DNA of 64,000 bases, taken from positions 377,828,001-377,892,000 of the forward strand of contig OZ024743.1 in assembly GCA_964016885.1 (NCBI GenBank), in the 5' to 3' direction. Below the pieces are notes generated by a model that worked only from the letters and a program-made list of their open reading frames with translations, ran no database searches and was not told the DNA's origin. This DNA comes from Eledone cirrhosa (taxonomy: Eukaryota). A program made the position numbers and the translations under genes. Positions within the stretch are counted from its first letter, which is position 1. The number at the start of each line of letters is the position of its first letter. Shown here one piece after another: positions 1 through 64,000 of this stretch.

Positions 1-3000
1 TGTGTTAATGTTAACTCTAAACGGTGTTAATGTTAACTGTAAACTATGTTAATGTTAACTGTAAACGGTGACAATGTTAACTGTAAACTGTGTCAATGTT
101 AACTGTAAACTGTGTTAATGTTAACTGTAAACTGTGTTAATGTTAACTCTAAACTGTGTTAATGTTAACTCTAAACTGTGTTAATGTTAACTGTAAACTG
201 TGTCAATGTTAACTCTAAATTGTGTCAATGTTAACTGTTAACTGTGTCAATGTTAACTGTAAATTGTGTCAATGTTAACTTAAACTGTGTCAATGTTAAC
301 TGTAAACTGTGTTAATGTTAACTGTAAGCTGTGTCAATGTTAACTGTAAACTGTGTCAATGTTGACTGTAAACTGTGTTAATGTTAACTCTAAACTGTGT
401 TAATGTTAACTGTAAACTGTGTCAATGTTAACTGTAAACTGTGTCAATGTTAACTTAAACTGGGTCAATGTTAACTGTAAACTGTGTTAATGTTAACTCT
501 AAACGGTGTTAATGTTAACTGTAAACTATGTTAATGTTAACTGTAAACTGTGACAATGTTAACTGTAAAATGTGTCAATGTTAACTCTAAACTGTGTTAA
601 TGTTAACTGTAAACTGTGTTAATGTTAACTATAAACTGTGTTAATGTTAACTGTAAACTGTGTCAATGTTAACTGTAAACTGTGTTAATGTTAACTCTAA
701 ACTGTGTCAATGTTAACTGTAAACTGTGTTAATGTTAACTGTAAACTGTGTCAATGTTAACTGTAAACTGTGTTAATGTTAACTGTAAACTGTGTCAATG
801 TTAACTGTAAACTGTGTCGATGTTAACTGTGAACTGGGTCAATGTTAACTGTAAACTGTGTCAATATTAACTCTAAACTGTGTCAATGTTAACTGTTAAC
901 TGTGTCAATGTTAACTGTAAACTGTGTTAATGTTAACTGTAAACTGTGTCAATGTTAACTGTAAAGTGTGTCAATGTTAACTGTAAACTGTGTCGATGTT
1001 AACTGTAAATTGTGTCAATGTTAACTGTAAACTGTGTCAATGTTAACTGTAAACTATGTTGATGTTAACTGTAAACTGTGTCAATGTTAACTCTAAACTG
1101 TGTCAATGTTAACTGTAAACTGTGTTAATGTTAACTCTAAACTGTGTTAATGTTAACTGTAAACTGTGTTAATGTTAACTGTAAACTGTGACAATGTTAA
1201 CTGTAAACTGGGTCAATGTTAACTCTAAACTGTGTCAATGTTAACTGTAAACTGTGTTAATGTTAACTGCAAACTATGTCGATGTTAACTGTAAACTGTG
1301 TTGATGTTAACTGTAAACTGTGTCAATGTTAACTGTAAACTGTGTCAATGTTAACTATAAACTGTGTCAATGTTAACTGTAAACTGTGTTAATGTTAACT
1401 GTAAACTGTGTCAATGTTAACTGTAAACTGCGTCAATGTTAACTGTAAACTGTGTCAATGTTAACTGTAAACTGTGTCAATGTTAACTGTAAACTGTCAA
1501 TGTTAACTGTAAACTGTGTCAATGTTAACTCTAAACTGTCTCAATGTTAACTGTAAACTGTGTTAATGTTAACTGTAAACTGTGTCAATGTTAACTGTAA
1601 ACTGTGTTGTTAATGTTAACTGTAAACTGTGTCAATGTTAACTCTAAACTGTGTCAATGTTAACTGTAAACTGTGTTAATGTTAACTGTAAACTGTGTCA
1701 ATGTTAACTCTAAACTGTGTCAATGTTAACTGTAAACTGTGTTAATGTTAACTCTAAACTGTGTTAATGTTAACTGTAAACTGTGTCAATGTTAACTGTA
1801 AACTGTGTCAATGTTAACTGTAAACTGTGTCAATGTTAACTCTAAACTGTGTCAATGTTAACTGTAAACTGTGTTAATGTTAACTCTAAACTGTGTTAAT
1901 GTTAACTCTAAACTGTGTTAATGTTAACTCTAAACTGTGTTAATGTTAACTGTAAACTGTGTCAATGTTAACTCTAAATTGTGTCAATGTTAACTGTTAA
2001 CTGTGTCAATGTTAACTGTAAATTGTGTCAATGTTAACTTAAACTGTGTCAATGTTAACTGTAAACTGTGTTAATGTTAACTGTAAGCTGTGTCAATGTT
2101 AACTGTAAACTGTGTCAATGTTGACTGTAAACTGTGTTAATGTTAACTCTAAACTGTGTTAATGTTAACTGTAAACTGTGTCAATGTTAACTGTAAACTG
2201 TGTCAATGTTAACTTAAACTGGGTCAATGTTAACTGTAAACTGTGTTAATGTTAACTCTAAACGGTGTTAATGTTAACTGTAAACTATGTTAATGTTAAC
2301 TGTAAACTGTGACAATGTTAACTGTAAAATGTGTCAATGTTAACTCTAAACTGTGTTAATGTTAACTGTAAACTGTGTTAATGTTAACTATAAACTGTGT
2401 TAATGTTAACTGTAAACTGTGTCAATGTTAACTGTAAACTGTGTTAATGTTAACTCTAAACTGTGTCAATGTTAACTGTAAACTGTGTTAATGTTAACTG
2501 TAAACTGTGTCAATGTTAACTGTAAACTGTGTTAATGTTAACTGTAAACTGTGTCAATGTTAACTGTAAACTGTGTCGATGTTAACTGTGAACTGGGTCA
2601 ATGTTAACTGTAAACTGTGTCAATATTAACTCTAAACTGTGTCAATGTTAACTGTTAACTGTGTCAATGTTAACTGTAAACTGTGTTAATGTTAACTGTA
2701 AACTGTGTCAATGTTAACTGTAAAGTGTGTCAATGTTAACTGTAAACTGTGTCGATGTTAACTGTAAATTGTGTCAATGTTAACTGTAAACTGTGTCAAT
2801 GTTAACTGTAAACTATGTTGATGTTAACTGTAAACTGTGTCAATGTTAACTCTAAACTGTGTCAATGTTAACTGTAAACTGTGTTAATGTTAACTCTAAA
2901 CTGTGTTAATGTTAACTGTAAACTGTGTTAATGTTAACTGTAAACTGTGACAATGTTAACTGTAAACTGGGTCAATGTTAACTCTAAACTGTGTCAATGT

Positions 3001-6000
3001 TAACTGTAAACTGTGTTAATGTTAACTGCAAACTATGTCGATGTTAACTGTAAACTGTGTTGATGTTAACTGTAAACTGTGTCAATGTTAACTGTAAACT
3101 GTGTCAATGTTAACTATAAACTGTGTCAATGTTAACTGTAAACTGTGTTAATGTTAACTGTAAACTGTGTCAATGTTAACTGTAAACTGCGTCAATGTTA
3201 ACTGTAAACTGTGTCAATGTTAACTGTAAACTGTGTCAATGTTAACTGTAAACTGTCAATGTTAACTGTAAACTGTGTCAATGTTAACTCTAAACTGTCT
3301 CAATGTTAACTGTAAACTGTGTTAATGTTAACTGTAAACTGTGTCAATGTTAACTGTAAACTGTGTTGTTAATGTTAACTGTAAACTGTGTCAATGTTAA
3401 CTCTAAACTGTGTCAATGTTAACTGTAAACTGTGTTAATGTTAACTGTAAACTGTGTCAATGTTAACTCTAAACTGTGTCAATGTTAACTGTAAACTGTG
3501 TTAATGTTAACTCTAAACTGTGTTAATGTTAACTGTAAACTGTGTCAATGTTAACTGTAAACTGTGTCAATGTTAACTGTAAACTGTGTCAATGTTAACT
3601 CTAAACTGTGTCAATGTTAACTGTAAACTGTGTTAATGTTAACTCTAAACTGTGTTGATGTTAACTCTAAACTGTGTCAATGTTAACTGTAAATTGTGTT
3701 AATGTTAACTCTAAACTATGTTAATGTTAACTGTAAACTGTGTCAATGTTAACTGTAAACTGTGTCAATGTTAACTGTAAACTGTGTTAATGTTAACTCT
3801 AAACTGTGTTAATGTTAACTGTAAACTGTGTTAATGTTAACTGTAAACTGTGACAATGTTAACTGTAAACTGTGTCAATGTTAACTCTACACTGTGTCAA
3901 TGTTAACTGTAAACTGTGTTAATGTTAACTGCAAACTGTGTCAATGTTAACTCTAAACTGTGTTGATGTTAACTGTAAACTGTGTCAATGTTAACTGTAA
4001 ACTGTGTCAATGTTAACTATAAACTGTGTCAATGTTAACTGTAAACTGTGTCAATGTTAACTGTAAAATGTGTTAATGTTAACTGTAAACTGTGTCAATG
4101 TTAACTGTAAATTGTGTCAATGTTAACTGTAAACTGTGTTCATGTTAACTGTAAACTGTGTCAATGTTAACTGTAAACTGTGTTGATGTTAACTGTAAAC
4201 TATGTCAATGTTGACTATAAACTGTGTCAATGTTAACTGTAAACTGTGTCGATGTTAACTCTAAACTCGGTCAATTTTAACTGTAAACTGTGTTAATGTT
4301 AAATTAAACTGTGTTAATGTTAACTGTAAACTGCCTCAATGTTAACTCTAAACTGTGTTAATGTTAACTGTAAAATGTGTCAATGTTAACTCTAAACTGT
4401 GTCAATGTTAACTGTAAACTGTGTTGATGTTAACTGTAAACTGTGTCAATGTTAACTCTAAACTGAGTCAATGTTAACTGTAAACTGTGTTAATGTTAAC
4501 TTAAACTGTGTCAATGTTAAATGTAAACTGTGTCAATATTAACTGTAAACTGTGCTGATGTTAACTGTAAATTGTGTCAATGTTAAATGTAAACTGTGTC
4601 AATGTTAACTGTAAACTGTGTTAATGTTAACTGTAAACTGTGTCAATGTTAAATGTAAACTGTGTCAATGTTAACTGTAAACTGTGTTAATGTTAACTGT
4701 AAACTGTGTCAATGTTAACTGTAAACTGGGTCAATGTTAACTGTAAACTGTGTTAATGTTAACTCTAAACGGTGTTAATGTTAACTGTAAACTATGTTAA
4801 TGTTAACTGTAAACTGTGACAATGTTAACTGTAAACTGTGTCAATGTTAACTCTAAACTGTGTTAATGTTAACTGTAAACTGTGTTAATGTTAACTCTAA
4901 ACTGTGTTAATGTTAACTCTAAACTGTGTTAATGTTAACTGTAAACTGTGTCAATGTTAACTCTAAATTGTGTCAATGTTAACTGTTAACTGTGTCAATG
5001 TTAACTGTAAATTGTGTCAATGTTAACTTAAACTGTGTCAATGTTAACTGTAAACTGTGTTAATGTTAACTGTAAGCTGTGTCAATGTTAACTGTAAACT
5101 GTGTCAATGTTGACTGTAAACTGTGTTAATGTTAACTCTAAACTGTGTTAATGTTAACTGTAAACTGTGTCAATGTTAACTGTAAACTGTGTCAATGTTA
5201 ACTTAAACTGGGTCAATGTTAACTGTAAACTGTGTTAATGTTAACTCTAAACGGTGTTAATGTTAACTGTAAACTATGTTAATGTTAACTGTAAACTGTG
5301 ACAATGTTAACTGTAAAATGTGTCAATGTTAACTCTAAACTGTGTTAATGTTAACTGTAAACTGTGTTAATGTTAACTATAAACTGTGTTAATGTTAACT
5401 GTAAACTGTGTTAATGTTAACTGTAAACTGTGTCAATGTTAACTGTAAACTGTGTTAATGTTAACTGTAAACTGTGTCAATGTTAACTGTAAACTGTGTC
5501 GATGTTAACTGTGAACTGGGTCAATGTTAACTGTAAACTGTGTCAATGTTAACTCTAAACTGTGTCAATGTTAACTGTTAACTGTGTCAATGTTAACTGT
5601 AAACTGTGTTAATGTTAACTGTAAACTGTGTCAATGTTAACTGTAAAGTGTGTCAATGTTAACTGTAAACTGTGTCGATGTTAACTGTAAATTGTGTCAA
5701 TGTTAACTGTAAACTGTGTCAATGTTAACTGTAAACTATGTTGATGTTAACTGTAAACTGTGTCAATGTTAACTCTAAACTGTGTCAATGTTAACTGTAA
5801 ACTGTGTTAATGTTAACTCTAAACTGTGTTAATGTTAACTGTAAACTGTGTTAATATTAACTGTAAACTGTGACAATGTTAACTGTAAACTAGGTCAATG
5901 TTAACTCTAAACTGTGTCAATGTTAACTGTAAACTGTGTTAATGTTAACTGCAAACTATGTCGATGTTAACTGTAAACTGTGTTGATGTTAACTGTAAAC

Positions 6001-9000
6001 TGTGTCAATGTTAACTGTAAACTGTGTCAATGTTAACTATAAACTGTGTCAATGTTAACTGTAAACTGTGTTAATGTTAACTGTAAACTGTGTCAATGTT
6101 AACTGTAAACTGCGTCAATGTTAACTGTAAACTGTGTCAATGTTAACTGTAAACTGTGTCAATGTTAACTGTAAACTGTCAATGTTAACTGTAAACTGTG
6201 TCAATGTTAACTCTAAACTGTCTCAATGTTAACTGTAAACTGTGTTAATGTTAACTGTAAACTGTGTTAATGTTAACTGTAAACTGTGTCAATGTTAACT
6301 GTAAACTGTGTTAATGTTAACTGTAAACTGTGTCAATGTTAACTCTAAACTGTGTCAATGTTAACTGTAAACTGTGTTAATGTTAACTCTAAACTGTGTT
6401 AATGTTAACTGTAAACTGTGTCAATGTTAACTGTAAACTGTGTCAATGTTAACTGTAAACTGTGTCAATGTTAACTCTAAACTGTGTCAATGTTAACTGT
6501 AAACTGTGTTAATGTTAACTCTAAACTGTGTTGATGTTAACTCTAAACTGTGTCAATGTTAACTGTAAACTGTGTTAATGTTAACTGTAAACTGTGTCAA
6601 TGTTAACTCTAAACTGTGTCAATGTTAACTGTAAACTGTGTTAATGTTAACTCTAAACTGTGTTAATGTTAACTGTAAACTGTGTCAATGTTAACTGTAA
6701 ACTGTGTCAATGTTAACTGTAAACTGTGTCAATGTTAACTCTAAACTGTGTCAATGTTAACTGTAAACTGTGTTAATGTTAACTCTAAACTGTGTTGATG
6801 TTAACTCTAAACTGTGTCAATGTTAACTGTAAACTGTGTTAATGTTAACTCTAAACTGTGTTAATGTTAACTGTAAACTGTGTCAATGTTAACTGTAAAC
6901 TGTGTCAATGTTAACTGTAAACTGTGTTAATGTTAACTCTAAACTGTGTTAATGTTAACTGTAAACTGTGTTAATGTTAACTGTAAACTGTGACAATGTT
7001 AACTGTAAACTGTGTCAATGTTAACTCTACACTGTGTCAATGTTAACTGTAAACTGTGTTAATGTTAACTGCAAACTGTGTCAATGTTAACTGTAAACTG
7101 TGTTGATGTTAACTGTAAACTGTGTCAATGTTAACTGTAAACTGTGTCAATGTTAACTATAAACTGTGTCAATGTTAACTGTAAACTGTGTCAATGTTAA
7201 CTGTAAAATGTGTTAATGTTAACTGTAAACTGTGTCAATGTTAACTGTAAATTGTGTCAATGTTAACTGTAAACTGTGTTCATGTTAACTGTAAACTGTG
7301 TCAATGTTAACTGTAAACTGTGTTGATGTTAACTGTAAACTATGTCAATGTTGACTATAAACTGTGTCAATGTTAACTGTAAACTGTGTCTATGTTAACT
7401 CTAAACTCGGTCAATTTTAACTGTAAACTGTGTTAATGTTAAATTAAACTGTGTTAATGTTAACTGTAAACAGTCTCAATGTTAACTCTAAACTGTGTTA
7501 ATGTTAACTGTAAAATGTGTCAATGTTAACTCTAAACTGTGTCAATGTTAACTGTAAACTGTGTTGATGTTAACTGTAAACTGTGTCAATGTTAACTCTA
7601 AACTGAGTCAATGTTAACTGTAAACTGTGTTAATGTTAACTGTAAACTGTGTCAATGTTAAATGTAAACTGTGTCAATATTAACTGTAAACTGTGCTGAT
7701 GTTAACTGTAAATTGTGTCAATGTTAAATGTAAACTGTGTCAATGTTAACTGTAAACTGTGTTAATGTTAACTGTAAACTGTGTCAATGTTAAATGTAAA
7801 CTGTGTCAATGTTAACTGTAAACTGTGTTAATGTTAACTGTAAACTGTGTTAATGTTAACTCTAAACTGTGTCAATGTTAGCTCTAAACTGTGTCAATGT
7901 TAACTCTAAACTGTGTCAATGTTAACTCTAAACTGAGTTAATGTTAACTTTAAACTGTGTCAATGTTAACTGTAAACTGTGTTAATGTTAACTGTAAACT
8001 GTGTTCATGTTAACTGTAAACTGTGTTAATGTTAACTGTAAACTGTGTCAATGTTAACTGTAAACTGTCTCAATGTTAACTCTAAACTGTGTTAATGTTA
8101 ACTCTAAACTGTGTTAATGTTAACTGTAAACTGTGTCAATGTTAACTCTAAACTGTGTCAATGTTAACTTTAAACTGTGTTAATGTTAACTGTAAACTGT
8201 GTCAATGTTAACTGTAAACTGTGTCAATGTTAACTCTAAACTGTGTCAATGTTAACTCTAAACTGTGTCAATGTTAACTTTAAACTGTGTCAATGTTAAC
8301 TCTAAACTGTGTCAATGTTAACTGTAAACTGTGTCAATGTTAACTGTAAACTGTGTCAATGTTAACTGTAAACTGTGTCAATGTTAACTGTAAACTGTCT
8401 CAATGTTAACTCTAAACTGTGTTAATGTTAACTCTAAACTGTGTTAATGTTAACTGTAAACTGTGTCAATGTTAACTGTAAACTGTGTTAATGTTAACTG
8501 TAAACTGTGTCAATGTTAACTGTAAACTGTGTCAATGTTAACTCTAAACTGTGTCAATGTTAACTCTAAACTGTGTCAATGTTAACTTTAAACTGTGTCA
8601 ATGTTAACTCTAAACTGTGTCAATGTTAACTGTAAACTGTGTCAATGTTAACTGTAAACTGTGTCAATGTTAACTGTAAACTGTGTTAATGTTAACTCTA
8701 AACTGTGTTAATGTTAACTGTAAACTGTGTTAATATTAACTGTAAACTGTGACAATGTTAACTGTAAACTAGGTCAATGTTAACTCTAAACTGTGTCAAT
8801 GTTAACTGTAAACTGTGTTAATGTTAACTGCAAACTATGTCGATGTTAACTGTAAACTGTGTTGATGTTAACTGTAAACTGTGTCAATGTTAACTGTAAA
8901 CTGTGTCAATGTTAACTATAAACTGTGTCAATGTTAACTGTAAACTGTGTTAATGTTAACTGTAAACTGTGTCAATGTTAACTGTAAACTGCGTCAATGT

Positions 9001-11990
9001 TAACTGTAAACTGTGTCAATGTTAACTGTAAACTGTGTCAATGTTAACTGTAAACTGTCAATGTTAACTGTAAACTGTGTCAATGTTAACTCTAAACTGT
9101 CTCAATGTTAACTGTAAACTGTGTTAATGTTAACTGTAAACTGTGTTAATGTTAACTGTAAACTGTGTCAATGTTAACTGTAAACTGTGTTAATGTTAAC
9201 TGTAAACTGTGTCAATGTTAACTCTAAACTGTGTCAATGTTAACTGTAAACTGTGTTAATGTTAACTGTAAACTGTGTCAATGTTAACTCTAAACTGTGT
9301 CAATGTTAACTGTAAACTGTGTTAATGTTAACTCTAAACTGTGTTAATGTTAACTGTAAACTGTGTCAATGTTAACTGTAAACTGTGTCAATGTTAACTG
9401 TAAACTGTGTCAATGTTAACTCTAAACTGTGTCAATGTTAACTGTAAACTGTGTTAATGTTAACTCTAAACTGTGTTGATGTTAACTCTAAACTGTGTCA
9501 ATGTTAACTGTAAACTGTGTTAATGTTAACTCTAAACTGTGTTAATGTTAACTGTAAACTGTGTCAATGTTAACTGTAAACTGTGTCAATGTTAACTGTA
9601 AACTGTGTTAATGTTAACTCTAAACTGTGTTAATGTTAACTGTAAACTGTGTTAATGTTAACTGTAAACTGTGACAATGTTAACTGTAAACTGTGTCAAT
9701 GTTAACTCTACACTGTGTCAATGTTAACTGTAAACTGTGTTAATGTTAACTGCAAACTGTGTCAATGTTAACTGTAAACTGTGTTGATGTTAACTGTAAA
9801 CTGTGTCAATGTTAACTGTAAACTGTGTCAATGTTAACTATAAACTGTGTCAATGTTAACTGTAAACTGTGTCAATGTTAACTGTAAAATGTGTTAATGT
9901 TAACTGTAAACTGTGTCAATGTTAACTGTAAATTGTGTCAATGTTAACTGTAAACTGTGTTCATGTTAACTGTAAACTGTGTCAATGTTAACTGTAAACT
10001 GTGTTGATGTTAACTGTAAACTATGTCAATGTTGACTATAAACTGTGTCAATGTTAACTGTAAACTGTGTCTATGTTAACTCTAAACTCGGTCAATTTTA
10101 ACTGTAAACTGTGTTAATGTTAAATTAAACTGTGTTAATGTTAACTGTAAACTGTCTCAATGTTAACTCTAAACTGTGTTAATGTTAACTGTAAAATGTG
10201 TCAATGTTAACTCTAAACTGTGTCAATGTTAACTGTAAACTGTGTTGATGTTAACTGTAAACTGTGTCAATGTTAACTCTAAACTGAGTCAATGTTAACT
10301 GTAAACTGTGTTAATGTTAACTGTAAACTGTGTCAATGTTAAATGTAAACTGTGTCAATATTAACTGTAAACTGTGCTGATGTTAACTGTAAATTGTGTC
10401 AATGTTAAATGTAAACTGTGTCAATGTTAACTGTAAACTGTGTTAATGTTAACTGTAAACTGTGTCAATGTTAAATGTAAACTGTGTCAATGTTAACTGT
10501 AAACTGTGTTAATGTTAACTGTAAACTGTGTTAATGTTAACTCTAAACTGTGTCAATGTTAGCTCTAAACTGTGTCAATGTTAACTCTAAACTGTGTCAA
10601 TGTTAACTCTAAACTGAGTTAATGTTAACTTTAAACTGTGTCAATGTTAACTGTAAACTGTGTTAATGTTAACTGTAAACTGTGTTCATGTTAACTGTAA
10701 ACTGTGTTAATGTTAACTGTAAACTGTGTCAATGTTAACTGTAAACTGTCTCAATGTTAACTCTAAACTGTGTTAATGTTAACTCTAAACTGTGTTAATG
10801 TTAACTGTAAACTGTGTCAATGTTAACTCTAAACTGTGTCAATGTTAACTTTAAACTGTGTTAATGTTAACTGTAAACTGTGTCAATGTTAACTGTAAAC
10901 TGTGTCAATGTTAACTCTAAACTGTGTCAATGTTAACTCTAAACTGTGTCAATGTTAACTTTAAACTGTGTCAATGTTAACTCTAAACTGTGTCAATGTT
11001 AACTGTAAACTGTGTCAATGTTAACTGTAAACTGTGTCAATGTTAACTGTAAACTGTGTCAATGTTAACTGTAAACTGTCTCAATGTTAACTCTAAACTG
11101 TGTTAATGTTAACTCTAAACTGTGTTAATGTTAACTGTAAACTGTGTCAATGTTAACTGTAAACTGTGTTAATGTTAACTGTAAACTGTGTCAATGTTAA
11201 CTGTAAACTGTGTCAATGTTAACTCTAAACTGTGTCAATGTTAACTCTAAACTGTGTCAATGTTAACTTTAAACTGTGTCAATGTTAACTCTAAACTGTG
11301 TCAATGTTAACTGTAAACTGTGTCAATGTTAACTGTAAACTGTGTCAATGTTAACTGTAAATTGTGTTAATGTTAACTGTAAACTGTGTCAATGTTAACT
11401 GTAAACTGTGTCAATGTTAACTGTAAACTGTGTCAATGTTAACTGTAAATTGTGTCAATGTTAACTGTAAACTGTGTCAATGTTAACTGTTAACTGTGTC
11501 AATGTTAACTCTAAACTGTGTCAATGTTAACTCTAAACTGTGTCAATGTTAACTGTAAATTGTGTCAATGTTAACTCTAAACTGTGTTAATGTTAACTGT
11601 AAACTGTGTTAATGTTAACTGTAAACTGTGTCAATGTTAACTCTATACTGTGTCAATGTTAACTCTAAACTGTGTTAATGTTAACTGTAAACTGTGTCAA
11701 TGTTAACTCTATACTGTGTCAATGTTAACTCTAAACTGTGTTAATGTTAACTGTAAACTGTGTTAATGTTAACTTTAAACTGTGTCAATGTTAACTCTAA
11801 ACTGTGTTAATGTTAACTGTAAATTGTGTCAATGTTAACTCTAAACTGAGTTAATGTTAACTCTTAACTGTGTCAATGTTAACTGTAAACTGTGTCGATG
11901 TTCACTCTAAACTGTGTTAATGTTAACTGTAAACTGTGTTAACATTCATTGTATCAATGTTAACTGTAAATTGTGTTAATGTTCACAGTA
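1..11990. repeat. 22-bp tandem satellite (consensus AAACTGTGTYAATGTTAACTST), roughly 540 units, with kb-scale higher-order duplications; intronic to the PAP2 gene
   Basis: The 22-nt period is read directly. Each unit has a GTTAAC palindrome. Rare variant units recur at fixed offsets (1759 bp, 2681 bp). The array degenerates at ~11940-11995. Confidence 0.98.
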
Positions 11991-12030
11991 AACTGTTTTA
12001 AGATTTCAAATAATTTTCTTCATTATTTAG

Positions 12031-12242
12031 GTTTGTCTAACGGAATGGTTGAACTGGCAATTCCTCAAGAGATGTATAGGAAGAGGAACGCAACTGTCAA
12101 CAACTATCAGAGTATATACAATATTTCTGTTTGGTATCACTTTAAACCAGTTTTTTGTTGATGTTCCAAAATATTTTATGGGAAGTATGAGACCCAATTT
12201 CTTTGCAGTTTGTCAACCCAATGTAAATTGTACAAAAGATGA
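12031..12242 (+). CDS. Phospholipid phosphatase (PAP2/PLPP family), internal exon with catalytic motif C1
   Basis: Acceptor ttttcttcattatttag precedes 12031 and donor gtaagt starts at 12243. Translation VCLTEWLNWQ...DVPKYFMGSMRPNFFAVCQP contains KxxxxxxRP. Upstream exons lie outside the window. Confidence 0.92.
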
Positions 12243-12414
12243 GTAAGTGAAACTATCTTTATTAGGATTTTGCTTTTTCATTGTATTATGTAATTGTTCA
12301 ATTCTGTTTGGAAACTTGATATGAATTTGAGGACTATCATTATCATCATCATCATCATCATTATCATCATCATCATCATCACCATGCAACTGCAGTAGCA
12401 GATGATCACAGTCT

Positions 12415-12510
12415 TCTTTCACCCATTGTAGTTTTCATAAACTTCCTTCACCCATTGTAGTTTTCAAAACTTCCTTCACCGATTGCAGTTTTCATAATGC
12501 TTCCTCACCG
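12415..12510. repeat. Three ~29-bp tandem units (cttccttcacccattgtagttttcataaa), preceded by a (CAT)n tract
   Basis: Read directly. Confidence 0.8.
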
Positions 12511-12849
12511 TGACCAAAGACACACTGAGCACCCTAGTGTTGTAAAGGTAGTGTCGGTGCCATTATAAAATTCACCCAGCCCACTCTGTAAAGTGGTAGT
12601 GCTGGTGCCACAACAGGAAGCACCCAGCTCACCCTGCAAGAGCCTAAACAGATAGTGCAAGGCATCTCTTCCAACACTTTACCAATACTGTTACTCCACC
12701 ACCTCTTGGACTGATAGTTTATTTATTGATTCCAAATGATAAAGTTGACCTCTCTGAAATTTGAACTTTGAGCAAGGGAAAGCTAGAACATATACTGAGG
12801 CATTTCATCTACCAATACATTATTAGATATTAATCTTTAAAATATATAA

Positions 12850-13036
12850 TAATTGTTTCTACTTTTGGTACAAGGCCAGAAATTACCCAGTACATTACTG
12901 GTACTTTATTTTATCGACCCCATATGGATGAAAGGCAAAGTTAACCTCGGCAGGATTTGAACTCAGATCATAAAGGGACGTAACAATGCTGGAAAGCATG
13001 TCCGACCTTCTACCGATACTGCCAATTCACCGCCCT
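12850..13036 (-). mobile_element. tRNA-derived SINE with Nin-type central domain
   Basis: Reverse complement of the copy at 24204-24421 (ttttatcgaccc...ggatgaaaggcaaag...ggatttgaactc). Confidence 0.8.
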
Positions 13037-13619
13037 TTTAAAATATATAATAATGGTTTCTAATTTAGGCCCAAAGCCATTTTTAGATATTTTCTACAGA
13101 GATAATACTGCAAATTTTCATGATGATCTCTCCACTAGGAAAGATACTATAAACATTTGAATTAGCACTTCTGTTTTTAGATATTTTCTACTAAATCATT
13201 ATAGGATGATAAAAATTAAATTGCTATTTAGCAGAGTTTAGCTTCAAAAGAGTTAGAGTTAGAATTATTGTCTTACATTAAGTTTTCCATGCTTGCACAA
13301 GTTGGACAAAACCCAAAACTTATCTCGGTTTCATAATTACTAAGTGACTAAGAGTACAAGGCTCCACCTCGCCCCTCTCCCCACTGGATGGTAAGTTAGT
13401 CTGTCACAGGGTTAACCTCCAGTTGCTTCAGGTTGACCAATGCTCTATTAGTGAAATTTTATTGAGTAAAACTGTGCAGAAGGCCATCATAATCATTATA
13501 ATTACCATAATCTTAGTTTAACCCTTTCATGACCATATTTGTAATGAAATACATTCTGTCTTAATTAGGATATAAAAAAAAAAAAATCTAAACTAATTTC
13601 AAACTATTTCATTAAACAG

Positions 13620-13740
13620 GTTTATCTTTAACTATACATGCACCAATGCAGAATTTAGTGCTCACAAACAAAAGGATGCTTTGTTGTCATTTCCTTCTGG
13701 TCATGCAGCCATTGCAGTATATACAGCCCTCTACACTGTT
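13620..13740 (+). CDS. PAP2/PLPP exon with motif C2 (SFPSGH)
   Basis: Acceptor attaaacag, donor gtaagt. Phase matches the previous exon (GA|G = Glu). Translation FIFNYTCTNAEFSAHKQKDALLSFPSGHAAIAVYTALYTV. Not in the ORF track. Confidence 0.93.
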
Positions 13741-13869
13741 GTAAGTTGGAAATTAACTACCATTTCTCATTATTTTGGTGTTAACCCTTTTGTGACTATA
13801 TTTTTGATGAAACACACAACACTGTCTATGAGTTTTAATTAATATTTAGAAATAGGTGAGTGGCATAGT

Positions 13870-14255
13870 GAGACAGAGAGTGACTGCTAAGGAGGGGCTG
13901 CTAAGCTGAGGAAGCGGGGAAGTATGCTGAAGATGGAAGTAGTATGTTGAAGAGGGGAGGAATATGCTAAGGAGGGGAGGAGGTATTCTGAGGAAGAGAG
14001 GAGTATGCTGAGGGTGGACTTGCATACTGAAGATGTGTGTGGCGTGCTAAAAAGCTGTAAGGAGGAAGGTCACATTATGAAGAGGGGAAGGTCATGCTAA
14101 GGAAAGGTGTGACACACTGAAATGGGCAGGGTCAGGATGAAGTGAGGAGTTGAGTGCTGAGAAGGGGAGGGCCATGCTAAGGAGGGGTGTGGCATGCTGA
14201 AGAGGGCAGGATCATGCTGAAGAGAAGTGTGGCATACTGAGGAAAGGAGTTAATA
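13870..14255. repeat. Degenerate purine-rich ~21-bp minisatellite (gctgaagaggggaggagtat-like)
   Basis: Recurrent gctgaagagggg/gctaaggagggg units. Confidence 0.7.
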
Positions 14256-15131
14256 TTTGAAGAATTTAACAAAATGGCTAACATGCCCATTATTAATCTA
14301 ATGTTTGGAACACAACATAACAAAAAAACTCTTACAGATATTATGATAGAAATTATAGATAATAGTAGAGAAAATTAAATAAATTACCTTTATAGACTGA
14401 AAAAAGTAGACAGAGGTGCTTATGAGGAATGAAGCTCTATATCTCTCGAATGCTGTGTACAGGATTACTTGTGCCATGCTAACTTTGATATGTAAAATTG
14501 GGGGCGTTTGCTGTGTATTCTAATTTTTTGTGTATGAGTGGCCTCCCAAGGTTTAAATCCAGCCCTGACAGTGTGAGTGTGTTACCATTACATTAAGGTG
14601 TGACTTACACTTCTTCTAATTCAAAATGCTATACTATATAACATGAAGCTGGTTGGGCCACCCCATTGGAGGGTTCCCAGAGTAATTGACCCCTTTAACC
14701 CCACCATTAAATCCAGCCCTGGCTACAATAACACCTTCCAATGTATCACATCAGAGCTACTACTATCTTATTTCTAATTATGATACTACAATCATATTTT
14801 TTACTATGACACATCATAGCCACTAACATCATGTTCCGAACTACATGACATCATAACTACTGCTATCATATTTCTTATTATATCATTTCATAGATACTAC
14901 CATTGTATTTCTTACTATGACACATCATAGCTGTTACCATTGTAATTCTTACTATGACGCATCATAGCTGTTACCATTGTATTTCTGACTATGGCACATC
15001 ATAGCTACTACCATCATGTTTCTAACTGTAACATATAATAGCTACTACTATTACATCTCTCATTATATCACATCATAACTACAACAATAAATTCTCCCAT
15101 TCTATCATATCTTAGCTACTACTATCATATT

Positions 15132-15917
15132 TAATAATAATAATAATAATGAAATTATTGTGTACAGTGTTCAGGTGCACTACAACTCATCAAAGGTGCA
15201 TGTATAGTACATAGAATAATATAAAAATATCAGGAAAGTGAATAGTGTATGAGTCATGATATACATGTGTGTGGAGGGGGAATATTAGGTGTAGTGTTGG
15301 AGAATCTCAGGAAGCATGGAGGTTTTAAAGGATGCAGGTAGTTTGTTAGCAACTCTGAGCATGAAAAAATGTTTCTGAAAGTCATGGGAACTGTGCTGTT
15401 TTCTGACTTTGTTGGCATGCCCACGTGTGTTAGACACATGGAAATCAAAAAGGTACTCAGGGTTGTTGTTGGCAAGATGGTTAATAATTTTATGGGTGTT
15501 TACCAAGTCAGTTGCCAGACGTCGGAGCTTCAATGAATCCATGCCCAGGGAAGCAAGGCATTCAGAGTATGGTAGATGCCTGATGGAGGGTATTCGCTTG
15601 GTTGCACGTCTCTGAACAGTTTCCAGGCGGTCTATGTTCTGAGCAATATAGGGGTTCCAGACTGGTGATGCAAATTCTAAGTGTGGCCGTACCATAGCTG
15701 TATACAGCTTTAAATAGATAGCTGGAGAGCGGCTGACAAAGATCTTGCTGAGTGATACTAAGACACCCTCGGCCTTCTTGACAATTTTAGAGACGTGCTT
15801 CGTCCAACGCAAATCGCTGCTGACAGTAATGCCCAGGTCACGTTCACAAGAAGACTTCTTGATATTAGTATTGTGGAAGGAGTAGGTAGACGCTGGGTTT
15901 TTACTCCCAAAATGCAT
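15132..15917 (-). mobile_element. CR1-clade LINE, 5'-truncated (RT C-terminus, 3' UTR, (ATT)n tail)
   Basis: ORF 15285-15917 contains LYTAMVRPHLEFASPVWNPY...LETVQRRATK...TRGH. Tail at 15132-15150. Confidence 0.9.
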
Positions 15918-15933
15918 TTCTAACTATAACACC

Positions 15934-16163
15934 TCGGAAACATTTTTTCACGCTCAGAGTTGCTGAAGCATGGAACAAACTACCTGCATCAGTTGTTAGC
16001 TGTCGAGACCTCCTTTAAGGCCTCCATGCTTCCCGAGATCCGCCAACAGAACAGCTAACACATACACACATGTACTTCCCTGACATTTGTGTATTATTCT
16101 ATGTACTATATTGACGAGTTGTAGTGCACCTGAGCACTTTACACAATAATTTCATTATTATTA
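15934..16163 (+). mobile_element. CR1 3'-end fragment, head-to-head with the preceding copy
   Basis: ttttcacgctcagagttgctgaagcatggaacaaac...gtagtgcacctgagcac...cattattatt matches 27630-28050. Confidence 0.85.
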
Positions 16164-16299
16164 GACTCTACTATCATATGTTTTGCTATATCAAATTATA
16201 GGTACTACTATCATATTTCTCACTGTATCACATCATAGCCACTACCATCATATTTCCCATTAGGATACATCATAGCTATTATCCCAGCATAAACATAAT

Positions 16300-16662
16300 T
16301 TAACCCTTTCATGACTGCATTGCCAAAGAAATACACTCTATTTTAATTAATTAACGAAGAATTTTGAGGGATTTACTAAAATTATTAATTATTTCATTAC
16401 TAAGTTAGTAACTTAATGCAAGGTTCGAATATAAAATTATGTCAGAAGATTTTTATTTAAATTGGAAACCTTTCAAATGGGTGGTTTTATTTCATAGAAC
16501 CAGAGCTGGTTTTAGCCAGGTTGTTAAGATAGTAACTTAATATAAGGTTCTTATACAAAATTATGTTGGAAGATTTTAATTTAAATTGGAAAGCTTTAAA
16601 ATGGGTGGTTTATATCATAGAACCAGAGCTGGTTTTGGCTGGGTTGGTAACTAAAGGATTAA
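16300..16662. mobile_element. TTAA-flanked piggyBac-like MITE with an internal ~125-bp duplication
   Basis: ttaaccctttc...ctaaaggattaa termini. A related, oppositely oriented copy lies at 50234-52422. Confidence 0.65.
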
Positions 16663-16769
16663 TGACTTCTGTTAATTCAAATTAAATTTTTATGAAAAAC
16701 ATAAATCCACTTTTTTTGTTTCCCTAAAATCTTGATAATACATCATTATTTTTTTATTTTACCATTCAG

Positions 16770-16946
16770 TTATATTTGGAACTCCGATTTGAAGTGAAAG
16801 TCAGCCGTTTCTTCAAAGCATCGCTCCAGATGGCAATACTAGTACTGTCAGCTTGGTGTGTCATTACTCGGGTCTCTGATAATAAACACCACTTAATTGA
16901 TGTGATTGCTGGCTCTGCTGTTGGTATAATGGTTGCAACAGGTGTT
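16770..16946 (+). CDS. PAP2/PLPP exon with motif C3 (TRxxxxxHxxxD)
   Basis: Acceptor ttttaccattcag, donor gtaagt at 16947. Translation LYLELRFEVK...WCVITRVSDNKHHLIDVIAGSAVGIMVATGV. Confidence 0.93.
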
Positions 16947-17044
16947 GTAAGTAAATCATTATTTAAAATTCTGTCTTCTATAATTTAATAAAGGAGTTAA
17001 AGGTAGTGTCCATGCCTCTTTTAAATCCTTTCATTCAGATATTT

Positions 17045-17273
17045 TTAACCCTTTAGCATTTACATTACTCTATATATACTATTGTATTTTCACAGTAAAG
17101 GCTTTACCTCACATAATTATCTAACATAATATCGAATCTACAAGATTTTGATGTTATTTATTTTGAGCACAATACCTTAATGTATGTATGAGTGGCCAGT
17201 TACAGCTGGTTTGAACAGAAAGAGGTAAGAGAATTCTAGCCAGATATGGCTAATTTAAATGCTAAAGGGTTAA
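17045..17273. mobile_element. TTAA-flanked MITE (TIR ccctttagcattta)
   Basis: ttaaccctttagcattta...taaatgctaaagggttaa. The same family occurs at 61509-61736 and 62435-62632. Confidence 0.85.
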
Positions 17274-17857
17274 TGAAATACTCTATATTTGAACTAATTA
17301 GTGAAGAATTTGAAGAAATTTACTAAAATTATTAATTATTGTATTATTAACGCTTTTGATTCTATGTTACACAGTGTTTATACTTATATACAAATCTTAC
17401 ATCATAATTTTATGTAAGAACCTTTTATTATGTTCCAAATACTAGCTTAATAATGAGAAAGTTATTTTACTAAACTCCTTCAAATTCTTGATTAGTTTCA
17501 AAATGATTTGAAAATCACAGACAGTTTCTCTCTTTCTCTCTCTTACACCTTCCACAGAGATGTGAAACTAAAACACCAAAAGAAATGTCAGTGTTTGCTG
17601 CTGCCAACCACACTGCACTCTTTCTCTTTTTCTATTGCACATACACTGTTATCACTTTGATATAATAGATGTATGAACCCATGACTCTTGGTGGGGGCAT
17701 AGAGGCAATATCATAACATAAGTCATTTCTTGGGCATTATAATTCTGGTGGAGCTTATTCCTTTCCAGAGAAGGAAAGAGAGAGAAAGTGAGAAAGAGAT
17801 ACAGAGGAAGAATCAACCCCAGTACTGAACTGGTACTGTTTTTATCAACCTCTAAAG

Positions 17858-17916
17858 CAGAGGTTCTCAAAGTGGGTGCTAAGGGGACGGTGGCCCCTAA
17901 ACATTGAGAACCTCTG
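17858..17916. mobile_element. 59-bp hAT-like mini-MITE nested in a Nin SINE
   Basis: TIRs cagaggttctcaa/ttgagaacctctg. Degenerate 8-bp TSD ctctaaag/ctataaat. The SINE resumes as gatgaaaggcaaa. Confidence 0.7.
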
Positions 17917-18344
17917 CTATAAATGATGAAAGGCAAAATTGACCTTGTCGAGATTTTAACTCAGAAATTTAGAGTGCAAAGAGCTGGAATAAACACTACA
18001 AAGCATTCTATCTGACGTTATAATCATCATCATCACCGTCGTCGTTTAACATCCATTTTCCATGCTAGCATGGGTTAGATGGCTTGTCTCATTTGAGGGA
18101 AGTTGGGTCAGGTGACCAAGTCCTGCTCATACAGAACTGTGTCTGGCTAGATTTCTACAACTGGATGCCCTTCTTAATGCCAATCACATTTACAGTGTGT
18201 ACTGGGTGATTTTTGCTCTGACTCGACTCTGCCAATTTGCCACCTTTTCATATAATAGATATTTTCAAAGAAAAAAAAATCTCAAAATTTAACAGAATAT
18301 TTTTTAACAGTCTAAAATTAAAATTTGTTTTGATTTTCTTTCAG

Positions 18345-18449
18345 TTCACCAAAATTACTTGTCCTAGTCTACAACAGCAAAAAGTAAAGAAAAAAACAGA
18401 AAAGAATGAGAAAGACGAGTATGAATGTACAAGTTTGACAATGGCTTGA
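18345..18449 (+). CDS. PAP2/PLPP terminal coding exon (cytoplasmic tail)
   Basis: Acceptor ttttctttcag, phase 0. Translation FTKITCPSLQQQKVKKKTEKNEKDEYECTSLTMA*. AATAAA at 18894 and 19441. Confidence 0.75.
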   Translation, partial: FTKITCPSLQQQKVKKKTEKNEKDEYECTSLTMA

Positions 18450-18740
18450 AGAATAATGGACATATGGGTAGAATATAATATAAACAGATAGAACAGTGAG
18501 GGAATTGTAATTCTACACATAAATTACACATACACACATCATAAAATATGTAATATAATGATATAATGGAAATTATTGTGTACAGTGCTCAGGTGCACTA
18601 CAACTCATCAAAGGTGCATGCATAATACATAGAACAATGCATAAATGTCGGGAAAGTGAACAGTGTATGAATCATATGTGTGTGTGTGTGTGCACGTGTG
18701 TGTGTATGTGTGTGTGTGCATGTGTGTATGTGTGTGTGTG

Positions 18741-18797
<57 letters not shown>

Positions 18798-19018
18798 TCT
18801 TGTGTGTATATAGATATATTTATTTCATATAGAAATTACTTCTACATGGATAGATTTAAAAAATGAAACAGCTTTAGTCTTATGAAGCTATAAAATAAAT
18901 ATGCCTCTTCTATACTAATGCATTTAGTACCAGTGGTTCCTTTCCAATCTTCTTTGGAAAACCATTCTTAATCATATATGTATGTGTGTGCATATATATG
19001 TATGTATATATATATATA

Positions 19019-19143
19019 TATAAACGTTTGGAGTTAGAAGGCCAGAACAATGCAAGTATGGATATAGAATATCTTTTGCATTTGTATTTATATTCTATAT
19101 CCATACCTGCATTGTTCTGGCCTTCTATCTCCAAACGTTTATA
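19019..19143. repeat. Inverted repeat with ~54-bp arms, 2 mismatches and a short loop
   Basis: tataaacgtttggagttagaaggccagaacaatgcaagtatggatatagaatat pairs with atattctatatccatacctgcattgttctggccttctatctccaaacgtttata. Confidence 0.95.
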
Positions 19144-19519
19144 CCTAACTACGCAATGCTTCAAGTAAACTACAATTTCCTCCATATATATATATGTATG
19201 ACAAGCTTCCACATAATTTCCATCTACCAAACTTTCACTCACAAGGTATCGGACCCAAAGCTAAACTAAAGGGTCATACAGTGGGACTGGCTCCTAGATA
19301 GAATCAAATCACTTCACATACATTCCTAATGTAAGGCCTATGTGAAAAAAAAAAGAAAGGCATAAATGCCACATCTTCCATTGCTTCTTTAAACCTGAGG
19401 TTGCATGACTATCAATGAAAATCATTTTAACTGCTTACATAATAAATACTTCTCCCACATCATTCCCTCATGAACCTTGACAAAACAATCACTTGAACTT
19501 CTGGCTTGTTTGTTTGGGG

Positions 19520-19702
19520 CCCCACCGCCACCACCATTCTACCAACAGCACCACCACTACAGCCACCACCACCACCACTACTGCCACTATCACTGCCACC
19601 ACCAACGCACTATTACAGTCACTACTGCCACCACCACCACCATGCTGCCAACACCACCACCACTGTCACCACCACCACCACTGCCACCACCACCACCACC
19701 AG
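19520..19702. repeat. (CCA)n-type degenerate microsatellite
   Basis: Read directly. It explains the poly-P/H/T ORFs. Confidence 0.95.
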
Positions 19703-20347
19703 ATTGGTTTTAAAAAAAGTATCTGTGGCGGATTGTAATATTTTTATGAATAAATAAATTTCTTAATTAAACTAATTTAATTGTGGTTTAATTGAATCCA
19801 AATTAATGAAAGTAAATGATATTGATTTTCTTTTCTTTTAATTATCATATTATCTTCCTTTTCCCGCTGGTCACCATTGAGACTTCTGCTCTCTTCGGTC
19901 CTTGAACTCCACAAAATTAACAGGAGTGCATTCCAGCCAAGAAAGAAGTTACGTGAGGTGAAATGGCTGATGTAGCAGGTGTCACTGGCTGTTTTATACA
20001 GCAACAATTTTACCATCTTGTCCACAGGGTACGGCTGAGATATAGCACCTACACTGGGGTGTAGAGTCTGCCCTCTTCCACTTACTTTCATTATTTAATT
20101 TCTTTTTTTTTTATTGCAAACATGCGTAAATTTGCAGTATTATCTTGTAGCAACCCCCTACAACTGGAACCCAGAACGTTTAGGAGTTGCGTCCCTTTGT
20201 GACGGTCCGTGTACTACAGTGGCAGATCCATGTACTAAATGGAGTTGCGTCCCCCTGGGGACTATATATTTGAGAACTTAAGGCATTCTATCTCACTTCC
20301 TACGCCGCAGCTGAAAAGACCACTTCAACTTTACCAAGAGACGATTT

Positions 20348-20790
20348 CACTTAAAATCCCTATAAAGATTTAGGAATTTGAGAGGAAGCGAGATTTGTCC
20401 ATACATCTTTATAGACGAGTGATTAACAGCCTGCAGAGTAACGGATGACTCCACGGGGGTATCTTTCAGGCAATGGACCGGCCAAATACTACAGGAGGCT
20501 CCTGTATCCATGAGGAAACCTCTTTCCAACATAAGGTCCTTAATGAAGAAATGGCAGTTGACCTCAGTAAAGCCACCAAACCACCATTTCTTCATTAAGG
20601 ACTTTATGTCAGGAAGAGGTTTCCTCATGGATACAGGAGCCTCCTGTAGTATTTGGCCGGTCCATTGCCTGAAAGATACCCCCGTAGAGTCATCCGTTAC
20701 TCTGCAGGCAGTTAATCACTCGTCTATAAAGACTTACGGACAAATCTCTCTTCCTCTCAAATTCCTAAATCTTCGTAGGGATTTTAAGTG
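20348..20790. repeat. Fold-back inverted duplication of the Gypsy protease region (arms ~207 bp, spacer ~29 nt)
   Basis: 20348-20554 is the near-perfect reverse complement of 20584-20790. The same peptide GFLMDTGASCSIWPVHC appears on both strands. Confidence 0.96.
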
Positions 20791-23596
20791 GATTTTTACG
20801 GTTGCCAATTTGCTATACCCTATCTTAGGAGCGGATTTCCTCCACAACTTCTCTTTGACTGTGGACGTCCATGGCCAACGCCTGGTGGATGACATCACCG
20901 GTTTTTCAATTCGTGGCCGGAAAGCCAATGCTCCAACAGTCAGCCCCATATTCTTCATCGCTGCCGCTGTAGACGCCTACCATTCGTTGTTAGGTTCTTT
21001 CCCGGAGCTCACCGATGGAAATTTTCAAGTCACTGAGCCAACACACTCAACTGAACATTCCATTTCCACCACCGGTGCTCCAGTGTTTTCGCGTCTATGC
21101 CGCTTACCGGCAGCACGGACATTATTCGTCCATCTACGAGTTACACATGATGCCCAAGACTTCTGGAGACCCACTGAGGATTATAGGAGGTTAAATGCCA
21201 TGACCGTCCCGGATAGGTATCCCATCCCCCATCTCCAGGATTTCGCATCTTAATTGTAGGGGTGTAAGATTTTCTCAAAACTAGATTTAGTGCGAGCTTA
21301 CCAACAAATTCTGGTCAGGAAGGAGGATATTCAGAAAACGGCGATCTTTTCGGATCCTTCGAATTTTTGACCACACCTTTCGGACTCAGGAATGGTGCTA
21401 GCACTTTTCAGCAGTTCATAGACGAAGTCACTCGTGGTCTGGACTTCGTTTATGCATACATAGACGATCTTCTCATCACTAGTTCCTCTCCGGAAAAGCA
21501 TATGCACCACATGCATCTTTTATTTCGGCGACTTCAGGATTACCACATTCGTGTGAATCCCGCAAAGTGTGTTTTCGGTTCCACTTCGCTAAATATTTTA
21601 GGCCATCTCATCGACGCCGAAGGCATTAGGCTGCTTCCCCAGCGAGTTCAAGCCATACAGGATTTACCTCCGCCTACTACACTTCACCAGTTGTGTCACT
21701 TCTTAGGCCTAATCAATTTCTATAGGCGTTTCATTCCTCATTGTGCTAATTTGCTATCTTCCCTTACTGCCATTTTGAAAAATCGTCGTAAGAAGAATGA
21801 GGATATTTCCTTGACACAAGGACAGCTTAAAGACTTCCAGACTGTCAAGACAGCACTCACTAGTTCATCTTTGCTAGCCCACCCGGTACCAGAGGCCAAG
21901 CTTTCGCTTTGTGTTGATGCATCTGATACCGCTGTGGGAGCAGTTTTACAGCAGTACAACGCTGGAAACCAACAACCTTTGGCATTTTTCTCAAGGAAGC
22001 TGAAACCAGCAGAAACGCGTTACAGCACATTTGGGTGGGAATTATTAGCCATATATCTGTCGGTGAAACATTTCTCTCATATTCTTGAGGGGAGAAATTT
22101 TATTGTTTTAACTGACCACAAACCCCTGACCTTTGCTTTGAGGGCTAAAATCGACAGATATTCACCCAGAGAGACAAGGCACTTGGATTACGTTTCGCAA
22201 TTCACAAATGATATCCAGCACATTGCTGGCTCGCTTAACACAGCTGCAGACGCATTGTCACGTTTGCCAATCAGCTCCATCTCGTCATCCCAGGAGATTG
22301 ACTTAAGTCGTTTAGCTGCAGACCAACCTGCACTCCAATCGTTGGATACTCATTCTGCCGAGTTTGCAATTGCATCTTCAAATATCTGCCCTTGTCGACC
22401 ACCGACAGGCAGATTCTATGTGATGTATCTACGGATTCACCACGACCTTATGTTCCTGAGGCTCACCGTCGAATTGTGTTCCTTGCTTTGCACAGCATTT
22501 CTCACCCAGGAATTTCAGCCACAGTAAAGCTCATAACGGCTAGATTTTTCTGGCCCAATATGAGGCGATAAATTACTGTCTGGTGCCGTTCCTGTACACA
22601 GTGTCAAAAATCTAAAGTCCACAGACACATCCGAACTCCACTTGGTACTTTCAGTACTCCAGATGCTCGTTTTCAACACATCCACATTGATATCGTTGGA
22701 CCTTGGCCATTCAGTAGTGGATATTCTTACCTCTTGACCTGCATCGATTGTTTTTCGCGATGGCCTGAAGCCATCCCCTTAAAAGACATTACCGCTGAGA
22801 CCATAGCGTGTGCCCTGGTGTCAGGGTGGATTGCCTGCTTTGGCTTGCCAACAGTCACCACAGACTGTGGTAGACAATTTGAGTCTCATCTCTTCTCTGA
22901 GCTGACAAAGATCATTGGTGCTCAACGGATTCGGACCACAGCTTATCATCCTGCTTCGAACGGAATGGTGGAACGATTCCACCGCCAATTAAAGGCCGCT
23001 CTTCGCACCTATCCAGACTCTCAACGTTGGAGCGAGTACCTTCCTATAGTATTATTAGGAATTCGGTCATCAATAAAGGAGGACCTTGGGTTCTCCCCGG
23101 CCGAATTACTGTATGGTGCTCCTCTAGCGTTGTCTGGACAAATGCTTGCCTCTGTTGATCTTGCTTTTCAGGATCCTCTTTCCTACGTATCTCGTTTGCG
23201 CTCCTATTTTCAGGACTTACCGCCCATGAATACTAGGAAACAAATTATTAAAGCTGCAGTTCCGAGGGATATTGCCTCGTAGACACATGTATTCGTCAGA
23301 AACGACGCTGTTACTCCACCCTCACACAGCCGTACTCTGGACCCTACCGTGTGTTAGCGCGCACTAACAAACATTTCACAGTAGACATTAAGGGATCCAG
23401 AGAGACAATTTCGGTTGATAGACTAAAAAAGGGATACAATGACGCTCATACACCCAAGCCACAAATACCCCAATCTTTCTCTCTTGTGCATACACCTGCT
23501 CCTTCTGCCCCACCTTCACCTACATACAAGACCACGACTCGTTCCGGTCGAAGAGTCCACTGGCCCAAAAAACTCTGCCAAACTGTTTTTATGTGA
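20584..23596 (+). pseudogene. Gypsy pol: protease (LMDTGA), RT (YIDD), RNase H (VDAS, TDHKPL), integrase ([16 protein letters not shown]), with stops and frameshifts
   Basis: ORFs 20510-21253, 21367-22527, 22734-23282 and 23351-23596 are in PR-RT-RH-IN order. Confidence 0.95.
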
Positions 23597-24203
23597 ACTG
23601 GCCACTGGAGCTTTTTTTGTTTTTCTCTTTATTGTATTGAACTATGTATACATGTACCTTTTCGTTAATATCTCATGCCTGTGCTGGGAGCCCATGCTTG
23701 GGTTCGCTACAATTGCCTTCAGGTTTTTCGCCTATCGTCTGGAGGAGGGTACTGTAGCGACCCCCTACGGCTGGAACTCAGAACGTTTAGGAGTTGCGTC
23801 CCTTTGTGACAGTCGCGACTCCCAGTGGCAGATCCATGTACTAAATGGAGTTGCGTCCCCCTGGAGACTATATATTTGAGAACTTAAGGCATTCTATCTC
23901 ACTTCCTACACCGCAGCTGAAAAGACCACTTCAACCTTACCAAGAGACGATTCCTGCTTTCTCTCCCTAGTGATGAATCCTGTCTTATGAAGAGATGACT
24001 CCTGTCTTCTCTCTCTCTTCTCTACACGCTCCAGTCTGGGAGTTGAGACCAACTCACCATCACGACATGTGGTAAAAAATATTTCTATTATTATATTTGA
24101 CTTCTGTGAAGTAAAACTATTATACAAACATGCACCAGCCATTATTGTTCTTTTTAATAATATATACACTGATACTAACCTTCTAAAATCTCTTAATACC
24201 AAA

Positions 24204-24421
24204 GGGCGATGGATTGGCAGAAACGGTAGAGCATCGGACAACATTCTTCACAGCATAGTTATGGCCCTTTACATTCTGAGTTCAAATCCCGCCGAGGTTA
24301 GCTTTGCCTTTCATCCTTACAGGGTCGATAAAATAAAGCACCAGTAATGCACTGGGGTCGATTTAATCGACTTGCCCCCTCCCAAAAATTGTTGGCCTTG
24401 TGCTTAAATCAGAAACCATTA
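24204..24421 (+). mobile_element. tRNA-derived SINE with A/B boxes and Nin-type domain
   Basis: A box tggcagaaacgg, B box gttcaaatcc, then ctttgcctttcatccttacagggtcgataaaataaagcaccag. Confidence 0.85.
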
Positions 24422-24859
24422 TCTCTTAACACCTTGTAATGATTGTCATAGTGCTGTTTTGTACTTTTCAAGAATGTCTTGCGAATAATACAGCTTCATG
24501 TGATACAGAACATTAAGAGTTAAGATAGAGTTAACTTTTAACATATTGTAATGATTTCCTAGAATGATGAAAATACTTTAAAAAACCACAAATCACATAT
24601 CAATTCAATATCTACTCAGTTCTATTTAACTTGTAACATCCTGTAATGATTTAGCAGAAAATAGTTAAAAATATAATTGTTAATACAAATGTCTATTAGT
24701 TGTGAACATTTTTTGCAATGAATTAAAGTAAAAAAATTTTAATTTATCTTTTAATGTGATGCAGTCGTAGTGATGTTTTGTATGTTTCAAGACTGTCTTA
24801 CTAATGTGGTTTCATGTGATACAGGATGTTAAGAGTTAAGATAGAGTTATCTTTTAACA

Positions 24860-25047
24860 CAGGCATGTCAAACTGAGGGTCCCCCAAGGGCCACATGGGT
24901 CACATATGTGTTGTTTGAGGACCACACACGACAACTAATTGTGCACATTACAACTAATATCTTTTATTTTATATTACACTCACACTGTAAAAGCCTTTGT
25001 GTGGGCTGCAGGTGTGCTTGTAAAGGGCTACATGTTTGACATGCCTC
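24860..25047. mobile_element. hAT-like MITE inside a local ~300-bp tandem duplication
   Basis: TIR caggcatgtcaaac/gtttgacatgcctc. 8-bp TSD ttttaaca/atttaaca. Confidence 0.8.
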
Positions 25048-25779
25048 ATTTAACATATTCTAATGATTTAGCAGAAAATACCTAAAATGTGGTTTGTTAA
25101 TTTAAATATTTTAGCATCTTTAGTAGTAGATAGATTGTCATGAAAATTTGCTTTGTTTGGGTAAAGACTTTAATTATTAATGTGATGCAGTAATAGTGCT
25201 GTTTTGTACCCAGGCAAAAGAAGCCCCTCTAATAAGTGTGAAGACCACCCAAGATGACTTGAATTATTTCTGGCTAATGGATGGATGGGTGGGTAGATGG
25301 ATGAGTAGGTGTGTGGACATGAGGATGGATGGATGTGTAGTAGGATGGTTGGATGGAAGGATGGGTGGATGGGTGAGTAGATGGATGAATGAACAGACAA
25401 ACGATTGTGGCTAAGGTTCAATAATTGGAGGACATTAAAATTAATGTTTAGTCTTAAGTCAGTCATGATTTTCTTTTTCTTCAACATAGATGTAGCTGAA
25501 GATACTGGCAACTCAGACAGTCACCTGGGTTGCTATGTCCAGGTCAGATTATGTCCATTTGAAGCCTAAGCACTAAAAGGATTATTGTGCCCCCTATTTA
25601 TAAAATCTGCAAATTTTTAAAGGAAAATACATTTAATTTGAATAAAATAGTGGCTTTTACCCTTTGATGCTCTAAGCATGAAATTAGCTATCAAAGTGGT
25701 TCAGCTACAGAGTTGTGGCTCACAGTCTAGTCAGGGCCCTATTAAGTCCTTTTGAAGCCCTAAGCACTTAAAAGATTCA

Positions 25780-26340
25780 TTTCTTCATCATCTCATCTGT
25801 GAAATTCAGCATTTTGAGATAAGTTCTAACCACCTCTGCCCATGTTTTTCTCAGTCTTCCTCTACTGTATCTTCATTCCAGAGGTATAACCTGACACTCC
25901 TCCTAGTGTTCATCATCCATAAGCATCACACATCCATACCAGCACAGTCTTCTCTCAAGCAAACTACTTTTAATTCCTCTTATATTCAACTTTTCATCCA
26001 TGCCCTATCGTTGATGCACACTAACATTACATGTCTAATGAAGCATGTTCCCTTCATTTCTCTCTATCCTTTGTATATCCTCTGCATTTACTACCAAAGT
26101 TTCACTTCTTATGCATGCATCATATAGTCTACCTTTTACTCATAGAGAAAAGCTGTTTGTTACCAACAGAGGTAATAGATCCCTTAGCCTTTTCTAGTCT
26201 GTTCTTATTCTAGATACTATGTTATCAGAACAATCCCTTCCATTGCTAATTATGTCACCCAAGAAGCAGAATATCAACTATTTCTAGAATACTCTCCTGT
26301 GATTGGAAAAGGTTATTTTCCCTGTTGCTCATCAATCACT
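25780..26340 (-). mobile_element. Old, degenerate RTE LINE fragment
   Basis: Patchy similarity to the RTE copies at 31400-31800 (tatgcatgcatcatatagtctacc, cagcacagtcttctctc). Confidence 0.55.
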
Positions 26341-27033
26341 TTTTTTGTGGAACCACTAAGTTACTGTACATCAACAAAGAGTAAATATAAATAGCCATGG
26401 ATCCCACCACACACACACACATACACACACACACATGCACACTCACATGCACATACACACGTACACATACACAGTCACACGCACACGCACATGCACACGC
26501 ACACACTCACACACACACTCACATGCACACACACACAGTCACACACACACATGCATGTGCTCACACATATATACACACACCCACATCTCAGTGGGATGAT
26601 TTTAATTCAGAAATTAAGGGGTATAACTAAAATACATAAGCAACAGAGCATTTTGTATGACGCTCTACAGATTCTGCCAATCTACCATCTCATTAGTATA
26701 AATAATAATGTTTTCCACAACAGTAATTTCAATGGTTGAATTTGGCTTTGAAGAGTAAAAAAGGAAATGGCCTCTGTGATGGAGTTAACAACTAAAATAG
26801 AACATTTTTTTGATAACAGGAAGTTTAGGAGTTGCTACACACAGAAAGCAATATGAACTGTGAAATATAATGTGGGAAGGGAAAGGAGAGGGGGATTTCC
26901 TTTACTTACCAACTCAATAAACTTGTTTGTCATCTTGGGGGGGGGGGGTCTTCTCTCTAACAGTTATATTAGAAGAGAGGATGTTGTATGTGTGTGTGTG
27001 TGTATAGTAATAATAATAAATACAAAGACCAAA

Positions 27034-27075
<42 letters not shown>

Positions 27076-27137
27076 TATATGTGTGTGTGTGCATGTATGT
27101 ATATATAAATGTATATATATATATATGAATATATATC

Positions 27138-28022
27138 AAAAAGTCCTCTTGTGAACGTGACCTGGGCATTACTGTCAGCAACGATTTGCGTTGGACAAAG
27201 CATGTCTCTAAGATTGTCAAGAAGGCCGAGGGTGTCTTGGCATCACTCAGCAAGACCTTTGTTAGCCGCTCTCCAGCCATCTATTTAAAACTGTATACAG
27301 CTATGGTGCGACCACACTTGGAATTCGCATCATCAGTCTGGAACCCCTATCTTGCTCGGAACATTGACCTCCTGGAAACTGTTCAGAGACGTGCAACCAA
27401 GCGCATACCCTCCATCAGACACCTACCATACTCTGAACGCCTTGCTTCCCTGGGCATGGATTCATTGAAGCTCCGACGTCTGGCAATGGACTTGGTGAAT
27501 ACCCACAAAGTTTTTAACCATCTCGCCAACTGCAACCCTGAGCGCCTCTTTGATCTCCATGTGTCTAACACACGTGGACATGCCTACAAGATAAGAAAAC
27601 AGCACAGCTCCCATGACTTTCGCAGACATTTTTTCACGCTCAGAGTTGCTGAAGCATGGAACAAACTGCCTGCGTCAATTGTTAGCTGCCGAGACACTGC
27701 ATCCTTTAAGACACTCATGCTTCCCGAAATACGCCAAAACTACACCTGATGTACCCCTTCCATACACATGCACACATGTGTGTATAATGACTCGTGCACT
27801 GTTCATTTTATTGATGTTTGTGCATTGCCCTATGTACTGTACATGCACTTTTTTGATGAGTTGTGGTGCACCTGGGCACTGTACACAATATTTCATTATT
27901 GTTATTGTTATTATATCATGACTCATACACTGTTTATTTTCCTGACATTTGTACATTATTCTATGTACTATACATGCACCTTTGATGAGTTGTAGTGCAC
28001 CTGAGCACTGTACACAATAATT

Positions 28023-28056
<34 letters not shown>
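27138..28056 (+). mobile_element. CR1-clade LINE 3' portion with a partly duplicated 3' UTR and (ATT)n tail
   Basis: ORF 27186-27749 contains RPHLEFASSVWNPY...TRGHAYKIRK...FFTLRVAEAWNKLP. Confidence 0.92.
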
Positions 28057-28058
<2 letters not shown>

Positions 28059-28097
28059 GTGTGTGTATATATATATGTATATGTATAAATATATACA

Positions 28098-29230
28098 CTA
28101 GAAGTCGATGGAAACCGCGGAGTGGGGAGACCTAAGATGACCTGGGATGAGGTGATAAAAGCCGATCTTACCCAATTACACCTCTCAAAGGTGATGACAC
28201 ACGACCGTGACCTCTGGCGTCACGCAGTAATACAGAGTACCCGACCTCCCATGGGTACAAGCTGAAGCATATAGACAATATGGCCCCACACCCTCCCACT
28301 GCAAGGTGGTCATGGAGGTGCCACGGCAAAAAAGCACCCAGCCCACACTGTAAAGTGGACGTGTAGGCGCCACGAAAAAGCACCCAGCACTCACTGTAAA
28401 TGAGGTTGGTGTTAGGAAGAGCATCCAGCTGTAGAAATCAAGCCAAATCAGTTCCTGTATGAGCAAGACAAGGTCAGCCAACCGGACACTGCCCACAACA
28501 GGACAACCCGTCTAACCCATGCTAGCGTGGAAGAACAGACGTAAAACAGTGATGATGATGATGATGATATAATAGTCATTTTAACACTCTCATATATATA
28601 TGCATATATATATGCATATATATATATACATGTGAATCATCATCATCATCATCATCGTTTAACGTCCATTTTCCACGCTAGCATGGGTTAGACGAGCTGT
28701 GCCGTTGTGATACAACCAGGTCGGGAGACTGTGTTTTGCTCACACAGAACTGATTTTGGCTAGGTTTCAACAGTGTGGACTGGGTGCTTTTTGTTGTGAT
28801 ACCCACATGACCACTTTTCAGTGTGGGATGGGTGGGGGAGGTACATGGTGATTGAAGAGGCATATCTAGGGTGGCGTCACAACTAGATATGTGGAAGTGT
28901 CACAGAAAAAATTGCCCAGTCCCCACTGTAAAGTGGTCATGTAGGTGTCACAACAAAAAGTACCCAGTCCACACTCTAAAGTGGTTGTGCTGCTACCACA
29001 ATAAAAAACACCCAGCACACCCTGTAAAGTGGTCGTGTAGGCATCACAACAAAAAGCACCCAGCAAACACTGTAAATATGGTTGGCATTAGGAAGGTCAT
29101 CCAGCTGTAGAAACCAAAGCTGAAACAGTTTTGTATGAGCAAGATACAGTCACCTGACCCAACTTAACTTAAATGGGACAACCCATGCTAGCATGGAAAA
29201 TAGACATTAAATGATGATGATGATGATGAT
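28098..29230. mobile_element. Cluster of RTE 3' ends and RTE-tailed SINE-like repeats with (GAT)n tails, both orientations
   Basis: A GRPKMTWDEVIKADL-coding remnant is followed by aacccatgctagcgtggaa...gatgatgat. An inverted copy starts at 28637. Confidence 0.75.
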
Positions 29231-29233
29231 ATC

Positions 29234-29285
<52 letters not shown>

Positions 29286-29533
29286 TTTTTTTTTTTATAT
29301 ATATATTAGAAAGTGAGGTTTTTTTTACAAATTGAAAAATAACCGAGGTGTCCTACATGAGTGAAAGTATAAAGAAAAAGAGATGAAATCAAAAATGCAA
29401 CTGGAGTCTTATTTTTTTTTTAAATATATATATTTATTTGGTTCCTTTACCGGTTTCACAGTTCTTCTGCTTTTCAAAAGTAGAGTTGAGATGGAGGGTC
29501 TGTGGTTTTTCTCACATCATATATATATATATT

Positions 29534-29568
<35 letters not shown>

Positions 29569-29780
29569 ATATTTATATATATATACGTTATTCCGGGTTG
29601 AATCGGAGGTAACCACAGTAAGTAAGGTACTCAATACATGTATATGTGTTTGACTTTGCCTTTCATCCTTACGGGGTCGATAAAATAAAGTACCAGTAAT
29701 GCACTGGGTAATTGCTGGCCTTGTGCCTAAAGTAGAAACAAGTATATATGTATATATGTATATATTTGTATATATATATA

Positions 29781-29833
<53 letters not shown>

Positions 29834-30556
29834 ATATGTGCGTATGTATGTGTGTATGTGTATTATATATGTATGTATGTATGTATGTGTGTATGTATGT
29901 GTGTGTACATGAATGTATATTTATATATATTTATATATTCTTTATATATGTGTGTGTGTTTTTATGTGTGTATATGTGTTTGTGTGTGTGTTTATGGTTG
30001 CGCGTAAGTGTGTGAGTGAGTATGTGTGTTTTTTTGTTTTTTATGTGTGTTTTTTTGTTTGTCTGTTTTTTTGTTTTTTTGTTTTTTTGTTTTTTTGTGA
30101 ATGTGTCTGTTGATTTTGGCATATTGTTGATTAGTTTAAGAGAAGTTCGAAGATAATAGTAAGATATGCACTCAGTATTTTGAATCTGTCTGCAGAATTC
30201 CCTAGACCTTTGTCACTTAGTAGAACCTTAATGACTTTAGCTTTTAGAGAATCTCCCTTTTCTTTAATTCTATCGAGCATGACTGACCCCCCACTGATTT
30301 TATAGACATCTGTTAGCTTAAGAGAAACTTATTGACAAGGAATGGTATGCCATCCGGAACCTGTTTATAGAATTCTGTCTGCCTTTGTTACTCTAAAAAC
30401 ATAAATAAATATAAATAAAAATTAACTATAGCTTTGTAGAATTAGCTTTTAATGAATTCCCTTTTCTATCAACCAATGACCTGCACCCATCCCACTCCCC
30501 ACCCTCTCCTACCACTTGTAGAGACCTATAAATACCATATTTATTTTTTGATACCC

Positions 30557-30607
30557 AGATTCCTGATGATTTCTAATGAATGAAACAGTTCTAGTCCTGT
30601 AGAATCT
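30557..30607 (+). ncRNA. Type I hammerhead ribozyme in a Penelope-type repeat ending in (TA)n
   Basis: agattc-CTGATGA-tttctaatgaat-GAAA-cag...ctg-TA-gaatct. Stem I is 6 bp, stem III is acag/ctgt, site GUA. Stem II is weak. Confidence 0.7.
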
Positions 30608-30626
30608 CATCTATATTAAAACTATT

Positions 30627-30699
<73 letters not shown>

Positions 30700-30971
30700 T
30701 CTTTTACTCTTTTACCTGTTTCAGCCATCCGGCTGAGGCCATGCTGGGGCACCGCCCTTGATATATATATATATATACAATTCAAATAAATAGAAATATG
30801 TAAATATATATAGAGAGAAAGATATATATCATATGAGAACACAGTATTTTGTATATATACAAATGAAGAATAAGTACTAAGATGGAAAAAGTTATTCCTT
30901 GATATATGTGCTTTGTATACATACAAATTACTATGTTCTCATATGATATATGGTCCTTTCCCTCTATATAT

Positions 30972-32352
30972 CATCATCGCTGTTTTACGTCCATTCTTCC
31001 ATACTAGCATGGATTAGACGGGTTGTCCTATGGTGGGCAATGTTAGGTCTTGCTTATACGGGAACTGATTTGGGCTTGATTGCTACAGCTGGATGCCCTT
31101 CCTAACACCAACCTCATTGAAAGTGAGTGCTAGATGCTTTTTTTCCGTGGCACCTACACTGGGTGCTTTTTTGTCATGACACCTCCACGGCCATTTTGCA
31201 GTGGGAGGGGGTGGGGGCATATTGCCTATATGCTTCGGCTTGTTCCCATGGAAGTCGGGTCTTTTGTATTACTGCGTGACGCCAGAGGTCACGGTCCTGT
31301 GTCATCGCCATTGAGAGGTGCAATTGGGCAAGGTCCACTTTTATCACCTCATTCCAGGTCTTCTTGGGTCTCCCCACTCCACAGCTTCCTTCAACTTTTA
31401 GTGCTCTGCACTTTTTTTATACAGCTGTCATCCTTTATATGCATCACATGTCCATACCAGCATATCCTCCTCTCCTGCACACAGCATTTGATTCCTCTTA
31501 TGTTCAGTCTCCCTCTCAATTCATTTATGCTTTGCCGTTCGCGTATAGTACTATTACACATCCATCGGAGCATGTAAGCTTCGTTTCTTTCTAATCTATG
31601 CAAGTATTCTACACACAGCATCCAGGTCTCACTACCATATAACATTGCTGTTTGTATGCATGCATCATACATTCTGCCTTTCATTTTGAGGGGGAAAACC
31701 TTTTGCAGCTAGCAGTAGCAGTAGCTCCCTGAACTTCTTCCATCCTGTCCTTACTCTAGTTACTGTACTTTCAGAACACCCACCTCCACTGCTAATTTGG
31801 TCACCTAGGTAGCAGAAGCTATCTACTGTTTCTACCGAGCCCTCCCAGAGTTTGGTAGTGCTTGTTTCCTGTGGCTGTTTGCTGCTTACTGTCCCAGTGC
31901 AGCTGCTACACGTGAAGTCTACATTCCTAACTAAGCTTCCTGAGATCCCACTACATCTCTTGTGTACCCATAGTTTGCATTTGGGGCAAAGGATAGAATT
32001 CCTACCTACACCTTTCCTACATACTGAGCAAGGCCATTTTCCTGAGGAGATCTGGGTTCTGTTTTCTCATCTATTCACGAGCACCTTAGTCTTTGACAGG
32101 TTGACTTTGAGCCCCCTTCTTTCTAGTCCCTGCTTCCATGTTTGGAATTTCTTCTTTAGTTCTGCCATAGATTCAGCTAAAAGTGTAAGATCATCCGCAT
32201 ACAGAAGTTCCCATGGGCATCTGGTCTTAAATTCCTCTGTTATAACCTGCAATACTATAATAAACAGGAGAGGGCTAAGAACAGGGCCCTGGTGGACACT
32301 GACCTGTATGGTAAATTCCTCGCTATAGTCATTGTTAACCCTAACTTTGCTT
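30972..32352 (-). mobile_element. RTE-clade LINE, 5'-truncated and decayed
   Basis: PWELLYADD, LYGSETW and GRPKKTW ORF pieces, with a (GAT)n tail. Confidence 0.92.
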
Positions 32353-32559
32353 CTATATATATTTACATATATCTATTAATTTGAGTTACTGGTGCTCTGG
32401 ACAAATATCATACATAATTGATATGTTTTGATACCTTAAGTTTATATATATATATATACATATGTGCATGTATATTGGATATATATGATATATGTATATG
32501 AACGCATATATATATGTGTATATCATTATAATGATGTGTGCATGTTTATATATATATAT

Positions 32560-32880
32560 AAATGTAAGTATGTATACATATATACATATATGTATATAGA
32601 CGTACAGTAGTATGTATATATATATACATGCACACATATATATATGTACGTATGGGTTTACCGAGCATTTATTATAATGTTCGGTTTGTTTGTAAACAAA
32701 CAGCCCGAATTAAGCCGAGCACTGTACGGCGTAATTCGGGCTGTTTGTTTACAAACAAACCGAACATTATAATAAATGCTCGGTAAACCCATACATACAT
32801 ATATGTGTGCATGTATGTATATATACATACTACTATACGTCTATATACATATATGTATGTACGTATACATACTTACATTT
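32560..32880. repeat. Long palindrome (~155-bp arms, ~9-nt loop)
   Basis: gtatgggtttaccgagcatttattataatgttcggtttgtttgtaaacaaacagcccgaatta is mirrored exactly around agcactgta. The outer arms are imperfect (TA/TG)-rich. Confidence 0.95.
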
Positions 32881-33944
32881 AAGTATCAACCATACTAAGA
32901 GTGAGAAATGAAATTTTGTTTCATTCTTTTCTATTTATATATATATATATATATGTGTGTATATTATGCTGGTACCACAAAACATCCAGCCCACACTGTA
33001 AAGTGGATGTGTAAAAGACATGGCAAAAAGCACCCAGCACACACTGTCGATGTGGTTGGCATTAAGAAGAGCATCCAGCCATAGAAAACCAGCCCCAAAA
33101 GCACTCAGCACACACTGTCAATGTGGTTGGCATCAAGAAGGGCATTCAGCCAGAAACACTCCTATATGAGCAAGACACAACTTGCCTCTAAATGGGACAA
33201 ACCCGTCTAACCCATGCTAGCATGGAAGATAGACATTGATCGATGGTGATGATATATATATTATAATAATCAGTATTGACAGATCCAATCAATCGACCAA
33301 CAATGTAATTAGGCTTAAGTACACAACGTTATAGTTATCACAACTGTATAGTATCAGACGGAATAAAACGATGCTGAATATGTGATACCATCTCTATTCC
33401 TTTTCTTTATGTGTGTGTTTCTATCATCTTCGTCGTTAAACGTCTATTTTCTACGATAGCATGGGTTATATATATATATTACTTGGACCACCTTATATTT
33501 TCTGTATTTATCCTTTGTGATCCTGTCTCTATTATTGTACTCCTGAAGAAGGGCTAAAGCCCAACACATCGAACTTTCCTTTCCCTTTTCCATATAAAGC
33601 ATAAAACTAATAAAACTTTTTGTACCTCTGTTTTGCCATTTCCTTGAACTATATATATATCATCATCATCATCATTGTTTAACGTCTATCTTCCACGCTA
33701 GCATGGGTTAGATGGGAGTTGTTCCAATTTAAAGCAAGGTTGGTCGGGTGACCATGTCTCGCTCGTATAGGACTATCGGGCAGGTTTTCTACAGCTGGAT
33801 GCCCTTCCTAACACCAACCACATTTACAGTGTGGACTGGGAACTTTTTACCGTGTTTCTTACACAGCCACATTACAGCGTAGACTGTGTGTTTTTTTGTC
33901 ATGACATCTACACGATCTCAATCTCATTATCTCATTTATTTGGA

Positions 33945-34570
33945 CTGAATGTTGTGGTCACTTCCAACCGACCAAACGAACCACAGGAGGTCAAATCCTA
34001 TGTGGGCATGGCGGAGGGCCGATTCAAGAAGCGTTTCCTGAACCACCAGTCTACCTTCAGATAGCCGGACAGACGTTCATCCACGAAACTCGCGAGCCAC
34101 ATATGGTCCCTCAAGGACTCAAGTATAGGCTACTCCATTCAATGGAAAGCCATCACTAAGTCCAAGCCATACGCAAGGGGAAATCCGACGTGTGGCTTAT
34201 GTATCGACGAACGAATAGCCATCCTAAAGAGATTACGCAATAGTGATTGCCTAAACACGAGAAGTGAATTTTTCACACGTTGTCCACACGTCACCAAACA
34301 TCTATTGCATAACTACAAGGCTCCCGACTGATTCTTTGTAATTTTATTATTAATTTTTAAAAATTTTATTTTCGACCTAAAAACTTTCCGGACTTTTGCA
34401 GTTATTTCCCTTACACCTCCCGCACGCAGTCTAGTATTGCCTGTGTGAAGTGACCGTTCATACGGTTGTCCTTCCTGTTCCTATAAACATACACATCCCG
34501 AGCTGAAGATCCGCGAAGGTGAAACAATTGTTCTTGGTATGGTGAACTAACTGTTGTGTAACCACTTCTA
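33945..34570 (+). mobile_element. Penelope-like element 3' fragment (GIY-YIG endonuclease C-terminus plus pLTR)
   Basis: KSYVGMAEGRFKKRFLNHQSTFR*...LASHIWSLK...CGLCIDERIAIL...CLNTRSEFFTRCPH, ending at ~34331. A hammerhead lies downstream. Confidence 0.88.
34494..34541 (+). ncRNA. Type I minimal hammerhead ribozyme in the Penelope pLTR
   Basis: catcccgag-CTGAAGA-tccgcgaaggt-GAAA-caattg-TT-cttggtatg. Stem III is the palindrome acaattgt. Stem I has 8/9 pairs. Site GUU. Confidence 0.7.
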
Positions 34571-34577
34571 TATATAT

Positions 34578-37500
34578 CACCATCATCATCATTTTACGTC
34601 CGCTTTTCCCTGCTTGCAAGGGTGGGACGGGTCTTATTCAGCACAGCATCTCTCCACTCGTCACGGTCCCTCGTCATCTCCACCGTGAGCTTCAATGATC
34701 TGAGGTCTGTTCGCACCACCTCCGCCCATGTTTTTCGTGGTCTACCTCTACCACGTCTTCCCTCAACTGGCAATTCCTGGCAATTCTTCAGCCATCGGTC
34801 ATCCTCCATGCGCATCACATGTCCATACCACCTCAGTCTCCTCTCCCGTACACTACATTCTATCCCTCTCAGACACAGTTTCTCTCTCAACACATTTATG
34901 CTGGGTCGTTCATGCACATTTACACTGCACATCCAACGGAGCATGCTTGCCTCATTTCTCTCCAGCCGTCGCATATCCTCTGCAGTTGCTGCCCATGTCT
35001 CACTACCATGCAGCATCGCGCTCCTCACACAGGCATCATACAACTGGCCTTTCGTACGCAGGGAGAAACCCTTCTTCGTCAACAGAGGAAGCAGCTCCCT
35101 AAACTTCTTCCAACCCGTCCTTATTCTAGATACTATGGCCTCGGAACACCCTCCTCCCATGCTAATCTGATCTCCTAGGTACCGGAAGCTATCCACCACT
35201 TCTATAGCGCCCTCTTGCATTTGAAAAATGTGTCTATCAGTGCGACTTCTACTGTCTAATTTCCCTGTACATCTACTGCATACATATTTCTCCCTACCTG
35301 TTAGTTTGCCTGCTATCCCGCTACATCTCTTGTGTACCCAGGATCTGCATTGTGTGCATTTTATAGAATTTATGCCAGTTCCTTTTCTGCATATCGAACA
35401 TGGCCATTTCCCTGACGGAATCAGGGTTTTGTCCTCTTTTCTACTCATCAACACTTTTGTCTTAGCTAGATTCACTCTCAGTCCTCTTGCTTCCAACTGC
35501 TGTTTCCATAGCCAGAATTTATTCTCTAGCTCCTCTACTGATTCTGTTATAAGAACCAGATCATCAGCATAGAGAAGTTCCCATGGACAGCCAGTCTTAA
35601 ACTCCTCTGTTATGGCTTGGAGGACTATAATGAACAAGAGCGGGCTGAGGACCGAACCCTGATGTACTCCTACTTGTATCTAGAATTCCTCACTAAACTC
35701 CATTCCTACCCTGACTTTACTGAGAGTACCTCTGTACAAAGTTTGCACTGTCCTCACAAGCCATTCCTCAACACCTAGCTTCCTTAGGGACCACCAGATG
35801 ACAGATCAGGGTACCCTATCAAAGGCCTTCTCTAGGTCAACAAAGGCTAAGTATAGTGGCTTATTCTTCTCTAAGAACCTCTCTTGCAATTGTCTCACCA
35901 AGAAGAGGGCATCTGTTGTACACTTTCCAGGCACAAAACCAAACTGCATCTCATCTAGTTTGACCCTTTCTCTAATTAGTTGTGCTAAAATCCTTTCTGC
36001 CACTTTCATAACCTGATCTATCAGTTTTATACCCCTATAATTGCTCCTCTCCAAAGCATCCCCTTTACCTTTGTAGCAATTTATGAGAATACTGCTGCAC
36101 GAGTCTTTGGGTATGACACCACCATATATAGCCTGATTGATGATGCGTGCAACCAGTTTAGTGCCTACGTCCCCTGATACCTTCAGCATCTCAGCAACTA
36201 TTCCCGATGGTCCGGCAGCCTTACCATTTTTCATTTCCCTAATCGCCTCTTGGACCCTATATTCGTCAATCTCAATAGCTGGTCCCTCTGTCGGATCTAC
36301 CAAGGGTAATTTCTCTCTCTCCCATTCATTCTCCACATTCATCAGTCTCTCATAATGACATTTCCAGGCCTCCTTTTTCTGATCATTCGTGACACTAAGT
36401 ACACCGGCATCATCCCGGACACATTTATCTCCAACAACATCCTGATTTGCATTGACACACTGCCTTGCAATGTGGAACACCGCACGCCTCTGATCTTCTC
36501 GTCGCAGAACATTGGCAAACCTCCTATTCTCTGCCTCCCTGCGTGCTAAGTACACCTGACGTCTAGCTTCTCTCTTAGTGGCTGTATATTCTTCCCTCTC
36601 CCACCCTTTTTCCAAGCCTTCCATGCTAGTCTTTTGTCTCTAATAGCCTTATCTACTGTGCTGTTCCACCACCAGGTCACTCTCTGTCTGGTTGGAGCTC
36701 TGCTCCAGCCACAGGTTTCATCAGTAGCCTGCAGCAAGTTGTCACGTAAGAAATTCCAGTTATTATCTATGTCATACGTCTCTAAATCGTCTTCTTTTTC
36801 GTCATATACATCTTGAAGGGCTTTCCTAAATTTGTATTTTAGTGAAAGGTCTTTTAGCTTCCAGACCTTTCTTCTCCACACCTTCCTATATGTCTCATTC
36901 CATCTCTTGCTTACTGAGATATCACTAACAACTAACCTATGCTGTGGGGTACATTCTTCCCCAGGGTATGCCTTGGTATTAGACACTATCTGCCTGTCCC
37001 GCTGCCTAACTAGCAGGAAGTCAATCTGGCTTATGTGCTCACCAGATTTGTAGGTTATTAGGTGATTGGCAGGTTTCTGGAAGTTTGTGTTGCAAACAGT
37101 CAATGTACCCACATCACAAAATTCAAGAAGTCTCACTCCTTCTTCATTTCTTGAACCGTAACCGTGCCCACCATGTACCCCAGTGTAACCATCCTGGAGC
37201 TGTCCAACATGACCATTGAAGTCTCCTGCTAGCATAATGATGTCTCCATCCTCTGTCATTGCGGTTGTTTGCAAAAGTTGCTCATAAAAGCAGTCTTTCT
37301 CATCTTTGCCTAGGCCTGCTTGGGGAGCATAGGCCGAGATGATTGTCAGTAGTCTCCTACCTACAACTAATCTAAGCTTAATTATTCGATTACTAACTCG
37401 AACTACCTCTATTGTCTTATTGATCCATTTCTCAGCCAGGAAAATGCCTACTCCCCCTAGCCCATCATCCTTACCTACCCAGAATAGCTTATAGCTAAGA

Positions 37501-37690
37501 CGCTTGCCTACGACTAGTCTCGCAGAGGCACCTCTCCATCTCACCTCTTGCACGCAGCACACATCCACCTGCCTTCTCTCCAGCATCTCTGCTATTTCAG
37601 CAGATCTACCTCTGAGAGTGCCAACATTAAGTGTTGCAACTCTGAGATGCGACGTCTTCATATTTTGTTGTTGTTCCTATTTGTTGCTGT
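34578..37690 (-). mobile_element. Near full-length RTE-clade LINE ORF (APE endonuclease + RT with PHD insertion); one frameshift and one nonsense codon
   Basis: ATLNVGTL...VQEVRW...GDFNGH...SQIDF...PQHRLV (APE). QFGF...AFVDLEKAFDRVP* and LLYADD (RT). (GAT)n tail at 34578-34592. Confidence 0.96.
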
Positions 37691-38113
37691 GCTGATAAGC
37701 GTTTTGGCATTGATACACTGGTTGGATGCCCTTCCTAACACCAGCGCCATTTTACAGCATGGACTGGGTGCTTTTATTTGTGCCACCAGCACTAGAGAGG
37801 ATGTCTTACTAGACTCAAGGGCCCTCTCTACCCCTCCATTTTACAGCATGGTCAAAAAAAAAAAAAAAAAACTTATTTACACGACGCACACACAAACACT
37901 CACACAGCAACACTCATGCATACAAACCACAACCACACACACGCCACTCACATACCAACACTCATTCATGCATACAATCACACACACCACTCACAAACAC
38001 ACATATATATACATATATTACCGACAGTACTGATACAAATACAAAATCAAAATCATCAAAATCAAAATCAATATCATGTCAACTGTTGACCTTTCCCAGT
38101 CCAGTTCAGCTTG

Positions 38114-38171
<58 letters not shown>

Positions 38172-38174
<3 letters not shown>

Positions 38175-38757
38175 TTTCTTTATTAACCACAAGGGTTTAC
38201 ATAAAGTAGACATTAAGGACAGTGCAGGACAATGCAGGACGGTACAAATGGGCATTTCTGCGTGTAAAAAAAAACAAAAACAGAGGATGTTACAAAAATA
38301 ACAATGAAAATAACAATGAAAAATTCCCCAGTAGGGGGGAGACTTCGGAGGGACATTTGTGGAGAAAGCCCAGTAAAAAGCCACAATGACCCTGACCACC
38401 AAGGCAAGTGCCCTCTCCCAGTTTTCCACCTTTAGTTTACAGATATATACTCAGAGTCGGCCCATTCACTCGGGCCATTCTTGCTTCTCTCACCCATCTT
38501 TCAACAAAATGCTGGGAAGAGAGCACTTCCTTCTCTACTCTGATTTTCCTTTTCAAATGAAATTTGAAAAAGTCAATCAGAGCATCACCGAAGAGGTAAG
38601 TGCTCGTCTTCAGCCCTTTCAAACGTGTCCACCATACTATCTCTTTCGCCATGGCCACCAGACAGATAAAAACTGCCTGCCCTTCCCGGCTAAAGGAGGA
38701 GGGCGGGGCAATCCTCACGATAGACTCAGATGATAGCTGGATCCGTCCTAAACGCGA
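38172..38757 (-). mobile_element. L1/Tx1-like LINE 3' fragment inserted in an (AAT)n tract
   Basis: AMAKEIVWWTR...LIDFFKFHLKRKIRVEK...FVERW resembles Tx1-type ORF2 C-termini. (TAA)n lies on both sides. Confidence 0.65.
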
Positions 38758-38799
38758 TAATAATAATAATAATAATAATAATAATTGTTTGCTTTACGC

Positions 38800-39100
38800 T
38801 GGTAATGGCGGTGGTGGTGGTGGATGGTGTCAGTGTGGTGGTAGTGGATGGTCAGTGATGGTGGTGGCAGTTGTTGGTGCTGTAGTTGTTATTGTAGTTG
38901 TTGTCGTTGTTGCTGTTGTCGCTGTTGTTGTTGTTCTTCATTTCACTGCTGCTGTTGCTGCAGACAATGGTGTTGATGCTGTTATTGCTGTCGCATATAT
39001 ACAAATACATGCATACACACACATTCAACACAGACGATGGTGTTGTTGCCGTTGTTGTTGTTGGTGTTGCTGCTGTTGTTGTTGTAGTTGTTGCTGTGTT
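38800..39100. repeat. (GGT/GTT/GCT)n degenerate microsatellite
   Basis: Read directly. Confidence 0.9.
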
Positions 39101-39825
39101 GAAATCTGGTCGCATCCATACATATACACACACATATATATATGTATATACACATACATACATCAAAAGAGTCAGCAGTATGTCAACAGGGAACAGGTCA
39201 GCCACCTTAGATAGAGTAATGAGTATTGTGGTGATGGTGGGGAGCGAGTGTAGACGTTATTGTTATTGTGGTGGCGGGGGGTCAGTGAGATGTACAAGTT
39301 CATAGATCACTTGCTTGTCTCTTTTCCTCTCTCTTCAAAATTTTGAATTTATGGCCTTTTGCAATGGCGGACAAGTATATATAATATATATATATGAAGC
39401 AAAGAAAAGAAAATTTCAATGATACGAAAGATTTCCTGGTAGAAGTTCAGGTGTATTCAGTGTTGGTATCCAATTAGAAAATAAAACGAATTTTTGAGAG
39501 GGGTCCACGCAAGCATAGATATATATATGTATATATGTAAAATGTAAGCAGAAATAACAACGCATATACTAATGAACATACATTAAACACAGAGGGACTG
39601 TAAATGATAATAGCAATATTTAGATATAAATATAAATGTACATATCTCTATTGGTCTCATAATGTTTCTCTCTTTCCCCTTGTGGGTAGCAACACGTGGT
39701 TGTGTGTTGCTGCTGACTCTAGCAGAGCCCAAGAAAACACGTCTTGCCCTAACAGCCGCTGCTCCCTATATATATATATATATATAAATACACGCGCGCG
39801 CTCACACACACACATACATACATAC

Positions 39826-40418
39826 ATGGTGGTGGCTGCCAACTCGTTTTCGAGTACGGCCACTACTTTATATCCATGTAGGAGAACCCCTACCGATGCG
39901 CTGAACGAGTGTGACTTTTTAGTCCAGCCAGCGACTTGAAAACTCTGGTACAAACACTACACTTGTGACAATTACTGACACATAGTGCTGAGCCCATTGT
40001 ACCCTGTGATGACAAGTGCAGAGAGATCTCCAGATATAAAGCAATGCCTGTGCCGTGAAGCTTTTATAGTGAGCAGAGGCACTGCACAAAGCCAGTCGCA
40101 CTCTTTTAACCAAGATGATATTTACCAAAAAGAAGAACAAGTCAACATCATTGGATACCATCAGAGTTTTCCTTCTCCTAGAATTCTGCCTTGACAAAGG
40201 CTAAGGGGTCATCTCTCCCGGTGGTTTTGGATGGCCATTGACTCTTAAGAGCTCCTTTGCCCTTTGACAGGTTTTGTTTTTAGTCCTGCAGGATGTCCAA
40301 CGTCACCCTCCTCACCAAGAAACCTTGGTGGGGTTGCCAGTTTAGTCGCCAACGACCCGACCATGAGACAGGTTGTACTGGGATACATGTTACCAGTAGC
40401 ACCAACTGGTGACCTGAC
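39826..40418 (-). mobile_element. Probable LINE 5'-UTR fragment flanked by (CATA)n
   Basis: GC-richer non-coding block between (CATA)n tracts. Motifs such as aaactggcaacc and ggagaaggaaaactctg recall RTE-type 5' UTRs (recognition only). Confidence 0.4.
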
Positions 40419-40452
40419 ATACATACATACATACATACATACATACATACAT

Positions 40453-40555
<103 letters not shown>

Positions 40556-41390
40556 AAGTTTTATTTAAATTGTTGGGTTACAACGAGTAAATATTTATAA
40601 CTGATATAAAAGCACTCAACAAGTATTTGGAGTATATTTAAATAAATGGAAACTATATTTATAAAACCATATTTATTTCATTATATATATTTCAGGGATA
40701 TCATATTAAAAATATGATCAGTTTTTATCTCAGTTCTGATTATAAACCTAGGAATTTTAAACTAGACATATGATCATTATTTTTCACACATTATTGATAC
40801 GTGTCTCATTCATGAATACTGATATTTACATTATAATACCTAATTCATACGAATTGATATTTTTAGATTGATGAAACATAATGTTTTAAATCTGCCTCGT
40901 TTATCTCTGGATATTTTTCTTTTCTCTCTATGTAACGGCTGTTTTCTCTCCTAACCACATATATCTCTCTCTACCTTAATACTAGAACTAAATAAATAAA
41001 TAAATAAATAAATATATCATTGACACGTCATTCAACTGGTGCCCAACTACCTATTTTCTTTCTCTCTATCTCTATCTATATCTATCTCTCTCTATTTTTT
41101 CTCTCTCTCTCTTCTCTCTCTCTCTCTATCTATCTCCCTCTGTGTTTTTTTTCTCTCTCTATCTATCTCTCTCTGTTTTTTCTTTACATGAATTTCTTCT
41201 CTCTATCTATCTCTCTATATCTATCTATCTCTGTTTTTCGTTGCATGCATTTCTTCTTTTTCTTCGCTTTCTTTCTTTCTTTCTTTTTATAACTGTCCCT
41301 AACATTTTTCACTACCAAATCAACTTTTTAAATGGAAGTTGAAGTTGTAAGGTATGTCAAATCTATCTATTTATAAGACTGTTTATATTG

Positions 41391-41456
41391 TATTTTGTCT
41401 GATGAAGGCATACCATATTTTTCATATGATATCCCTGAAATATATATAATGAAATA
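41391..41456 (+). ncRNA. Type I hammerhead ribozyme with long stem II
   Basis: tattttgt-CTGATGA-aggcataccatat/atatgatatccct-GAAA-tatata-TA-atgaaata. Stem III is the palindrome atatatat. Confidence 0.65.
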
Positions 41457-41496
41457 AATATGGTCTTATAAATATAGTTTCCATTTATTTAATATC

Positions 41497-41590
<94 letters not shown>

Positions 41591-41594
<4 letters not shown>

Positions 41595-42760
41595 ATACTT
41601 TGGGAGGGTCATGTTGCCAATAAGAAACACACGCACCAGTTGCTTTCACTTCAATTTATTATATATTTATAAATTTATAAATTTACAAATCTACAAACTT
41701 ATAAATTTCTGGTTGGTTGGTTGGTTCCACAACCAGATAGTTGTTTATATATATAGTCATAGTCCTTTCGTCACACACTCTGTGACCTCTTCAGTGACTG
41801 GGGATTCCTTTCTTCGTTTCTGTGCCTTTTCTTTCTTCTATCCTACGCCATTTTGTTTCTGTGTGTGTGTTGTGTGCTCAGTTTGCGCATGTGCCACATC
41901 CGGGTGTCTGTGTGTGTTTGTGTTCATTTTTCTATTTGTTTATTTATTTATTGTTGGTTGGTTGTTTGTTCTATGTGTGTGTGTGTTTACATTTTGTCCT
42001 GTGTGTGTTTTCATTTTGTGTGTGTTTTCAATTGTGTGTTTTCAATTTGTGTGTGTTTTCAATTGTAAGTTGTTTGTTCTATGTGTGTCTTCATTTTGTC
42101 CTTAATTGTAAGTTGTGATGTTGCTGTTCCACTCATATTTTCTATTTAATTTTGGTTTTAATTCTTTTATGCTTACTGCCTCTGTAATTTGCCTAAACAT
42201 TGCGTCTTTTCTGTGCGTGGATTCTATTTTTATTTCTATGCTCTCTAATCTACCCCTGTGTTCTATCTTAGCATGTTGGTAGAGCACAGATGATTCTTTA
42301 TTATCTTGGAGGTCTCGCCAGTGTTCATTTATTCGTTCCCCTATACTACGAGCTGTCTCACCTATGTACACTATATTTTTGTTTCTACATTGTCCTTCAG
42401 TACATCTTATGCTATACACTACATTTCTAGTTTTACAGTTAATATGGGGGCTTATTTTACAGGTTATACATTTCTTATCTATACATGAGGGTCTTTGGAA
42501 CGGGTATGTCTTGCTAATAAGTGTTTTTACGGAGGTACCAGGTCTTTCTACTATCTTAATATTGAGGTTATGTTTATTTAGGGCCCTTCTAAATTTGTAG
42601 GCTAGTTCGCCTCTAGGGGTTGTATTGATGAACATTACACTCTGGTATTTATTGCTATCATACCATGAGTTTATTTTATTGGCCTTGTTCCTAGTTCTTT
42701 CTATTCTATTCCAAAATTTGCTCCTATACAAGGGGCAGGTCCCATTTATGTCATTATTAT
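41591..42760 (-). mobile_element. Penelope-like element, 5'-truncated: linker + GIY-YIG endonuclease ORF and 3' pLTR
   Basis: ORF 42102-42731: C-x4-C-x2-C...NVVYSIRC...VYIGETARSIGERINEH...RQITEAVSIKELKPKLN. Confidence 0.93.
41755..41799 (-). ncRNA. Type I minimal hammerhead in the Penelope pLTR
   Basis: Minus strand reads agtca-CTGAAGA-g-gtcaca gagtg tgtgac-GAAA-ggac-TA-tgact. Confidence 0.75.
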
Positions 42761-42815
42761 AGAAAAAGCATATAACGATATGTGCTTTTACGATTCTCTA
42801 GAAAGGCCGGAAGAT

Positions 42816-42868
42816 AGGTAAATATTGCTGATGAGATGTAACAACATCGAAACTAGTCCAATATTCCT
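42816..42868 (+). ncRNA. Canonical type I hammerhead ribozyme, copy 1 (cleavage 3' of C42858)
   Basis: aatattg-CTGATGA-gatgt aaca acatc-GAAA-ctag-TC-caatatt. The core is complete, stems I and II are perfect, stem III is the palindrome ACTAGT, site GUC. Confidence 0.93.
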
Positions 42869-43281
42869 TGTCTGGCTTTCTGGAGAATAGAGGAAAGGTG
42901 TTTCCTCGAAAACCAGTATGACTCTAAAAACCGGTTTGTCTGTGTGTTTACATACAGAATAGCTGGACACTCACAGTAAAGTGTCCAGTGAAAAACTCGG
43001 TACATCTACATATGTACACGTGTGTGTATTCATATGCATACTAGTATTTCAGTATACATATGTGGATGTACATTTTTAACTTAATTGTTTAAGCGTCAGT
43101 CATACAAAAGTGAGTTACAAACGAAACGAAATTTAATTTCGTTTCGTTATTTGTTTTTATCGTCTCCGCTGAACCGGTACGTACTCACGCTCTATGCAAA
43201 TTAGTCTGCCCACTACTAATTTTCATAGAAAAAGCATATAACGATATGTGCTTTTACGATTCTCTAGAAAGGCCGGAAGAT

Positions 43282-43334
43282 AGGTAAATATTGCTGATGA
43301 GATGTAACAACATCGAAACTAGTCCAATATTCCT
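43282..43334 (+). ncRNA. Canonical type I hammerhead ribozyme, copy 2 (cleavage 3' of C43324)
   Basis: Identical to copy 1 and 466 nt downstream. Confidence 0.93.
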
Positions 43335-43619
43335 TGTCTGGCTTTCTGGAGAATAGAGGAAAGGTGTTTCCTCGAAAACCAGTATGACTCTAAAAACCGG
43401 TTTGTCTGTGTGTTTACATACAGAATAGCTGGACACTCACAGTAAAGTGTCCAGTGAAAAACTCGGTACATCTACATATGTACACGTGTGTGTATTCATA
43501 TGCATACTAGTATTTCAGTATACATATGTGGATGTACATTTTTAACTTAATTGTTTAAGCGTCAGTCATACAAAAGTGAGTTACAAACGAAACGAAATTT
43601 AATTTCGTTTCGTTATTTG

Positions 43620-43683
<64 letters not shown>

Positions 43684-44189
43684 AACACACAAATGTGTCG
43701 TCTTATTTAAGTATTTCTCCACGTACAGAATATATCTATCTCTTTATTAAGACATTCATGAATGTATTCTAAGCTTTGGGCAAGGTTTCTCTTCTATTTC
43801 TAGCAAGTTGAATGACAACATAGACACTTCCTCGTGGTTACGTGATGATTACTTAGCTGGTTGCTTTACCATCGGTTGACTGCGATTGAAATTGTTTCTG
43901 TGTGTATTAAATTATGTTAGGAACTTTGAATGTGTGTCACCGGTACCATTTAGGAGAAGGTAAACATTATCAGTGACACCGGCTACTCGCTAGCTTTATA
44001 ACTTTAATTCATCTGATTATATCTTGTGTAGCAATTATCTAGTATTAAGGTGAATGTTGATGTTTTGTGGATAACACACGACGACGACTTAGGTAATAAC
44101 GAAGACAAGAAACTAAATAATTGTTTCTACTTTTGGCACCTAAATAATAGAATATCATCAGAGATATTTCTCATCTTCTAAGAAATACA

Positions 44190-45275
44190 ATGGATTACGT
44201 TAAACACTTTGACACTTCTAATACATCTGTTTTTACCAATATAGATACAGTTACACAGGCATACAGTGGTGAGGAACCTTTACCTAATGAAACATATACA
44301 GAACAAGGATCATTACACAGAAATATTTCTGAATATCGTTGTGAGATTTGTAGGGAAATTTTCTCAACGGAACATGAAGCCACTGCACACAAAGATGTAC
44401 ACAATAGGGAAAAGCCTTTCCATTGTGAAATATGTGGGAAATATTTTATCTATAATTCTCATTTAATAATGCATAATCGTAGTCACACTGGAGAAAAACC
44501 ATATCATTGTGAAATATGTGGGAAATCTTATGCCTATAATAGTGATCTAACAAAACACAAAAGAACACACACTGGAGAAAAGCCATATCGCTGTGAAATA
44601 TGTGGGAAATCATTCTCTCTTAAATCTAGTCTTGTTATTCATATACGTAGTCACACCGGAGAGAAAAAATATCTTTGTGAAATATGTGAGAAATCATTCA
44701 CTGATAATTCTTCTCTTGTAGTTCATAAAAGAATCCACACTGGAGAAAAACCGTATAGCTGTGAAGTATGTGGGAAATCCTTTATTAAAAATTCTCATCT
44801 TGTAGTCCACAAACGTTGCCACACTGGAGAAAAACCATATATTTGTGAAATATGTCGGAAATCATTTGGTGATAATTCAGCTTTTTTAGTTCACAAAAGA
44901 ATACACACTGGAGAAAAACCTTACCATTGTGAAATATGTGGGAAATCGTTTGTTTCTAACAATGATTTAAATAGACACATTATAATACACACAGGAGAAA
45001 AACCCTTCCACTGTGAAATATGTGGGAAATCTTTTACTCAGAATTCTAGTCTTGTAGTTCACAAACGTAGACATACTGGAGAAAAACCCTATCATTGTGA
45101 AAGTTGTGGGAAATCTTTCACTCGAAATATTCATCTTGTTATCCATATACGGAGTCACACTGGAGAAAAGCCTTACCATTGTGAAATATGTGAGAAATCT
45201 TTTGTTTCTAGCAGTGTCTTAAAAACACACAAACATATACATACTGGGGGAAAGTTTTTTAACTGTGAATCATAA
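44190..45275 (+). CDS. C2H2 zinc-finger protein, 361 aa, 11 tandem fingers, uninterrupted ORF
   Basis: Eleven C-x2-C-x12-H-x3-H units with TGEKPY linkers. A twelfth finger is cut by the stop codon. No KRAB, ZAD or BTB domain is seen. Confidence 0.93.
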   Translation: MDYVKHFDTSNTSVFTNIDTVTQAYSGEEPLPNETYTEQGSLHRNISEYRCEICREIFSTEHEATAHKDVHNREKPFHCEICGKYFIYNSHLIMHNRSHTGEKPYHCEICGKSYAYNSDLTKHKRTHTGEKPYRCEICGKSFSLKSSLVIHIRSHTGEKKYLCEICEKSFTDNSSLVVHKRIHTGEKPYSCEVCGKSFIKNSHLVVHKRCHTGEKPYICEICRKSFGDNSAFLVHKRIHTGEKPYHCEICGKSFVSNNDLNRHIIIHTGEKPFHCEICGKSFTQNSSLVVHKRRHTGEKPYHCESCGKSFTRNIHLVIHIRSHTGEKPYHCEICEKSFVSSSVLKTHKHIHTGGKFFNCES

Positions 45276-45417
45276 AACATTGTACTTCATTTTTTAAATA
45301 CTTGTGAGCATTTAAATTTACTATCATCCAAGTTCACCTTGGAGAACATTTATCATGATGAAATGTATCAGTAATCATTCTCTTTGAATTCTAGTCCACA
45401 AAAGTGTTCGCATTTAT

Positions 45418-45630
45418 TCCTGAGAGGGTCGTAGGGGCAAAGTCCTCAAACACTCCTTTCAGCAGATCCCGTCAGAAGTAACCGTCTCCAACCGATCTAG
45501 CTGGATTTCCAAGCAAGACCAGCCGATCTTGCTTGGATGTTGTCCAGCGATCTTGCTCAGAGTTACCCTTGGGTCTCCTGCCATTTGGTTTTGCCCAAAA
45601 AATCTGTCCAGCAATTCTTTCTTTATTTGT
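45418..45630 (-). mobile_element. 3' fragment of a second RTE family
   Basis: Reverse complement of 53190-53390. Confidence 0.75.
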
Positions 45631-46727
45631 GAATTATAAGCTTGTAGTTGACTGGACAAACAAAATTATATCAATGTGCTATATGCTATATATGGGGAAC
45701 CATTCAGAGTAAAGTAAATCTACATTTGAATTCTACAAAGGATGATGATGATATAAGCATATATATGATTAAGATAAAAATACAGAAAAAAAAGGTTAAG
45801 ACTCATAATTATTCTTTTCTTACGGCCGAGCCCTAGGCCCAGAGCCTGTAACCCTCTCCTCTTCTCCCTCCTTTACTTCTGTGGCCCTAGAGTCCTTGCT
45901 TTTTTCCTCCCATTTATGGCATTTATAGACCTTTCCTCTATTTTCCTATACAGCCATACTGCCCTTTACCCCTTCCCCATTTTCTCATTACTTAATTTTG
46001 CTTTTATATTTATGTAATTATCAATGGTTTTTAAGCCAACTTTGTGAATATTTGTAATTTATCGAAATACTCTGTAATGATCAATTATTGAACTATCTAA
46101 AATCTTTCACCAAAAGAAAAGGAAATATTGAGTTTAGTTGGACAAATTTCCATAATTAAAAATAAAATACAAATCTGTTCTTGTTGGTAATCCTGATGTA
46201 GACTTGCCAACCTCAAAAAACCCAAACGGGGAGTACCATGAAAAAAAGTGCCCCAAAATGGAGAGAAAAAGAGGCATAATAGGGAGATTTTACATAATGA
46301 AAGTTATACCCATTTTCGCAAGAGAAGACATCTTTCACTCACTCCAAAGGCTATTGCAAATCTCCCTGTTGGATGGGGAGAGTTGACAGGTCTGCTGATG
46401 TGTATATATTTGATGACAACAATGATGTCTTTTTTACTAGAGTTGTCTAGTGAACACTGTCATTCTATCAGGTGTAGATGCAGTATGACCAATTGGTTAA
46501 GGAGTTTACTTCACAATCATAAGGTTCTTAGTTCAATCTCACTGCTTAGCATGTTGGGTAAGTGTTATTTATTATAGCCACATGTTAACCCAAATCTCGT
46601 GAGTGAAAAACTGTTGGGAAACTTGTTAGATGGATTGTACTAGAAACTCTAACGTTCCAGTTTTATCTCCCTGAGAATTATGTTCAGAGTGGCACATATC
46701 TTTGGAAGATTCAGTCACTTACACAAT

Positions 46728-46920
46728 AATTGTTTCTACTTTGGGCGCAAGGCCAGCAATTACCCCAGTGCATTACTGGTACTTTATTTTATCAACCCTT
46801 AAAGGATGAAAGGCAAAATTAACCTCGGTGGGATTTGAACTCAGACAGTAAAGGGCCGTAACTCTATGCTGCAAAGCATGACGTCCGATCCTCTACCGAT
46901 ACTGCCAATCCACTACCTTT
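46728..46920 (-). mobile_element. Nin-domain SINE inserted in a ~130-bp local tandem repeat
   Basis: ggatgaaaggcaaa...gggatttgaactc motif. Confidence 0.8.
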
Positions 46921-47515
46921 ACAGTCAGTTACACAATAATACAAGATAGATTGTACCAGAAACTCCAAAGATCCAGCTTAATCTCCCTGAGAATTACATT
47001 CTGGATGGCCCATAACTTTGGAAGATCCAGTCACTTACACATCATCACTGTTTTATGTCCATTTCCACGCTAACATGGGTTAGACACAATAGTACAGTAT
47101 GGATTGAACCAGAAACTCTAAAGTTCCAGCTTAATCGCCATAGAATTTCCTCCACCTCCCGACCGACCGACATTCCTCCCTTCGCCAAAAGAACGGTGCA
47201 TTATGCAGTATTAGTCTAAATTTAGAGGATATCATTACAATTTATGTCAAGTCAGCAACACGGGCTTTAAGGAATGCTTATTCAACACAACATGATTTCA
47301 CTTCAGACGCAGAAAAAATGAAACATGTTCAGATATGATGTGATATTAAAAAATAAATATAAATAAGATTTCCAAAGTGGACAAGTCACTACAATGCAGA
47401 GAACGCCAACAGAAAGAACAGTGTTACCCCAAGTCGATTACAAGAATAAGGATAATGAATTACGAAGATCTGAAAAAAAGAGATGGCGAAATGCTCTCGG
47501 AATTGACAGTAAGTC

Positions 47516-47701
47516 ATGCCTATACATTTACCATTTTATAACTATTGTGAACCTTTTACGACAGACTATTCTAAAGAGCCTATCAATAATTTAGACGAAT
47601 GCTCCAGACAAGATGACATAGATTACAACAACACTAACATATTAGAAGAAGCAGATAAAAAATTAATAGATTGCACAAATGACATCGACAGGGTAGCATA
47701 G
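47516..47701 (+). pseudogene. Parvoviral VP1-unique phospholipase A2 remnant
   Basis: IHLPFYNYCEPFT...PINNLDECSRQDDIDY...EADKKLI matches LPGYNYxGPG...PxNxLDxxAxxHDxxY...AD, with G>E and H>D substitutions. Confidence 0.8.
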
Positions 47702-47745
47702 TTAATAAAGCTATAAAGAGTAAAGCTGCAGTAACAAACATTCTA

Positions 47746-48090
47746 ATCATCATCACCGTTTTACGTCCGTTCTTCCACGCTAGCATGGGTTAGACGGGTT
47801 GTCCTGTTGTGTGCAGTGTCCGGTCGGCTGACCTTGTCTTGCTCATACAGGAACTGATTCTGGCTTGATTTCTACAGCTGGATGCCCTACCTAACACCAA
47901 CCTCATTTACAGTGAGTGCTGGGTGCTTTTTTTCCGTGGTGCCTACACATCCACTTTACAGTGTGGGCTGGGTGCTTTTTGCAGTGGAATGATAGGGACC
48001 CCAGTCCTATCATCTCATTTCTACAGCTGAGTAAAGTGGAGCAATGTGAAATAAAGTGTCTTGATCAAGGAAACAACACATCACCCGTGT
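47746..48090 (-). mobile_element. RTE-tailed SINE-like repeat inserted in the viral VP gene
   Basis: catcatcaccgttttacgtccgttcttccacgctagcatgggttagacg, as at 28500-28560 and 30972. Confidence 0.8.
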
Positions 48091-48476
48091 GTTTCCACCG
48101 ACAAACAAAAAAGGAGAATAGAAGGCATACAACAGAAGAAAAATCAAGACGAATTAACGTGCAACGTATCAGACAGAGACTTAATAGAAGCATTTCATGC
48201 ACAAGATAGCGGAGTAGGAGATTCACAACAAGATACAAACATGGGGGAATCACATGTAGGGCCATCACCAGGAGGCGGTGTAGCTATGGCAACAGGGGAC
48301 TCTCTACCATTGACTGGTGATATAAATCCTATAGTAAACAAAAAGTTTTTGCGAACTTGACAATACTACATAATACAGCATTCACTAGGCATACAAGCTC
48401 TGTGTTAACGAAATAATAAAAATCCTTTCTATCCATTTACAGAAAAACCACGTAACCAAGGTTTGGGATCTATTAA
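48090..48476 (+). pseudogene. Parvoviral capsid N-terminal remnant
   Basis: ...GPSPGGGVAMATGDSLPL...NKKFLRT*QYYI resembles the GGGVGxSTG...RTW start of parvoviral capsids (TGA is probably a former TGG). Confidence 0.55.
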
Positions 48477-48481
48477 CAAAA

Positions 48482-48961
48482 AAAAAAAACTTATTAGTTT
48501 TTAGAGGATTACCAAACATTGGAAAGAGTGTGATAGCTAAATTATTTTCACATCAGTCTACAATTCAAGGAACATCTTTTCCATTCCAAAACTTAACAAA
48601 CGTCGAAATAGGTTTAATAGAAGAACCATCTTTTACACTAGAGACACTGCAAACTTTTAAAAAATTAATGGAAGGTGTTGACACAGAGGTCATGGTCAAA
48701 TTTAAAGTGGATCAAATTGTGAAACCAGTAATACTAAATTTGATCAAAATGCTTCACTTGCAGAAAGATTGGCTTTCGTAACTAGGTACACAGAATTTCT
48801 ACATGTTAGAAAAAAATTAAATCCAGGTATCTGGAATATTCTATTTTATGAACATTGATTCAATGAACTCGCCGATGATGGGCATGATTTGTCTGAAGAA
48901 CATTTAAATTTCGTTCTAGATGAATACAAATGAAAAGTTGCTGAGCTCAAAGAAAGAAAAA
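48482..48961 (+). pseudogene. Parvoviral NS1 SF3 helicase remnant
   Basis: KKNLLVFRGLPNIGKS (Walker A), FPFQNL, IGLIEEP (Walker B), FKKLMEG...VKFK (B'). After a frameshift: AERLAFVTR and KKLNPGIW. Confidence 0.88.
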
Positions 48962-50305
48962 GAAGATTCAGTCATTTACACTATAATACAAGATGAATTA
49001 TACCTGTCAATCAAAGATCCGTCCTTGTCATATACTGACAAATTGAATCTCTGAGAATTATTTCAAGGGTACGCGTGTCTGTAGAATACTCAGCCTCTTG
49101 CACTGTAACACAATATGTACTGTACCTGTATTTTAAAGGGCCAGCCTTGTTACATTGGTCCTTCCTGTGAGTTACGTAAAGGGTACACATGCCTATGGAA
49201 TACTCTGCCTCATGCACTATAACACAATGTGGAATGTTTCTGTAATTCAGATGTTCAGCCATGTCACATACTGTGTTTTTCTGAATCTTCCTGAGGATTA
49301 TGTTAAAGGTACACTGTCTGTGAAATGCTCAGCCCTTTGCACATGAATTTAACTGAAATACTGATTGTCAAAATCTTTGGTGGTTCATTTATATTTTTTT
49401 TATTCAATCAGTTGTTTTATACAGTGGTGTATTTATAAATGACCACCACTGCTGAATCTAATTATTGAAACATCTAAAGGGAACCATTAACAGTTCTACT
49501 GACTCCAATCCATGTTTGCCTTTTTTTTTTCTTGGAATTAAAATTTTGCTCATATCTGATCCTTGTCTTCTTAAATTCATTTTTAATATATGTAAGAAAT
49601 TTTAGTGTTTCTTGGTTGTTACTCCATATTTCAAATTGAAACAAGGAAAATTAATGTTAAATGATGATGATGATACTTAATTGTAACCCTAAACTTTAAG
49701 CCCTAAGCCTTATCCTGCATTTCAAATTGAAATGTTACCTAAACATAATTCATTATCATGATTTACCAATATATTACATGAGCTTAGCTGATCTCACTTG
49801 GGGATCCAGCCAGATCAGTTGGAGACTGTTGCTTTTGACAGGACCTGCTGGAAGGAGTGTTTGAGCCTCTCAGGTATAAGTGGGCGAAGGAGATGTAAAT
49901 AAAAGAGTTACATTTGGAATTTGTCAAATTGCTGATTCAAATTTTTGTTATTTTCCCATCTAAATATTTTTTATTAACATCATAATATCATCTAAATCTT
50001 ACAAAAAAACACCCAGTCCACCCTGTAATGTGGTAGTGCTGGTGTCACGATGAAAAAAAACAATCCACCTTGTAATGAGGTGGTGCTAGTGCCACGATAA
50101 AATGTTTCTGGTACTTGAGGTGGATGGTGTTTGGAAGAACGTCCAGTTGTAGAAACCAAGTAAGAAATGGAATGTTTGAGCAAGATGTGGTTGACTGCCT
50201 AAAATTTTACAGAACTTTCTAGATCAACATTCCTTAACCCTTTAGTTACCAACCTGACCAAAACTATCTCTGGTTCTATGAAATAAAATCATCCATTTTA
50301 AAGGT

Positions 50306-52172
50306 ATCATCATCATCATCATCATCATCGTTTAACGTCCATGTTCCACGCTTGCATGGGTTTGGACGGGAGTTTTCCCACTTGAGGCAAGAGTGGTTGT
50401 CTTGCTCGCATAGGACTGTCTGGCAGGTTTTCTACAGCTAGATGCCCTTCCTAACACCAACCATATTTACAGTGTGGGACTGGGAGGTTTTTACCGTGTT
50501 GCCTACACGGCCACATTACAGCGTGGACTGTGTGTTTTTTTGTCGTGACACCTACACGATCTCATTTGTTTCGGCCTGGATGTTGTGGCACCAACGTAAC
50601 TTTACATTGAAAGGGGCGGTGTGGATGGGGTGGGGGTGGTGTGACGGGGGCGTATTTTGTTAGAGATGCCTACTGACTGTAGTAGGTTTACTTTGTATTT
50701 AGGCTAGGCGGGTCTTCTCTATTACTGAGTACCGCCAAAGATCTCGGTCCAGTGACATTGTCTTGTAGAGGTGTAAGTGTGTGAGGTCGGAATTTATCAG
50801 GTCTCCCAGGTTTTTCTGGGTCTGCCTACTCCGTGGCTACCGTCTATCTTTATTGCCCTGCACTTTTTTATACAGCTGTCGTCTTTCATACGCATCATGT
50901 GACCATACCAACGTAGCCTTCTCTCGAGTAAACAACATCTGATCCCTCTTATTTCTAATTTTTCCCTTAGTTCGTTTATGCTTTGCCATTCACGTATATT
51001 ACTATTACACATCCAGCGGAGCATGCAAGCTTCGTTCCTCTCTAGTCTGCGTATATCCTCTGCACACAATCCCCAGGTCTCACTGCCATGCAACATTGCT
51101 GTTCGTATGCAGGCATCATACAACCTGCCTTTCATTTTTAGGGAGAACCCTTTAGCGGCTAATAGTGGTATAAGCTCTCTGAACTTTTTCCATCCAGTTC
51201 TGACTCTAGCTACTGTACTTTCAGAGCACCCTCCCCCACTGCTGATTTTGTCACCCAGGTAACGGAAGCTGTCCACTATTTCTATAGAACCCTCTGCGCA
51301 ATTGAAAAAGCTAGTATTTTGTGGGCACTTGCTGCTACTTATTACACCAGAGCACCGGCCACATGTAAAATCTATGTTCGTAGTTAGCTTACCTGTGATC
51401 CCACTACATCTTTTATGCACCCATACTTTGCATTTGGGACATAAAATGGAGTTTCTACCTACGCCTTTCCTACACACTGAGCATGGCCATTTCCCGGAAG
51501 GGACCGGCGCCTTATTTTCTTTCCTACAAACTAGAACTTTAGTCTTAGCCAGGTTAATTTTAAGGCCTTTTGATTCTAGGCCGTGCTTCCATGTTTGGAA
51601 TTTCTTCTCTAGCTTGGCCATTGATTCAGCTATGAGCGTTAGATCATCTGCGTATAGGAGTTCCCATGGGCAGCCGGTCTTAAACTCCACTGTTATAGCC
51701 TGAAGGGCAATAATAAATAGTAGGGGGCTAAGAACAGAGCCCTGATGAACACCAACTTTTACGCTAAACTCTTCACTATATTCGTTGTTAATTCTAACCT
51801 TGCTGACTGTTTCTTTATACATGGCTTGTATAGCTCTCACAAGCCATTCGTCAACACCTGGTTTTCTAAGAGCCCACCAGATAATGGAACGGGAGACTTT
51901 GTCGAAGGCTTTCTCCAAGTCAACAAAAGCTAAGTTTAGGGGTTTACTTTTAGCTAGGTACTTCTCCTGTAGTTGTCGTACAATGAAAAGAGCGTCTGTG
52001 GTACTTTTGCCTGACACAAACCCGAACTGCATTTCATCTAGATCAATTCTCTCTCTGATTAGTTGCGCTATTACTTTTTACGTGACCTTCATGACCTGGT
52101 CGATTAATTTAATGCCTCTATAGTTACTCCTATCTAGGGCATCTCCTTTACCCTTGTAACAGTTAATGATGA
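50306..52172 (-). mobile_element. RTE-clade LINE, 5'-truncated, RT with PHD insertion, nested in a TTAA MITE
   Basis: 411-aa ORF 50797-52032 (QFGF, GVHQGSVLSP, LLYADD). (GAT)n tail. MITE halves at 50234-50305 and 52170-52422. Confidence 0.95.
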
Positions 52173-52814
52173 TCCAGTTTAAATTAAAATCTTCCAACAT
52201 AATTTTATATAAGAACCCTACATTAAGTTACTCCTTTACCCTATGTACTATACATACACTTTTTATGAGTTGTAGTGCACCTGAGCACTGTACACAATAT
52301 TTTCATTATTATCATTATTATTTATTGAAATAATTAATAATTTTAGTAAATCCCTCAAAATCCTTCAATAATTAATTAAAATAGAATGTATTTCAGTAGA
52401 AATGTGGTCATGAATGGGTTAAGAAAATTTGTTACCACCTTTTTGGTTAACATTTTATTGTTTGTTTATTTATCTTAAATTTATTTTTGTTCTTTTTGTT
52501 TTGAAAAGAAAATTAATAAAGTCAAGACTTCAAGGAAAGTATTTCAAGAAATTTTTATAAACTCTATTTTCTAAATATGATGGTACACCTTTGAAAAGAA
52601 GGGGAACAGTGCTATAGGCCTACCACAAGGTGAAACTTTGCATTGCACATAATCTTTGAGGTCACATCATGCATGTGTCTATGGACCTGTCAATTCCTCC
52701 TTTGTAATAAAAATTAAAAATAAAATATCTTATTACAATTCCTGTTGTTATAGAAGCAACATAGAACTGCTTACATTAAAAAAAAATCATTTAAGAGTAA
52801 AGAAAAAATATGTG

Positions 52815-53390
52815 AATGGAGTTCCACTGAAGTAGGTGGAGAAGTTCAAGTATCTCAGGGCCATGTTCACAAGTGATGGAAGGCAAGAGCTGGTGTAGTA
52901 ATGAACCAGCTTCAGCATTCAGTTATCAGAAGAGAGGTAGGTGTAAAAGCCAAAATTACTATCTTCAATTCAGTATTGTGCCAACCCTTATCTATGGTCA
53001 CAAATCTTGGGTAATGACCGAAAAAATACAAGCAGCCAAAATGCGATTCCTCCAAAGGATCTTTGGAATAACGTTACTTGATAGTGCGTAGTTCCGAGAT
53101 CAGAGAGTCACTCCATGTAGAGCTGCTACTTCTCTAAATTAAGAGATCACAGCTATACTATAGGTATGTGGTTAGAATGTCTCCGGAAAGAATCGGTGGA
53201 CAGATTTTATGGACAAAACCAACCGACAGGAGACCCAGGGGTAAACCCTGAGCAAGATGGTTGGATAACATCCATAAGCTCAGCTGGTTTTATTTGGGGA
53301 TCCAGCTGGATCAGTTAGAGACGGTTGCTTCTGACAGGACCCACTGGAAGGAGTGTTTGAGGACTCTGCCCCCACGACCATCTCAGGAAT
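52815..53390 (+). mobile_element. Decayed 3' part of a second RTE family
   Basis: VEKFKYL..., PTLIYGHKSWVMT...AAKMRFLQRI and RRPRG remnants. Confidence 0.8.
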
Positions 53391-53800
53391 AATAATTGTT
53401 TCTACTTTTGGCACAAGGCCAACAATTACCCAGTAGATTACTGGTACTTTATTTTATCGACCCCTGTAAAGGATGAAAGGCAAAGTTAACCTCGGCGGGA
53501 TTTGAACTCAGAATGGCAAGGGCCGTAACTCTACGCATCAAAGCATGGCGTCCGACCCCCTACCGGTACTGCCAATCCAGGAATAATAATGATTTCTAGT
53601 ATAGGCACAAGGCCAGTAATTTGTAGGGGTGGGGGAAAGTCGATTAAATTGACCCTAGTACATTACTGGTACTTTATTTTATCGACCCTGTAAGGATGAA
53701 AGGCAAAGTTAACCTCAGCAGGATTTGAAATCAGACCATAAAGGACCGTAACTCTGCTGCAAAGCATGGTGACCGACTCTAACAATACTGCCAATCCATC
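53390..53800 (-). mobile_element. Two tandem Nin-domain SINEs
   Basis: Two copies of ggtactttattttatcgaccc...ggatgaaaggcaaagttaacctc...gccaatcca. Confidence 0.85.
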
Positions 53801-55265
53801 TCAGGAATAATAATAAGAAAATGTGACTTGGTTATATCATGTTATTTCTTTTTAAAACATAAAGTATATAAAAACTTAGTGCATTTTTTACTTTGTTTAT
53901 ATTTTATATACATAGTGAAAGCACATGGTATGATGGTTAAGGTATTCAGTTCATAATCGTAAGGTCATGCGTTGGATTCCCAGACTGGATGCTGCATTTG
54001 TGTCCTTAGCAAGATACTTTATTTCATATTGTTCCAGTTCATTCAGCTAGCAAAAATGAGCTATACCTATAATTCAAGGGACCAGCCTTGTCACACACTG
54101 TGTCATGCTGAATCTCCCTGAGAATATATTTGTGTGTGTATGTGTGCATTTGTGCATGCATCTTTGATCTTTGTGTATGCATCTGTGCAGGTCTTTTCTT
54201 CTCTCTCTCTATCTATCTGTGGGTGTGTGTGTGCATCTATATTTTCTATCTGGTAATGACTGCTGTTAAAGATAAGAAAATATATATTAACAAAGTGACA
54301 AACAGGAAATAAGTCTTCTTTCCAAACCAGATCCACAAACACTCTACCTATGAGACTTTCTCACTTGCTATAAACGCGTCAAGAAACAGTCCTTTTTCTG
54401 AGAAGTCTCTTGATAAGCTGAATCAACCTCACAGCGATGATGCACTTTTAAAGTGCAGAAATCGGTGCACATGGATCGGCGAAACTGCAGTCGGGACTTT
54501 GAAGAAAAAATAGGTATATTTTTGTCTATTATTTCCTCATGTTTTGTAATTTGATACATATATATATATAGAGAGAGTGGAGATAGATAGATAGATCATG
54601 AGTTAAATTGGGGGTAACCACAATTAATAAAGTACTCAATTCATTTGTAGAGTGTAAACATCATTATTTAATATAGAAAAGGCATCTAGAACTGTTTTGA
54701 TTGACACAGTTCTAGTACTGTAGCTAGAGTGGGAATGGGATGGAGAAAGTTCAGGGAGCTACTACTGCTGCTATCCAGAAAAGGTTTTTCCCTCAAAATG
54801 AAGGACAGATTGTATAATGCATATATATGAACAGCAAAGTGGTTCTGTAGGTGTCGCAACAAAAACCACCCAGCACACACTGTAAATGTGGTTGGTGTTA
54901 GGAAGGGCATCAAGCCAAAATCAGTTCTGTATGAGCAAGCGCTTGCGTGGAAAATGGACGTTAAACAGTGATGATGATGATATTATATGTATGTATGTAT
55001 AAATATATATACAGTGAGTCCTCCATATACGGTATATATGTGATCCTGAAACCCTTACCGTATATTGAATTACCGTATAAAGAACCCATTATAACATGAA
55101 ATAGATAGGGATGCGTTCCAGCACATCGAAAAAGTCATCCCTACAGAAAAGAAATAATGTATTTTTTTTTATTTACTGTACCTTACACATGCCGCGTAGT
55201 CCATCAGATGATGTGCCTCTTCCTTTGTCCCTCCCGAGGCTAAGGGACAGTATGGGTTTCAGCCC

Positions 55266-57341
55266 TTACTCATCTTGGGCTGAGGGTGATGTGGGAGGCT
55301 CAAAACCAACAAACTCGTTGACTGCAATGGATGTTGAAGAGCCAGCTGCAGCACGGTTGGCAGGTGTGACTGGCTTGAAGAAAGAGTAGATGGAGGACTG
55401 TTTGGCGGTGTTTCTTTTGGCTTCATACATTTCTTGGTAAATCTTGACGCTTTTCTCGACGTCTTGAGCCCCTTTGCTGCTCCTAGCAGGGTTGTGGTCA
55501 CGCTCCTTCAGGGTTTCTAAGATTGTTTCGATACTCCCGAGACATTCTCTTAGAGTTTTTATGTCTAAGCCACACACAGGTTCTTCTTCTTTTTCTGTCT
55601 CCTGTATCTCCTTGTCTAGTTCTATGAGTTCATCATTGGAAAGTGGTTCAGCGTGGCTTTCCAAAAGGTCTTGCACATCATCATCATTAACACCATCGAA
55701 GCCTGCTCTATGACAGAGATTTACAATATCTTTTTTTATTGCACCAATGTCCTCAGCAAAGTCTTGGAAGTCATTCACACATGCTGGCCATAATTTCTTC
55801 CAGGCAAGTTCATGGTAGACTGCTTCACTTTTTCCCAAGATGCCTTGATGTTGTACAATTTACACCATTCCCTGATGGTGGGCTTGTCAGGCCCATCTGT
55901 GCCCTTTATCAGCTGCTGCATGGTTCTCCGCTGGTAGTGTGCCTTAAATGTTTTGATGACTGTTTGATCCATCGGCTGAATGAGAGCTGTGTTGTTTGGG
56001 GGGAGAAACAAAACCTCAATATTTTCTGACCAGTCTTCCATTGCCCGTGGTGGCTGGGGGCGTTGTCCACTAATAGCAGAAAACAGTTGGCAATGTTGTT
56101 AGCTCATGCATATTCCTTAAGGGTTGGTGACAGATATGAGGTGAAAAAATCCTGGTGAATTGAAGTGATCAGCCATACCTTCTTATTAGACTTCCATATC
56201 ACTGGTAGGTATTGCTTAAGTAACCTCTTGAGTGCTCTTGGAGTTTCAGAATGGTAGATAATGAGTGGCTTTAGCTTTAAATCTCTATAACAAAATACTG
56301 GTGTGTATGAGTATAACAAAGACGATTGGTTTGTGTGTATAATATTTAATAAACAATTTGTGGATATATAGAACAGTATAGTTGACATGTCAATGAATAG
56401 ATGAAAGAATGAAGCAAAGTTATTAGTTACCGTTTTGATTGCCAGGCGAACGCGGCTGGCAGAAGACGCCTGGCGAAGGCCAGGCGCCGGAAAGGCAAAT
56501 GAGAGATAGGGAGCTTAACGTTATTAGTTTTATAGGGTTCTGACCGGAAGTTACAGAAAGGGTTCTACTTCCTGTCTAGAGAGCGTTAATCTATTGGGGA
56601 TGTGAGTGTCACAACAAGGGAGGCAACTCCTGCTACATCTCCTTCTGCATTCCCTCCAAGTAACAGAGTAACGCAGTCCTTTGAGGCTTTGAACCCCTTC
56701 GCACTTTTCTCCTTGTCAATATAAGTATTACTGGTAATCTTTTTCCAATAAAGTCCTGTTTCATCATAATTAATAACCTGTTTTTTGCTGTACCCCTTCT
56801 CTGCAATTCATTTCTCTAACGCTGCCTTGAATTTTTCAGCACTCTCTTTGTCGGAACCGGCAGCCTCACCTGTAACTTTTATGTTGTGAAGACTCGTTGT
56901 TTGAACTTATCAAATCAGCCTTTGCTTGCCTTGAATACAAAGTCCTCCACCCCCATTTCAGTCTTGAGCCTGTCAATAATGGACAATGCTTTCTCACTGA
57001 TTACATTTAAAGACAGAGGCATATTTTGACGATTTTGGTCGTCGATCCAAATTTTGAGCAACCTTTCCATCCTATCCATAATCGGCTCACGATGTTTGGT
57101 CAACAATTTACTCTGTAGACTCGTAGCATTCTCCCCAGCTTTTTTTGACAGCCTCACTATTTTTTAAAACAGTCCAGACTGTAGACTGGGCTAGGCCTAA
57201 GTTACGACTTATGGCGAACGTACCTTGCCCCTGTTCCTTCCTTTTCAAAATGTCCAGCTTTATCTCCAAAGTCAGGCTCTTCCTCATGCGTTTGGCCTTT
57301 CCATCTGCATCAGCAATATTTGCAGGACGTTTTGGGGCCAT
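55266..57341 (-). pseudogene. Tigger transposase (HTH-psq, CENP-B HTH, DDE_1), frameshifted
   Basis: MAPKR...RKSLTLEIKLDIL, MERLLKIWIDDQ...FKASKG, LGGNAEGDLKLKP, FLPPNNTALIQPMDQTVIKTFKAHY. Confidence 0.93.
56286..56637. mobile_element. Solo LTR (352 bp) inserted in the transposase
   Basis: 4-bp TSD tctc on both sides. Termini tataac...gctaca. Removing it restores ...GNAEGDLKLKP. Confidence 0.8.
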
Positions 57342-58039
57342 GAAATATGGGGTTATAAGATATGCCGTGATAATTATGCTCCAAAAACACGCCGTTGGGT
57401 TTTCTCTTACTTTGAATGACGTCATAACTCTTAACTGATCACTTCAGTTCGGCAAAAATTCTCTCTGAAGTGATCAGTTAAGAGTTATGACATCATCGAT
57501 CGATATCTGAACTCGCTCGTGATTGGCCAGTTTCTCGATAAGATCAGTTAGTACGATAGCAGTAGTAACACAATTTTCCTAGAATTCGAATAGCAGTCAG
57601 TTTCCACAAATTCAAGGGGGAATTTATTGCTTACTACAGGTGTCGCTACAGTACAATATAAACAAAACACGACCAAAAACTATATCTGTGAATTTTTTTA
57701 CCATAAATAGAATTGATGGTAGTAATTACCCAAAACCGTATCTGTGAATTTACCGGATAAAGAACTACCGTATATCGAGGATCCACTGTATATATATATA
57801 TATATAATAAAATGTAGCTTGCTTGAAGTATTGTATATAATATATAATGTGGAAAGTTATATAAGGCTAAACAATGCAAAATCGATGGTAAGATGACGGT
57901 AACAAAAAATTTAGTTACCTGATAATCTTTGTTTTTGTTGATGTTTCCTTTTTCTGATATTTTGGGATTTTAAATTCCCTTCAAAGAGAAGAAAATGAAA
58001 CAGTTTTCTCTGAGTTCCTTATACTCTGATGAAGAGAAT

Positions 58040-58495
58040 TCTGGTCTGATCTGATTTGACCCAGTCTTATCCAATCTGGTCCAGAGCAATCCGATCCAGT
58101 TTGATCTCATATGGTCTGATTCAATCCAGTTTGATCTGATCCAATCTGATTGGATCTGAAGCAATCTGGTTTGATACTATCTGATCCAGTCATGACTGAT
58201 CTGATCTGATCCAATCGAAACTTGACTGATCGGGTCTGATCCAATCCAGCCCAATCTGATCAGATCCTGATCTGATCCGGTTAGGTACTGTCTGATCCAA
58301 TCCAGTTTTAACAGATATGATCTGAACCAATGTGATCTGATCCTTTCTGATTTGATTTGATTCATTCTAGTCTGGTCTGATTTAATCTGAACTGTTCCAG
58401 AGCAATCTGATCTGGTTCACTGATCTGATCCTGTCTGACTTGATACTGTTTGATTTAATCTGATTTGCTCTGATACAATCTGGCCTGATCTGATA
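58040..58495. repeat. Degenerate pentamer repeat (TCTGA/TCCAA/TTTGA)n
   Basis: 5-bp periodicity read directly. Confidence 0.9.
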
Positions 58496-58539
58496 ATTAC
58501 GGTTCCATTGTGAGCCGAGTCCCGATATGTGTAGGTATG

Positions 58540-59030
58540 GTGCAGCCATCTGCCCAGACTTGCTTCATAACAGGACTACTCAGTAACACAGCCCCACTAT
58601 GAGCAAAGAATGGCATAGCCAACTGGCCAGACCTCTCTCATAATGGTACCCCCCAGCTCCCAGTTGTCAGTAGGAAGGGCATCTATCAGCCCAAACACGG
58701 CCTCACTATGAGCAAGGCTCAGTGCAGCCAATTGGTTAGACCTCCATCATAATGGGACCACCCAGATCCTAAATTATGGTTCTGATGTGAGCAGGGTATG
58801 GCACAGCCAATTGGCCAGATCCTCCTCATAACAGTGCCATCCAGTTCCACATTGTAAACATGGTTGGTGTTAGGAAGGACATCCAGCTGTAAAAATCCCA
58901 GCCAAAATACAAATCCGTCTGAGCAAGGTACAGCGCGGCCAACTGGCCAGACTTAACTCATGATGAGCAACCCGCTTAACCCATGCAAGCATGGAAAAAT
59001 AAACATTAAACAGAGATGAAGATGATGTGA
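58540..59030 (+). repeat. Tandem degenerate SINE-derived units (gagcaagg...cagccaaYtggccagac) ending in an RTE-type tail
   Basis: The motif recurs at ~58600, 58710, 58790 and 58920. Confidence 0.6.
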
Positions 59031-59343
59031 CTGTACATAAGTGGGACATAGACCCCTGGCCTGTCTGGAAGATCTGTAGCTCCACTTCGGTACTGACTTA
59101 GTCTATGTAGACCCATCTAGCCCTTGCTGGAAGGGAAAGCAGACGTTAAAACAATGATGCTGAAAGTTTATATATATATAAATAAAGAGTCAGGATCCCA
59201 ACGGCTGAGCTCTTGCCATTTCAACAGCTAGTTCCAGACTAGTAATGGTCTAACCAGTTTCAAACTGAATCTATCCAGATTTTTATTACAATATTCTACT
59301 ACCCCAAGTATCGAGTACCCTGGTGAGTAATGATTTATATATA

Positions 59344-59422
59344 CAAGGTGTCCTTCAAAAATGTATACACAATTCGATTAGAATGCTGTTGAAGTGTGTA
59401 TACATTTGTTGGAGACACCCTG
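59344..59422. mobile_element. 79-bp Tc1/mariner-type MITE
   Basis: ta|caaggtgtccttcaaaaatgtatacac...gtgtatacatttgttggagacaccctg|ta. Confidence 0.75.
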
Positions 59423-61508
59423 TATATACACATATATTACATATTAAATTGTGCACTAAATAGCTGAAGTATATTATAAATTCACAATTGTACAAAATAT
59501 AGGTTTTTAATCTAAGTTGGGAAAAATGTGCATAAGAATCATACTAAATATAGATCCATGATAACCAACTGTCAAACATCTTAAAGTTTGTTCTAAGCCG
59601 AAGACTCATCAGGCCAGTGCTTGTCCCTGGTTTCCTTGGATAGGACGCCAGTCTATCACAGGAGTGTACTGGAGCAATGTGAAATAAAGTGTTTTGCTCA
59701 AGAACACAACACAATAGCCTGACCAGGAATTAAACCGATGACATTATGATTGTACAGCAAGCAACTCAACCATTAGGCCATGTCATGCACCTTCATGTGT
59801 CTAACATCTTAACTTTTTTTTATATTTTAATATCAAACTGCATAAAACTCCCCCTTGATTCTATGATACAAAACTGCCCATTTTAAAGTGTTCAAACTTA
59901 TATTAAAACCTTTCATCATAATTTTATTTAAGAATTATTCATCGAGTAATGTTTCAAACATCAACTTACTAATGAAAAATGTATTTATTTTCATGAGTTT
60001 TATATCAAATAATAATATTTGATTCATTTGCAAGCAAACAGCCTCATTATATATTGATGAAGGGCAATAACCCAGAAACAATATTGTCAATTGTTTCTCT
60101 GTCATCGCTAGAACAAAAGGATGGTGATGGTTATCTAAAAAACAGAGTAATAATTTGATTCATTTGCTTGCAAATGAATCAAATATTATTATTATCATTT
60201 GATATAAAACTCACAAATATATTTACATATCTGCTATGTTAGAGCAAAAAACCAAATTCTAATTTTGTTTTTTAATTTATTTTACTAATTCTTCAAAATT
60301 TTTTATTATTTTCAAAATTAATTGAAACATATTGGCAGTGTGTTTCGTTAGAAATATGATAACGAAAAGGTTAATTGTATGCTTGATCCTAAATACTGTA
60401 TTGCAACATTAAAAACCAAGCAATTCTTGGGATTTATTTACTAATCCTCTATTTACTCCCACATTCAAATAACTAAGCTATGCAGAGGGATGAATATTTT
60501 AAAGAAAAAAAATTATTTTTTTTAATGATCAAGTCAAACTGGAAGTAGTAAACAAATTTTTTTTAATTCAAGCAACTTTATTTTAATTCAAAACAGATTT
60601 GAAATTAATTTTGATAATTAACAATTATTTCTTTAACATTCAATACAAAATGATATCGTACAACCAACAAAATATTAAAAATAAAGTAAAAATTTTGGCA
60701 GTTTAGAACAATGTAAGTCCATTGTATAAACAGGAATTGACAAAGAAAAATAATACTGATTGTATTTAGTTGTATAATCAAAATTATTTAAATACAATTA
60801 ATCTCTTCAATGATGTAAGCAATTATTAAATAATTTTTTAACTAAAAGACACAAAAATATACATAAACACTGTGCTAGCTCTTTTCATTAAACTGACTAG
60901 AATTAAGCAGAAACATGTATTGAAATATGCATAAAAAAGGAAATTTTAAATCACAATTTTATGGGCATATTAATTTGAAACCATGAGCATAGTACGCAAT
61001 CCATTAAGGTTATACATAAATATACATTACAAAGCTACACACAAGGCACCTATCAATGTTTAAGTATTACATTAAATAGGCATATTGACAAACTTAAAGG
61101 CTCAAAAGTTTTCAGTAAAGCCACTGTTTATTTCATGCCTTTCAAAAGTTAACTTCTGGGCATCTATTTAGTATTCAGAGGAAGATTATGTTTGCCACTA
61201 GTCACATAGGAGTATAGAATGTGTTTATATGATAAGAATACAAAAAGTTGAATCGATTTTGTTGTTTTGTTTTGTTTTTTTTTTGTTTTTCATCAAAAAT
61301 ATAATAACATTTGAGTATATAAGTTAGGTAGAATATAAAATTAAATGAAAATTTACTTTAGAAAAAAAAAAAAGCTCTCTTGAAGTTATGAGTTTAGAAA
61401 TTAAAAGTAATTAATATGACTAGCTTTCTCAATATGTAAAAAAACAATTATTTTAAATAAATAAAATTCAAAAGTAAAAAAAAAAGACCAATAACAGCAT
61501 TACAGTAA

Positions 61509-61736
61509 TTAACGCTTTAGCATTTAAACCGGCCAAAACTGGCCAGAATTCTCTCACCTCTTTGTGTTAAAACCAGCTGTAACTGGCTGCTCATACTTAC
61601 ATTAAGGTATTGTTCTCAAAATAATGACATCAAAATCTTGTAGATTCGATATTATGTGAGATAATTATGTAAGATAAAGCCTTTACTGTAAATATACAAT
61701 AGTAAGTATAGAATAATGTAAATGCTAAAGGGTTAA
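61509..61736. mobile_element. TTAA-flanked MITE
   Basis: Inverted homologue of 17045-17273. Confidence 0.85.
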
Positions 61737-62434
61737 ACTATATAATTAACTGGTATTCAAAAAAAAATATTTTAAAATATATTTGGTAAATTGGATCACC
61801 ATGCTTGTTTTTGATTTTCATATTATGACTTAGAATGATTCCACTGAATCAAGTGCCTGAATGAATTAAAAATGTTGTTATTATTTGATTATAGTTATCA
61901 ACACCTAATTGTCAATTATCGTTAGAATATGACTCTTTAGCAGAAATAATTATATTGACACAACCTGAGATCCTTAATTCTTATCTCTTTAAATCAGTCA
62001 AATAAAGCCCATTTCTTGCATTCAAATTAAACATGTGATAAATTAGGTTCAGCTTGTTTTTGTTTTGTTTTGTTTTTCTTTGGTCATATTGATATAAGTC
62101 GACAAATTTTATTGTATATTTTTTACTTTAAAATTATGTTTGTAAAAGTGTAATAATTTTAAAATATGAGGTACTAAACAGATTCCTATCTTTTTATGTG
62201 TATATATGTAGAACGGAATCCATAGTCAACTTTTGTAAAAACTTCGTGAATTTCATTAAAAAATCCTACCTCAGACAATATCTACTTGTTATATTCATTC
62301 ACGGGCCAAATCTATAGTCCTTTGATTTTTTTTTCACCAAGACATTTCAAACAAACTCTTTGGCTTACTTCTGGTCCTCAATAATATAATATCCATCACA
62401 CAACGGGTTACTGCATTACATCAAGATATTGGTA

Positions 62435-62632
62435 TTAACACTTTAGCATTTAAACTGGCCTTATCCATTATCTATTCAAACTGGCTGTAACAGGCTGCTC
62501 ATACTGATGTTAAGGCATTCTTCTCAAAATAAATAATATTAAATTCTTATAGATTCAATATTATGTGAGGTAAAACCTTCACTGTGAAAATACAGTAGTA
62601 AATAAAGAGTAATGCAAATGCTAAAGGATTAA
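62435..62632. mobile_element. TTAA-flanked MITE
   Basis: ttaacactttagcattta...aatgctaaaggattaa. Confidence 0.8.
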
Positions 62633-63118
62633 GCATTATTCAAGCAAAATAAGAAGTTTTGACGTTTGGTATGTATGATCTATATACATTAGATAATAAA
62701 TCATACAATGTGTCAGATGAAGTAACCAGTGTATAGTTGATAGATATATGTTTATATACTAAATCACATTATTACTCTATTGCGTGCTACAGCTGAGAGG
62801 CTGAGGCCATGCTGGGGCACAGCTTTTTTTTTTTATAAGCGCACATTTAAAATTTGTACCTTTCTTAATTGAACAACAAAGTGGAAGATGTGTTGTCCAA
62901 AATATAGTTAGTATCAACTCTTGGCTAGCAGATAGAATTAAGAAGGTCAGATAGAAAGTTTTATTAAACTGATTTTTCTACTGCGCTCTCATTAAAGAAA
63001 GTAGAAACAATTATCTAAGATGGATATATGAATTCCTTACAAATTAAAACATTAACATAAATATATCTATCTTCCTATGTTCCTACAATCAGTAATTAAT
63101 AAGATATGATAACACAGT

Positions 63119-63167
63119 TCACCATTTTAAAGCAACAAGCTTTGTGTCACCTTTGACACCCTGGCTG
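63119..63167 (-). CDS. Possible terminal coding exon of a minus-strand gene starting beyond the window (SQGVKGDTKLVALKW*)
   Basis: Strong acceptor ttttttttcttttcag, then a short open frame to TGA, followed by ~2.5 kb of AT-rich, UTR-like sequence. No homology recognised. Confidence 0.3.
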
Positions 63168-63199
63168 CTGAAAAGAAAAAAAATTAGCAAACAAATAAT

Positions 63200-63630
63200 A
63201 ATAATAATTTCTAATTTAGGCACAAGACCAGCAATTTAGGGGAGACAGAAAGTCGATTACATTAACCCCAGTACATGACTGGTGCTTTATTTAATCAAGC
63301 CCCGAGATTTGAACACAGAATGTAAAGAGTCATAACCAAACACTGCAAAGCACTTTTGTTTGATGCTTTAACAATCTATTCCACAACCCTCAAATAATAG
63401 TAAAAAAATGTTCCTAATTTATGCACAAGGCCAGCAATTTGGGGGAAAGGGGGAAGAGTCAATTATAATAACCCAGTAAATTACTGGTACTTTATTTTAT
63501 CAACCCCCAGAAGGATGAAAGGCAAAGTTGACCTTGGTGGGATTTGAACTCAGAAAAGCCATAACCAAGTTACTTCAAAGCACCTTGACTGACGTTCTAA
63601 AAAAAAATCTGCCAGTCCACCACCCTCAAA
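63200..63630 (-). mobile_element. Two tandem degenerate Nin-domain SINEs
   Basis: ggatgaaaggcaaagttgacc...gatttgaactc motifs. Confidence 0.75.
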
Positions 63631-64000
63631 TAATAATAATGATAAATAAAAAATAAAATAAAAACTGTAATATGTTCAGCCCCGAAAAATGTACAACTCC
63701 TAGAACCTCAGTGGAACAGTATCAGAAAATACGATTGAAAATATTTCTCTGAATACAACAGACAAGACTGACAAATGATTGAATCATATTTCACAGAAAA
63801 GACAATTCATTGTAAATGCTAATAACTGCATCCTGTTATTTAACTGCTGTCAAACAACATAGTATCAGATTTTTTATTCATTAATTCAAATAAAAGGAAT
63901 GTACTAAAATTACTGTTATAAAACTCAATAATTTAAGCAATTCTGATCATAAACATACACACATATATACATATACACATATATATGTATATGCCCGTAC

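Follow-up and report, generated by a model that had tools for sequence, protein, structure and literature searches.

A Penelope-like element and a hammerhead ribozyme repeat joined head-to-head in a TA microsatellite of Eledone cirrhosa: possible copying of two RNAs into one break

In the window, i.e. the whole 64-kb stretch of DNA analysed here (Eledone cirrhosa, contig OZ024743.1, positions 377,828,001 to 377,892,000 of the forward strand), we saw two elements lying head-to-head within one TA microsatellite, with both 3′ ends pointing outward into TA: a truncated Penelope-like element (PLE) on the minus strand and a tandem ribozyme repeat on the plus strand. The explanation towards which we lean is a single two-ended insertion of Penelope type, in which the ends of the break were primed on two different RNAs; the repeat may have been copied by a protein of the focal Neptune family or of another. 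The locus contains the following features.

41498-41589: (TA)n target on the PLE 3′ side, 92 bp
41591-42758 (-): 5′-truncated Neptune-type PLE, with the ORF end and the 3′ UTR/pLTR
41755-41799 (-): putative minimal type I hammerhead of the PLE, read from sequence
42102-42758 (-): intact ORF fragment of 218 aa, with thumb/linker end, Zn-finger-like linker and GIY-YIG endonuclease
42755-42759: head-to-head (5′-to-5′) junction, set by the limits of PLE protein similarity and of unit-copy identity
42759-43626 (+): 466-bp non-coding repeat, 1.86 units (868 bp)
42810-42881 (+): canonical type I hammerhead, copy 1, with palindromic ACUAGU stem III; predicted cut between 42858 and 42859
43276-43347 (+): canonical type I hammerhead, copy 2; predicted cut between 43324 and 43325
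43586-43614 (+): perfect 13-bp hairpin, ~10 nt upstream of the repeat 3′ end, kept in the sister element (see below)
43624-43675: (TA)n target on the repeat 3′ side, 52 bp

The initial annotation had proposed both this two-part geometry between (TA)n tracts and a direct junction truncating the ORF, and both were borne out. The PLE frame runs for 218 codons without a break from 42758 on the minus strand (stop at 42102-42104). Similarity to PLE proteins extends to 42755 in three of seven proteins and to 42752 in two more (tblastn), while identity with the second repeat unit begins at 42759; thus, at most three bases at the junction are unassigned. The junction contains neither a TA tract nor filler. 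An imperfect 5/7 likeness between PLE and unit, in register, is present there; no significance is attached to it. The cores of the three hammerheads are at 41794 (-), 42828 (+) and 43294 (+). Both the PLE and the repeat lack an inverted copy of themselves; each occupies the place of the other's partner. The unit reads TAT at 43624, a 3-base overlap with the right tract, and a target-site duplication is unreadable inside (TA)n. Tracts of at least six TA units occur 28 times in the window.

The PLE arm has lost its reverse transcriptase (RT) core by truncation. The remaining ORF is 25-49% identical to the seven longer proteins, several of which carry the YxDD RT motif upstream in the alignment; its match to the Pfam GIY-YIG family (E 1.8e-4, 22.2 bits) is slightly below the 22.6 cut-off. 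In a protein alignment of six sequences, the focal ORF and five of the seven homologues, the YIGET core is invariant, as are C92, C97 and C100 of a CX4CxxC linker, C-IDKK-C-IT-C (6/6). Residues C108, C119, H146, H162 and H167 are invariant in 6/6 as well; we read them as the putative CCHH motif of the endonuclease. A CX2-5CxxC linker between RT and endonuclease (EN) and a CCHH motif in the endonuclease have been given as traits of the EN+ PLEs Neptune and Nematis (PMC8557442), and by those definitions the focal PLE, judged from its predicted protein, is of the C-terminal-endonuclease type, Neptune/Nematis. The label ‘Neptune-type’ is used here because of the CX4CxxC linker and the TA target, the RT needed for phylogenetic placement being missing.

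That the PLE carries its own hammerhead on the minus strand, as initially annotated, held with the specification that the motif is of the minimal type: stem I AGUCA/UGACU (5 bp), CUGAAGA, an extra G, a 6-bp stem II, GAAA and a 2-bp stem III. The predicted cut falls between 41760 and 41759 and leaves 169 nt to the 3′ end. The motif has no Rfam match and its fold z is -0.16; it does appear to fit the description of minimal ribozymes of PLEs, with short helix I, long helix II and an extra base ahead of stem II (PMC4209133).

Searches with the PLE protein confirmed none of 51 candidate stretches in metagenomes, none of 54 in viral contigs and one of 146 in genome contigs (38% identity), the latter being uninformative on the junction. 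This related PLE fragment occupies positions 1663-2292 of a 2.7-kb contig (L001) of a bacterial metagenome-assembled genome and is probably animal DNA in a bacterial bin.

The two copies within the repeat arm, 42759-43160 and 43225-43626 (spacing 466), have 0 differences over 402 bp, an outcome expected <5% of the time at a pairwise divergence of 0.75%. With this identity on one side and 218 unbroken codons on the other, both parts of the locus look young. Both repeat ribozymes match the full Rfam model Hammerhead_HH9 (E 7.7e-8, 38.9 bits, under the 52-bit gathering score). The Rfam scan of the window gave no match at gathering score; miRNA and sRNA matches, far under gathering and located on TA-rich hairpins, were rejected. 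The complete cut-to-cut monomer, 42859-43324, has 36.5% GC and folds with z -10.4 (0/100 shuffles equally stable), and the unit contains no ATG ORF above 50 aa. By such features the repeat would be classed as a non-LTR retrozyme. The ribozyme motif of the unit had 0 matches in metagenome, genome and viral contig collections that are poor in animal DNA.

Rather than coinciding with a ribozyme cut, the 3′ end of the repeat falls 300 nt beyond the second predicted cut site, on its downstream side, and the hairpin at 43586-43614 could be the initiation signal. As the copy spans two predicted cut sites, its template would have been an uncleaved multimer or a circle, and the sequence fits either. 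The initial annotation took the more-than-unit length as a sign of copying around a circular template. The length itself, 1.86 units, was confirmed; a circle is not required, as an uncleaved linear tandem transcript would give the same product. Partial tandems, for that matter, are described as a normal product of PLEs (PMC8557442).

About 520 bp downstream of the locus we saw an ORF with a C2H2 zinc-finger array (44151-45275, +), with a possible 3′ splice site just ahead of an ATG near 44190. One could speculate that an insertion in an intron of this C2H2 gene would place the ribozyme dimer in the sense strand of a pre-mRNA.

The two arms do not appear to be related to each other. Three pieces of the PLE, namely its last 60 nt, the bulk of the 3′ UTR with the hammerhead (44 nt of the UTR being omitted) and the ORF, were compared with the unit by local alignment in both orientations. 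Five of the six alignments were at shuffle level, and the sixth, between the PLE 3′ UTR and the antisense unit, was equalled by 4/100 shuffles. These alignments rule out that the repeat is the focal PLE's own inverted pLTR and agree with the earlier claim that the two hammerheads are unrelated outside the core. A 3′ sequence signal common to PLE and unit was rejected too, since for the last 60 nt 77 of 300 shuffles score equally well. If the arms correspond to two unrelated RNAs, the focal pair would not have arisen by one cDNA folding back on itself.

A search for inverted repeats gave 43 matches within 5 kb of each other beyond position 12000; five loci were read and the rest were judged by their flanks only. 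Three of the five fit a tailed head-to-head pattern and two do not. The three that fit are as follows.

19019-19183: small head-to-head pair; arms 52/54 identical, 17-nt centre, 40-nt one-sided tail, TA tracts flanking
32559-32935: sister element, head-to-head pair flanked left and right by (TA)n and showing homology with the 3′ half of the 466-bp unit
40552-41497: older inverted pair, less clean; 80 identities, 697-nt centre, 82-nt one-sided tail, TA tracts on both sides

The sister element, ~10 kb from the focal locus, is the most telling of these. Its arms (32559-32717 and 32727-32881) share 149 identities, with 6 mismatches and 4 gaps; the centre between them is 9 nt with no TA, and a 54-nt tail is present on the right arm only. 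In a homology scan with the unit over 284 tiles, from position 12000 onward and with the focal region excluded, the sister tile scored 163, the top of the 284, compared with 93 for the highest-scoring tile that is unrelated to the unit; 200 dinucleotide shuffles gave at most 95. Searches by nhmmer between sister and unit, in two directions within the window, gave E 2e-6 and 1e-9. The hairpins of one sequence recur in the other, in unchanged order. In the RNAalifold consensus of the two, both partners differ in 5 of 35 pairs, and alignment of the stems by hand gave seven double-changed pairs in four hairpins; such changes, coming from two sequences with TA-rich stems, support homology of sister and unit, not function.

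The tailed end of the sister coincides with the position at which the focal repeat arm ends. Over the terminal 60 nt, 2 of 300 shuffles aligned as well as sister and unit do, this being one of 28 pairs tested. The homology is partly TA/CA-rich, comes from two sequences and stops short of any hammerhead, the sister arms being too short to contain one; it concerns one diverged sister locus in 64 kb, which may be either a retrozyme or the 3′-terminal part of a different PLE. Nevertheless, a pair with a one-sided tail is a known PLE signature, and the family of the 466-bp repeat therefore looks, from these insertion structures, as if it were mobilised by the PLE pathway. Furthermore, since the sister pairs with itself and contains no Neptune sequence, unit-like RNAs would have served as independent templates.

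The remaining inverted loci extend the picture of the window. The pair at 19019-19183 belongs to a family unrelated to the unit and has the same PLE-type signature. The centre of the pair at 40552-41497 is filled with microsatellite and contains CTGATGAAGG at 41399; this CTGATGA was dismissed as a true hammerhead, with no suitable fold and z -0.57. Its right TA tract, 41498-41589, is common to the focal PLE, which is separated from this older insertion by the 92 bp of TA. The two loci that do not fit were rejected as PLE pairs, 20348-20790 for having no TA flanks and 59338-59428 for having no tail. The former is a 443-bp near-perfect palindrome and looks like an inverted duplication inside the surrounding LTR-type element, which has direct repeats at 20146-20346 and 23753-23952 as well as pol-like ORFs at 20423-23282; the latter is a 91-bp TA-flanked element with terminal inverted repeats, which we take to be MITE-like. 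The first part of the window, 1-12001, is a 12-kb tandem array with ~92% self-identity at offsets of multiples of ~22 bp.

In the preferred reading, with both RNAs entering one break, the PLE protein would have cleaved both strands of the (TA)n target. One break end would have primed on the Neptune PLE RNA and the other on a multimeric or circular retrozyme RNA. Copying of the repeat may have been initiated internally, just 3′ of the terminal hairpin, with ~3 nt of pairing with the TA primer, and reverse transcription would have read through the cut sites on the uncleaved or circular template. The two truncated cDNAs would then have been end-joined head-to-head.

Several observations argue for this reading. 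The focal junction has neither TA nor filler, whereas the neighbouring older insertion is set apart by a 92-bp TA spacer, and the window contains three tailed pairs with homologous arms and without central TA. The sister forms a pair whose tailed end equals the 3′ end of the unit, and both parts of the focal locus look young. The biochemistry of the enzyme argues in the same direction: purified PLE protein, with a predicted dimer, is reported to cleave and extend both target strands and to initiate internally (PMC11167929). Inverted 5′-truncated copies with one-sided tails are described as typical of PLEs (PMC8557442), and the existence of two sites of internal initiation has been offered as the reason for the one-sided tail (PMC11167929); twin priming has been proposed as the source of chimeras in which L1 and another RNA lie in opposite orientation (10.1101/2025.02.02.635956). 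On the other hand, the reading is weakened because it concerns a single locus, because TA tracts are hotspots in which sequential insertion is plausible, and because of the composition and reach of the sister homology given above.

The initial annotation had one PLE RT copy both RNAs. Of this, use of the PLE insertion pathway by the repeat family was upheld by the sister pair (32559-32935); the attribution to the focal PLE's own RT was not, the 3′ ends of the two parts being unlike. Mobility of PLEs in Adineta is said to rely on family-specific pLTRs (PMC3846280), and with no common 3′ sequence the focal PLE need not be the helper. That the focal Neptune nevertheless was the helper of the retrozyme family, one complex having carried its own RNA and a retrozyme circle copied for 1.86 rounds and recognised by the structure of the terminal hairpin, is conceivable and we hold it to be doubtful.

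Two successive insertions in a TA hotspot offer an unlikely alternative. A longer PLE would have come first, the repeat would have been inserted into TA on its 5′ side and its cDNA joined inside the ORF, with deletion of the DNA between the insertion point and the PLE ORF; the order may also have been the reverse. The left TA tract does already carry an older insertion, and the imperfect 5/7 match at the junction could allow annealing. Deletions linked to insertion are known for L1, where Gilbert is said to have described them in 2002. However, the deletion would have to remove the TA tract together with any inverted partner of either element; the sequential cases in the window retain a TA spacer, and the two parts look equally young.

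Quite improbable, in our estimate, is that one composite RNA, with array and PLE in the same orientation, was twin-primed here, or that a pre-formed composite was copied; in the extreme form of this alternative, the 466-bp unit would be an upstream part of the focal PLE family. Twin priming on one RNA yields the same head-to-head geometry (10.1101/2024.08.27.596794), and PLEs with tandem hammerheads have been described (PMC7229834). Against this, the sister pairs with itself and lacks Neptune sequence, and the unit has a canonical, not a minimal, hammerhead and no ORF >50 aa.

An index of sequencing runs, queried with 41591-43626, returned 20 runs with matching words. Four of them are under one species label, with shares of sampled words of 0.75, 0.74 and 0.73 (one sample) and 0.49 (another sample); eight runs under eight other species labels share 0.21-0.36 of words, in near-identical parts, which may reflect either close relatives or horizontal spread, and eight runs share <0.2. 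That a post-insertion rearrangement or an assembly artefact, i.e. local duplication or mis-assembly, made the tandem or the junction is very improbable: the 100% identity of the two repeat copies and the unexplained 0.73-0.75 of words in the three best runs would be compatible with it, yet the tandem is a circular permutation with both ribozymes whole and a coherent closed fold, and its 3′ end agrees with the sister element.

Mobilisation of animal retrozymes by PLEs is a standing hypothesis, argued from the ribozymes that the two have in common, from their co-occurrence and from homology to pLTRs (PMC7229834, PMC7761336, 10.64898/2026.07.22.740005). To such arguments the window adds signs at the level of insertions: a post-hairpin 3′ end in two family members, TA targeting, a tailed pair and fusion to a coding PLE. 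If both RNAs entered one break, we would have direct sequence evidence of a ribozyme repeat spreading by the Penelope pathway. A pair of unrelated RNAs points to priming from both break ends and bears on the origin of the inverted repeats of PLEs; if the focal Neptune were the helper, inverted insertions of PLEs could quite generally involve two RNAs, and head-to-head junctions between unlike elements could be used to assign retrozymes to their PLE families across the genome. The scope of these statements is one fossil event plus a supporting sister locus. Inverted insertions of PLEs, retrozymes, their proposed link to PLEs, non-autonomous PLE derivatives and heterologous twin priming by L1 were already known separately, as far as the sources consulted go. 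In the open-access literature, supplements aside, we found described neither a head-to-head fusion of PLE and retrozyme nor a retrozyme-like family with tails of PLE type.

Among known systems, the closest in structure are the tandem and inverted insertions of EN+ PLEs (Craig et al. 2021, PMC8557442; Frangieh et al. 2024, PMC11167929), in which an inverted 5′-truncated copy is joined 5′-to-5′. The focal locus is like them in the partial tandem, the outward 3′ ends, the (TA)n target and the internal initiation, which at the locus is inferred. In the cases described, the inverted copy is a copy of the same element, whereas here the non-coding tandem of a ribozyme repeat faces a coding PLE to which it is unrelated.

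Metazoan non-LTR retrozymes (Cervera and de la Pena 2020, PMC7229834; Li et al. 2026, 10.64898/2026.07.22.740005) consist of a tandem non-coding unit, as does the focal repeat, and share with it GC <50%, a canonical type I hammerhead in consecutive units and a strongly self-paired monomer. The length of 466 bp is slightly above the 150-450 bp of PMC7229834 and within the 51-972 bp of 10.64898/2026.07.22.740005. The likeness is one of sequence alone, cleavage and circular RNA being predicted for the focal repeat. The retrozyme papers make the case for PLE mobilisation on the grounds named above; in the passages of their main text consulted here, neither the ends or tails of insertions nor inverted pairs or fusions of PLE with retrozyme are described.

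Non-autonomous elements of Chlamys, e.g. MRC1 (PMC8557442), resemble the focal repeat in being non-coding, putatively PLE-dependent and present as multicopy head-to-tail insertions. As a rule, these elements and their autonomous partner have 3′ sequence in common, while the focal unit has none in common with the PLE to which it is fused.

Finally, the 5′-to-5′ joining of two reverse transcripts begun at opposite ends of a single break, as proposed for the focal locus, is described in LINE-1 chimeras with tRNA, 5S, U5 and mRNA and in bridges of two L1 copies (10.1101/2025.02.02.635956; 10.1101/2024.08.27.596794). These differ from the focal locus in belonging to another enzyme class, in being poly(A)-primed, in having readable target-site duplications and in that the partner is no ribozyme multimer; in both systems, the foreign RNA is found in antisense.

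Follow-up and report, generated by a model that had tools for sequence, protein, structure and literature searches.

The locus at positions 47141-48963 (+) of the 64,000-nt stretch of Eledone cirrhosa DNA analyzed here (the window) raises the question of whether a parvovirus is hidden among its short reading frames and, if so, what kind of virus left it there. A sequence-only reading had proposed three parvoviral signatures on this strand, a phospholipase A2 (PLA2) domain, a capsid start and an SF3 helicase, and all three were recovered at that place. The PLA2 frame (47513-47698) matched Pfam PF08398 with an E-value of 2.1e-6 (28.3 bits; cut-off 23.9), and the five matches found by the PDB search were all parvoviral capsid proteins (best E 2.8e-4). 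The helicase frame (48389-48778) matched Parvo_NS1 (PF01057) with an E-value of 1.7e-5 (24.4 bits; cut-off 20), so that the proposed profile check placed both frames above the Pfam cut-offs; PPV_E1_C was a weak second Pfam match of the helicase, and a PDB sequence search with the window helicase alone gave no significant match. The remaining seven of the nine window frames scanned showed no Pfam family, including the frame read as a Gly-rich capsid start. That piece (48106-48372) is capsid, as it aligned to residues 82-163 of an open-frame sister capsid (53%, E 2e-22), but its GGG is not a poly-Gly tract.

The start of the element, previously placed at 47148, was found at about 47141, inside a terminal hairpin. 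The remnant of this capsid-end hairpin (47141-47208, +) comprises the loop end and, from 47149, an inner arm with CCTCCC repeats, and it is 87% identical to that of copy L069 and 84% to that of L087. The distance from the arm to the leader ATG is 306 nt, compared with 256-316 nt in 13 sister rows, whereas the remnant no longer folds (-5.1 kcal/mol vs. -66 to -78 kcal/mol in three sister copies). Downstream, all on the plus strand, lie a TATAAA predicted to be the single left promoter (47358-47363), whose position matches the sister copies, an 18-codon leader ORF beginning MNYEDLK (47455-47508), predicted to be the first exon of NS1, and a predicted 5' splice donor in phase 0, GTAAGT (47509-47514), directly before the capsid ATG at 47516. 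Capsid residues 1-73 (47516-47731, +) carry the PLA2 domain, in which both PLA2 motifs are degenerate and a stop occurs at 47699. The capsid gene is interrupted by a high-copy SINE-like repeat (47746-48087, no strand assigned) with a read depth far above single-copy; it is apparently made of two parts (47746-47987 and from there up to 48087) and is 94% identical to its nearest copies. Capsid residues 82-163 (48106-48372, +) follow, reaching the first jelly-roll strand and containing a stop at 48358. At the deletion junction (48373-48451, +), the alignment passes from capsid residue 163 to NS1 residue 297, and the missing part of about 2 kb held the body of the jelly roll, the HUH nuclease domain and, between them, the capsid-NS spacer in which the splice acceptor lies. 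The SF3 helicase and C-terminal part of NS1 (residues 297-489; 48452-48963, +) remain with 68% and 43% identity (joint E 8e-49) and with Walker A at 48506-48529, but contain small deletions, a frameshift near 48724-48736, and stops at 48856 and 48931. Because its own capsid-NS junction is deleted, the native gene order of the window copy was taken from its sisters.

The element is embedded in host DNA. A host repeat unit of about 95 bp is split by the insertion; its left part (47099-47147, +) is 86% identical to the unit at 46946-47040, a further intact unit lies at 46630-46724, and the unit resumes at 48962-48985 (+) with about 25 nt missing. The bases AGAATT (47142-47147) fit the host unit and the viral hairpin alike, giving a microhomology of 6 nt at the left junction, and no target-site duplication was seen at the two junctions with the split repeat. 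Microhomology, the loss of about 25 nt and the lack of a target-site duplication would fit end-joining. Contigs of run X1 (46892-47773 and 48058-49674) crossed both host-virus junctions with zero differences, although X1 may be the assembly's own sample, and a contig of run X4 (48471-49384), another sample of the same study, crossed the right junction; the RAD-seq runs X5 and X7 gave almost no depth on the unique parts of the element. The junction contigs and the split repeat bear out the proposal of an integrated and degraded parvovirus, and the stops, deletion and repeat insertion that had been postulated were located as described above. The element is thus almost certainly a real endogenous parvovirus. 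Judging from its sequence, the window copy is old relative to its sisters, with the longest end branch of its clade (0.36 vs. 0.05-0.29), and it likely has no protein function now. By itself it is an ordinary decayed fossil, and its interest lies in the family that it exposed. Elsewhere in the window, a C2H2 zinc-finger ORF of 374 aa with 9.3 repeats of 84 nt (44151-45275, +) shares the strand of the element and ends 1.9 kb before it, a LINE reverse-transcriptase frame of 426 aa, which we take to be of the RTE type, occupies 50797-52077 (-), and a 22-bp satellite with 546 copies and 91% matches extends over 1-11996.

The description of the locus as a fossil holds for the window copy, but it is not a lone one; it belongs to a large family with young copies. 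The genome search yielded 68 NS1, 25 PLA2 and 78 capsid matches for lineage A, counts that are lower bounds and not copy numbers, and 24 capsid and 87 NS matches for a second, distant lineage (B), in which many of the 87 NS matches are a host repeat at the query start. The NS1 of lineage B (L069, L076, L080, L088, L089, L092, L093) is 25-30% identical to that of lineage A; the lineage has its own PLA2 capsid and is also capsid-first, without a leader donor. By eye, it resembles the Sepia and Euprymna fragments in the available part of PMC5013282. In addition, five annotated O. vulgaris capsid-like proteins (P0012 cluster, CAI9722210.1-CAI9722215.1), whose accessions are nearly consecutive and which each lie on a 177-Mb contig, match the lineage A capsid at 37%, and a 991-aa frame in L081 (4044-7016) starts like a retrotransposon protease/pol and continues in frame into NS1 residues.

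The nine longer database relatives of the helicase frame were all Parvo_NS1 proteins with 54-70% identity, the closest named ones being proteins of Octopus vulgaris and O. bimaculoides (69-70%). Helicase trees were built from 158 and 91 rows, without classified references, the first leaving out 12 of 170 rows below the domain cut-off. The window helicase fell into a 17-row clade with the Octopus proteins (SH-aLRT 99). Lineage A, lineage B and the three metagenomic contigs described below fell apart on weakly supported branches. Only one of the top 20 relatives looked up was named, as an unclassified 'parvoviridae sp.'. The available text of PMC5013282 (Francois et al. 2016) lists an O. bimaculoides protein, A0A0L8GWZ8, as endogenous, together with an O. 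vulgaris VP transcript and NS fragments of Sepia and Euprymna. A0A0L8GWZ8 (P0003) is 69% identical to the window helicase and belongs to the same clade. The cephalopod entries are fragments of 246 aa or <800 nt, for which that text describes neither gene order nor termini, splicing or copy number. The earlier remark that cephalopod parvoviruses are poorly described needs amending, as these fragments were already present in its supplement. No cephalopod parvovirus genome, termini of this lineage or capsid-spanning NS1 splice was found in the mostly open-access paper text covered.

The nature of the upstream gene was assessed on sister copies. A 522-aa sister protein matched the capsid of Penaeus monodon metallodensovirus (PmMDV) outside the PLA2 domain (E 5e-8). 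The structure predicted for the C-terminal 392 residues of the sister capsid from 16 sequences was of medium confidence (pLDDT 59, pTM 0.66) and replaced an earlier model from 8 sequences (pLDDT 41, best Foldseek E 3e-3). Foldseek matched the new model to parvoviral capsids with an E-value of 8e-10, and the top 20 rows of VIA-align were all parvoviral capsids (best Z 17.5, rmsd 4.0, 252 aligned residues), while the next non-parvoviral fold had a Z of 6.5. The Atlas comparison gave 0.95 to the Denso_VP4/VP1_2 clusters (recognition 1957), a value that is weak alone. On the basis of this modeled fold, the upstream PLA2-bearing ORF is assigned as a parvoviral single jelly-roll capsid protein. A separate upstream PLA2 protein in the style of SwaBA-MePV-1 was rejected on the same predicted fold. 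As for NS1, PF01057 scored above its cut-off in the window and in sister copies, the NS1 profile matched AAV Rep (E 7e-12), and at the motif level HUH was seen as HFH at residue 83 in two sister copies and as HxH in three virus-sized metagenomic contigs (L108-L110).

Gene order was determined on 40 stretches of 10 kb taken from the genome, on each of which capsid and NS1 were mapped. The count kept 38 of the 68 NS1 and 42 of the 78 capsid rows, 20 of the 24 lineage B capsid rows, and 29 merged pieces of the 87 lineage B NS matches; rows that duplicated a locus, belonged to the other lineage or covered only a repeat were dropped, and the window's capsid row was trimmed to its tblastn limit. Where an NS piece had a capsid piece on its strand no more than 1.5 kb away, the capsid came first in 23 of 25 cases in lineage A and in 9 of 10 in lineage B; not all of these pieces are independent insertions. 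The three exceptions with NS before capsid all lay between fragments in crowded clusters. At the undeleted junctions, the capsid stop and the NS1 start were separated by about 50-60 nt, and both genes were always on one strand, unlike the opposite strands of the ambisense Densovirinae genera. The sequence-only reading was therefore right in calling the virus monosense, but it missed that the canonical order is reversed, with the capsid before NS1.

Hairpins were found around the coding region in the sisters, whereas the window keeps only the arm remnant. Upstream of the capsid gene, L072, L082 and L085 have left hairpins with arms of 43-123 bp and loops of 63-64 nt, and L084 has a weaker one. 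An arm sharing TGCAC and CCGGGAGGGAGG occurs 3' of the NS1 stop and polyA signal in L074, L081 and partly in L082, but it was missing in the four other copies checked. The left hairpin loop is present in both orientations (flip/flop), one in L069, L070, L076, L087 and L101 and the other in L072, L074, L082 and L085, and five copies break at nearly one place in the loop. Parvoviral rolling-hairpin replication yields both loop orientations. Since hairpins flank the gene pair and only 50-60 nt lie between the genes, the capsid-first order is very probably native to the virus. This layout departs from the canonical NS-left/VP-right arrangement; it represents a variant and not an exclusion from Parvoviridae, because family placement rests on the SF3 domain according to the available text of PMC13426907.

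The same order was found outside the octopus genome. A first metagenome scan confirmed none of 261 pattern matches, and the IMG/VR scans gave nothing except one weak match (E 6e-5) in a 150-kb contig. A JGI metagenome scan with an alignment of unnamed NS1 relatives confirmed 3 of 153 pattern matches, L108, L109 and L110 (4071, 4693 and 3471 nt). All three are virus-sized and capsid-then-NS1, with NS1 in the 3' half, and their upstream ORFs matched the octopus capsid profile with E-values of 2e-17, 2e-11 and 5e-86, respectively. L109 has hairpins at both ends and L108 has one at the NS end. The capsids of these contigs (L108:413-1900, L109:483-2486, L110:68-1405) have no PLA2 match, whereas both octopus lineages have one; each contig also contains a frame of 187-294 aa overlapping NS1.

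For NS1, a splice across the capsid gene was predicted. In 5 of 6 sister copies examined, TATAAA lies 149-159 nt upstream of the capsid start. The leader of 18 codons is present in 19 distinct copies, with a GT donor at offset 54 in 17 of them (16 GTAAGT and 1 GTGAGT; two decayed copies differ), and the capsid ATG lies 7 or 10 nt further on, in a frame other than that of the leader. After the capsid stop, a pyrimidine tract and YAG acceptor are in phase with NS1 in 11 of 12 loci. The acceptor is exactly 15 nt before the NS1-aligned start in 10 of the 12, and in 5 of those 10 the first Met is replaced by Leu. The spacing from capsid stop to acceptor drifts (34, 38 or 39 nt), whereas the codons downstream of the acceptor are conserved. 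In L109 the HUH motif is at residue 72 and the first Met at 176, and in L110 they are at 80 and 109; donor and acceptor are both in phase 2 in these two contigs, so their NS1 appears to need the splice, because HUH precedes any Met and the phases match. The L110 leader is cut by the contig start, and the leaders of L109 and L110 share a GDEAL motif.

Alternatively, the capsid-first order may be native while NS1 is expressed from a second promoter inside the capsid gene, the donor and acceptor being used for a minor product or not at all. In many copies of lineage A, an ATG is found no more than a few codons from the acceptor. L108 has an ATG of its own for NS1, and its first acceptor does not match the phase of its leader; in lineage B a TATA-like box was found near the capsid end in two copies examined and no leader donor in five. 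The splice is thus not universal, since lineage B is without the donor. However, the leader length and amino-acid pattern are kept across copies about 70% identical, codon conservation starts exactly at the acceptor, and no Met precedes the HUH motif in L109 and L110. A second promoter is therefore unlikely to account for NS1 in lineage A, where production of NS1 by splicing over the capsid gene is predicted as the probable route.

The parvoviral pieces of the two distant lineages form about 64 clusters when grouped at 60 kb, and eight of them hold both lineages, compared with about 0.05 expected by a rough chance estimate. These are at C2:345.37, C11:15.43, C12:8.98 and 9.07, C18:15.04, C23:3.30 and C25:7.44 Mb and on C841 of G000, and they suggest integration hot spots, which may be piRNA clusters. 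Such sharing, as for capture hot spots, would agree with retention of the window copy by the host as an antiviral piRNA template or other co-opted element. The window copy, however, is alone, with no other parvoviral piece in the 64 kb, and has the longest branch of its clade, so that its retention is improbable; this reading is compatible with the decayed integrated parvovirus that we prefer.

Five capsid frames at four places (C5:102.83 Mb, C10:49.49 Mb, C14:8.50 Mb and C998 of G000; L070-L075, L082, L083) differ by only 0-4 of 1566 nt, which suggests either that one strain integrated very recently or that the assembly captured viral DNA in replication. These young copies sit in inverted, concatemer-like arrays. 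Arrays of this kind would be expected if an ordinary NS-then-capsid virus had been inserted as head-to-tail concatemers or opened circles, in which a capsid gene stands before the NS1 of the next genome, and some large parvoviruses may be circular according to the available part of 10.1101/2024.03.25.586562. Against this, the short spacer at undeleted junctions contains no hairpin, the hairpins being upstream of the capsid and downstream of NS1 instead; none of the 40 stretches has a copy in which a whole NS1 end is closely followed by a capsid start; and the three free contigs are capsid-first with no terminal direct repeat of at least 15 nt. An artefact of concatemers or circles is thus largely refuted and has only a slim chance of being correct. 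The sister copies refute the reading that an SF3 helicase from outside the parvoviruses lies by chance beside a PLA2 of the host or of a transposon, for which the window helicase alone offers its empty PDB search and weak PPV_E1_C match. In these copies PLA2 is fused to a parvoviral jelly roll, HUH and SF3 occur together, terminal hairpins are present, and the capsids match parvoviral capsids. The sequence-only reading had named the opposite result, with no parvoviral capsid similarity, as grounds for dropping the parvovirus.

In summary, the locus is best explained, with a probability of roughly 80%, as a decayed, non-coding, integrated linear parvovirus with a most likely native capsid-first order and NS1 predicted to be expressed via a leader splice across the capsid gene. 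The virus would replicate by rolling hairpin, as the two loop orientations among copies suggest, and one left promoter would give one pre-mRNA. Capsid would be translated from the unspliced RNA, with ribosomes scanning leakily past the leader ATG, and NS1 from the spliced RNA, in which the leader is joined across the capsid gene. The window copy would have been integrated into the germ line through end-joining at the hairpin, using a short microhomology and losing about 25 host bases, and the repeat insertion, deletion, stops and frameshift would have followed integration.

This virus resembles canonical monosense Parvoviridae (Parvovirinae, Hamavirinae) in having some 4 kb between its hairpins, genes that share one strand, an NS1 with HUH and SF3, and a jelly-roll capsid with an N-terminal PLA2. 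It differs in its reversed gene order and in that its capsid gene would act as an NS1 intron; the review PMC11357303 states for all parvoviruses that NS is the left and VP the right gene. The capsid-first order has a precedent, because the available part of PMC9001828 (Shan et al. 2022) notes a structural ORF upstream of the non-structural ORF in two genomes from bar-headed goose cloaca, MT138329 and MT138334. As described there, these are >7 kb with an extra ORF, an unknown host and no mechanism, and their likeness to the octopus lineage is one of gene order by description. In the SwaBA megaparvovirus 1 group, for which EVEs were used for host assignment, a PLA2-bearing ORF also lies upstream of NS1, but, according to the available text of PMC13426907, it encodes a separate protein and the capsid gene follows NS1, whereas the upstream ORF of the octopus virus is the predicted capsid. 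The nearest solved capsids by sequence are those of PmMDV (Metallovirinae) and Hamavirinae/Penbrevirinae (PDB 6wh3, 9nek, 3n7x; E 5e-8 and 1.7e-3), which were also among the top Foldseek rows. The gene order of PmMDV is NS first. Both octopus lineages have PLA2 at the capsid N-terminus, unlike PmMDV, HPV and IHHNV, which are without PLA2 in the available text of PMC11357303; the octopus capsids thus carry a domain that is missing from the solved capsids closest to them in sequence. PLA2 is limited to two subfamilies and one transfer case in the available text of PMC13426907.

Taken further, these results slightly favor an unnamed, subfamily-sized parvovirus group with a backward genome, in which the capsid would be expressed first from the terminal promoter and NS1 by splicing out the capsid gene, inverting the early-NS/late-capsid logic. 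Cephalopods would be its first assignable hosts, with two distant lineages, dozens of octopus germ-line invasions into shared hot spots, and one strain integrating now. The NS-left/VP-right arrangement is stated in reviews as a family rule tied to early NS1 expression, and a widespread lineage of opposite order, together with a specific predicted splice by which such a genome could function, is a directly testable exception to it. Host-less metagenomic parvoviruses are thereby tied to a probable animal host group. The near-identical young copies imply very recent circulation of a virus in octopus, a point of relevance to the health and farming of these animals, and the many copies of graded age constitute a fossil record usable for dating.
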